Of a stretch of DNA of 64,000 bases, positions 1 through 64,000 are shown piece after piece. Position numbers and translations under genes: made by a program. The stretch's first letter is position 1; each line of letters starts with the position of its first letter. The DNA is from Syncephalis fuscata S228 (lineage: Eukaryota > Fungi > Zoopagomycota). A model generated the notes under the pieces. The model saw only the letters and a list, made by a program, of their open reading frames with translations. It made no database searches and was not told where the DNA came from. Where the stretch lies: positions 248,001-312,000 of the forward strand of contig JAHLTZ010000017.1 of the NCBI GenBank assembly GCA_025786725.1, in the 5' to 3' direction.

Positions 1-877
1 GTCAAAACTAACCAGCCAAAAAACGTCAGTTAGTTATTAATGTCTCTGCCATTTAGATTATATCTTGTTAGTTTGATTTATTTATAAAGCTTTAAGCTTG
101 TTATCTAATAATAAAACTGACAGGTAGCAGTTAAAGATATATTTTGAAGGTAATGATGTAATTTGGCATTGTCTACTGTCATTTAATGTCTTTTAATTTA
201 CGGCTTAAAATAAAAAATTACACATATAAAGAAAATAATAGCACTTTTGATTTGCTTAACAACATTGAAGTCTTAATCCAACAAGTATATAGTTCTCTTA
301 ACTATTATTGTGCAAAGCCATTGCAAATTGTCGGTCACTTTAAATCTTAATCATAAGTTATGGAAAGCTTATCAATGTACATTGGACTGGGTATGCTGTT
401 TGCTACTGTCACAGTATCAGTGGGCATATGTGGATTTCGTAGAACAAGACAAGTTCGCCCAGAAAGGGATGAGGATGTTGACCTTGATGAGGCTATTGGT
501 AGATGATTCCAGTCTAGCGTATAATGTTGCAACGTATAAACATTTATTAAAATGACATTTTTATTAAATGTTGCAAAAAATAAATTGAATACAGTTGTAT
601 TGTTTAAATTTAAATATCGTGGATTTAAATGGCCGTCTAGTTATGTATAGTATATTTGACCAATAATATTATATACAGTTTTACTGTTCAATTAATTTTA
701 TTAATAAAATCTGCGTTAATACATCAATATTCTAAATAGCAACACATCTGTGCAAAATGGTTATTTTAAATGTCAAATATATTTATACTTTTAATTAGTA
801 AGTAAATAAAGCATGTTAAGTTCTAAAGTTTTATTTAAAAAATTCAATGGCTAATAACGTCAAAGATAGGTAGATAT

Positions 878-2036
878 CTATAATTTCTTCGTTTCTATGG
901 GTTCATTCTTTTTGGCATCAATTTCGGCTAAGCTAAGGCGAAGTGCAGGAGTTGTTTGCAAACAAAGTTGCATTTCTTTTATAGCTTGTTTGTATGTCAA
1001 ATTATCTTTAAAATCATCATTTTGGGCTTTTTTAAAATCACCAGATAGAGCTTTTCTAAACGCCTTAAAGGAGCTTGATCTTCTTTTTTGAGAAGCCAGA
1101 ACTACTTTTACGTTCATTATAGGATTTATGCGGTTTTCAAGTATGTCCTTTCCAGTAAGAACATTGAAAATTGTAACGCCAAGAGCCCAGACGTCATGCT
1201 TGTCTTCATGTTCTGGATATTCATCAGAAAGACCTTCAGGTGGTACATATGCGGGAGCATGACTAAGCCCAGTTGTTAAAATGCGCTCTCCTTTGACATA
1301 AGACAAATCAAAATCAATGAGTGTAATCTGTGGCGGACTGGTAAGTCGAACCAGAATGTCTAGTACAATGGGATTATACATTAGTTAGTCAAATGTCAAT
1401 GTGTTATCGCAGCACAGTTTTTACTTACTATCTGGTTTGATATCACCATGCACAATTCCGGCGTGGTCATGAAGGAATCTTACTGCCTTTAATAACTGAC
1501 CAATGAGTGGTGCCAAAGTATCTCCATCGTAATTAATTCCATTCGAGCTGGCGTATTCCTTTAGCGTCACATCACCACCTAAAGACAAAACAAAACATTC
1601 AATGCCTTCGCGACTAAACGAATGTAGTCGCCGGACAATGTTATTGCCAACACCATATTTGTCTGGTTGTGCTGCTTCAATCAGCTAAGCGGCTCGTTAG
1701 TCAATCACACTCGTCTCAGCGGCAGCTTACCTCAAAAGCTTTGTTTTCGCGTCTAAAGGAGTCAGGTCTAGTTGGGCATTTAAGAAAGGCTGTTTCTTGA
1801 TTGTATTCCACGAAAGCCATTTTAACAGATCTTGGATTGCTGATCCATTTGGTGAATTTGATATTCTCTTGCTCAAATATAGCGATCAGTTTATTTATTG
1901 CAGTTTTTCCGACGATTGGATTTTTTGGTGCAACAAAGGTAGAACTTGGAGATAATGGTATTGTAATACTGGCCTGGCTGTAGGCAGTACAAAATATCCC
2001 AGCAGAAATGGCTATAGTGAAAGCTTTAACTAACAT
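878..2036 (-). CDS. Secreted Ser/Thr protein kinase (signal peptide + kinase domain), 3 exons
   Basis: Hydrophobic N-terminus MLVKAFTIAISAGIFCTAYSQA. GT-AG introns at 1685-1730 and 1360-1428. The spliced product has AFLKC (catalytic Lys), RRE (alphaC), HGDIKPDN, IDFD, YVPPE and DVWALG. Confidence 0.9.
1284..1522. repeat. 239-bp segment near-identical, in inverted orientation, to 9675-9913
   Basis: The reverse complement matches 9675-9913 with only 2 mismatches by eye, both in the intron. Confidence 0.92.
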
Positions 2037-3441
2037 TGTTTAATGCGCAGCACAAACGGTAACAAAAAGTAAAACGTGTATAGATAGATTGAAGTCAATG
2101 AATAAGGCGACTTTGTTACGAGTATAAGAGTGGATGTGAATAAAGATTTAGGTCGTAAAATGGTTAATTTTTTATTGTCGTCAAATATGTTGGTGCTTTT
2201 ATATTGCCTTGTATATCTTCGCTTGAACAAAAAACCAAACAAATATAGTAAATGTAACATCATGCAGTAGTCGCTGAAATTATCCGCTAATTAATGGCAA
2301 GCATGTGATTAGCTGTTTTAGTATTTAAACAAAGCATTTGTATATATCAAATAAAGAAATTAAGGATGTAAAGCTTGTTTATGTTGTAGAGATTGCTTGT
2401 ATTGATGTTTATTTGCATTCTTATCAATTACCTTATTTATCAGGTTGCACGCGTTCCCTATATCTTAATTTATATTTATTGAAATTGCAGATTACTTCCA
2501 AAATGCACTATTTAAATTAAATATAGAGCATGATTTAAATTTACTATTTATAAAAATATTTAAAATGGACAGGAAGATCTCTATGCACATCAATCGACGT
2601 GTTTAACTAATTTACATGCATAGTAATTAGTCTGTTCATTGTTGTTACTTTCAACATTTCTTTTTTTGCAAATGCAAATTTAAGTTTTAAAAATTAACGA
2701 TTAAATGGTGCTATATTTGTTTATAAATGCCAAGCTTTCTAAAATGCACAATCTATTATGCCAATGTTTCTTAAGAAAAAAAATTGAGTTTTAAAAATAA
2801 ATTGGCATTGAATTAAAGCCAATTCGGTGCACTGCATGTGATATATTTGCTTGTATTGATGTTTGTTTCAGATCAATAATAATAATCAACTATGCCTACC
2901 AGTTGTTAATTGGCATTTGAGCGTACATTGAAATACCACATTTTGACGTTTTAAAAACGTCATACTACAGTGGCCAATAGTAAGAAAAATAAGCAAAAGG
3001 ATATAGCTAGCTATTGTTTCATTATTGCAACGTAATTGATAGTCGATAGCAACAAATTGTCTAATAGCTATTGCACAAACTATATACTTTATGATTATGA
3101 ACAATGTTTTTATACTAGCATATTTGCTGAAAATGATACTGTAGTTTATTGTTGTTATTTATTAATACATAAAAAACAAATTGCAATGAATATCCTTCAG
3201 TGTAATTGGTACAGTTTATATTACTAATATATCAAGCCGTGTAAACAATCCAGTGTCAAAGCTTACTTGGCAATTTCATGTAGCTACAACAATATGCTCT
3301 AGCACTTGTTTTTTATTTAGCAATAATCTGTTTTACACTATTAAATCAAAGCCATTTACTATAGTCATTTAAATACAGTTGAATTACTAAGTATAATAAA
3401 AAATAGCACTATTTTACTGAATATTTCAAATAAACGCAGCC

Positions 3442-6228
3442 TTAAACAAACGCCTCGGGTGGAAGACTATTGGTGGCCTGTATTAACGTGATTAGTTCAG
3501 CAATGTCATCAGCGGTAAAGCAACACATTACCTTTGCTTGTTCAAATGCCCCTAATGCACGTTCAAATGACCATCCCATTTCTGCTAGGCATAAAGTGGC
3601 AAAATGCTCGTTAAGCCCAGTACGTTGTCGTAATTCAATCACCATGCCGCGTTGCTGTTCCTCATTCTAGTTTTAACAAATATTGGTGTTAACGCTATAA
3701 TATGCTAATAATAATAATAATACTCCTTACTGAAGGTGGAATGGGCGCTATAGCAGCAGGTGCTACTTTGGGCTGCCACGCACTTCCATCCGAGTGTAGA
3801 CGAAGTGTCCATGTATCGCTTAAAATGACACAAGGCCAGCCAGCCTTAGCATGCCTAATTAAAAGTATACAGATTAATTTCATATATATATGTGTGTGTA
3901 TGTGTGTGAATCATTAATTAAATCGATATTTACCTTGATTCTGGCAAAGCAGGTGCCACAAGAAAATGTCTATCAAATGACCGTATCGTTTTCCCATCAC
4001 CTGATTTTTACATTATTACTACACTAATAGAGTAATGTTGCTATAGTTACCTTCAGTAAATTCACCATGAACCATGATGGACATAACAATTGCCGATGGT
4101 TGACCAGGATATAGACCGGAATGCTGAATAGCATCAACTACGTATTTGTTTGGATTGCTCTGATCGTGTACCGTTGATGGCAAGCGTGTAAAAAACTCAA
4201 CAATCGACGCGTGTCCACGTACAAATAATTCGTTTCTCCGATCTATAAAGTACAGTAGCACATTGTTTGTAAATAAAATTGTTCTACCACTAAACTTACA
4301 TTGCACTTACTTTGTTTCTCAACTCGAATTAGATTACGACTTGATTTAATATAATCGTTCCAGTTCACGTTCCGAGAATTAGATCCCCGAGTTTCCATGG
4401 GCGGTGGTGTCATATTAACTGTAAGTGACATCACAGCATTTTCGTCATAAACATCATATAATGTCGCACGACTTTGATCAAATGTGGCGAGGAATCTATA
4501 TACTATGGTTACAAAATCTACTAGTTATACAGTATAGTTAGCCTTACCGTGCAAGAAATCCGGTAGCCGTATCGCGCGTAGCATCGCCGTCAAAGAGCCT
4601 GGCTGCACTGGAAGCGGCAGTGTAGCATCAACAACGGCTGATGCCATTTCCTTTAGATTGGCTTCAACGGGTGTTTGATCTAACATTTTAATCTGTGGAA
4701 AACGGCGAGCAATCTCACTATTGATTATATATATTCATTAACATACACCTGTACATACATATACATATATTTATGTTTAGTATTTGCATTACCTTCGATA
4801 GACGATGTCATTGCCAGCATGAGCAATCGCCTCTTCCCGCACAGGATTTCCAATTAACACTAGCTCGCGTAGCTGTTTTAATTTTCCATAGCCTTTCAAA
4901 TATTCAATTGACTTGTAGTCAGGCAGACGATTGTTTTGTAATGATAAATTTTGAAGATCTGGTAAATACTGGCAAATAGTAGAAATGGGCTGACATGAAG
5001 TCAATCGATTATCGGCCAGTGAGATTGATATCACCTGTATTGATTAATATGGTCAACATGATGATTACTGCTTTGTTAATCAACTAGTCTTCTAAAAGGT
5101 AGAAATAGGCTATTACGTACATCTGGAAACATTTCTTTGACCAATTTCATTAGTACTGGTCCTATTTGGCTATCTTTGCCAGCTTGGCCAATGGAATCAA
5201 TGCCTTGAGCCATTAGATGTGGATCCTGATACATTGATTCAAGGTTAAGAAACTGTGTGGCCGCTACATATCTTGGACGTAAAAAGGCTCTCAATGCATC
5301 CATAACATCAACGCCAGCCGTGGCAGCCTCCACTGGATTTTTATCGTGGGCCTTCTCAATTACCAGCTAAATCAACACATTATTATTAATTGTACGCTTT
5401 GTAGTGCTCAATGTTCATCACATACACTCTGTCCACTGAATCGACATCCACTCAAACCAATTAGTGCCAATGCCTGGGCCCGGTTGGGTACTTGAAAGAA
5501 TATTTGTTTACCACGATGTTGAATCTAAATGCGTGCAACGTTTTAGATCACCATATTTAATTACACACACACACACATATATATATTTACATTTGATACT
5601 GATAATGAAGTATTGCATTTTTTGCTTAAATAATCGATTAATGACGAGTGATTATCGTTTTGTACGCCTCTTATCTAATTGATTGTTAGATTACTAATCC
5701 GCCACACTGAGCTATCAATAAATCTCTTTACCATTATACGAACAGGTCCATTGGATTTACCACCTCCTAGTGCGTCTTTAAGATCTTCTTTAACTCGATT
5801 AGACGATCGATTTCCTCTTGAGTAGGGAGATCTACCATACCGATTATTACCAATAGTTTAGTAGATTGTACGGCTAACGTTGTTTGTACAAAACGCTGAC
5901 AACTAGGCTATAACACTGTTATACAAATAGCTTACCCTCTATTGGATGCATTCATCGAAAGATCGCCGTCTCGATCACCGCCTACTCTACGGCCCGTTTT
6001 TTTCTGAATGGCACCAGATCGACGCGTATTTGACGTGTTGGCAGAAGGACCGCCCAGTCTAGAAAGAATGTCTTGTTTGCGATCAGTCGCGGTGGCGACG
6101 CCGCCATTATTGCGATTTCTTTTGCCCCGTCCACCATCGTCTGAATGACCTCCGTCTTTCATTCCAGTAATACGGAATGACGTGCTACTGGTCCCTTTAG
6201 GAGATGGAGAGCGTCTGCGGCGACTCAT
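3442..6228 (-). CDS. MEX67: mRNA export factor Mex67/NXF1 (LRR, NTF2-like, TAP-C/UBA), multi-exon
   Basis: Arg/Gly-rich N-terminus, LRR segment [10 protein letters not shown]...[11 protein letters not shown]...[13 protein letters not shown]2-like [11 protein letters not shown]...[11 protein letters not shown]...[11 protein letters not shown], and C-terminal [30 protein letters not shown]...LPPEAF. Confidence 0.92.
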
Positions 6229-6367
6229 ACTGGCAGGCGATGTTGAATACAGTTAGCGCGGAAATCGATCTAAGAAAATGGTGAACCAAAGAGTTGGAGG
6301 GTTTACAATCAATATTTGCTTGTCCTTGACTTCTCCTCACCAATCCGACGATTCTTTCTCTTTTTCA

Positions 6368-8162
6368 ATGGCAACCAATACTGGTAATAATGCCAATCCA
6401 GTGGCAATAACAGCACAATGGCAATCAATTGTGCCGCAAGAAGAGAGAGACAAGTATATTCAGCAGCTGTAGGTAGCGATGGTATAGATTACACTATATT
6501 AGTTTACTCACTCGTTTTCATCCTGACTCATAAAGAACTAATTCGCTGACACTTCTTTCGAACGGTTTGGCCGAGGACCAAGTATGGCGTGTTGCCTCAG
6601 GCTTTGAGACCACTGCCTTTACTACGTCACTCACGAAGGTGTGTGTGCATTAATACGACAAATAGACATGTATAAAAGAACTACGTTTAATAATACTTTA
6701 TTTGCAGGAAGCGTATATCCAACGACTGGCCCAGAAATTAAATCTTATTAGGCAAAAGATCAAAAAAGCCACTGAAGCAAAAGGTAGCTACTATAGCAGT
6801 TTAATTATTATTATTATTATTGGTTATTGATTTCAATAGCTATAGGATCACCATCGTCTGCTACCGCTGGCAATGTTCCTTCGCCTAGTACGCAAGTAGA
6901 ACAAGTATTAGCTGCATCACCAGCCGCGACTGGTGCAACAAATGATATGGCAAAACTAGCACCACAAACGACTGCATCAACCGCCATTGCCGTTGAAATA
7001 CCGTCGGCTACTGCTCCTACAGGCAATGTGACTATACAGCCAGCACAGCCATCTGCAGCAAATATATCTCAGCTGTCAATGCAGCAGCCACCGCTTGCTA
7101 TCAATTCAAATGCACAAAATACATATGCGCAAGTTTATAAAACATTGTTGAGTCAACGACGTAAGCGGTTATCGTTGGACATAATAAACGATCTAGTATT
7201 AACTGCTAATTAATATGTAATAGCCAAGCCGCAAATTCTAACGAATCTTACACCCGAAGCAGATGCGGAAATTCGTGAGCAGGTAGGCTAAGATAAGTGG
7301 GATTTAATATTACAATGATGCTCATAGCAAATGGCCAATAATAGACACGACAAATGACACAAGTCTACCAGTCATTAGACTTGTTAATTCCACATTATAT
7401 TGCCACTACACAAACACCAATGGAAATTCCTCGTTTTATTAATATGGTATATTACTAATAACTTGATGTGGCTTTAGTAATTAATGATTAAATATATTGC
7501 TTTATGTATGTGCGTATATAGCAAATTCTACTACGAGAACATATGGAAGCTCAGCCAAAGCACACACTTACTTTGGAAACGTTACGGCAACTTCGTATTC
7601 TTTTACTGCGCTACATTGGACAAGTTCACCAGACAATTGCTCGCCAATGGGGACAGCCATCAGCACCTGATCTTACTGCCATAAGTGCGTTGAATAGTAA
7701 TAATAGCATTATTAGCAAAATCCCCGCAGTGGCCGCTACCGCGACTGGACGCCCTGTTACAGCTACACCTGTCATTAATCCAGCACCTACACGGACGACT
7801 CCGGCAGAACTAGATGCCGTCATGGAGGGTGTGATCAAGTCGCCGTTGGATCCAAAGAATCTCCGTTTACCCCCGCGTAAAAGTAAATCGACGACTGACC
7901 GCAAAGAGCGTGCAAATCCTGTCGATTATCTGGTTTCATTAATAAAACGGGCCGAAAAGAAGAGTGAGTGTACTAATGAGTTATAAAACTAATGGTTTTA
8001 AGTATTAATTTCCATTTAGGGCAATTGTCGAATCGTGTTGATACAATACCCAACAGCTGGCAAACAGCAAGCGATGGTATGACAGCAGAGCATCCGCTTT
8101 TTCTTGATACAACAACCATTGATTTGAGTTTGATTAACTATCCACAAGAGTATTCATTGTAG
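6368..8162 (+). CDS. Mediator Med15/Gal11-like KIX-domain protein, multi-exon
   Basis: Spliced N-terminus WQSIVPQEER..IQQL...ASGFETTAFTTSLTKEAYIQRLAQKL resembles the Med15-type KIX domain and is followed by an A/P/T/Q-rich region. The last exon ends in TAG at 8162. Confidence 0.65.
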
Positions 8163-8217
8163 CCTAATTTCTATTCCATTTCTCGTAATAATAAAGATAT
8201 TAAAATATTAAATATTA

Positions 8218-8709
8218 TTTAATGCCAACACAAAACTGAAACTAGTAAATATGTCATGTGCAATTGCCATTCATGTTTCGTCACAAGTTCATCTTGTATT
8301 GACTAATTTAGTTTCAAGCTAATCACCGAATAAACGGTTGTTTTAAATATCATAACAACGGGTTTGTACAAAGTATATATGGTATAAACAAAGAGGCTAG
8401 TTTAAAAATAATCAATACAAATAATTTAAATATTGCTTGAATATTCACTTTTCCGAAGAAAAGAATATCTATTTTTTTCAAAAACAAGTTAGCTTGGTTT
8501 ATAGAAATTATTACAATATTTACAGTAAAAAGCAGATTGTCATCCAACGTAATAAAACGTTTGATGTTTTAAATGCTTGCAATAATAGAGATACTAAACA
8601 CCCTACAGTATTTTTAATGCCAACACAAAGCTGAAACTAGTAAATATGCCATGTGCAATTGCCATTTATGTTTTGTCACAAGTTCATCTTGTATCGACTA
8701 ATTTGGTTT
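8218..8709 (+). repeat. Direct repeat pair of about 97 bp (8218-8314 and 8613-8709)
   Basis: TTTAATGCCAACACAAARCTGAAACTAGTAAATATG...GACTAATTTRGTTT occurs twice, with about 6 differences, all transitions. Confidence 0.85.
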
Positions 8710-9172
8710 TAAATCAACATGCGCCAGAATCACTAGGTGTAACAATACTTTGAATAGCGAAACAATAAGATACAAACATCAATACATTCGATAGCCAGGT
8801 TTCAGGTTCTGTCATAAATCAAGTTTAATACAAAGCAATTCAAATGCTACTACGAATAATAACAATAGTATGAAAGGCTAGCATTTAAATTTGCCAACCT
8901 GTTACAATGCGACAAGCATCAGCAAGTGCTTAACATTTTCTCCAGTAAATGTTTATTCCATTTTAGTCTATGTCGATGTGTATGCTAAAACTCGAGCCGC
9001 GTGACTTTTCGTCATGCTAATACATACACGAGTATAAATATGGCCTAAAGCGGCGCAGTTATCATGACATGAATAAGCCACTTGTGTTAAGAACCATTTA
9101 GTCCTATACTCAAACTCATACCATTGCCGTTACATTTTATAAACTATTTACAAATTTTTACTTTCATTAAAT

Positions 9173-10280
9173 ATGATAACAATATCTGGCGTAAAATTTA
9201 CTGCAATTGTTGCAGTTGGTATTTTATGTGCAACGCTTATACCCTTTTCCAGCGGTGCTCAAGTAGCTCAGTCACAAGCAGCCCATAAACATTTATCATT
9301 AGATGCTCTGAAAGCGGCATTTCTAGCCAAAGGAATTAAATTCAATGGCTGGATTTCGACTCCGAGAAGCGTTAAAATAGCTAATGTGCAATACAATGGC
9401 AAAGATGCTTTTCTTAAATGTCCAACTAGACTTGGCTCCATCCTACGTGAGGAACGAGCTTTTAAGGTAAGACGTCGTTGGAACAACTGCAATTGACTAA
9501 CGTGCCAATTAGCATATTGAAAAGGCACAGCCGGACAACTATGGCGTTGGCAATAACATTGTTAGACGACTTGGTGTGTTTAAAAATGCAGACCTTGATT
9601 GCTTTATTTTATCACATGGTGGCACAGTTACATTAGAAAGTTACGCCCATTCAAAAGAGGTTAATCATGATGGCGATACTTTGGCACCACTCATTGGTCA
9701 GTTATTAAAGGCAGTAAGATTCCTTCATGACCACGCCGGAATTGTGCATGGTGATATCAAACCAGATAGTAAGTAAAAACTGTGCTGTGATAACACATTG
9801 ACATTTGACCAACTAATGTATAATCCCATTGTACTAGACATTCTGGTTCGACTTACCAGTCCGCCACAGATTACACTCATTGATTTTGATTTGTCTTATG
9901 TCAAAGGAGAGCGTTTTAAAGAAACTCAATTAACTGAATATCGTGAATATATGGCACCTGAGCTTTTGTCTGGTACAGCCAATGATCGAGAGGATAGACA
10001 TGACGTTTGGGCACTTGGCATCACCATCTTCCATCTTCTTACTACGGAGCCTACAATTGGTAAAGCCACTGAGCTCGATAGAATACAAGCCATTGTCCGA
10101 AAAAATCAATTTAAGAGGTTGAGTAGTATGGATAAGCTCAAGTCTACAGCAAGTTTAGGCAATGTTAATCCGTTTTCACGTGCTGTAAGGGATATTACGA
10201 GACAGATGATTCTCTGTTTAACTTACAAATACCAAGACCGTCCCAGCTTGTCTGAAATTATTGGTGAAGAAAAGAAATAG
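9173..10280 (+). CDS. Secreted Ser/Thr protein kinase, paralogue of 878-2036, 3 exons
   Basis: Signal-like MITISGVKFTAIVAVGILCATLIPFSSGA. Introns 9467-9512 and 9769-9837 have the same positions and lengths (46, 69 nt) as in the paralogue. Motifs AFLKC, HGDIKPDN, IDFD, YMAPE, DVWALG. Confidence 0.9.
9675..9913. repeat. 239-bp segment near-identical, in inverted orientation, to 1284-1522
   Basis: Covers the end of exon 2, intron 2 and the start of exon 3; see 1284-1522. Confidence 0.92.
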
Positions 10281-12098
10281 CCACTTATCAGTGAATTTAA
10301 TAAACTAATGTGCAGCTATCTTTGATTATTTTACATGTGCATGTAGTTATATACATTTTGTTAATGCTGATGGCCACTACAGGGAGTTATTCATTAGCGA
10401 TGCATTAATGCGCCGCAATTATTTCTCTGCTTGCTTTATATCCTTTCCGTTATAGTATAGTGTACGATTTAATATTACTGTATAGTGAAATGACGTTTTA
10501 TCGAATGTAAACACAACAGTAAACCATGGATTGTATGTATTATTTGCAGTTAAAATGATAAAATGACTCATCTAACGAATGACTATAATTCTGAAACAAT
10601 AACCTGCCAACAGCTGGTTGTAGCAGTAATGATATAGCAAAGAATGGTGAAGCTGAGGCACATTGATTTATTTCAAAGTTATAGTTTTTACTGAAATCAT
10701 CCAATAGCAGTTTAGATTAGGTAATAATGCAACTAACGAGATCTGCTAAAACTAGATTATAAATTAATAAAATCAGACATTAATTCCGAATATCTGCTAA
10801 CATTGGATATTATAGGCTGATAGCATACCAAGCATTAGATTATTGTTTAGCAATAGTTTTCCAAATATATTTTCTATAAGTTTAATTTGCTCGGTTTTTG
10901 GCGCAGTGTGCTCATGATTTTGATCTCGGTAGTTACCGTCGTTTTTCTACCACTACAACAATAGGCGCCACCAAGGTCGTCTTAGTTGTGGTCGCAATTA
11001 TTGCCTTAGCCTTGATAGCCATTGCAGTTTCCGTTACCACTATGGTTATAGTTGTCACTAGGTTTGTAAACGCCGCTGAAATCGTCTTATCTTGGTCGTC
11101 ATCGTGGCCTTTACAATTTCGATAAATTTCTATTAATCATTGGTCCATACTGTCTATTGCGCATTACCACTCATAAAATATATTGATATATTGCAATCAT
11201 AGCATTTTTGATTTTGATTATAAATTCAAAATAAAACTGATATTTCGTAATAGAAAACAAGTACAAATAATTCTGTACAGTATCATCATCAAAAAATACC
11301 TTTGATATTTGCGTTTCAAGTGGGTTACGAATTGGAATAAGCCATCACATGGAATAGATATTAGTAGGACATGGATATCTGACTGAATGTATTGGTTGTA
11401 ACTGGTATTTGTTACAACAACAAACAATTTGACAACAGGTTTATTGTTTCGCTAGCATTATCTAACAAAAAGCTGTTTTCGTTTAGATTGCTAATAATGG
11501 AGCTATGCTAAAGATTGGTTAAAATATTGTTTCTTTCTTTTGCTTTAGTTGGTTTTGATTATTACCTTTAATAATAATTACATTATCAATATCCTAATTG
11601 GTATGTATAATTAGACTAAACAAAAAAATGTCTGATTAGACATACTATATTGGTATTTAATTGTTACAATGGCACGAATCAGTTTATTTTTATATAGTAA
11701 TTTTTACTCCGTCCGGGACAAAAGGTTCGTCGTAGAAGCACTTTTACTATTTGCCTACAATTCGGACTTTTAAAATTGTCTATTGAAATTCTGGCTAGTC
11801 ACCTTCCCATAGGCTATAGTGTGTATATAGAAATATAGCACGTTTTATTTTAACTCCATGCTATTTTATCCAAAAATGGATTCAAACTAAAAAATTGCAC
11901 CCACATTTCTAAATTGAGCTGAACAGCAACAGGAGTTCAGTTTATGCCAATTTATTGAATTTATTATTTAAGTCGCCGGATTTTATACTTTTATCTACAA
12001 TTGAATTACACTTCCATTCTCCAATCGTCTTACGCTTTCATCGATTTTATAAATACAGTAGAACCTATTTTCACTTTATCAAGTACACAACATTTATT

Positions 12099-13104
12099 AT
12101 GCTTTTCAAAGACAATTTTAAGATCATTGCAGTTGCCTGGGTATTGACTACTCTTGCCAGCCTGGACTATACAAACGCATCGCCAGCCAGATTGACTGCT
12201 CGTGCAGGTATGTAGACAACAATTCAATATGGAAAATCTAACTGCTTTTAACTTTGTGCACTGGACTACCAAAAGACCAAACTCCAATTGTTGAGCCATT
12301 ATTTTACGGCAAAGCTCCTGCCCGTCTTGTATGTGAAGGCAACAAAAATCCAACGCCAGAGTACTTAGAGGAGCTCGAGTTCTACAAAAGCTTCTTCGAC
12401 CCAGAAAAAAAGAGCAAAAAACTTAGTGTAGAAGGCTACAATCCATCCCTTCAAGATCCTGAAGGAATTACACGCTTGAACCGTCCTTGGAAAGTCATTA
12501 GTAATAATGAAGTCCAATGCTATGTGCTACCGGCCAGATGCCAGTACACGCTGCAATATTACATCAGCAAACTTGACAAATCTTTGTTGCCTGATTTTTT
12601 GAGTCATCTTTTTCAAGACATGGCACGCGGTATGTATAAACAAAAGAATATATATTGCTTAATACTTACCTAATTTGTAGCTGTGGCCTATTTGAACTGG
12701 ACAGGAAAGGCTTATGGAAGCTTCAATCTCCAGAATAATGGTAAGTGCCTATGCATAATTACAAATAACCCAACCCAACTAAGTATTTTATTTATATAGC
12801 TATCTGTATTAATATGGATAAAACAAATAAGCCAATGATACTGCTTAACCATTTGGAAAACGCCATACCAATTACATCCAATGAACTCAGCGTTGATCTG
12901 AAGAACATTGGAGAAGCATTGGGTAATATTGTGAAAACTGTTTATCCTAACGGATTAAAGGATATAGAAAACGTGCCTTTCAAGAACAAAAATGCCGCTG
13001 AAAGCACTGTAGACATGCTTCTCGCTACTCCTCTTATGATAGCTGAGAACAAGTATTTCTTTAAATCTCCTCAGGAAATCGCAGTACATGTTAGCAAAAA
13101 ATAA
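12099..13104 (+). CDS. Secreted kinase-fold protein, probable pseudokinase, 4 exons
   Basis: Signal peptide MLFKDNFKIIAVAWVLTTLASLDYTNA. Phase-consistent introns at 12208-12275, 12630-12680 and 12741-12799. CYVLP..TLQYY..LFQDMARAVAYLNWTGKAYGSFNLQNNAICI..PMILLNHLE follows the spacing of kinase subdomains V-VII but lacks the HxD and DFG aspartates. Confidence 0.6.
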
Positions 13105-13641
13105 AAATTAATGATTAGTTTTAATGACATAAACAAAGGATTCAATACATGATTTGACTATTAAGCAGTGCTATAGCGAATGATAATGATTCTACTGTTT
13201 GTATCACAGTTATTGATAACATAGAAATGTATACACGAGCGATGATTGGTGACAATGGTTTTATTGTACAACACTTAATATTGCTATTCTATCATTATCT
13301 ATTCTCTTAATATTACTATTATTACTATTGCTGTGTCTATAATGTTGGGGTAAAACTTATTGGCCATTTTCTACGATAAAAGGCGCGCACATCCATATCG
13401 TCCTACTTGCTACGTCACCCCTTTCTCTCGCTCTTTCTTGTCTTTCAAACCAACTATTCTCTCTGTGTGCTTGTTTATATTATTGTCTGCTGTCTTTGCA
13501 CATTTCCACCTATTCTTTCATATCCAACAGTAGTAGTAGTAGTAGTACTATTATAGTAGTATTAAAGTAGGTTGAACTAGACGCAAGGCTAGATTGTCAT
13601 ATTTATTGATCATCTCGATTATATACTCTTCCCTCTGCAGT

Positions 13642-16600
13642 ATGTCGCGTCATCCGTCAAAACCCGCTCGTCTTTCGATGGGCAAGTTGGACGAGACGGA
13701 GATTCGCCGTCTGGCTGCCATGACGCTTATGACGCCTTCTATTTCGGTTGACCCCGAAGTACAGCAGCTATGGGATAAATACAGTGTTATGGATCCAGCT
13801 GGTATGTTCCTTCTTGCTATCGTCTCTTTCAGGATTATTTAAGCCTTTATATTTTAATACAGATAAAAACCATGCTATTAGTTCGTTTATCAAGCATGCC
13901 ACAACAACATTGGCCAAAACAGCGGATACTATGGACAATCGCAATGCTTATCATGCACTGGCCCACTCGTAAGTAGCGCATTGCAAATCAAACAACAGTT
14001 TATTAATACGGCTTAATTATTATAATTACAGTGTTCGAGACCGTTTAATTAAAAACTGGAACGATTCACAACAGGTAATTAATAATGGCTGTTATTATAG
14101 CTAGCGACTGTACTAACATTACATTAAAGCATCATAGCCGTTCTGATGCAAAGCGCGTCTATTATCTGTCTATGGAGTTTCTTTTAGGCCGTTCTCTTGA
14201 TAACGCTATGCTGGCACTTGGTGTAAAGGACGTCTATGGCGGTAAGTATGCAATAATTGCCATTACTATTTTTGCTGCTTATTAATTCTTATTTGCCAAT
14301 TGTTGTTATTAGATGGTGTCGAAGATTTAGGCTTTCGAGTTGAAGATCTTATTGATACGGAAACAGATGCAGCCTTAGGTAATGGTGGTTTAGGACGGCT
14401 AGCTGCCTGTTATATGGATTCATTGGCCACAATGGATTATCCAGCCTGGGGATATGGTATCCGTTATACTTATGGTATTTTCCAACAAGGGTAAGCAATA
14501 ATATTAGTAATAACATTATAATGATATAATGGTATAATATAAGCTTATTAACTATTGAATGTATTTAGCATCAATGATGGCTATCAAGTTGAACGACCAG
14601 ATTATTGGCTTACCTTTGGCAATCCATGGGAAGTGATGCGTCAAGATATTGTAGTTGAAGTACCATTTGGCGGCCATGTCTATCCGGTAGAAGACAGCAA
14701 CTGGCCAGGTGGTATACGCAAGGTCTGGGAAGGCAGCGAGTTTGTACGTGCTGTTGCCTACGATGTGCCTATTCCAGGTAAGCGTTATTGTTGTGTAGTT
14801 ATATAGCAATGATATACTAATCAATACTGTGTATAATATAGGCTATCAAACGCGGCACTGCATTAACATCCGTCTATGGTCATCGCATCCACGTAGTGAG
14901 TTCAATTTGGATTCATTCAATGCCGGTGACTATCAAAACTCGGTCGATGAACAAATGAAGGCTGAAACTATTACTGCCGTGCTTTATCCCAATGACAACC
15001 ATATGGTAGGCAAAGAGCTGCGTTTAAAACAGCAGTATTTCTTTGTACGTGCTACTCTTCACGATATTGTACGTCGATTCAAGAAGAGTCAGCATCCATG
15101 GGTTGATTTTCCAGACAAGGTGGCAATTCAACTTAACGACACACATCCAACACTTGGTGTTGTCGAGTTGCAGCGCGTGCTTGTTGATCAGGAAGGTCTG
15201 CATTGGGATGAGGCCTGGGACATTGTTACACGTACCTATGCCTTTACCAATCACACTGTATTGCCAGAAGCAATGGAGAAATGGCCAGTGCCAATGATGC
15301 AACACTGGTTGCCACGCCATATGGAAATCATATTTGCCATTAACTTGTTCTTCTTACAAAGTGTTGAGAAGCGATTCCCTGATGATCGTGATGTGCTTAA
15401 GCGTATGTCAATCATCGAGGAAGGCAATCCACAGCAGGTACGTATGGCCCATTTGGCTGTAGTTGGATCCCATACAGTAAATGGTGTAGCTGCACTTCAT
15501 TCGCAGCTAATTAAAGATACGATCTTTAAAGACTTTGTCACTTATTACGGAGCTAAAAAGTTCCAGAATAAGACGAACGGCATTACGCCTCGACGCTGGC
15601 TACACCAAGCCAATCCTGAGCTAAGCCAGTTGATTACCGAAACATTGGGCAGCAATGCCTGGCTGAAGGACCTATCGCTATTGAAGGGACTGGCAGCTCA
15701 TGCCGATAATGAAGCCTTCCAAACACGTTGGATGACGATTAAACGTGCCAACAAAAGCCGATTGGCCGATCATATTCGGACACGTTGCAGCGTTGAAGTG
15801 TCGGTCGATGCACTATTCGACGTACAAGTGAAGCGACTACACGAATACAAGCGCCAGTTTATGAATATTCTATCGGTTATTCATCGCTATGAAAAGCTAC
15901 GTAAAATGTCATCGGCCCAAAAGCAAACGCAAGTGCCACGTGTTGTTATCTTTGGCGGCAAGGCTGCACCCGGCTATTATATTGCCAAACTTGTTATTAA
16001 GCTAATCAATTCCGTGGCTGAGGTTGTTAATACTGATGCTTCCCTCGATGATCTATTAAAGGTCGTATTTATACCCGACTATAACGTCAGTCTGGCCGAA
16101 GTTATTGTACCAGCCAGCGATATATCTCAGGTAAGCTTAATAATATGTATAAATGTTAATAATATTGACAAGTCATAATATACTAATTTATTAATACATA
16201 TTTGTATATTATATTCATATAGCATATTTCAACAGCTGGTACTGAGGCATCAGGCACATCGAACATGAAGTTTGTTCTTAACGGTGGTATTATTCTTGGT
16301 AAGCATTTTTGTAATAATATAATATTAAACACTAATATATGTTTGTTTTACAGGTACGGTTGATGGTGCCAATATTGAAATTGCCGAAGAAATTGGCGAT
16401 GATAACATTTTTACTTTTGGTAAATTGGCACATGAAATCGACGATATTCGCCACCACCAAACGTATCATCAGTTTGAAATGAATCCTGATCTAAAGGCCG
16501 TGCTTGATATAATTCAACGCGGTGTATTCGGCGATCCTGAAATATTCAAGTCGTTGGTGAGCACGTTGACCGATGGCGGTGACTACTATTTGCTATCGGT

Positions 16601-16910
16601 AGACTTTGATTCTTGTAAGTATATTCCCTGTAAATAGTAGCTAAATATCAAACAAAACATTAATATTTATTGCCTCAATAGATCTAAAGGCACAAGATCG
16701 TGTCGACGAAGCGTATAAACACTGGCGATCATGGGCCAAGAAGAGTATTCTGTGCACGGCCAATATGGGCAAGTTCAGCTCGTAAGTTGTTTTGAATAAC
16801 ATAATATAATCACAGCCATATTAATTAATTGCCATTGTAGTGATCGATCGGTTACGGAATACGCCGAACAAATCTGGAACATTAAACGCTGCCAGATTAA
16901 TCAGCAGTAA
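13642..16910 (+). CDS. GPH1: Glycogen phosphorylase, multi-exon
   Basis: [79 protein letters not shown] and [10 protein letters not shown] (PLP lysine). Stop TAA at 16910. Confidence 0.97.
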
Positions 16911-17250
16911 TATATCATGCTGTGTCAATACTGATGAATTCTACGGCATTTTATCTACTTAATAAATGTTAAACGTTTTCGCCACCATTCAAAATATAGA
17001 ATTATGTGATGAGAATTTTTACAAATCTATCACGATGGCATGATGTCATTTTATGAATATACATAAAATATTAGCGATGAATGTAACACGCCTTCCAATC
17101 TGGACGTCACAAAGGGGCAATCATTTCTCGGCATTTTAATATGACAGTAGATACTTTTTCTCTTCATTGCGCCTTGTTATTTTAACCGCCATTGCATGTA
17201 ACAGCGAGTATTGCTATTGTATACGAATATACTGAAGGTAAAGCTATAGT

Positions 17251-18544
17251 ATGGAGCGTCGTCGCGGCACCAGTAGTAAGCGTCCTATCGACAACGATAG
17301 AAATCATTACGAAGTAGACCCACCTACTCGAACAAAAAGTCCACTAAGTTTCTTGTCATTGCCCGACATCCCCATGGTCATTCAGTAAGAGAGCACTTGC
17401 TAGCAGCAGGTTCTACCGTGCAACATGCCGGAGAAGAAGTCATTCAACAGACACGGTCATTATGGCAGGAATTCATAGTAAGTAGTCATAGTTATCTATA
17501 GTCTAATACTTATAGATGATAGGAATTTATCGATCAAGGCAATGTAGTTGAACTAGCTATTGGTAAGCAGTTGTATAGCTATAAAGTACTAATGTAGTAA
17601 CTAGCAATACAATAGGTGTTATTATTGCTGGTGTATTTACAAAGTAACTACATCGCTACTAACTAATATTTCTACTAATGGATTGCTCCTAGAGTTGTTG
17701 ATTCATTGGTCAATGATGTTCTATTACCACCCTTGGGACTATTTACAGGTAATAATCTATTAATTTATTAGCTAATAGCTTATTTGTTTAAAAAGGATCG
17801 AATCTATCCAATAATTTTATTATCATACGCAAGCCAGATTCACCACCCTCCTCATCTTCGCCATCTTTACCGGTATTGAATACTGTTATACAACAAGGCA
17901 ATACACAAATTATAGTTACTACTAATGTTAGTGGTAGTCAACAACAACAGCAACAGCAACAACAGCAATTACTTCATGTCTTATTAAGTATATTTAATAA
18001 TACAGGCAATTTAACCAATGCTCTTGAATTTAATACACCCGACCAAGCACAAGAAGCGGGTGCCGTCACATTAAATTATGGCCGATTTCTTCAAACAATT
18101 TTAAACTTTTTCCTTATTTCTTTTTGTCTTTATTTGTTTATTCGCGTATTTCAGCTGTTTCAACGGGAAGCCATCTATAATAAGCTGATCAAGTGTCGGT
18201 ACTGTAAAAGATCGATTTGTAAAAGTGCAGTCCGATGTCCATTATGTACAAGTTTCCTTGATGGTCGTGAAGATCAACGCGTCGAACGCTGGCCACCACG
18301 TATTAACTCGTGGCCACCTGCTAATGAACCGGATACCATTACCCATCAACTGGATGCTCATCGACCGGCTATTATGGAACCGATAAGTGTGTCGGATCAA
18401 CCAGCATGGCTTTATTCATTAAATCAATCGAGTCAAGGGGGAAGAGATGGTGGCAGTGCCCATCAACAATCAATGCCAGCATTAGCCACTACAGTAGGCA
18501 GGAAGGCACCGACAAGTATAACCCCTTTGCTATCAACATCTTAG
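17251..18544 (+). CDS. MscL-family large-conductance mechanosensitive channel with C-terminal CxxC..CxxC Zn ribbon
   Basis: Spliced micro-exons give [43 protein letters not shown] (MscL TM1) and AVTLNYGRFLQTILNFFLISFCLYLFIR (TM2), then CRYC..CPLC. One probable homopolymer frameshift near 17372. Confidence 0.85.
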
Positions 18545-18646
18545 TTGATCATTGTTTACATTTATAAATATTGTTATTATTAATAAAGATTCGTTTATTA
18601 AAATAGCTATTATAAGTAATGCTTCATGGCATATACGCACTACTTT

Positions 18647-21132
18647 CTAGTTAAACCGGACACTACGCGATACACCCGTCTTAATACCGGTCATTTCACC
18701 GCCATACACGCCAGATGAGCCAGATCCCACTGCCTTAACCGACTTCAACTTCTTCTGTGCCTTATCGAACTTCTTACGATGTTTAACACGTGGATTACGC
18801 TGCTCCTTTGTACGTTTCGGTGCCAGACCCTTATTCTTAAGAATCTGGTAGTTAATTGTACGTTTACCCGTTGGATCCCCGACCAATTCAGGATCAACCC
18901 AATTTGGATCGGCTGAAAGCCGTTCAAGTTTAGCCTGTGCTTTAGCGTCGCGTTTAGCAGCAACACGAGCCTGAGCACTTTGATACAATGCACTAGCATC
19001 GTCGTCATCTTCATGAGTATTCATTCTATTAGTCTTGGATACTTGTTTATGATCGTGTCCATCGTCGCTATCACTATCATTCATAGCTTGCATTGCTGCT
19101 CGTCGAGCATCATCTCGCTGTTGACGTATGATATAGGCAGCGTGTTTATCTTTGTATGGCAAGTCGTTATCACCGCCCATTGTTACTTGTTTACTACGCT
19201 TATTCGCAATCTATTGACGTATATTCAATGATTAGTGATTATCTATAGAATATATACACGTATAAACATACCTGTTCAACACGAACGGCATATTGACGCA
19301 AATTCTTTCGTTTAGATAGTTGTTTGTCTTCAGCATCATCATCAGCCAATACATGTAAATCACCAAAATCATCTCCCAACTAATTATTACTATGATTAAT
19401 TATATATTAGTATAAACTATATTCTACTTACAGCTTTTCTTTTACGATTAACTTTCTTTGAAGGAATTGGAATAAATGCCGATTCCTCTTCATCTTGTTG
19501 TGTATCAGATACTTCTACATCCATAGCATCTTCATCACTGTCATCTCCATACTCTTCTAAAAATTGATCTATTACTGCTTGCTGTTTTTGCTGTTGTAGC
19601 AATTCTTTTTGTTTCTGCTCCTTCTTCTTCTTATTCCTCTTCTTATCCTTCTTTGTCTTCTGTTTAGCCTCTTCTTCCATCGATAAATCATCTAATACCA
19701 TTTAATATACTGTTATTACTAATATGCGGCTATAATTACCTTCATCGGCCATCTCGGCCAACATGGCATCAAATTCCTCGACTAATTCACCCATACCGGC
19801 CTCTTCAATATCCTCCAATTCTTCTAATGTTGTACGTGTTTTGACAAGTACATCCAATACTGGATGGTCTTGAGCACTCATCGCTGAACTAGCCTTGATT
19901 GATAGGTAAAAGGCAATATTACTTAAATAAGTCATTAAAATGTCTATTATACAATGTTAGATTGTTATTACTGGCTATATTCAATTAAAACATACGATAT
20001 TTTGTCTCTAGAAAAGCATATACAGTTGAATCATCTGCATCAATACCACGTTTACGCGCTCTAATTTGTTACAAATATTAGATCATTGCTATATCAGTTA
20101 GTAATCATTACTTACGCCAATACAATAGGTAGTGTATCTTCAATAACTGCTTTAAAATGTTCCTCAAATTCTGGTAGTAAATCCAGCAATTCTGGTGCAT
20201 GCTCTTTAATTAACTTAGTCATTTCAGCAGGTGTTGCATTCTTAGGAACCACTGGCCAGATTGCTTTATTGGTGGTACTAATAACATGATTAATACGATT
20301 AATATACTTAATATTATAAATTACCTAGTAATATCAATACGGTCCAAATCATCGCTTACATTTTGAATAATACGATCATCTTCTGTACCCTATTATTATA
20401 TTTTATATACTTAATATTTAATATTTAATTAACTTATAGACTTACTTGTTGTAGAATAGGACGTGCACCTTTTGCACTTAATGTGGCCAAACTACTAGCA
20501 AATTCATCAACAAAATCTTCTTCATCCATTGCTTCAGCACGTGCACGTTGTAATCTCAGTGCTTCCTCCTCCTCTTCTTTGGCATTCTCAGCCTCATCGG
20601 CATCATCTGCATTGTAAAAAGTACTTTTACGTGATCCCCATGCATTTTCATCAGCATCTTTATACATTATTATTATTATTAATATTAATACACTTTTACT
20701 ATTCATATCTATCTACCTTCTTCATCTTCATCTTCATCATCGTTGTCATCATTGTCATCTTCTTCACTGCCTGACATATCAACGCGCATTACTTCATCTT
20801 GTCCATTATCATCGGAATCTATTATAGTATAATACTATTAATAATCAATAGCTACTAAATAGACGTACAAACTTACCAAAATCACTTTCTTGTTCGTTTA
20901 ACATTAGTTGTCTCGTGATTCATGGACTATAAATATATTTAGTCAGCTATATCTTATTTATACCGAATAGATAGCAATAATACATACATTCGTCTTCAGA
21001 ATCAAGTTCCACGTCTTTCATAGTACGAATAGCCCGTATTGAGGCACCTCCGCCGTCTAATCGGTCATTTTTGTTTGATCGGTCATTGCCTCTCTTGCCA
21101 CCTCGTCCACCGCGATGTTTTCCTCGAGCCAT
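18647..21132 (-). CDS. SAS10: SSU processome subunit Sas10/Utp3, multi-exon
   Basis: C-terminal Sas10 domain KRTINYQILKNKGLAPKRTKEQRNPRVKHRKKF...YGGEMTGIKTGVSRSVRF, plus WGSRKSTFYNAD, YLSNIAFYL and DHPVLDVL. Confidence 0.93.
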
Positions 21133-21310
21133 TGGGTATACTTTGCCGTAGAATGCAGTAAGTAGTAATACGCAGACGAGCAGCACAAATATCAATATAA
21201 AAAAGAAACCTATTTTATTTTATTTTTTTATTTAATCGTCTAAAAATAGAATCTATTTCGCACATCTTTTATTTCTTTTATTAAATACAAGTGTCGTTGT
21301 TACTAAACTT

Positions 21311-21679
21311 ATGACTAGCCATAACAGCAATTCCGAGTCGTTGTCAACACCGTCTAGCTGGCAACCTCTTACGAGAGAGGAGCGCAAGTCTTGCTGGAAG
21401 GCACGAGACGCATTCTATGACTGTCTCGACCGTGCCAAAATTCTAGACGGTAATAGCGACGAAGCCAAACAGCCATGCAGTCAACTAATACGCGACTTTG
21501 AAAACGCTTGTCCATCAAGCTGGGTAAGTAGTGTGCAATATTATTACAATTATATTTGTACTGATAGAGTGGTGCTATTTTATAATATATAGGTGGATTA
21601 TTTTAAAACACGTCGACTATTAGAAGCAAGACAAAAAGCACTTTTGACGAACGAAGCACCATCGTCATTATTTAAATAG
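21311..21679 (+). CDS. COA6: Cytochrome c oxidase assembly factor Coa6 (COX6B-like), 2 exons
   Basis: REERKSCWKARDAFYDCLD...C...FENACPSSW|VDYFKTRR; intron at about 21524-21592. Confidence 0.85.
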
Positions 21680-21939
21680 TTGCCATTCAAATAAAATATT
21701 GCCATAATTAACAATACAATACTGTACCACTTTTATCTTATGTTTTATAATGAGGCACACAGTCTTTTAAAATTTAAATTAAATAAGTAAAAATGAAAAG
21801 TTGTCGATAGTATTTATTACGTTTTATGTACATATAAATAATACGTGAATAGCAATACAGTTGGATTAATATATATATATTATACCTATTATATTTTAAT
21901 TCTGCTTATCAATAAACCACTATTCATTTAACTGTATAT

Positions 21940-24160
21940 TTACAGTGTAGTAAGCGATGTCGGTGATATTGGTGGCTGTGATGCCTGAGATAAACGGCGT
22001 CGTTGTGTTCGTGTTGATAGACGTCTTCTCCAGCGAGCAGTTGCTAATGATAGACGAGATTCGCGCTTCTTCCATGTTAATACACGCTTACAAACTGGAC
22101 AGTGTCGATTGACACGGAACCATGGATCAACACAGTCCCGATGGAAATGATGATCACAGCGAAGGCGTCGTATTGGATCATTTAATTCATAGTCACTTAG
22201 ACAAATGGCACAGAGTGCATGTTCAGCATCAATGCGATCTTTTGCTTGAATAGATTTTTTGTTTCGTAAAGGCATCATTTCTAGATCAGCAGGCTGATTG
22301 TGTTGATGCCGATAATTACTATGCGCCGATGGCGATAACGTTTCCTCTCGATCGTCATTTCGTTTACTATTCTGGCGATTAATGGAACGCCATGAGAAAA
22401 GTGATCGAATACTGCCGCCCAAATGTTTACGTCGAATACGCCACCATCGTAGTTTACCGCCACGACGACAACGACTTAATGTAGATGACGTCGATTTTAA
22501 CGAATGAGATGATGATGCTTTGTTTAATGTAGCAGTAACTAGCGGATCAGTGAGTTGTTGTTTATTTGGTGATAGCCATCCACCAAGTGACACTTCTTCA
22601 TTTTCCATTTTATTTGTTACTGCATTTACTTCATCTGTTGGTATGGTTAAAATACAATCATCATTACTATTTTCCATTTTATGAACAGCAGTAGCTGGTG
22701 TGTCATTAGATTGATTTATGGCCATTACCGTTACTGGCATTGATAACGATGGCGTTTTTTGAGTATTGCTCTCTATCTTTTCCTCTTCTATTCGAGGATA
22801 GCCTTTCATATCGACAATTGTATCGTTTGTCCATGGCTGATAGTATAGCACCGATAAATTATCAATTTCATCTTGAGTGGCACCAGCACCTGGTTCATTG
22901 CCAACACCAATCCAATGCAATAGCATAAGGGTGCATGGTAGACATAGAAATGTCGCACCACAAAATATAACTGGAAGCATTAAAGTGATATAACCGATAA
23001 CAAGAAAGGCTATAGAAAGATAGAATATACCAGGTGCAGTTGCACTGCAGACTTCCGATGTAAATATCATATAATTGCCAACCACAAATATAATTAAGGT
23101 GTAGAAATCCATTAAAGAATTGATTCTATTACACATTTGAATTAGTTAGCTAATACACATTCTAATTATTTCAACACTACCTTAACACCCAATCAGGACT
23201 AAAAAATTCAAATCCTTGCATTGAATTTCGGCGTAGTCGTTGAACAAATAAGAAAAGTGGCACTGCTATAACTATTCGTATCATTTGCAGAACAAGGAAT
23301 ATGCGAAGAGGACGATCGCAATAGTCTAAATTGGTAATAAAGAGTATTAATATAGTTGTGGCCAACTAATATAATAAACATAGGTTTATACAATTAATAT
23401 GTAGTTAGCTATTGTGTTGTTGTTTTTACCTGAGCGATTGACCATATCAAATAAACATAAATAATTGGTCTATTGACGACAAATAGGTGTGTTACGAGAT
23501 GCCAGGCATAGGCAATACCATTCCGCCGAACAGCGGCTGTAGGTGATATTTCCGGATCGGATATATCGGCTCCATTACGTGGTGACTCCGTCAGAGATTC
23601 GTGAGAATTAGATTCACGCAACTGATTGTTTTGGCCATTGTTACGAGTGTTGGTGCTATTTGCATTCAATGGTACAGCTAATGCCGACCTCGTATATAAC
23701 ATTTGAGTAGATCGATGGCGTTCTGATAATGTGGCAGCATTTGCATCAACAAAAATAGAAGTTATAGGTTCTATTATAATATTTAATTCATCGTCATCAT
23801 CATCATCATCATCTTCTTCTTTTCTTCTTCTTCTTCTTCTTCTTCTTCTTCTTCGGTATGAATAGATACAGATGTAAGGTGCTGTTTTTGCTCCGATATC
23901 TCCTGCTCCGATGCAGCTTTAGTAATGTTTGTTGCTTTTACCAATTGATTATGGTGATCATCGCTTGTAGTTGCTGATGTGGTTGCGAAAGAAGTAGGTA
24001 AAATGACATCATTTACAAGGTTTTTCTCGTCTTCCCTAGAGCAATGGGGACTGCCATTCGTACATGGGGAAAGCATCAAGGTGAAATTCTCATTTTGCGA
24101 CGGTTCTGCTCCACTTTGCGGTTGCTGCTGCTCCATCAACGACGAATTGATAGAAGACAT
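21940..24160 (-). CDS. Multi-pass membrane RING-H2 E3 ubiquitin ligase
   Basis: TM segments with CDRPLRIFL and GNYMIFTSEVC, GATQDEIDNL, and RING-H2 CAICLSDY..RRLRCDHHFHRDCVDPWF...CPVC. A frameshift in the homopolymer at about 23820-23823 joins poly-E to poly-D. Confidence 0.85.
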
Positions 24161-24583
24161 GTTGCGTTTGCAATAAGTAAATTGGAGTTAGTATGTGGCC
24201 TATCTAGCCATTCAGCACAAATAAAATGACTATTGCTACAACAAATATAGGTGTAAAGGTCGTTGTAATATTCTGTATCAATTAGTCGGCTAGCCAACGT
24301 ATTGGCAAGAATACGTTTGTTGTTTCTTTCAAACGAAATGGCTACTGCTGTGAAATGCTTAATGAACAATAAAATAGCATGCCAGTAAAGGCTATAGAGA
24401 AATGAAATGCGACGTTGTTGGTGCAATTGTGTTGAAGAATATGGCTGCCGAGCAATAAGAAGTACGTAAATGTAGATTTGAATGCTAACGTTTTCCCATC
24501 ATTAAATTTAGCTGACTCGTACTTTGATTCCCACATTTTGAGTTCCGAAAGCAGATTCATTCTAATTGGTTATGCTGTTATGA

Positions 24584-24730
24584 CAACATAACTATATTGT
24601 TTCTATTAAATGTTGTTAATAAATTGATTTAAATAAAAGAATATAACATACTATTTAATTTCTTTGAAACATTTGAGGTTAATCATTGTTTTTGTTGTTA
24701 GTAATGTGTAAAAAGATTGATTGAATATTA
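24584..24730 (+). repeat. Diverged partial third copy of the ~590-bp AT-rich repeat
   Basis: CAACATAACTATA..TTCTATTAAA.TGTTGTTAATAAATTGATTTAAATAAA..TCTTTGAAACATTTGA..AAAGATTGAT aligns to about 43958-44100, roughly 80% identical by eye. Confidence 0.8.
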
Positions 24731-25187
24731 ACATATTACGATAAGTAATGCTAAATTGAATGCTTAGTGAGTTAACTATTATTATACTAACCTGACACTA
24801 TATATATATCGACATATAAAAAAGGATCAGAATATTGTGCTGCTTATAATAACTATTTGCAAATAGTTATGCGTTATAATTGAGATTTATATAAATGGTT
24901 ATGCGGGACATCGGCCCGAGCAATTGATTGTGTCACAATATTTTACTTAGTTTTTTTAGTATATCCACTATTTTAATTGTATTGTACTGCTATACCTAGT
25001 CGCTGCTTATAAGTATTTAAAGATATAGGCCACCTTTATATTCGTAATACACGGATAGTGTGTGCTCAATATAAATGTGCACATAATTGGTTATCTTTAA
25101 TAAAGTATTCATGTACTTAAAAAAACTATTGATAATTGTTAGCATTAATGCAATAAACAATATTAAGTAATGGTCACTGTTGATAGG

Positions 25188-27114
25188 TCATTTATTAACT
25201 CGGTTATATGTGATAGTCGAGCTGTAATATGTATTATCATCAATTATCGGCCGTATATTTGGATCGATATTTGACGACATGAGTGCACTAGCAAAAGTTA
25301 TGTTTTTATTGTGCGTACTTTGTACCGAAATTGTAGCATCTTTTTTGTTGTTCACTCTAATTACCACCTTGTCTTTACACTGGCTATCAGATCTTGAGCG
25401 TAAATTAATAACGAAAAGAAGTGCACCAATGCGCACAATATATGATGCTTTAAAAATAATTGCATTAATAAGTTCAGCCTCAGCGCCATAGCGCCAAGTT
25501 TTTCCAAGTATCATTATATTTGCAGTAAGTATCATAAGATATCCCAATGAAAATATTGCGCATAGCTTTGTTACCTAGTAGGTTAGTGATTAATAAAGCT
25601 GGTTTTCTATTCTGTTTACCAATGTAATTGTCTCTATACTTACTAATGACAGTGCCTGTTTGCAGCGCTATTTACTAATAAACTGCCCTGTTTTAGCCAA
25701 AATATTATTCCTATGTACAAATAGTTTAACACTGTGTTATTTATAAATAATACTATAGTATTACCGTAGTAAATAAATGTAATAATGATGACACTTTGAG
25801 TCGATAGTATCAAAGAGATAGCAATTATTTTTAATGTGCTTTGTATCGTGGGTGCCGAGATAAACTCAGGAATAATATTTAATGTTTGATCAATAATTGT
25901 TATCACAAACGAAATAATGATACCATATCGAAGTAGTCGTAGTTGTCGACTATTTTGTAAACTGATTGCAATTGACTGCCTATTCATTGTTATTAATAAT
26001 AGCAAATTTTGCTAGAATCAGCAATATCCTTACTAAAATATAAAACATACCATAGCAATAGCAGTGTATAAAATCCTATGTATATAAAAATATTTGTAAA
26101 AATACTTATCCATTTATAAGCCAGGCTGTTTAGCTTGAGTGCAAATCCTGATGCACATACTATTATATAAAAACAGCTAGTTAACACTCTATCTAATATT
26201 AGTAATATTAAGTTTATCTTACATATTGCAGCACAAAGCGCGGAAACATATATTATAGTCTGTTGCTTAGTGATTATTCTTTTTGTTTTGATCAAGCGGT
26301 ATAAAGCCATAAAACTGTACAATATAATGCTTATAAATACAGTCAAAGTGCAATATATAAATGCTCGATAGCCAGTTGATAGAAAAACATTATTCCAAGG
26401 TCCTGGCTCTGCAAATACAGCAGTCTATACATTAGCTGGTGTGCATAATATAATAGCTAATATCAAAATAACTCAACTACCTTCTTCGACTGTTACAATG
26501 ACTGTTGCACAGTCCATCGCTTGCATTTACAATAATCTGATAATTATCATACGGTAGCATGCAATATTGACTGGTGATGCACCTTCATAAAAGCTGAACC
26601 CATATGTTGTATATTTTAAAGTACTACATGCACCAAATCCAATGCTTGAATTTGTATGAGGTATGTACAGTGCCGTGTCAATCAAAAATCCGCTTGTAAC
26701 ATTTAAGTGCTGCTTAAGTTTAGAGACCGCCACTCCTGTCTAATTACACTAATAGTTAGAATGTATATTGCAATATCAGTGCTGATAGCTTACATGGGCA
26801 ATTGTTGTACAGCCATTTTCAAGTGCTTTCACTGCATCAGTAGCAATAATTACACCTGTGATGTTGTCCGATTTTACACTATCCAGTGCAGATTGAGCTT
26901 TATCAAGAACAGACGGCAATATCTTGCATGCTGCATTCTTGCTAAACACAGCATCTATTAAAACGCCGCGAGATGTATATGGCACAACGTCGATTTCAAA
27001 CAAATCCTGTGTTTTATATTGAAATATTTGATTATCCACACGGAATGTGGCCTTACCAAAGACGGACACGATAAGGCACAGCAATAGTGCAAGTGTTCCT
27101 GCAATACTCAGCAT
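25188..27114 (-). CDS. Signal peptide + ~200-aa ectodomain + multi-TM (7TM-like) receptor-like protein, multi-exon
   Basis: MLSIAGTLALLLCLIVSVFG signal, Cys-containing ectodomain, EPGPWNNVF juxtamembrane motif and about 7 hydrophobic segments across the ORFs at 25188-26346. Includes introns and probable homopolymer frameshifts. Confidence 0.65.
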
Positions 27115-28292
27115 TGTATAGGAGTTCAAAGTAAAGGCATAAAGTCACAAATATTAGAATAATAAACAAACTAGTTAAACTATGTGTAAACCTGGTCACT
27201 AAAATATCGAACTTGATAAAAACATGGCCTATTCCTTGTAAATGTAAAAAACCTGTTTTGCCTCCCATAGATAATTCACATGCTACTAATAATGGCGGTA
27301 CCAATACAAACAGGTGTATTAAATGTGAAAAAGTAGCAAGAAATGACAATTAGCCATGTTATAAAGATGTTTATTTGTACATTATAGTTCCAGTTTGTAG
27401 TAGAAAGTTGCCTTTTTCTTAAACCATCTATTTTTTGCTTTTATTATTGCTTTAGTGTATAAACTGAAGGTAAGATGTTGTGTCGTCGTTTGCGTTTACA
27501 TTTTCAAATTGCTCATAAGGTTTATGTTATATAAACAAACATCTTATTCCGTATTATTAACAATATTACATGCAATTTAAGAAAATAATTGCTGTTATCT
27601 TCAGCTATTTTGCTACATGTTCCATTCTTTCCTTGCTATTTTTGTTATTTTTATTTGTCTCTAGCGGTATTATTGGCTGGTGCATGCACTTGGTTCATTC
27701 AATAAGCAGTTTTAATTGATTAGAATGAATACAATTATGTTAAACAGCATTAGTATACGATGCCACCTACAACATACACATTGCATGTCATATACTTAAT
27801 GTATAGCCAGTGAATATATATCATATAGACATGATTTATACCAATTATTACTTATGCACTACACAAAAGGTCTTTCTATAATACAAAAAATATTGCTATT
27901 TATGTGTATACTGCTATTTAACTATCGTCAATGAATATAAATAATCTGTACTAGTAATTCACTAATTACTCACTAAATTTAGACTTGTAATCATCTCAAA
28001 CTACGAAGGAGATCAAATGTACATTCACAATGACATTATTAATAACAATAATAACACGCATTCATTTCTTCTCCGTTTTCTTTTCTCCCGCTTCATTACT
28101 TGCTTGTTGCTGGTTGTCTGTTGTTCGACGCCTTTGAATCTATTGTTTCTCTATTATCAATCTACTGATTGGCTTGATCGTTAATAGATAGTGCTGTCGA
28201 TATTATTACTATTATTATTATTATTACATTTTATTACATCTACACGGCTTGTTCCGTTTTATAGCAATCCCTCATATTGTTAAAACGGCATT

Positions 28293-29655
28293 ATGGCGAC
28301 ACCGCATCAAGCTGGCACACCGGCTAATGTCCCTCAGGAGGAGACATCTTTGCCGCCAAATGCTGCAACGATAGCAGCAACAACAACAGCGACAATTGCT
28401 ACATCTAATGGTAATACGGCGCTTTCCCCAGCATCATCGTCGCCATCTCCTTTTCCGATGGTAGACTTTATGCCAACTGCATCCAATTCTTGGCTTTTCC
28501 CTCGCGAGGAGTTGGAGAAGACACCGTCAGCCGAGGATAATATACCTTTAGCAGAGGAATTGTCCATGCGATCTAAAGCATGTGCTATGATATTTTCAGT
28601 AGGGATTATGATGAACTTGTAAGTAGGCCTAGACCAGTATAATCGAGCACCTGTCCTTAATAGCACTGTTGTCGCAATGGTATCATGATAATTACAATTT
28701 AATAGACCACAAGTTGTTTTGGCCACCGCCTGTGCCTATTTACATCGTTTCTATATGACTCGTTCTTTAAAGGATTTTCAATTTCTGGCAAGTGTTTATC
28801 TAGCAGCAATATCGTTGCTCGATATTCATACTATTTCTCTGTAGGAAGTAGCAGCCACTGCTTTATGGGTAGCCACTAAAGTCGAGGAACAGACACGCAG
28901 ACTTGATGATTTTGCCAAAGCATGTGTTTGCAAAGCACTAAAGACGCCCTCGGCAAGTGATCGTGTAGGTGTTTAAAACAATAGACCGCATGTACAATAG
29001 TAATTTATAAACTGTATCCATCTCAATAGGAACGTGATAAATGGTGTAATGTTGTTGTCTATGGAGAGGCATCATTATTAGAAGCAATATGCTTTGATTT
29101 AGTTGTCGAACATCCGTATATTCACTTGCTGTTATTTGTTCAAAAACATAAAGGTAGATTTATTCTATGTTTATTACAGCATTAATATTAATAGATTAAT
29201 TCAGTTCCAGATCAAATATCGCATGCAGCATGGGCATTTTTGAATGAATCGTAAGTAACAGCAATGGATGTACCTGTCAAAGCACAGGCCTATTCTAGAT
29301 GATATCTATCTATATTTACACATGTGTATATATAGTCTGCGTTCACCGCTTTGCGTTCTCTATCCGCCTAGCACAATTGCAGCAGCAGCTCTACACGCGG
29401 CCGGTCTGCGAGTAGGCGTATTAGGAAGAGCATCACCAGACGGTCCTGAATGGTGGCAGTTAATGGATGTGCCACTGGCTGATGTAGAAGGTAAGACGTG
29501 AATTTAGACATATTATTAACATATTATGCCAAATTGACTACAATATCGAACATATCGTATTAATTCATTTTTCTAACTAATTAGAGGCTGTACTAATGAT
29601 GGTTGAGGAATCGGTTCGAACAGAGAAAGAACCATTACCAACTCGTCGACGATAA
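28293..29655 (+). CDS. Transcriptional cyclin (cyclin K/T, Pch1/Ctk2-like), multi-exon
   Basis: WLFPREELEKTPS, PQVVLATACAYLHRFY, AATALWVATKVEE, LEAICFDLVVEHPY, AWAFLNES and LCVLYPPSTIAAAAL. One GC-AG intron at 28788-28844. Confidence 0.88.
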
Positions 29656-29900
29656 ATTGCGAGGAAGGAAGAGAGAGAAACTAATAGGAAAAGAAGGAGA
29701 AATGATAGCCTTAGGCTATGACAGCATTAAACATTGCTTCTTATCTCTCTTGTCGTAATTATCACGTTATTGGCAAGCTAGAGATAATCTTTTAAGAAAT
29801 GACACGGTATAGAAAAGAAACAAAGAAAAAAGATATTGACTTTTATATTTTATCAATAATGTACTATTTAAAACCCAACCAACCCAATAGTTGTTGTTAT

Positions 29901-31645
29901 TTATTGTTGAAGTGATGATGGTCGTTTTAACTTTAATAATCCACGTCGATCAATCGGCATTGATGTATTACTAGTTGAAGAGGTTAAAGATGATGCGACG
30001 TGTTGTTTATCCTTGTCACTATCCTTATTATTAGTGTTATCATTAATTGTCCCTGTTAATGTTGTTGAATTCTTGTTAGCTTGAACTGGGAAAAAAGGTG
30101 ATACTTTTTTAGTTGATATTGATTTACGTGTAGCTTTTGATTTAGTTGTGGATGACACTTTTTCTGTGATATCACTTGAATCAGTGCACTTTGTATTGGT
30201 AGGCAATGCGGATAAAGTGGTACTAGTAGATAATATTGTAGAATGTAACTGGTTTGTTGATTGGTGTAATTGTTCCAGTAATTGTGTAAGTTGTTGTCGT
30301 TCTTTGGTGGATTGTTCGATAGCTGTCATTGAAGTGGATTGAATTGATGTAGATGTGTTAGTAATAGGTGTTGACTTGATTATAAAGCGTTAGTAATTAG
30401 TCATATGGCTATTAATTATACATACGCTAGTTTCTGAGGAAATACGACGTTTTTTCAACAATTGTAATCTACTTTTAACTTTAGTCGTATTACTTTTATC
30501 ATTAGTAGTAGCAGTACAGGTGAATGTTGCTGATGATGATTTACAAGTAGACTCTTCTTCAAATAACCGTTTTGGTGTATTAGTAATAACGGGTGATTAT
30601 TTTCTTGTTTTAATTCTAATATTGGTGTTACATTATTTACAGTTGGGTTTGTTAGTGGATCTAATATTGTATCGTTTGATGTTTTTGTTAATGTTTGACT
30701 ATCTACTGGGATAGATATAGTAGATGGCGATTCGATAAAGCATTGCTGTGCTATAGTAGCTGACTTAATATTATAATAGTCAGTATAATAAATGTAATAT
30801 ATACACGACTTACTGTTAAACTATCTGCATACTATTAGCAGTGGCAGGGGCATCAATATCAGCATTACTGCTGTTATTATTAGGCGTAGCATATCGACAG
30901 TAAATTCACTCGCTTTCTGTATATAGATTGCACGATGATCAATATATTCTCGAGCCTAGTAGTATAAATATTATTAAAAGTGTATTATATAATTGTTACT
31001 CTTGTTCTACTTACAATATCGGCCAATAAAGGATCATCAGGATTTGGATCGCCTAATAATAGGCGAATTGACATAAGGAGTGTAGATAGATTACTTGCAG
31101 GTGACCATGTACCCTTTACATATCAATTATTTGATTATGAGTCTTACGATTCTATTTAATATACACACATATATATATATATGTATATTATTTACCTTGG
31201 GTGCCATTTTTAATAAACTAAGACAAATACGACCTGATTCATCGATATTTGGATGATAGACGCGTGTACGAAACCGAGCAATAGGCGGTTCCATCGGATA
31301 TCTAATAGATATATAGGTATAAAATGAATAAATATAAATAGTATTTGCGTATTTACCGTTCACTCAATTCCAAGTCAACTATAAATGTTCCTGATTCATA
31401 CGGAGAATCAGGAGGACCGCGTATTTCTATGTAATTACAAGATAACGGTAAAGTTATTGGTTGGTTATAGCTTATAACTATCGTTATATCATATGTCTAC
31501 CTGCTACATAACGATTTAAACAATCGCCATTGCCGTCCGACATTTCTGCCGGCCAGCAATTAATACCTGGTGGTGGATCAGTATGAAGACGTTGCATCTC
31601 AGCGCGTATTCGCGCAAGAAAGCGAGGTGGCTGTGAATGAGACAT
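29901..31645 (-). CDS. Ubiquitin-conjugating enzyme E2, UBE2T-like, with long S/T/K-rich C-terminal tail
   Basis: [61 protein letters not shown] and [12 protein letters not shown]. Confidence 0.85.
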
Positions 31646-31994
31646 ATTCAGCTGCAGAAGAAAGAAAAGCTTATTGAATTTAGTATTATTACTATTATTA
31701 TTATCATCATTTATTTCCTTAATAGATTGATTTTTTTAAATTATAAATATCAAAATAGATATTAAATAGTATTTCATGTTGCTTACAATAAAATATAAAA
31801 ATAAATAAATGTTAATTCATATTATTGTTACTGTAAAGTATTTAAAGCATTATAATTTGATATTTATATAACTTTCCGCCCAATTCCATGTTTAGTTGAA
31901 TAGCAAATGTGTAGTTCAACCAAGTAAAGAATGTCAGCTTTAATCTCTTAACACTGAATCACACGAGTCTACTAATAAATTAATATATGAAAGT

Positions 31995-32590
31995 TATTTT
32001 ACTTTGACTTTTATATCTTTTATTTATCCAGTTTACTTTACTTTTCTTAATACTTTTAGATATAATTAAACACTCATCCATTACTATAATATGTATAATG
32101 TCACATCCAATACTAATTAATTCATGTTTAATTATCAATGCAATAGTGTAATCAATTAGTTATATGTATTATTGCTTTAATATATATATTGTCATTATAA
32201 TATTACTTGTTCAAAATACCATTTATTTAGCCAGATTGGCTATAGAGAAAGTGGCTGTTTAATAAACAACACTTATAATAATTATATTAATCTTGATCTT
32301 ACATTACAAATATGCTCAAAATACAATACTAGAATATTGAAAAGTAAAAGAGATCATTTAGCTGCAATAATCCATGCTGTACATAGATGCAATAACAATC
32401 AATATGTAATGACATGGAATTGCAATTATATGGTTCCTACTAATATTTGATCAATCTTTCTACACATGGCCAACAACAACAATTAATATCAAATGTTTCA
32501 AAGAGATCAAATAGTATATCACATTATTTATTTAAATCAATTTATTAACAACATTTTAATAGAAGGTAGTATAGTTATGTTGTGCATAGC
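31995..32590 (-). repeat. AT-rich repeat of about 590 bp, inverted copy of 43950-44541
   Basis: The reverse complement matches 43950-44541 almost throughout, with a few substitutions and 1-bp indels. No credible coding ORF. Confidence 0.92.
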
Positions 32591-34364
32591 AGCATCACTT
32601 CAATTAAAACGAATTTGCTTTGGAAAGTCAAAGTACGATTCAATCAACCAAAGTATGGAACCAATAAACGATGCTGCATACGGTGCTGGTCACGCTGTTG
32701 CTGTAACAACCAGTCATTGACAAGCACCGAACCTGTCGCGTGCATGGCAATTCTGCCTTATCGCCATGGCTCCTATTACCTGTCTGAGGACAAGCTTGAA
32801 CAGTCCTATAGCTTTGCCGAGAAAAAAGAAGAGGAAAGAGAAGAGGCGTGTATATTTTCGTCATTGTTTGATAGCTCTTCTAGCTCTGTCGTGTGTATCT
32901 GACATCTATACCTATCTCTACAGGTTTCTATACATCAAATTTCAGTAAAGGATGCGCACCGAATAGAGCGACTACAACTTGTATATTGCCAAGTAATGGT
33001 AATTATTCACTAGGATGCGCATAGATCTTCCTTGTCCACGGCTTCTAATCACCTAAATTGTTTTATCAGTGCCTATCACTGCTTGGTTATATGAATTATA
33101 TACACGATGTTTTACAGTTAACATTATAATAAAGCTATATTCTGGATTGCTCCTTAATCCATCCATCAGTTTATTTCGTAAAACTATTCAAATTTACCCA
33201 CTCGCTACTCACCCACGTACACACACACACACAGTGTTACCTTCCCTTTGAATTTTCCCTTTCGACTCCTTACTCCTTTTATTTGCGATTAATACAACGC
33301 TACCGGATATACAGAAAAGAGACGACGACGACCACTCGACCTTTGTCAATAGTATACTTGTGGAGAGGTCTTTTGCCCAAGTGCTACTTCTCTTCTAGTC
33401 TATTGCTACTATTGTCGCTCTTGTTACTGTAGATTGAAACGGTCATTAATTGGACAGAGTGCACCGAGAAAAAGCGGAATTCAGTTTTTGTAGTTTCTGT
33501 CTGGCTGTATCTATATCTATACACATACACGTATATATTAGTTAGTCTATAGTAGTTTTGCAGAATCAATCTTTAAATGGTGTCGTTTTAATCGGTAAGT
33601 AAAAAGATGACTATTAACAGTGAGTGAATTCTACACGCCTCTATTTTGTTAGTCAATATTAGTGTAGAATAATTATGGTGTGGTGATGATGATTGTGATA
33701 GTGTGGTGATAGCAATTATCATTTCACGCTCTTTTCTAACACTATGGAGTTTGAATCCATCATTATATTTACTATGGAGTTCAATTTTATTGATAAATGT
33801 TAAACGGAGTACTAATGTTGATGTTTATTATCTTTATTTACATTTATAGCAACACTTAGTATATAATACACATCCAACCGTCTTTTACTATATTACCTAT
33901 TTGTCGTGTCGACATAGATTTATTAATTATTCAAGTTTGCTAATTATTGGCCCGTCCATTATTTCTTTGATCAAGTAAGTCATAGCCTGACTACTTGCAT
34001 GGCTAAAGGTTGCCGTCAAATAAGCCGGTTATGTTGCGTTGTTTAATCAACTGTAGCTTACCTGAACGCGGATAATTTAATATAACGGTATTAGCCATGG
34101 TTACCGCCGCTAATGGCCTACTACTGCGCGTTCAGTTGCTTAACAGCACAACTGATGATGTTTGTTTAAAAACATTGGGCCAAAATAGCCGGTTTCTATG
34201 GCAAAGTGGCATCTTGTTTGTGCTTAGTCTTGTTTTAAGGCACACACTCCTTTTATCTACTTTATCCTAATATTACTTTTAGTAATACAAGTTGCTAATT
34301 TTGTTGTTTATATTATTTCTGTTTTTTGTCTAGTTTAATCTTATTCCTGCTTGTTGGTGTCGGC

Positions 34365-37300
34365 ATGGGATCACATCAGCGCGGCGACTCATTGAAAGTC
34401 GCGCTTTCCTGTCATGATTTGGCTACTATCAATCCGGCACCGACCAGTGCTACTATTGTTAACACACTAAAGGACCGGTATTCACGCGATGCCATCTATA
34501 CACGCATCGGTGCCCGGGTTTTAGTGGCAGTTAATCCAAACCAGCCATTGTCGTCGTCAAATGATGCAACATGCATGGAATACATTGCAGAATATCGCGA
34601 CACAAGCGGTCAGCGACGTATTCTTGAACCACATTTATTTCAAATGGCGTCCAGTGCGTATATGAATATGCGACGTACTGCAACCGACCAGTCGATTATA
34701 CTTTGTGGCGAGACGGGTAGCGGAAAAACCGAATCAAAGAAATTGATCTTTAATTTTTTCCAACACTTCGTGCTCAATCTAAAAAAGAAACAAAATTACT
34801 ACGACAAGTGTTGTCAGCCTTTTCGGTTATTGAAGCATTTGGTCATGCTACAACAACTGAGCATGGTAATGCATCGCGTGTTGGCACATTTACCGAGCTA
34901 GCGTTTAATGAACGCGGTAAAGCTATTGGTGCCAAAATACTTGATTATGCACTTAATAAGTCACGAGTCATTGATTTATTACAAAATGAACGTAATTTCA
35001 ACGTCTTTTATCAAATGGCCGGTGGCTGTACACTTGAGGAGCGTCAGCGTTGGAAATTAAGTGAACCAGCAAACCTTTCTTACCTGGGTAAATTACCAGC
35101 GACCCGTTCACCAACAGCACAAGATGCCATTGCTCTTGATGAATTACGAGTGGCAATGCGGGCCTTTGGTATTAATAAAAAAACTCAAGGTCAAGTGTTT
35201 AGATGTCTGGCAGCCATTCTCCATCTTGGCAACATTCTATTTACAGATCCACCACGTAAAACTACTGAAGAATCGGCCTATGTACGAAACGACGATGTAC
35301 TGGCCATTACAGCTGAATTACTTGGTATTCACGCAAAAGCATTAGAAGGTGTACTCACCTACAAGACACAATTGATTAAATCGGAAATGTGCACACTTTT
35401 CCTTAGTGCCGAGCAATGTGAACGCCAACGAGACGATCTAGCTCGGTCCATTTACGGCCTATTATTTACCTGGCTTATGGAGCAAATTAATACAAAACTT
35501 CACAATGAAGAAACACAAACGTCGTTTATCGGCGTACTTGATATGATTGGCTATCGTGCCGATGGCATTACGCGTCGTGGCGGTACTGGTGGCGGTCTTA
35601 ATTTTGAAGCATTAATATCCAACTTTACCTGTGAACGACTGCATAGTTTTGCACTTCAACAGTTGTTTACTATGCATTCAGATGATATGACGGCCGATGG
35701 TATTCCTCAGCCCAATTTGGCCTTTATCGATAATAAGCCATGTGTGGATTTATTCTCTAAAACACGACGCGGTCTATTTGCACTTATGGACAAAGAATCG
35801 GCCCGTTCCTCAAACCCACCCACCGGTGCTACCGACAAGCAATTCTTACAAGCATTTACCAAAGTCCACGGTAACCATAATAACTTTTTGGCTGTTCCTA
35901 ATCGACATAATGCATTTGCTATCCAGCATTATGCCGGCCAAGTCACTTACGATATGAATCGGTTCCCTGAGAACAATGCTGACGTGCTTATTGCCGACTT
36001 TGTCCAGCTATTTCTTGGTAATGGCGACGATCTACCTGGATCAGCCAATCCATTTATGACAAGTTTGTTTGAAGGCAAATCAGTTAAAACTGAAGTACAT
36101 GCACGCGATGCCGGCATTATTGTATCGGCACGTCATTCGGCCAAGCCTACACGGTCGCCTAGTACACGGCGTAAACAAAGAGCCAACACGGCCGAAACAG
36201 ATCCACTGGTCGATGACGATGACGATGACGACAATGACTCGATTGTTGATGGCGGTAAAGGTGCTGATACAAAGGATAAGAAGAAAAAGAATGCACGTGC
36301 TGAAAGACGTGCTAACCGACCAGCCGGCATTGGTACACAAGTATGCCGGGCTATCAATGAGCTGACAGATACATTAAGTGAAACACTGCCATGGTTCGTA
36401 TTTTGTATTCGACCAAATGATCAACGCAAGGCAAACAATCTCGATTTAAAGCATGTCCGTGCACAAATGCAATACTTTCATCTAGAAGAAGTTGTACGTA
36501 GAAGTGAAGTCAGTTATACAGTTAATATGACGCATACAGAATTCCTTGATCGCTATGCACTTGTACTTACACCAACGGGTGTGGATGCCAATCGTGATCC
36601 ACGCGCTAAATGCCAGGCCACCTGTGATATATTTGCCTGGACACCACGCGAAATGGCCGTTGGTGCACGTCGAGTCTGGTTAGCCCATGAGGCATGGCGA
36701 GATCTTGAAGATAATTTAAGAGCCACCGAAGTTGAAGCACGTCGTAGAAAGCAAGCAGGCGGTGCTGCAGCCGGCACAGCTACCAATCCACACCATTCTA
36801 TTGGCGCCAGTATGGCCGACGATAATGCATCTGTCTATAGTGGCATGACAACGTATGGTGCAGGTGGCGGTCTTCAACTGCTTGATACAATGCGTGCCCG
36901 ATCAGCTGCACCTTCTGTATTTACCGAAGATGTACAATCAGCCATTAGCGACGACGATGGTGCCGGTCCACATCATCCAATGGCCATGGATGTACGGGCC
37001 ATGTTTGCACCATCAGTGGTCGGTGATCGAGCCAGTGTCCATCCAGGTCAGGTTGAGTATATATCACCTGATGGCAGTGAAGGTGATGCGGCACCCATTA
37101 ATAAGGATTCAAACGAAGACCAGGCCAAAGAGAATATACTAGGCGAGGAAGAAGAAGAAGAGCAGCCTAAAATGACTAAACAGCGTAAACGTTGGCTTTG
37201 CTGTACCTGGTCACTTACCTGGTGGATCCCTTCATTCTGTCTTAGCTTTAACGGCATGAAGCGTAAAGATATTCAAATTGCTTGGCGCGAAAAGGTCGCT

Positions 37301-40300
37301 CTGTGTCTGCTTATTACCATTGCTTGTCTTATTATGTTATTCTTTATTATCTTCTTTGGTAAACTTATTTGTCCGCATCAAAATATACAAACGCTACTTG
37401 AACTACAATCAACCAGCAATGGAACCAGTAGCCAAAACGCATTTATGGCCATTCGAGGCGAAGTATTCGATATACGTAAATTCCCCGCCCATCATACTGT
37501 AACCTATAATGACATTATTAAATCGGGTAAATATGCCGGTCAAGATGCATCGACGCAATTTCCACAGCAAGTATCAACACAATGTGATGGATTTGAAGAA
37601 AATGGCGTGGATAATACAATTGCCTTACAGAATTATACTGTACCTGGATCAAGCGAATATGCTCACGATTTCCGTTGGTGGAAGAACCCAAGTGCCAATA
37701 ATGTATCACCAGATACTTATAGTATATGGATGGAAATGATGCGTCGTTCTTATCGTGTTGCTTTAGTTGGCTGGGACGCAAAATATATTAAATCACAAGC
37801 ACAGGTAGCCGATAAGAAATGGGCCATTATCGATCAGCAAGTATTTGATTTGACCGATTATCTAAAGGGCAATGTATTCCGATTGACACCCGATGGCACA
37901 GTAGCCTCACCCAGTATTGAACGTAAATTTATGGATCCACGACTTGAATCGCTATTTATGCAAAATCCCGGTGAAGATGTTTCTAAACTATTCCGGTCCA
38001 TCTTTCGTCGTAGTGCTGATGCACGTCGTCGAATGGAGACTTGTTTGCGCAATCTATTCTTTGTTGGCGTTGTTGATTACCGTAATAGTTTCCGGTGTCA
38101 ATTTGCCAACTACATGTTGCTAAGTATATCTATTCTGCTAGTAGCAGTTATCTTCTTCAAGTTCTTGGCGGCCCTTCAGCTTACCGGTCGACGTGATCCA
38201 GAAGAACATGATCGATTTGTTGTATGTCAAGTGCCGTGTTATACCGAAGGTGAAGACTCGCTAAAAGAAACAATTGATTCATTAGCCGTTATGCGCTATG
38301 ATGATAAGCGTAAATTACTGTTTGTTATCTGTGATGGTATGATTGTTGGTTCCGGTAACGATCAGCCAACACCACGTATTGTATTGAATATCCTTGGTTC
38401 CGATCCTAATATTGACCCAGAACCATTAAGCTTTATTTCACTCGGTGATGGTATGAAACAGCATAATATGGGCAAGGTATATACCGGTCTATACGAATGT
38501 AGCGGCCATGTTGTCCCCTATATGGTGGTTGTTAAAGTGGGTCGACCCAATGAACGGGCCCGTCCTGGCAATCGCGGCAAGCGTGACTCCAGCTTATTTT
38601 AATGCGATTCTTTAATGCTGTTCATTTCGATGCTGAAATGACGCCATTAGAACTTGAAATGTATCACCAAATCAAGAATGTGATCGGTGTTGATCCCAAC
38701 TTTTACGAATACGTTCTTATGGTGGATGCCGATACAGTAGTGCTGCCTGATGCACTTAATCGAATGGTCAGTGCTATGTTGCACGATCAAAAGATCATGG
38801 GTATTTGTGGTGAAACTGAACTGGCTAATGCTAAAGCAACCTGGATTACTATGATTCAAGTGTACGAATACTACATTTCACATCATATGTCAAAGGCATT
38901 TGAATCGCTATTTGGTTCAGTTACGTGTTTGCCCGGTTGTTTCTGTATGTATCGACTACGTGCACCACATAAGGACCACCCACTACTCATTAACAATGCT
39001 ATTATTGATGAATACTCGGAGAATCGAGTCGATACGTTACATAAGAAGAATTTGCTGTCACTTGGTGAAGATCGTTACCTAACTACATTGCTACTTAAAC
39101 ACTTCCCTACTATGAAAACGTCATTTACTAGTGATGCACAGTGTAGAACAAAGGCACCGGATACGTGGTCGATTTTATTGTCACAGCGTCGTCGATGGAT
39201 TAATTCTACCGTGCATAATTTGGTAGTGCTCTTATCGCTGGATCGACTTTGCGGCTTTTGTTGTTTCTCTATGCGATTTGTCGTTTTTGTCGATTTATTG
39301 GCCACGATTATTCAACCAGCTACTGTTGTTTATCTAGCCTATCTAGCCTATATGGGTATTACTCAAGGCAGTGTTCTAATCTTTGTATCGCTTATGATGT
39401 TGGCGGCCATTTACGGTCTACAAGCCATCATCTTTTTACTTAAGCGTAAATGGGAACATATCGGCTATATGATTATCTCCATTATTGCGCTACCTGTCTT
39501 TTCGTTCTTTATTCCCGTCTATTCATTCTGGCACTTCGACGACTTTTCCTGGGGAATACACGTCTAGTTGTAGGTGGTGATCAAGGCGGTAAAAAGCACG
39601 TTGCCGCTACAGAAGGCGAGAAATTTGACCCACGTACTATTCCACGCAAGAAATGGACCGATTACGAACAAGAGCTATGGGAGAGTGGATCACAAGACTC
39701 GCATGCTACCCACCAGTCACGACAATCACGGGCACCTACTGTACGTTCCTATAGATCACGGGCCAGTATACATAGTCAAAGATCACAAGCAGCTGGCGGT
39801 AATGGCGGAGGGGCTCGATCTGTTTATGCCGCCACTATTCATGGTAATGGCAGTGTCTATAATGGACAGATGTCGGGTCAGTCCTATGCTGGATCAGTGC
39901 ATCAAAGACCATTTAGCGGCTACTCCACTGTATCAGTGCAGCATCATCCACAACATCCATCTATTGCCTATCATGATCCACCGGCTAGTGTTTACGGTGG
40001 TACTGGTACAGAATTCAGCTATGCCGCATCACCTCATCCGGCAATGCCTATGATGTCAACACCGTCACGACCCACTTCAATCTACAATGGTGGTGGTAAT
40101 GAGAGCCATTATGCCGGCTCAGTCATTGCTGGTATGGCTATACCAACGGATGATGAAATTCTCGCTGAAGTACGGCGTATTCTGGCCCATGCCGATCTTA
40201 TGACGGTAACAAAGAAACAAGTACGCGATGCATTATCAAGTGTATTTGGTACAGATATGCAACCGCGTAAAGAGTATATCAATCAGTGTATTGAGCATAT

Positions 40301-40319
40301 TCTACAAGGTCGACTCTAA
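34365..40319 (+). CDS. Class V myosin-motor chitin synthase (myosin head, cytochrome b5-like, GT2 chitin synthase, DEK-C), apparently intronless CDS
   Basis: P-loop [76 protein letters not shown] and [15 protein letters not shown]. Three single-base homopolymer deletions (about 34759, 38590, 39556) split the ORF. Confidence 0.95.
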
Positions 40320-42615
40320 TCGTAATTGTGATGATGATGATGATGATGATGATACTACTAATTGTTATTGATACTATTATTATTATACAAAGATTTATTA
40401 ATAATAATTACAATAATAATAACAATAATAATAAGTATTATAAACAAAGTGAAAGAAAGATTGCGCTTTATTGCTTACTTCCATTACTACTACCGCTATC
40501 ATTACCACTATTGCTACTATGCTTTATTCATCTTCATCGCTATTCGATTATTCATTTCTCTTTGGTTTCTTTTGTTTCTCTTGTTTCTTTCTTTCGTTAT
40601 TGTCTCTGTCAAATCTATCGTGTGTGCATGTGCTTCTCTTGACGTGAGAGTATATATGTACGGGTGTGATTTAAAAGTAAATAAACCAATGAACTGGTCA
40701 ATCATAAACTGTTATATGTCGCTTAAATTGTTTACTAATGAATTAATAGTATATATATTAATCACATACCATTTGTGGGCCACTTGACATTATTATACAA
40801 TTTAATAATTTATTAATAATTTATTGTGATTTGGGGACAAATGATTAAATTTGCTAACATTCGCGTAATTGAACTAGACATTTGTTCTATTGAACAAGGG
40901 AACGGGTGGTGAGTTTTATTAATAATTAAATACTCATCATCGTAGATTTATTATCTAGTATGCATATATTCTCTTTCATGTATATCACTATAATTTTATA
41001 CTCATACTATTATATATTATTCTATTAGTAAAAAATAGCAGCGATTATAGCCAATACAGTTATTGTACCGGTAATCTACTGTTGAGATCGCACTTGCTGT
41101 TACCAGATAACCTGCACTTGCAATCCATAATAAAACAAAACATACAGCGCGAACTTTGGCAGTACACATTCAACATAACATAAAACAAAGATGTGATGCA
41201 TTTATTGTGCCAATAAAGGTAATTACAAAAGAGCAATGCAAAGACATAGTGTAGAAGGTGTTTGTACTTGATAGTAGTCAGTCAGCTACTAACACTATTT
41301 AGATGGTATATATGGAGTGTACAATATATGCATGGATATATGTGTCAAGTGTAAGAAAAGAAAGGGAAATGTGATGACGTAGATTGTGAATGTGAGCCTG
41401 TCAGTCGATATTTATAAACAGCCGAGTTTAATTCATTAATAAATGAGTGTAAATAATAAAAGTCTATTACCCAACATGTCGATACATCATAGAACAGATT
41501 AATAGTAAATGAATAAATACATCAAAATAAAGTCATTTAACACCAATAGTCATTATTATAGAAATATATTCAGTATAATAGCGGGTATAATAAAAATAAA
41601 AATATTTTGCATCAGACTAGTATTGTATCTATACATACTTGCTTTACTCTAATATCAAGCTTATATATTTGATATTTTTATACAAAATATAAGAATGAGG
41701 AAACATACAAGCATTACATTTTTACGATCATATTATATATCAATATTATTTTATCACGCCATTTATTGGCTGGATTTATCACAATTGATCAATGACGACA
41801 CCAAATAGAATCAATTTGTTATTACAGTCTATTGGCTATCGTTTTATTCCTCTTAGTTGAGCAATACGAAAAAAGAACAAAAGGTAACAAACTGACCGGT
41901 TTCTTCTGTGCAACAGAAAAATAGCAAACAAATATTCTATTGTCCACCTACGTCACCTTTTCTTACTAGCACACAGAAATATGCGTCTATTAATGATTTA
42001 TTCCTCATGACGGCTGTTTGCAAGCCATTATCATTGAACGATGTGTCATACGAGAATAAAGGAATCCAGACTTTTCCGTCATACATTTACCAAAAAGGAA
42101 TTACCATTCGCTTTCAAAGTGGACGTGCGGGTCTATTTGCCGCCGTGTGGTGTAAAATACGACAGTAATGGCGACAGCGATGAGAACAAGAACATAACAG
42201 GCCGAACGTGCTGCTATCGACTCTACGGCCTAATCAATGATGGTCCAAAGGGTAGTACACATACGTGCTTGTTGTTACCAATATAGAATGAATGACAAAT
42301 AGCAGAGAGCATCGAAAGTGGTAGAGACTAATAGAACGAAATGAGAGTGCAAACAAGGGTGCGTGCATTCTTCAACTAAAATGCAGACGCTTTCTTGTAC
42401 TCTGTGTCAAATGATTGGAGATGGGTCACACTTCCATCTCTCTACTGAGAAACATTGGTGTGAATAATGATGTGAGTTTACAGCGAATGGTAGAAAGGTG
42501 ACGTTAAACGACTATAAAGCCTATACCAATTTCCCCACTCCTCTTTTCCTCCTCTTTTCACTTATCTCGTAATTACTGCTTTCTATTGTGAATTACCCGT
42601 TACGCTGTTATTATC

Positions 42616-43398
42616 ATGTCGCTTTCTAAACAAAACTTTTCTCGTCCCGCCGAGGAGACTATCAATGCGCAAATTAACATGGAGTTATTTGCTTCGCAAA
42701 ACTACCTTTCTATGGCAGCATGGTGCGGCCGCGACAACGTCGCACTACCAGGTATGTTGTTGTTGAATATGAATATCAATTGAACTGAATATAAATACTA
42801 ACGATGATGATGTCCACTACCGTCACTCCACTTTTACTGATAGGTCTTGAGAAATACTTTCGCAAGGCAGCTACTGAGGTAGATATTGGCTTAACATGTG
42901 CACATGCTTTTATAAAGCTGTAACCAATAAGTGACGCTGTACTAATGGTTATTTAGGAGCGAGACCATGCCCAGTTATTGATTGACTACCAAAACAAACG
43001 TGGTGGCAAGGTTCGTCTTGAATCGATCCCAGCACCAGAAGTAAGTAAGAGATGTATAAATAATAAATTAATTGTTTAATATACGTACTAACCATGATGT
43101 TATTATTCCTATCACCAAAGAGTGAATGGCGATCAGCACAAAACACCCTCGAATCAGCGCTACAGCTTGAAAAGGATGTTAATCAGTCATTACTCAAGCT
43201 GCACTCGCTTTCTGATGAGAATAGCGATGCACAGCTTTGTGACTTTTTGGAGACCCATTTCCTTACCGAACAAGTTGATGCCATTAGTTCGTTGTCACAC
43301 TATGTCACGAAATTGAACCGTGTAGGTGGTGATGGCCTTGGTCTCTATCTGTTGACCAAGAGATCGGCGAGTCTGTAGATAAAGAGGACATTAAATAA
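42616..43398 (+). CDS. Ferritin (H-type, ferroxidase residues present), 4 exons
   Basis: KQNFS..EETINAQINMELFASQNYLSM, VALPGLEKYF, TEERDHAQLLIDYQNKRGG, ALQLEKDVNQSLLKLH and DAQLCDFLETHFLTEQVDAI. Restoring one T near 43352 gives GLGLYLFDQE. Confidence 0.95.
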
Positions 43399-43949
43399 CA
43401 CATAGGAATATCAATCCTATGTATTTTCTTGCTTTTCTTGATTCTTTTTATTTGTTGATAGTTGTTGTCGTCATCATCGTCATTGTCATTTTAATAAATG
43501 ATTACTTTTTAGTTAGATTGTTTTAACTGAATAAGATTAAAATAATTATTATCATGTGTGTATATAGTCATATTATTCATGATGAACTGGCACACACGGA
43601 CTAGACACCTAGTTTTGAGTAATGTCACAATAAATGAATATGTACACATCATATCATTTAAGTACAATTGATGCTGTATAGAAAGCATGCTTGATAATGC
43701 TTATTCGCTTGGTAGATAATAACAGCGACTAAAAATACCACCCAGTAGACTAATTGGTGCATGTGTAGTGCAGCATTCCTTGTTAAGCACTTGAGCAGTG
43801 CATATTCTATCACCGTCGTGCAGATTGATTTTAGTTTCGGCTATGGTATTTTATTTAGCGGAGATGCATAAAACATTTATGAATGGAAACATGCATCTGC
43901 GACCTATTCATGGCCCAAAAATACACCTCTTAGCATAGTAATTATTGCT

Positions 43950-44541
43950 ATTATGCACAACATAACTATACTACCTTCTATTAAAATGTTGTTAATAAAT
44001 TGATTTAAATAAATAATGTGATATACTATTTGATCTCTTTGAAACATTTGATATTAATTGTTGTTGTTGGCCATGTGTAGAAAGATTGATCAAATATTAG
44101 TAGGAACCATATATTGCAATTCCATGTCATTACATATTGATTGTTATTGCATCTATGTACAGCATGGATTATTGCAGCTAAATGATTCTTTTACTTTTCA
44201 ATATTCTAGTATTGTATTTTGAGCATATTTGTAATGTAAGATCAAGATTAATATAATTATTATAAGTGTTGTTTATTAAACAGCCACTTTCTCTATAGCC
44301 AATCTGGCTAAATAAATGGTATTTTGAACAAGTAATATTATAATGACAATATATATATTAAAGCAATAATACATATAACTAATTGATTACATTATTGTAT
44401 CGATAATTACACATGAATTAATTAGTATTGGATGTGACATTATACATATTATAGTAATGGATGAGTGTTTAATTATATCTAAAAGTATTAAGAAAAGTAA
44501 AGTAAACTGGATAATAAAAGATATAAAAGTCAAAGTAAATA
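43950..44541 (+). repeat. AT-rich repeat of about 590 bp, inverted copy of 31995-32590
   Basis: Direct sequence comparison; the repeat abuts or overlaps the stop of the adjacent 7TM gene. Confidence 0.92.
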
Positions 44542-45578
44542 GCTCCTAAGAATTAAAAAAAATGTTTGTGCGAATCGATCATGATAAGTTGTAATGGTTG
44601 GAGTAATACCAGTATTTACACTGCCATTCATATTGGAGTTATTTACACTTGTGCGTGAAATGGATTTGGTATGTACATTGACACAGTAATTAGCCAGAAT
44701 TGTTGATGTTATTACCCTATAAAATAAGTAAGAAGCGTGTTTTATGACTATTATTACTTACCAATCTATACTGAAAAAGTATTCTGAAAAACCTCCAAAC
44801 GAACTAGTCAATAAAAAACTAATACAAATGAGATTGCATAGTACAACAAGACACATTGTTTGGATGCCTTGCCGTGCCAAACGTCGCCATGCATCCGAGC
44901 CAAACTTGCGATATTGTTTGTAGACGATGTAGCAGAAAGACGCCGAAAAAAAGTATTGACAGGCGTTGTGGTAGCGACCCAGATCCACGATACAATAGGC
45001 GGATAGTCAACAACACAGCCAACAGCGTCGGCAGTGACAGCTGGCGAGTAAATCATTGAATTAATGCCGGAACCAAGCTGCGGTAATATACTAAGTACAC
45101 CGATAGTTAGAATCCACCGATTACGACGTAAGGCCAAGTAAGCTCGCTGCAATACAACGATACTGTTAATAAATACGGAGATAGTTATAATCCAAATACC
45201 AGACCAAACAAATGTTCGGCAGCCAAGTGTATCACTTAGCAATATTACCGCACAGGTTGCAGTAAGAGATACACCTAGAAGGGAAGTGAGCAAGCAACAC
45301 CACCCAGCAAGGCTTTTCGAATCATATCTAACTGCTCTAATAGTTTTGCGTAGGTTGTAGCAGAATATAATGGCTATTGCTAAATTTATTATAAACTGAA
45401 GATAGAATCCAGAAAGACGAGCGCGTATTAGTGCTTTTGTCGGCTTTTGACCATTATGATTTCTTAAAATAACATCGTATATGTTTAATTCGCCAAGCGG
45501 GTGTAGCGGAATACCGTACAACCTCGTAGCATTTTTTTCCCATTCTCTGTTCTCGTAGTATTTGTCTAGATCAGCCAT
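44530..45578 (-). CDS. Orphan GPCR-like 7TM protein, subfamily A copy 1
   Basis: 7 hydrophobic segments; GIPLHPLGELN, GWCC, GCR, LQRAY, GCVVDYP, YRKFGSDAWRRLARQGIQTM. Intron within the DW codon in TM7; frameshift in the A-run at about 44946. Confidence 0.8.
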
Positions 45579-45829
45579 GGACAATACAAATTATAAGGAT
45601 TGATATACAAAGCAAAAAGTAAAATTGCACAGTAAAAACGATGTAATATGAAATAAATATGTACTATGATTGATACAAGGATGATATGTACATAGGCAGT
45701 TTTAAACCTGTACGATTGTATCTAGTGTTGTCGGGCCGCGTGTACACACTGCAGAGTATTAGTGGCGCTTGTTCTTTGTATGCATAAACTGTAGATTTGG
45801 TCTGTGTAAATAGTGGCAGGCTAAGGCTT

Positions 45830-45837
45830 AACCGGTT
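45830..45837. promoter_or_regulatory. AACCGGTT palindrome (Grainyhead/CP2 consensus) about 250 bp upstream of 7TM A1
   Basis: Exact palindrome, repeated at a similar distance upstream of 7TM B2 (60687-60694). Confidence 0.4.
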
Positions 45838-45973
45838 TATTAAACAGCTGCCCCAGCAATTTAGATTTGCTTTAATATCTGATAGCAGCTAATTGATTTG
45901 GCAATAGTCTATTGTGTAATAGCACAAGACGCAAAATCATCACTTTTAAATATTAGTCACAAATTGATATGGC

Positions 45974-47014
45974 TTAGAAAATGGTCGAGTTTGACATCCT
46001 TGTATTTAGAAATTTTACATGAAAAGAAATAACTGTTTCTTTAATGTCGACCTGGGTAGTGGGGACGCTTTTCGAGCTTTTCAAAGCAGCTAGTGAACTT
46101 GCTACCACGCGCGCATTAAAACACATGTGGGCCAGCGCTGTTGTAGTAATTACACTAGATAGAACATTAGGTACTATACACAGCCATTATAATTGCTTAC
46201 CAATCAACGGTAAAAAACATCTCCGAAAATCCGTCAAATAGTTTTTCTACTACAATAACACTGCAAATGATGTTGCACAAGGCGACAAGGCACATTGTCT
46301 GAATGCCGTCTTGTGCCAAGCGCTTCCATGCGCTCGAGCCAAACCTACTATACTGTTTGTAGGAAACATAGCAGAATATGCCAGAAAATAAAGTATTGAT
46401 AGGTATGCTGGCTATAAGCCAATACCAAGGAACATATGTAGGATAATCGATTACACAATCATTATCGTCGTTGAACAAAGTAGGCGAGTTTGATAGTATA
46501 AAAAACCCAAAGCCCAGGTGAGGTGATATAAGCGCTGCCCCTAGAATGGCTATCCAGTATTGACGGCGTAGTGCAAGATAAGCACGTTCGAGCATTATTG
46601 TGCTATTCGACATAGCGGTAAGCGGTATCATTCAGATAAAATAGGTAGTAAGTCCTCGGCAGCTTGAAAACTCGCTTAACATCAATACTGAGCGCCACAC
46701 GCCATCGAATACACCCATAAAAGAGGAAAATAAACAACGCCAGGCAGACAGACTGTTGGGTTGATCGATGACAGCTCTTGTGGCAAAACGCAAACTATGC
46801 ACAAATATAAGAACTGCTAATGTATTAACAAAAACTTGTTTCTGTGTACTAGATACGCGTGTCTTAAGTAATTCCTCGGTCAGCAATTTATTATCAGAAT
46901 TGCTTGCCACTGCGCTGTATATGTTAATTTTACCTGATGGGTCTAATGGAATATTAGAAAAACTAATAGGATTATTTGACCAGTCTAGTCCTGGATTGTT
47001 GGTATTTTATCCAT
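45974..47014 (-). pseudogene. Orphan 7TM subfamily A copy 2, with in-frame TGA in TM3 (probable pseudogene)
   Basis: Family motifs (NIPLDPSGKIN, SCR, LERAY, DCVIDYP, AWKRLAQDGIQTM) are intact on both sides of the TGA at 46632-46634. Also a 5' homopolymer frameshift at about 47006. Confidence 0.65.
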
Positions 47015-47400
47015 TGGTATCAAAATACAAAATATAATTAAAAAAGAAGGAAGATTAGGCGCGTATAATAACAATTCAAGTAGAGACGGCTAAGAAGCAA
47101 GGGATGCTACAGTAGTTATAGTTGCGTTATCGCTACTTGACCGAACCTGTATAATTATGTATATTACCCGCATCACGTGTAGGCGAAAAAGCGTACTATT
47201 GGACCAGACCAAGTTTTGTGCATTTTGCGCATGCAATGCGGTCATATTAATCAGTTATAGTTTACTGCTTAATGAATACATTTCTGTGTAAAAGGATAAA
47301 AAGCTGCTTATGTTTTAATTAATTGTTTATATTATAGTAGTTTGTTACACGCATAATTTATATAATACGTGTTGGATGGATTATAAATGTTGTTAGCGTT

Positions 47401-48445
47401 TTAATTTCGAAACGATCTAAACATAGTCCCTTGCATAAACCACTCGTGTTGCGTAGTTATCGTTTCGTTGATGTCGGGTTTTTGATTGTAACGTTCATTA
47501 ATGCTTCGGATGCAGTCAAAGATCCCGATGATGTGTACATGTTAACACAATGATGTGCCAGGATTGTCGTAGTGATTACCCTGGCTGCAAAGTTAGCAGA
47601 ATGCACCATTAAATATTGATGTCTTACCAGTCAAAATTAAAAAAAGCGGGTGATATGTCACCGGCGGCCTTGAGTATTAGACAAGCACCGCAAATGATAT
47701 TGCACAACACGACAAGACACATGGTCTGGATCCCGTGTCGTGCCAGACGTCGCCATGCATCCGAACCGAATTTACGATATTGCTTGTAGACTATATAGCT
47801 GAATATTGCCGAGAAAAATGCATTGATAGGCATAATGGCTAAAAACCATAACCAGGCGACAAATCTCGGATAATGTGCAACGCAGCCACCATGATCTTCA
47901 ACAGTAACATAAGAAAATGCTATGGCCAACGGGCCAATACTTAATTCCAACAAAATGCATAATATACCGGCAATAGCTGTCCGACGCTTACGTTGCAAAG
48001 CCAAATGGGCTTGCTGAAGCACTGTCGTGCTATTACAGCAAATCGCCACTGTACCGGCACAAAGATTATACCAAACAAACTGACGGCAGTTTGCGTAATC
48101 CAGTACTACTAGCGTACTAGCCAAGCCTATAGAAGCGCCTAGTACAGAGGAAATAATACAGCACCATACGCCTATATTTTTTAACCGACTTTTGGCAGTT
48201 TGAATCGAAACATTAAGGTTGAGTATAAATATCATTGATAGCACAATGTTTACTACAATTTGAACTTGTAGGCCAGCTAGACGAACTCTTGTTGCTTCCA
48301 TGGTCAGTGTTTGATTATCTGTATTTTGTATTATTGCAGTATATGGACTCATTTCGCCCGATGGATGCAATGGAATATTAAATAACTTGACGGCACTCTC
48401 TCTCCATGTTTCTGATAAAAAACTGTTAGCTTGTAAGTCGTCCAT
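47401..48445 (-). CDS. Orphan GPCR-like 7TM protein, subfamily A copy 3
   Basis: NIPLHPSGEM, VWCC, NCR, LQQAH, GCVAHYP, AWRRLARHGIQTM and DW|intron. The 3' end is uncertain (47457 or 47401). Confidence 0.82.
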
Positions 48446-49897
48446 GTACAATAGACATAAACACAAACATGCACTTAAAAATTAGATATAAACGGGAATC
48501 CTAATAAATGATGATAGAAGACGGTACTGGTAATTAATTCACAAGAAAAGGAAGCTCGCTAAGGCCTAGACAGCTTTCACTTGCCTGTCCAGCTGTGTAT
48601 TACCCATTCAAATACTTATGCCGAACACGCAAGTCACGCCTTATAGTGATTGGTTCAAAAAACAGACAAAGCAGCAAATTTTGGATAGTATTTAAATCAA
48701 TCTATAGATATAAATAAAGCTATCTGGATAGCAACAATGCACCTTATGGGTATGTATACTTTAAGAAAGTACCGTATTGTTTAAGTCTGTTTCGAGAAAA
48801 AACAGTCCAAATGTAATTGTTGAGTGTAACTTTTATTATGTGCGACTTTATATTCATTATGTATAATCTAACTAATACGATTTGTTGCTATTTTTATTTA
48901 ATATCAACTGTATTGAACAATAATTATAACGGTACAGGTACAATCATATTGATAGCTATAATGTATTTGCAGTACAAAAGCAAATATTCTTGATAAAGTG
49001 TGCTATTATTACTATTATTGCACCTCAGTCAATAATATCGATTCAGATAATACGTCACATTATACATAAATAATAGCGTTTTTAATGAATGACATAATTA
49101 AATCAGGTATGATAATATATTTACAAAAATAATACAGATTAAATAGCACTACCATATTAACATTAAATTTATTTTAATATTCTTTGGCGTATATTTGAAT
49201 TGCGAACAAAAATAAACAAAGCTGATACATTGATAGTAATTTTAATTTGAAATGCTACCATACAAACACGCGGTTTCTTTGTTAGCACATGATGTTCAGT
49301 TCTTTGTTGTAGCAGCACGTGGATGTGCCTCGCCCAATTGATGTAGTAAAATACCAAGAAACGAATGGCATTCGCTCTTAGTTTGTATGCCTGCCACACG
49401 CACTTGTAATATACATTGTTATAATAGCTATATCAAGTAATAAAACGATCTATACAATACCAAAGGTGTATCTATAATATAGCATGTATGCACGTTGCTG
49501 TTGAAATCATTAACAAAATGAAATATTGTACTATTTTGAGCTATGCTGAATTCAATCACTAGACAAAGTGGTTTGTTCTAGACAATGGGTCTATTAAAAC
49601 TGTTTTTTTACAAATCAACTACGTCTTAAGGCTATCTTTTTATTTGACATAGTATTAATTCAGCGATAGCATTTCAAGATAAACCGTCGATACAGCAAAG
49701 CTAATGCTCCATACAATAAACAGACGACAAACTTTATCAAAATATTTATTTAATTATCTTTAAAGCATTTTTTATTGTGTTACTAAAATAAAACTCATCA
49801 AGACTTAATTACAGCTACAATGTGAGATTAAAAATTGTATTTATTTTAATATAATTATAGCGCATTTTTTATTTAAATAACTAAACTGTAGTATATT

Positions 49898-50954
49898 TCA
49901 ACGGCCTCTTTGAATGTATGATTGAAATAGCGTTTCAGTAGCGTTGGGTCCGTGGTAGGACGTGGCTATGTTTTAAAGTCATTAAAGCTATTACAAGTAG
50001 TTTTGAAATTTTTAGATGTTGCCATAGAACTTGCTGTTTTGCCAATTCTAATGCTGTGTATAGATAGAATGGTCGAAGTAATCAACCTAAACACAAGGTA
50101 AGATTTAGCTTATTATCTTTCTTTTGTTTTAACTTACCAATCAATGTTAAAAAAGAATTCGGCTTGATCTCCACCTATTTTTCCAGTAATAGTCCGCCGC
50201 ATAGTATATTACATATGACGATAAGACACATTGACTGTATACCATCGCGAGCCAAGCGCCTCCATGCATCCAAGCCAAACTTACAATATTGAGTATAGGT
50301 TACATAACAAAATATAGTTGAAAATAAAATATTAATAGGCATAATAACCATAAACCATAAAGGGGCCGTGAAATTATCGTAAATACACACGCATCCGCCT
50401 GCATCATCAGTTCCCGTATATGAAGTTGCAATTGTATAAAACGCAAAACTACTCTCTGGCAATATAAGCAAAATACCAACCATAGCCACCCAGCCTTTAC
50501 CACCCAGGGCTAGATAGGCTCGTTGAAGTACGGCAGTAGTATTGCACATTGTTCCAATAATGCCAGTTGTAAGTATATACCAGGCAAAAATTCGGCAATT
50601 ACCGTATGAACTTAACATCATTAACATGTAGACTATACCGACACTAGCTCCAAGGATTGATGAAATAAAATTGCACCAAGCTGCAATGTTGCTTTTTCGC
50701 TTTACAATAAGCTTAGCTGAGATATACGAAATGTATAAAAAGGCAAATAATAATAACATGTTGAAAAATAGTTGAACTTGGAACATAAACATCCGTTGTC
50801 TTACAACTTTCTCCACCGGCTCTTGACCATCCGTTTTTTTTACAACAGCATCATATGGATTCAGTTCACCTAAAGGGTGCAGCGGAACACCAAGAAGCTT
50901 GGTGGCATTTTCTCTCCATTTTTCATCAAAGCGGAAATTAATTTCGCGACTCAT
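49898..50954 (-). CDS. Orphan GPCR-like 7TM protein, subfamily A copy 4
   Basis: GVPLHPLGELN, AWCN, NCR, LQRAY, GCVCIY, AWRRLARDGIQSM and DW|intron. Frameshift in the homopolymer at about 50180; 3' end approximate. Confidence 0.8.
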
Positions 50955-51358
50955 AGACTTTGATATATATTTAATAAAGGTTAGAAAGAATAATAAAACA
51001 AATTACGAGTGGCGAGGAAATTGAAAGAAATGACTGCATCTAAAGCACGCGGATGTGTCATAATGCTAAGAGGTCAACTGCAGCTTTTTGCAATATCAAA
51101 AAACTGGTTTTACTTGACTGCAAAAGCCGGTCGTGTCGCTTTACTTATTGTCCCATCATTTTATCGCAAATTGACAGAGTATCTCGGTGGTATGCACTAG
51201 ATATTAATACTAACAGTTAAACATGGACATGTACTAAATAAGAAAATTTTAATGACATTGCTATTATATTATTTCATTTTTTATTTTTATTTTATGACCA
51301 TCTCTATTTAGATTATTAGACAATCATGGACAGATACGTGGTGGCGTGTATAATTAAA

Positions 51359-54241
51359 TTAAAGATATCCAGCTGTACTGATGGCTCTCGCCAAATTACG
51401 CACTAGCGCAACTCGGACCACCGACAGGCGCGAGGTAAGTAGATTTACTTTCTCGCTTGAATAATCCACACCAGTATCGTTGTCGGTATTATTTATGGGT
51501 CGATTCGTATTACGTGTTCGTTTGCCATGTTGATTTATAGCCAGAGCATCGCTTGATAGGTCAGTGCCAGTATCTGTGCGTTTTCTCGCCGACTGGTTTA
51601 CGTTAACAAGTTCTTCCAAACAGCGCATCATTTCGTATGTCTCCTCGGACGTGAATAATACTTGTTCATCTAGTTTAACATGAATAAGTCGTCTAGAACA
51701 TGATATGCAGGGATTATGTACCATCTAGCAATAATAGGGCATCCATAAGGAGAATAGGCCAGAAACTACGCGGCGCTGCGCCGGACGAGAAAAACGGGGC
51801 CAATGTACGAGCTGCACTCACGTAATCGCCACTCTGTTATTATTGGTATGATTATTCACATTAGCACTAACATATCACTGGCACCAACTACTTACCGCAT
51901 ACTCTTCGTGAAAACTGCGGTAATGTGATAAAAATGCCAATAAATCACATTGCTTCTGTGCCTCTTGATCTAAACTGTCAATAATCTCTATATTGACTAG
52001 TTCTCCTATAGTAATAGTAGTAATGTAAATATATAAATACAGCTATGCTGGTTTGACCAATTAGTACATACGATGTTCAAGATAATTATTTAGCAGTTGC
52101 TCCGTAACGGCTGATATACGCGATGGAAGACTAGCTCGCGAGTAATAAGCAATTGCCTGGGCTGGTCGTTGACGGGCTACATTCATACGAGCCCATGTCT
52201 AAATAAGCAGCCAATTAGTTTATTAGCCGTGCCATTATTATTATTATTATTATTATTATTTCTATTGATTACATACACGATAAATTGTCGACTTTTGTTC
52301 TACAAGTTGGTATTCATCACATATGGATAATAGTTGCTGTACTTGTCGTTCGTTTTTCAATGGCACACGTACAACTAACTGTAGGGTTATTACATCATCA
52401 GCAATACTGTAAATTGATTACACTCTATAACCTACTTGCTCCATACGTTCTCTTCCTTGTATTGGACACCAGTAAAGATATCCCATAGCCAATGGCCAGT
52501 AGGTAGCATTGTTCAGTTGTTCTGCGTATTCAACTAAGAAATATTCGTTTAAATTACAGGCATATCTATTGCACAGTCAGCTATTGCTTGTACGCGTATT
52601 TCCATGAACTTTAATTGTTCTAGCTACGTTACCCTTGGCTTGGCTGATCAAATAGATTAAGATAGTTGAACATGTCGGCCAAATGCGCCACTAACCATGT
52701 ATCCACATGACTACAATCACGAATGGCCTATAGTCATATCGTTGTAGCTCTTTTCAAATATAAAGCACTGATGCCACTTACTTGAGTGGCATTCTGTTGA
52801 ATAAGAGCCAATAATACTTGATCTAATGCTTTATTTTCCAATGAGCCATGATGGTCCACACAATCAGTGGCAAATTCACTATTTAATTCCATTAATATTT
52901 ACATTTATCCGACAATCAGTTCACTAATAATACATACCCGACAAGAGATCGACCGGCCAATGGACGACAAAGTACCAAAACACCAATCAATGATTCTAGC
53001 CAACTCGAACCCGATTGGATAATTTGCTTTTCATCACCAGTCAACATTAGCAACAAAGACTCAAGTTCATGTTTATATGGTAGTGTTGAGCTTTTAATAA
53101 GTGTTAGCTGATACCTATATAGTGGAAATATACCAATTTAGCCTATATATTCACGTATATTATCATTTGTTAATGCTTACCGGCCATCCTCCTGCCAGCC
53201 ACGCCACTGGGTCAGGAAATCGCCTTCAGTACGTAGACCAGCTCGTCGAGGCATCTTACGCAAATGAGCCGAGAGTTGTTGCAGCTGCGGCTGTTGTTGA
53301 TGTCCACCGTTAATGGTAGCCAATAAACGAGCTGCCTCATCCATCATACCACGTAGTAGACATTGCCGTAGTAGTGTCCAAAAGTGTTCCCCTGGCTGTG
53401 GTACCATGGTGGCAATCATTGCCTCAATGCTGGCCGGGTCTGGTCCTGGATAGTGCTCATTCAACCAACGGCATAGCGGTTCAGCTAATGGCTCGGTTGT
53501 TGTATGTTCAAGTAGCATCAATTCGCTAAGTTCTAGCACCATCGTGGCTACACGTACAAATGTGTGCTCAATGACATCGGCATCAGTTGCTTGATTTGTC
53601 GTCATTGATTGCAAACGACTGGCATGTCGCTTCAATGCACTACGATATTGACGTGATATATATCGAATCTCATCTAATCTTTTACGTGACAATGAGAATA
53701 TTGCCGAGCGTGGATCGTTGATATTGTTGCTACTAACATAGCCGGTCGTCGTCGTGACCGCGCCTGGTGTCGTTGAAGCAGGCAATTCTTCTTTTTGCAA
53801 GCTTTGCTGCATTTCTTTAAATATCACGTATGCATCTTGCACAAACTATAAAACCAGCCAATAAAGCAGCGTTTAACAAACAGACCTGTATTTATGTATG
53901 ATATGACTTACGGGAAAACGTGCGGCTGGCAGTCCCGGCAATTGCACAATATAGAGCGAGCGATCAGGCTCAAATAGATCTTTGGTCTATGAAATATTAA
54001 TCAATTAGCCGTATATAACTGGCTGTGCCTATCTAATTACCAGATCTTCGTCGGGTTTACGCGGTTTAGTACCTCCAACACAGATAGTAAACGCGCTATC
54101 AGTGCTGGAAGGCACTACCAACAAAGTACGTCCTCTACGTGCCCATTCTTTTGTTTTGCCCGCCTCAATAAGTGACGGATTCAACGTAAACACATCAGAG
54201 GTGGAATGTGCTCCACTCTGGCTTATTGTTTCCACTTCCAT
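51359..54241 (-). CDS. NUP85: Nucleoporin Nup85, multi-exon
   Basis: ISRQYRSAL, FWTLLRQCLLRGMMDEAARLL, LRKMPR..FLTQWRGWQE, SWLESLIG, WLVAHLADM, WPLAMGYL, LAFLSHYRSFH, APRSFWPILLMDA and VRVALVRNLARA resemble Nup85 family segments. Confidence 0.8.
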
Positions 54242-54387
54242 GACGGTGCTGGTAAAAAGAAGAACAATAATAACAATAACAAAGAAAATAAAGCTCTGAA
54301 TACAAAACGTGTTTTATTTATTTTAAACGTCATTCCAATATTAATTTACACTGTTTTTCGCGGTTACTTATTTACAGCTGTTTAGTA

Positions 54388-56977
54388 ATGGTACAGCCAC
54401 GAAAAAAGAATGAACAACGTCAAAAAGATGCAGTCGTTAGCAAGAAACCAAAGCCTACGCCGCTTTCGTTGGCAGACCATGTAGCTGTACAGTTAAATAA
54501 GGTGCGATAGACAATATTTATTATGGCTATTGACTAATAAAGTAAATTCAATTGGTATAGACTATTGATTTAGCACCAAAGCGTCGTAATATACGCCATG
54601 AATCGTCTACAAAGCATAAAAAGACCATGACAGCAGAGAAGACAACGATAATACGAAAGAAGATGCTAGTTAAACCGCGTAATCCAATGGATGGAACAGC
54701 ACCGCGAGTTACGTATCGTGGATTTCAACGAAAAACACCAAAATTAAATAAGCAAATTAGTTCAATTAAACGACGGATATTGGCTGGTAGAGCAGAAATA
54801 CGTTCATTAATTGCCCAAAGACTTGATAAAAAAGCAATTAAAAGTGGTTTAGTTATTGGTAAATCATTCAATAAATTAACAACGATAAAAGCCATATCAC
54901 CTATTCAAAATGTATGGTTGGAACAAGAATTGCCTTCAAGTATAAAAACGCCAATTGTTGATAATAATGCTAGCAGCTCAGATATTTCATCAACACCTTT
55001 GGTAGAGCGGCGTAAAACTCGTCGAGGCGCAAAAAAGAACAAAAAGAAAGTAAAAGATGACTTCGTATCTACTGCTAGCCATAATCAAGCGACAAAAGTC
55101 GATTGTCTAGCAGCTATGCCTATAGAAATACGGTATACATTAGCTCATACACTAAGCAATAATCGGGGCCTAACTAAAAGGTGGGCTACAAACAAATTGT
55201 ACGACAAAATAAGCAGCGAATTGATATAGCTGTTAGTTATTGCGATCAATGGGTCTCTACTGAATTAGATACCAGCGTGACAATACTAATGGCCGAATTG
55301 ATTCGTTATCAAACGAGAAAACTACAACAGGTTCCAATTAAGGTAAGCTTATATTATAGTTTATGTTGCTGTATTTAATACAGATTAAGTGTAGGCGAAA
55401 ATACGAAAGCGATATGTTATTGGATTTAAAGAGTCTTTACGCACGTTGCTATTGGATAAAGCCCGCTGCATTATTATGGCAAAAAACATTGAATATATCA
55501 ATCCAAGCGGTATGAAGATTACATTTAATAATATATGTTTATAGGATATTAATCGATAAAGATAGAAGAGCAACTGGATCCACTTGTTGTGCAAATACAA
55601 CAACAATGCCATCAACGATCGATTCCATTAGTATATTCAATGACACGACGTCAATTGGGATCGGCTATTGGTGGTGCTCGAGGCCATCGAACGGGTGGCG
55701 TAGGCTGTATAGCACTATTAATGATTGATGGTGCCGAATCTTTGTATGATCGTGTATTGACACTGGCTGATCAAGGAAGGCATTATTGGCAAGACTACTT
55801 TTGTTCCCTACGTCCAGCCACCGATGCTTTAACACCATGGAATAGCTACGGTGAAACGCCTGTGTGGCTAGCTTCATGGCATGGGTATTCTAACGATGTC
55901 CTTTGTAAATGTATAGATAATGGATGGTCAGTGGATACACGACGACAGTCTTATCAAAGTGATGCTCCTAGAGACTGGACACCATTAATGGCTGCATCCT
56001 ATCGAGGACATGCTCATATATTGTCAATACTATTGAGAAAAGGAGCACAAGCGAATGTAAAAGATCAAATGGGCAAGTCAGCCTTGTTGTTGGCTATTGA
56101 ACAAGGGCACGTATCAGTAGTACATGAACTATTGAAATTGGCAGCAACATTGATTGATGTAAATATAAAAGATAACGATGGAAATACGGCATTACAAATA
56201 GCTATTCAAGGCAAGCATATACAGATTGTTCGTGCTTTATTGGAACAAGATCAGTTAAACATAAGTGATACATGTGATGATCGGGTTAATGAAAAGATAG
56301 CTATGTCTAATCCATTACTACTGACCATTCAATTAAGTTTACATGATGTTCTATTTGAATTATATCAATACTACGAGCAACGATGGATAGTTGAAATGAC
56401 TGAAATAGTCACTGCTACATTTACACCTAGGAAAATGATGCTATTTCTAAATAGCCGATTACCACTGGATGATCAAGGTCGAAATCCTTTTATACTGGCC
56501 TGTGCCATTGGCAATTTAACGGTGTGTCAAACACTGTTGATCTGTATGAGTAGGCCTATCTCTATACCAATGCCCGGTGCTCAGAAACGACGATGGAAAA
56601 TAGATCGAGCAGAGCGGCAACGCCAACTAATCAATCAACCAGACGAGCAAGGAAGAACTGCGCTATGGTGGGCATCGGCTAATGGACACATATCCCTTGC
56701 AAGTTGGTTATGCGGAAACTCGCTTGATCATTTACAAATAGATCGAGAATTAAAAGATCAAGAAGGAAAGACGGCATCAGATGTTGCAGCATTATATTAC
56801 AAGGATTGGCTGAACAATACAGCAAATGAAAAATTAAAAGATGTGGCTATGAAGAATCAAAAGAAACAAACGGATTCACGTATACAACAACTCGTTTATG
56901 ATATTTGTCGTACAATTGCTAAACCATCTTCTAAAACTTTGCTTCCAAGTAATAAAAACGACAATAATGATGATTAA
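54388..56977 (+). CDS. SECISBP2: SECIS-binding protein 2 (SBP2/SECISBP2)-like SID + L7Ae domain fused to ankyrin repeats
   Basis: RNPMDGTAPRVTYRGFQRKTPK..SSIKRRILAGRAE resembles the SBP2 SID. SYCDQWVSTELDTSVTILMAELIRYQTRKLQQVPIKAKIRKRYVIGFKESLR..IPLVYSMTRRQLG..DGAESLYDRVL resembles the SBP2 L7Ae RNA-binding domain. Ankyrin motifs follow (TPLMAASYRGH, SALLLAIEQGH, TALQIAIQGKH, TALWWASANGH). Introns at 54502-54560, 55343-55394 and 55510-55565; homopolymer frameshift at about 55178. Confidence 0.85.
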
Positions 56978-57083
56978 TTAGCAGCATAATCATAATAATA
57001 ATAATAATAATGTAAAAACACATTTATATTTTAATAAATTAGTGATTATTATCACCATTGATCATTATTGTTTATTTGTATTA

Positions 57084-57803
57084 TTAAAACCCAAAACGTT
57101 CTTTTAACGATGACATCTCCTCATGGATTCGATGGCGTAATCGGCCATGTTTACCGTGCATTTTGTCGCTCCAATAACTGCCGGTTTCTTCGACAGTTGT
57201 AGTTTCCGTGTTCTTACCATCCTTTAGCGTTGTTGTTGTCTTTGTCACGGTAACAGTCTCAGTTCCATTTAATCGATCAAGCTCTCCCATAAGCGATTGA
57301 AGTCGTTCGGATGTTTCGCGGCATCGATTGCGCAACTCTTCACCGTTGCCTTCTTTTCGTAACTGCCGTACACGGCGCTTCATTTTACGTGTCTTTGCCT
57401 TTTCCTCGTCATCGCTCGAGTCTGACGACGATGAATCCGATGATGATGCGTGCTCGTCAACACCTTTCTCCTTCTTTGCCTCGACCTGATCAAAGGCCAG
57501 ATGTAGCACTTTCAAATCTTTTTCCAATAATTCATCCAGCTCTTTTTTAACGTTGTTTAGCCGTTCGTTTAGCTCTTCTCGCTCGTGTTCTACAGAGCGC
57601 TTAATAAGACGGCGGCGCCAGTGGCGGCGATAGTGTTTAAATGCACGTACAAGGCCAATACCGGCTGCCGTGGCTAGTGTGGCTGATACAACTGCTAGCA
57701 CCACATGTTTGCCCTTGATAGTATGACCACGAACGGTTCCTACTGGTCGGTCGAGTGCACGGGAGGCTGAGTCGGCCGCGTTGGTAAGTGCCTTGGGCGC
57801 CAT
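57084..57803 (-). CDS. N-terminally membrane-anchored coiled-coil protein, possibly BAG-domain-like; intronless
   Basis: One TM segment (VVLAVVSATLATAAGIGLV) followed by a basic stretch, a heptad helix, an acidic Ser run and ERLQSLMGELDRL (similar to the BAG E-x-L-x3-L-x2-LD helix). Confidence 0.6.
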   Translation of the reverse strand: MAPKALTNAADSASRALDRPVGTVRGHTIKGKHVVLAVVSATLATAAGIGLVRAFKHYRRHWRRRLIKRSVEHEREELNERLNNVKKELDELLEKDLKVLHLAFDQVEAKKEKGVDEHASSSDSSSSDSSDDEEKAKTRKMKRRVRQLRKEGNGEELRNRCRETSERLQSLMGELDRLNGTETVTVTKTTTTLKDGKNTETTTVEETGSYWSDKMHGKHGRLRHRIHEEMSSLKERFGF

Positions 57804-59221
57804 AGTAACTGTCGGAGAATGAAAGGGAGATAGAGGTGCAGTGGCTGTAAAAATGATAGTGGTATGTACTGGTAGTGAATAAGGAATTGACGGAGAAGCA
57901 CAGCCCGAGTACACAACGTCATCTCGCCTCTTTCATCGGCATATGGAGTAGTGAATCTTTATTGGGATAATGACGACGATCTAAACCAATCATGGTTAAG
58001 CATTGCCCTATTCTGCATAGCCCCATCTAAGAATGGCAGTATTATAGCAAGTTGTAAATTAAATAAAAGTAATAATCTGCTATTCCAGCTATTGATAAAT
58101 AATAATAATGATTTTAATAGTAATCAGTCAATGCACAATAGAATGATACATAATTAAATAAATATGCAAGAAAAGAAGATGAATAAATAAAAAATATATG
58201 CGTACTGGATAATAAATCAACAATGATGAGTATTTGATGACTGATGTCACTCCCACCCACCATCATGTTCAATAGATTGGATGTTATTAAATCTAATTAT
58301 TTGACCACTAAAATATATTAAGTAATCAATGTATTATTTAATATAGTGTAATAGCCTTAATGCAAATAAAATAATAAAATAAAGTTATAGTATTAATGTT
58401 ATAATAAAATAGCAAGAGTTTAGCTGAATCAAATATAATTAATTGTAATATATTGTTTTCTATTGTCATTACCGTTAGTGTGGCAATCAACATCAAAGTG
58501 CTTGACGAAAGACGGCATGATTATAGTGCTGCTCATTATGGTTACTTTACTTGTCGTTATCATTTATTGTAAAAAGTCCATTTGGCATCAGTTGGACAAA
58601 TGCAATCTAACAAATTAAAGAACATTACATGATTGTACTTAACTCGTATGAATTACGAAAATAATGCGGACAACCGAGGCTTAAATGGACATATGTCAAA
58701 ACAAACACACATGTTACTATCATCAGCATCATACGACATTCCATAAATATCGCTGAAACATAATCGTATAGACACTGAACTATAAATGCTGGCAATAAAT
58801 TATTTATTATTACACAAAAGAGTTGATTTAGTTTATCTAATAACTAAAAGAGCATAAAATGCCACGGTTTGCTCGTGCACTTGCACCATTAAGAAACTAG
58901 CCATAATTTCAGATAACAAACAGCGCCCTACTAAGAATAGCCGTTTGGCTAAAGCTGGTTTCACGAACTAAACGCTCAATAAAACCGGCTTGAATACTCC
59001 GGCCATGCGGAATCATCCATGTGTAAAAGCGGCCTTGCCAAACAAAGATTACCGCCAAATGTGCTCCAATTCGCTCGTATCGTTCAATGCATAATAGAAC
59101 TACATCTTACTACCCAAGACTTTCTACTATGCTATTTTGTTTCTGTAACACCATCGGTCACTATTCAACAATCTTTTAGCTGATATATGTGCACAGCCAT
59201 TGACTACATACTATAAAAACG

Positions 59222-60202
59222 ATGGTTCACAATGACACAACCGGAGATATAAATATCTCCGAGTATATATGGCAGATGCATGACGATAAAACAAATCTTC
59301 AGCGACGATATGTAAATTTTAACTATTTGCTAGTGTTGATAGTTACCATGGCTGTTATCTTTATACGCAATACCATTGGCGTCGGGATAATAGCCATAAA
59401 GTATCCATATAAACTTGCACCATGGTGCTGTTTCTTTGCAAATATCTCAGGAGCAATAATAGCTGTAGGCATTAGTACACCGGCTTTCTTTGCCCATGGT
59501 CCATCTTGCAACACACTTGTATGGGCAGTTGTAGCTGTACTTCCCTTTTCAAGCACTTTGATCAACATTATGCTATTTGAACGAGCCTATCTTGCTTTCC
59601 GGCGCTCTTTATGGTTTCTCTTGCTGGGTATATTATTTATTGTAATACCAGGCCCTACATATTTCATTGCCGCACGTTGGTCCTCCACTCCCAGACTTAA
59701 TGAGCGATATGGATGCTATTTGGACTATCCCCAATACCTGGCATATATTCGCCTTGTTGTAGATCTACCGTGCAACATTGTATGCTCTGTAGTATTCTCC
59801 ATAGTAATCTATCGGCAGTATAAAAGATACCGTGATGACTGCTGGAAACACCTGGCCCGTAATGGGATAATTACTATGGTTTAGTTATCGTTTCGAACAT
59901 GCTATGCTTTTTCTTAAATCTAAGCGGTGTTTTTGAAGAAGCCAGCAGTTATTTGTACATGGGAGACTGGTAAGTTCACATAACCGCACTTTTTAACATT
60001 TATTGACACATCTGAACCAAGGATAATAACAATTACTTTGCTTACAGAAAGTACAAAAAAATTGTATTTTGTATCGCAGTCCGCAACAGTAAAAAAAACA
60101 TCTGTCAATCCTAACTTGCAGCTAAACGTTTATTCAACAGAATTTGGACTGGAAACCGATTTTAGTATCTATCCAACAGAAATGCCAACAACACGAGACT
60201 AA
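59222..60202 (+). CDS. Orphan GPCR-like 7TM protein, subfamily B copy 1
   Basis: GDINISEY, KLAPWCC, GPSCN, FERAY, GCYLDYP, CWKHLARNGIITM and DW|intron (59970-60021). T-run deletion at about 59880. Confidence 0.82.
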
Positions 60203-60686
60203 ATAAAACAAGTGTATTTATTGAACTACTAAAGTTGAATCATTACCCAATGGGTTATTATAAGTTTACAAATATGCTGGTAATTAATGTAGAGCATGCC
60301 ACTCAAAAGACATTAAAGCCAGAAAGTATAGACATGTGATTCAATGGCCTTGTACCTCTATGCTTACTAGCAAGTATGTGCTTTAGATTTTTATAAAAGT
60401 GATTTATTCTACTAAATCATTTCAATGTTTTGCTGTAATAAGACAAAACTAGAAAACCATTAAATGATCCATTATTGAATTTTAAAATTAATACTAAGTG
60501 TATTAGAGTAAAGCTCAGACCTATCAGCATAATATCAACTATTTACAATAAAGCCTATTAGAATTCCAAGTCTTGCATAACTGTAATATCACTACTGACT
60601 ATTGTATTTGAATTTACTACAACACTTGCTTAGATTTGAGTAAGCATTAATTTTATAGTCATCTAAATTTTAGAATTGCTCTATTA

Positions 60687-60711
60687 AACCGGTTTTATTG
60701 AAAAACTGGTT
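60687..60711. promoter_or_regulatory. AACCGGTT + AACTGGTT pair (Grainyhead/CP2-like) about 250 bp upstream of 7TM B2
   Basis: Two adjacent matches to the consensus, one exact and one near-exact. Confidence 0.4.
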
Positions 60712-60943
60712 TTTGGCATGCAAGCATATAAAGCAGCTCATACTCAAAAGCAGTTCAACTAGCAGCCAAGTCCTTTGTACATGTGCTCCTTTTTCATCTA
60801 ATATTTAACATACGTATTCTATTCTGTTTTGTAAATCGACCTTTACTATCATTGTGTTTTATATTAACAAACTAATTAAATAAGCGCCAATAACTATTCA
60901 ATTAATATCTATATACAGTCATTGATTGCGCTGCATAAAAACA

Positions 60944-61927
60944 ATGGCGTTCAACGATACAGCTGGCGATATAAACATATTTGAGTATATATGGCAAGCA
61001 CATGACAATGAAGCAATTCTTCAGCAACGTTATAAAATTTAAATTTTCAGTTCTTATTGTTTATTATAGGAGCGGTAGTTTTTTCAACTAATGCCATCAA
61101 AGTTGGAATAATAACAGCAAAATATCCTTATAAACTTGCACCGTGGTGCTGTCTACTTGCAAACACAACAGGAGCGCTATCTAATATATGCTTTGGAATA
61201 TTCACTTTTTTTACCTACGGTCCAACGTGCCATGCAGTTGCATGGGCCACTGTGACATCATTGACAATATCTACCGTACTGACTAATATTATGCTTCTTG
61301 AACGGGCTTATCTTGCATATCGCCGTTCCAAGCTATTCATCTTACTGGGAATATTTCTCATCTTAGTACCGGCACCTATATATATGATTGCTATATGGTG
61401 GTGTGCGGATATCGGGCTTAGCAATCGTTATGGTTGCTATATGAAATTTGCTTTCTATCTTCCGTACTTCCGTCTTCTTCTCGACCTTCCATGCAATCTT
61501 GTATGCTCTGCGGTATTCTCTACGGTTATTTATAAGTATTATAAAAAGTATCGTGATGATTGTTGGAAACGCCTAGCTCGTAATGGAATTATCACCATGA
61601 TCCTGGTTATTTTATCCAATATAATATGCTTTTTTTTGAATTTAAGTAATGTTTTTGAAGAGGGAAGTGGATTTCTTTACGCGGCTGATTGGTAAGTAAA
61701 TATGAGGCATTAATGAGCGCTTTTTGTTAACATTACTTATTCTAAGGTTTATAACAATCATGCTGCTTACAGAAAGCACCAAAAACTTGTACTTTGTATC
61801 GCAGACAGCAACGGCCAAGAATTTTCCTACTAAATCTTGCTTGAAAAAGAAAATTTATTCTGTAGATTCGGTGCAAGAAACTGAAATTAGCATGTGGCCA
61901 ACAGAGCTTCAGAGCATGAGACGTTAA
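60944..61927 (+). CDS. Orphan GPCR-like 7TM protein, subfamily B copy 2
   Basis: GDINIFEY, KLAPWCC, GPTCH, LERAY, GCYMKF, CWKRLARNGIITM and DW|intron. Frameshift at about 61035-61045. Confidence 0.82.
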
Positions 61928-62531
61928 ATAAAACTATGTTATTACAGTTTTTCCAAAAAAGCCATAACAAAATGACTAAGCGATAGATCAATCTTGTAGC
62001 AATTTATATCGTCTGTTACTTTTGCTATACAAATAGTTATTTAACCGATAGCTTTGTCTAATAGTTAGAATAATAGAATGTAATACACCAATTGACTATT
62101 TGTGTAATAATTGGTACTGTTTAATAAAACAGATGCATTAAATATAATGTATATATGAGCAAAGTAAAATGGACTGCTACTTTTGTTTTTTGTAAATAAT
62201 TTAATTAGTGGCTGTTTTACGTATAAATAAACAAACTTCTTTTTTACACGTTTTTCTACAAATATAACAATCAGAATTATTCACACTACAGTGCTAAAAA
62301 TTAAATTATTAACATTAACAAGTATAATTATAGCAATTCGTACTATTTGGATTGCTTTACAATTAATGAGGATTTATGTTGAAAATATAGTTGTTTAAAT
62401 ATCAGAGAATTGAAAACTATTGTAATGTATTTAAAACATGGTCTTGAGATTAATCTCAAGTAGCATCATATATTCTTAAATGTAATGCTATTTGAATATC
62501 ATATGATAGACAATTTTGATTTCTTTGTTTT

Positions 62532-63472
62532 CTACCTTTCTATTGACGCCTTAGATAATTGTACAGAGGCTAGTTTGTTCGGACTTTTTTGACTATTATA
62601 ATGGTAAGCACTATTAGATGTATTCTTTAATTGAAAAGTACTTTTCACCAGCAGCGCAGTTGTGGCAGCCCTATATTTGCAAATTAGCTTTGATTTTCAA
62701 CTTTCAATTTTTAATACTTGCCAATATATTGTACTAATTACAAGGCTGAATTGAGAAAACAAATAAATGATGTTAAAAGCAATGCAAAATACATTTAAGA
62801 GTATCGCTAAAATGGACGTTCTTATGCTGTTGCTGAATATTTTTGTCCAACAACCTTTTCCATATCGGCAATACCGACGACGTATAAGAACGCCAAATGC
62901 TATAATAAATACCAAATTGATGGGGATATCGGCAATAGATCGAATATAAACTAGCATTGGCGGATAAATAATGCTGCAACCGAAAGACGGGAATATAGTA
63001 AAGGACACTGTTTGTCCAAATACTAGCAGAAAAGTTGGAGCCGGTAGCATCAACAGTATTATGCCTATGACCAGTATTAAACGATCACATTTGTATGCTA
63101 AATAGACGCGCTCTAATAAAAACGCATTTACACACAGTGTTGCTATAGTAAAGCCAAAGGTTAGACAATACGCCACTGTTTTGCATGAAGGGCCGCTTGG
63201 AAAGTAAAATGGAACAAGTGTTCCGCCAGTTATGGCAATCCCGGATAATGTTGTTGTTAAACAGCACCAGTGGGCAAGCTTATCAGGGCGGCTGATAACT
63301 GTTTTTGCAGAGTAATAGAAGCAATGTAGAAAAATAGCAAATAAAAATACGCTACCAATAGTTTGGATGTGAATGCCAGTCTATGGTGGCGATACATGCT
63401 CAAACTATCAGTCTGTATATGTAAATACTCGTAGATATTCATTTCACCGGATAATTTATTCTCGTGCTTCAT
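62532..63472 (-). CDS. Orphan GPCR-like 7TM protein, subfamily B copy 3 (divergent)
   Basis: GEMNIYEY, KLAHWCC, GPSCK, LERVY, GCSIIYP and CWTK. Intron at the same TM7 Trp codon but with a GC donor (about 62720); frameshift at about 63345. Confidence 0.75.
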
Positions 63473-64000
63473 AATTGCTAAAGATAACGCTAGAGATATT
63501 GTCGTAATAATACACAAATTAGATAGCTTTTAATGGAATTAAAGAATTGCAATGGAGAGAGGAAATAAAGCAACACGACAGATAAGGAGCAAATGCCAGA
63601 GCAGGAGGGCGGTATATAAACAGCTGAGTGACTTGAACAGATAGTTGATGCTTACAATGTTGCACATGGTGTGCTTAGGTTGTTAACAGCTCCAATATTG
63701 TTAAATGTAACGCATCTTTCAAAGAACTAAATGAGGCATGGCAATTAATCTATTGCTATTGGCCAATGCGTGTGGATACCGTCACACTCTCGGTGTCTCC
63801 GCTCATTTGACTCCGAGCATGCACCTTCTCCGGCTTGTCTTTACACGATGCTGCATGTCAATGGCTCAAGGCATTACAATTCATATGCGTGTAGAACCGG
63901 AATTGCTTGTTATTGTGTACGTGTCAAGAGCGATTTTATTGTCATCTGATCTTACACTAATTTAGCGAAGACATCGAATGCAACGCAACTTGCATGTACA

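What the first reader, a model, noticed from the sequence alone, without database searches (positions are those of the whole stretch)
54388..56977. Fungal SBP2 (selenocysteine-recoding factor) homologue fused to ankyrin repeats
Seen: SID-like and L7Ae-like segments with SBP2 spacing, including the L7Ae Gly/Glu (RYVIGFKES; animal RLVLGLREV). The end of the L7Ae domain and about 6 ankyrin repeats share one stop-free exon (55566-56977), so the fusion is not a gene-model artefact. Established: SBP2 binds SECIS hairpins to recode UGA as Sec; nearly all fungi lost the Sec machinery, which is retained only in a few early-diverging species; canonical SBP2 has no ankyrin domain. Inference: either this lineage uses Sec with an unusual SBP2 architecture, or an orphaned SBP2 became a K-turn RNA-binding adaptor that recruits partners through the ankyrin repeats.
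Basis: partly seen in the sequence, partly recalled or inferred. Interest (0 to 1): 0.88.

Follow-up and report, generated by a model that had tools for sequence, protein, structure and literature searches.

The report
Fungal selenocysteine factor with ankyrin tail
This gene from the fungal parasite Syncephalis fuscata is a true SBP2, the protein that lets cells read a stop codon as selenocysteine, and its ankyrin-repeat tail is shared by every complete fungal SBP2 I found and by none of the non-fungal ones, so the few selenium-using fungi appear to run this machinery with an extra part.

Summary
The window is Syncephalis fuscata (Zoopagales). A five-exon, 788-codon gene encodes SID core, RFQDR-like motif, L7Ae domain (best solved relative SBP2, E 2.6e-14; eL30 5.5e-5) and 7-8 ankyrin repeats, the junction lying in one exon. 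The fusion is not lineage-specific. It occurs in S. plumigaleata, Thamnocephalis, Paraphysoderma, two Gonapodya, Bifiguratus and two Smittium, all nine complete fungal sequences among the 150 best SBP2 hits, and in none of the other 141. Bifiguratus adelaidae and Gonapodya prolifera are published selenocysteine users. Shared intron positions, an orthologous first repeat and a fungal SID variant point to one fusion early in fungal evolution. All domains are under purifying selection. This makes the orphan-repurposing reading unlikely and suggests Zoopagales use Sec. tRNA-Sec, eEFSec, SecS and selenoproteins could not be searched in this genome, so Sec use is inferred. The ankyrin's partner is unknown; a docking role in the recoding complex is my best guess. 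I found no paper describing the architecture. Verdict: new variant of a known protein.

The parts
54388..54501 (+). Exon 1; ends in a motif (LSLADH) that resembles the SBP2 QLDL motif
   Evidence: 64-71% identical in S. plumigaleata and Thamnocephalis; the Thamnocephalis N-terminal query aligns to the QLDLG region of animal-type hits
54561..55180 (+). Exon 2: SID core plus low-complexity linker
54675..54809 (+). SID core (NP.D..AP...RGFQR.....K....KRRIL.GR), fungal RG[FI]Q variant of the RGK motif
55237..55342 (+). Exon 3: N-terminal part of the RNA-binding domain with SYCDQ (FRDY-like) and RYQTR (RFQDR-like)
55395..55509 (+). Exon 4: L7Ae core with the Gly and Glu equivalent to SBP2 G676/E679
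55566..55807 (+). Exon 5, first part: second half of the L7Ae domain and its long C-terminal helix
55841..56815 (+). Exon 5: ankyrin domain, 7 helix pairs plus a half repeat. Repeat 1 (55841-55940) carries a fungal-SBP2-specific signature; a basic insert lies at about 56567-56638 before repeat 7
55566..56977 (+). Whole last exon, intron-less, ending in TAA; the equivalent last exon is also intron-less in six other fungi
54242..54387 (.). 146-bp gap to the head-to-head Nup85 gene (minus strand, start 54241); this arrangement is conserved in S. plumigaleata and Thamnocephalis. Probably a shared promoter; context only

Best explanation
This is the SBP2 (SECISBP2) orthologue of Syncephalis fuscata, and the ankyrin domain is an inherited feature of fungal SBP2, gained once before Chytridiomycota/Monoblepharidomycota, Blastocladiomycota, Zoopagomycota and Mucoromycota separated. 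SHOWN: gene structure, SBP2 orthology, SID and RNA-binding motifs, the same fusion in eight other fungal sequences including published Sec users, purifying selection. FROM ESTABLISHED KNOWLEDGE: the L7Ae domain binds the kink-turn of a SECIS hairpin in selenoprotein 3' UTRs; the SID raises that affinity and primes the ribosome; eEFSec delivers Sec-tRNA to UGA. INFERRED (about 0.85): S. fuscata and its Zoopagales relatives still recode UGA as Sec. INFERRED, WEAKEST STEP (about 0.5): the ankyrin repeats continue from the last helix of the RNA-binding domain and serve as a docking surface, with repeats 1-4 as the core, for a protein of the fungal recoding complex, most likely fungal eEFSec or a ribosome-bound factor. 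The stated confidence is for the whole reading, with the identity of the partner left open.
For: Best PDB relative is SBP2 at E 2.6e-14 against 5.5e-5 for eL30 and 0.16 for Snu13; Thamnocephalis orthologue E 1e-21 to SBP2. SID core present; the SID is unique to SBP2 proteins and RFQDR is needed for Sec insertion but not for SECIS binding (PMC2746813). All nine complete fungal hits carry L7Ae plus ankyrin; none of the other 141 of the best 150 does. B. adelaidae and G. prolifera have full Sec machinery, and in 1197 fungal genomes bona fide Sec machinery co-occurred with tRNA-Sec (10.1101/314781). RBD intron positions are shared and the last exon is intron-less in seven fungi. A profile of repeat 1 built without the tested lineage scores it 27-38 bits against at most 14.5 for about 117 unrelated ankyrin proteins. 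Fungal monophyly of the RNA-binding domain is not rejected (p-AU 0.49; seven of nine rows group at 90/93). S. fuscata vs S. plumigaleata: pN 0.13-0.30 in SID, RBD and ankyrin against 0.41 in the linker, with pS 0.5-0.8. Repeats 1 and 7 are nearly as conserved as the RBD (0.34 and 0.33 vs 0.37). AlphaFold2 models of RBD plus ankyrin: pLDDT 75, pTM 0.67-0.70.
Against: No tRNA-Sec, eEFSec, SecS, PSTK, SPS, selenoprotein or SECIS was shown for any Zoopagales genome; the 64-kb window has none, which is uninformative for a whole genome. No partner or activity is shown for the ankyrin. S. plumigaleata keeps only about four repeats, so the distal half is dispensable there. Smittium repeat 1 was not recovered by the leave-out profile and Smittium falls outside the fungal group in the free tree. 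Only the best 150 of 678 hits were inspected, so a fungal SBP2 without ankyrin or a non-fungal one with it could be missed. pTM on a nine-sequence alignment is weak evidence for rigid packing.
Confidence: 0.72

Rival explanations
1. The protein is a working SBP2, but the ankyrin domain is accessory. It serves mRNP assembly, localisation, stability or selenium/redox regulation, or merely caps the RNA-binding domain, and is not needed for the recoding step.
For: Non-fungal SBP2 works without it (PMC2746813). The distal repeats are lost in S. plumigaleata. Middle repeats are poorly conserved (0.18-0.24).
Against: It is kept in every complete fungal SBP2 over four phyla, and repeat 1 has near-invariant surface residues. 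No partner for an alternative role was found.
Confidence: 0.3
2. Zoopagales have lost Sec, and the orphaned SBP2-ankyrin protein survives as a general kink-turn RNA adaptor.
For: Sec machinery was not shown in this genome. Sec loss is frequent in fungi (at least 10 losses). An ankyrin domain could give a second function that outlives Sec.
Against: The fusion predates any such loss, since published Sec users have it. Sec-specific SID and RFQDR-like motifs are conserved in three Zoopagales species. No hit identified among the best 150 came from the many sequenced Sec-less fungi (30 hits were looked up), and the published survey found machinery only with tRNA-Sec.
Confidence: 0.12
3. Ankyrin repeats were fused to SBP2 several times independently in fungi.
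For: Ankyrin repeats are promiscuous domains. Smittium is not recovered by the leave-out profile and sits apart in the free tree.
Against: Same fusion point, same intron-less last exon, collinear repeats with the same late insert, and an orthologous first repeat in four lineages. One clade is not rejected.
Confidence: 0.05
4. Gene-model or assembly artefact, or an eL30/Snu13/Nhp2 paralogue beside an unrelated ankyrin gene.
For: The assembly shows apparent indel errors in a nearby gene. A false-looking EFR3 fusion exists in the Bifiguratus model.
Against: The junction is inside one reading frame in seven independently assembled genomes. SBP2 scores nine orders of magnitude better than eL30, and the SID is present.
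Confidence: 0.01

Closest known systems
SBP2 / SECISBP2 (mammalian; PDB 7zjw chain B)
   Same: Domain order QLDL-like motif, SID core, linker, FRDY-like and RFQDR-like motifs, L7Ae with G676/E679 equivalents.
   Different: No long N-terminal regulatory half. The SID has RG[FI]Q where 71 of 73 non-fungal hits have RGK. About 325 aa of ankyrin repeats follow the RNA-binding domain.
SBP2 of published Sec-using fungi (Bifiguratus adelaidae OZJ04102.1, Gonapodya prolifera KXS16090.1; Smittium simulii PVU95764.1, S. megazygosporum PVV00852.1)
   Same: Same L7Ae plus ankyrin architecture, same intron positions, same first repeat. These species or genera are in the fungal Sec survey (10.1101/314781); that the two Smittium species are among the nine in the journal version is from memory.
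   Different: The preprint reports these SBP2s only as highly divergent and never mentions ankyrin or Zoopagales. The SID is degenerate in Gonapodya.
SECISBP2L (SBP2-like)
   Same: Shares SID and L7Ae; automatic annotation labels two fungal hits 'SBP2-like'.
   Different: SBP2L is an animal paralogue or form with its own motifs. These were not tested here, and the fungal gene is best treated as the single fungal co-orthologue.
Other L7Ae proteins (eL30, Snu13/15.5K, Nhp2, archaeal L7Ae)
   Same: Kink-turn-binding fold with the conserved Gly.
   Different: They are small single-domain proteins without SID or RFQDR, and score far lower (E 5.5e-5 or worse).

Membership tests
SBP2 (SECIS-binding protein) family | L7Ae domain closer to SBP2 than to eL30/Snu13/Nhp2, with G676 equivalent | tested here: met
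   tested by score, since no outgroup tree could be built (no referenced eL30/Snu13 sequences)
SBP2 (SECIS-binding protein) family | SID core motif (K517-R543) upstream of the RNA-binding domain | tested here: met
   (profile from non-fungal hits finds window 54675-54809 and the orthologues); definition from PMC2746813
SBP2 (SECIS-binding protein) family | RFQDR(654-658)-like motif N-terminal to the L7Ae core | tested here: met
   RYQTR aligns to RFQDR; R/x-F-Q-x-R in the other fungi
SBP2 (SECIS-binding protein) family | Binds SECIS RNA and supports UGA-to-Sec recoding | not testable with these tools
   needs binding and incorporation assays
Sec-utilising organism (eukaryotic Sec trait) | tRNA-Sec, eEFSec, SecS, PSTK and SPS in the same genome | not testable with these tools
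   The fungal genome is not searchable here, and I had no referenced eukaryotic query for these genes. The window and the 10-kb flanks of the orthologues hold none.
Sec-utilising organism (eukaryotic Sec trait) | Selenoprotein genes with in-frame UGA and SECIS | tested here: inconclusive
Ankyrin-repeat domain | Tandem 33-residue helix-loop-helix repeats above Pfam cutoffs | tested here: met
Fungal SBP2-ankyrin type (defined here) | Single origin: shared last exon, shared first-repeat signature, one clade | tested here: met
   met for Zoopagales, Bifiguratus, Gonapodya and Paraphysoderma; Smittium supported by intron positions and domain order only
SECISBP2L (SBP2-like paralogue) | SBP2L-specific motifs (QQTD, DSGY, SEIS, TPVS, EPIS) | not tested
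   motif names; no search made
eL30 / Snu13 / Nhp2 | Stand-alone L7Ae protein of about 100-160 aa, best matching its own subfamily | tested here: not met

The most novel reading that the evidence does not exclude
The ankyrin module belongs to a fungus-specific recoding mechanism. It recruits a second factor, or presents a surface, that reads a non-canonical signal, which would explain why 11 of 16 fungal selenoprotein genes have no recognisable SECIS. It might also be the adaptor to the fungal ribosome that human Sec machinery lacked when it failed to work in yeast.
Probability: 0.15. Interest if true: 0.88.

Novelty: new variant of a known kind. Interest (0 to 1): 0.66.

Why it matters
SBP2 is the specificity factor of eukaryotic selenocysteine recoding and is described as SID plus L7Ae, with variation at the N-terminus. 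A C-terminal interaction domain kept across four fungal phyla is a structural difference that the fungal Sec preprint did not mention, although it flagged divergent SBP2 and missing SECIS elements as unexplained. It gives a simple deletion test for that puzzle and bears on efforts to build Sec insertion in yeast. It also nominates Zoopagales mycoparasites (two Syncephalis species, Thamnocephalis) as Sec users and provides a marker, the RG[FI]Q SID plus first ankyrin repeat, for finding more. Caveats: databases already list the two domains automatically, and Amses et al. 2022 (PMC9457484) mapped Sec to 11 early-diverging genomes in a figure I could not read, so Sec use in these species may already be on record.

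Tried and rejected
The joined five-exon 788-aa model was not searched, aligned or folded. A profile search for more SBP2-ankyrin proteins was flooded by generic ankyrin proteins and missed several of its own query members, so it says nothing about distribution. Rfam, ARAGORN and a CxxU/UxxC scan of the window found no tRNA-Sec, SECIS or selenoprotein, and flanks of six orthologues had no Rfam hit and no listed Sec genes. Foldseek gave only generic ankyrin and DARPin matches, no donor family. A tree against eL30/Snu13/Nhp2 was not built for the same reason. P0012, next to Smittium in the tree, is a non-ankyrin SBP2 ORF of 751 aa with the RGK-type SID, probably long-branch attraction. Quaeritorhiza SBP2 has the fungal SID but its contig ends just after the RNA-binding domain, so it cannot be tested. 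The journal version of the fungal Sec paper and the selenosome structure paper were not held. A search for SECIS binding protein + ankyrin + fungi returned no paper.

Full report
Identity of the locus. A search with the start of the last exon returned one identical protein, annotated 'ankyrin repeat-containing domain protein [Syncephalis fuscata]', on contig JAHLTZ010000017.1 of GCA_025786725.1. S. fuscata is a mycoparasite of the Zoopagales (own knowledge; PMC10386755). The neighbours are Nup85, head to head, and a small unannotated gene downstream.

Observation. The gene has five exons (54388-54501, 54561-55180, 55237-55342, 55395-55509, 55566-56977) with GT-AG introns of 52-59 nt and consistent phases, giving 788 codons. 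All five exons match exons in S. plumigaleata and Thamnocephalis sphaerospora, which validates the model without transcripts. NCBI's model starts in exon 3 and lacks the SID. Exon 4 hits Pfam L7Ae and exon 5 hits ankyrin at E 1e-37. The joined model itself was not searched or folded; searches were by exon or by database protein id.

Family. Against the PDB the RNA-binding region matches SBP2 at E 2.6e-14 over 128 residues, then eL30 at 5.5e-5 and Snu13 at 0.16. In that alignment RYQTR pairs with RFQDR(654-658) and the Gly and Glu pair with G676 and E679. Donovan and Copeland (PMC2746813) state that the SID is unique to SECIS-binding proteins and that the RFQDR region is needed for Sec incorporation, not for SECIS or ribosome binding, and is not conserved in other L7Ae subgroups. 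A SID profile made only from non-fungal hits finds a single place in the window, 54675-54809, and the matching places in both relatives. The protein is therefore SBP2 by sequence features; activity is untested.

Distribution of the fusion. A full HMMER search with the RNA-binding domain gave 678 hits, of which 150 were listed. Nine carry ankyrin repeats after the domain and the other 141 do not. The nine are S. fuscata, S. plumigaleata, T. sphaerospora, Bifiguratus adelaidae, Gonapodya prolifera, Gonapodya sp. JEL0774, Paraphysoderma sedebokerense, Smittium simulii and S. megazygosporum. A tenth fungal hit, Quaeritorhiza, is cut by its contig end. None of the other hits I looked up was named as fungal, though many carry no name. 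B. adelaidae and G. prolifera are among the species shown to hold full Sec machinery, and that survey found bona fide machinery only together with tRNA-Sec (10.1101/314781). So the fusion is not a mark of an orphaned gene; it is what SBP2 looks like in these fungi.

One origin. In seven genes mapped, the introns in the RNA-binding domain sit at the same positions and the last exon, always intron-less, carries the second half of L7Ae and the whole ankyrin block. The repeats are collinear, including a basic insert before the late repeats. A profile of repeat 1 built without the tested lineage scores Zoopagales, Bifiguratus, Gonapodya and Paraphysoderma at 27-38 bits against at most 14.5 for about 117 unrelated ankyrin proteins; Smittium is too divergent to be recovered. 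In a 41-row tree of the RNA-binding domain seven fungal rows group at 90/93 and the two Smittium rows lie apart with weak support; one fungal clade is not rejected (p-AU 0.49), which does not prove it (32 non-fungal rows were picked by hand from the 147-row tree, and P0003 was left out as partial). The fungal SID reads RG[FI]Q where 71 of 73 non-fungal hits read RGK. An intron-less block in intron-rich genomes would fit capture of a retro-copy or a bacterial ankyrin gene; that is inference, and no donor was found.

Selection and structure. Between the two Syncephalis species pN is 0.23 in the SID core, 0.13-0.20 in the RNA-binding domain, 0.23-0.30 in repeats 1-4 and 0.41 in the linker, with pS near saturation. 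Across fungi repeats 1 and 7 are nearly as conserved as the RNA-binding domain. S. plumigaleata ends after about four repeats, followed by AT-rich DNA and the next gene, so the proximal repeats are the core. AlphaFold2 gives an L7Ae fold whose last helix leads into seven or eight helix pairs (pLDDT 75, pTM 0.67-0.70); with nine sequences this is only suggestive of a fixed arrangement. In repeat 1 the conserved Glu and aromatic residues fall at positions that form the binding face in canonical ankyrin repeats (own knowledge of the repeat consensus).

Mechanism. Most likely the L7Ae domain binds the SECIS kink-turn, the SID engages the ribosome, eEFSec brings Sec-tRNA (established for animal SBP2), and the ankyrin repeats dock a protein of the fungal recoding complex. 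The first steps carry over by homology. Sec use in S. fuscata is inferred at about 0.85 from retained Sec-specific motifs and the published co-occurrence. The docking role is about even odds against an accessory role in assembly, localisation or regulation. No Sec gene, tRNA-Sec or SECIS was found in the window or flanks, which is expected for so small a part of a genome and is not evidence either way.

Prior knowledge and novelty. The fungal Sec preprint never mentions ankyrin, Syncephalis or Thamnocephalis. It reports a SECIS for only 5 of 16 selenoprotein genes and ties this speculatively to SBP2 divergence, and notes that human Sec machinery did not work in yeast. No held paper joins SECIS-binding protein, ankyrin and fungi. 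Amses et al. 2022 report Sec in 11 early-diverging genomes across most phyla, but the species are in a figure that is not held, so Sec use in Zoopagales may be known. The journal version of the fungal Sec paper was not available. The verdict is a real, probably undescribed domain variant of a known recoding factor, general to the fungal SBP2 sequences sampled, with a direct deletion test. Interest 0.66.

Noticed in passing
window 34326-40319 (+): A myosin-motor chitin synthase-like gene is split over reading frames near 34808, 38600 and 39560 with no room for introns; probably single-base assembly errors.
   Followed up: partly
window 44808-63517: At least six related multi-pass membrane ORFs, resembling an expanded receptor-like family, with no meaningful Pfam match; similar-sized unannotated genes are called in L001.
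   Followed up: partly
window 57084-57914 (-); L002 13030-13737; L003 about 10970-11710: Small gene with a predicted membrane anchor, coiled coil and acidic stretch, tail to tail with SBP2; a similar gene lies at the same place in S. plumigaleata and a gene of like size in Thamnocephalis. No Pfam family above cutoff.
   Followed up: no
L003 10099-10812: S. plumigaleata SBP2 stops after about four ankyrin repeats (TGA, then TAA two codons later); the distal repeats are absent from the locus.
   Followed up: partly
L007 10001-15425: The Bifiguratus model OZJ04102.1 joins EFR3 to SBP2 across a longer intron, probably a gene-model fusion.
   Followed up: partly
L001 10001-11689; L003 10001-10812: NCBI models of both Syncephalis genes omit the SID exons and are named only 'ankyrin repeat protein', which hides them from name-based searches for SBP2.
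   Followed up: yes
proteins P0029, P0040 (L008): Gonapodya SBP2 has only a degenerate SID (basic half) although G. prolifera has the largest reported fungal selenoproteome.
   Followed up: partly
window 878-1381 (-) and 9798-10280 (-): Two divergent protein-kinase-like ORFs share an identical N-terminal stretch, suggesting a local duplication.
   Followed up: no
window 14829-16178 (+), 18647-19180 (-), 21940-23136 (-): Ordinary genes by inspection: glycogen phosphorylase-like, Sas10/Utp3-like C-terminus, RING-H2 membrane E3 ligase-like (from memory of the families, not searched).
   Followed up: no
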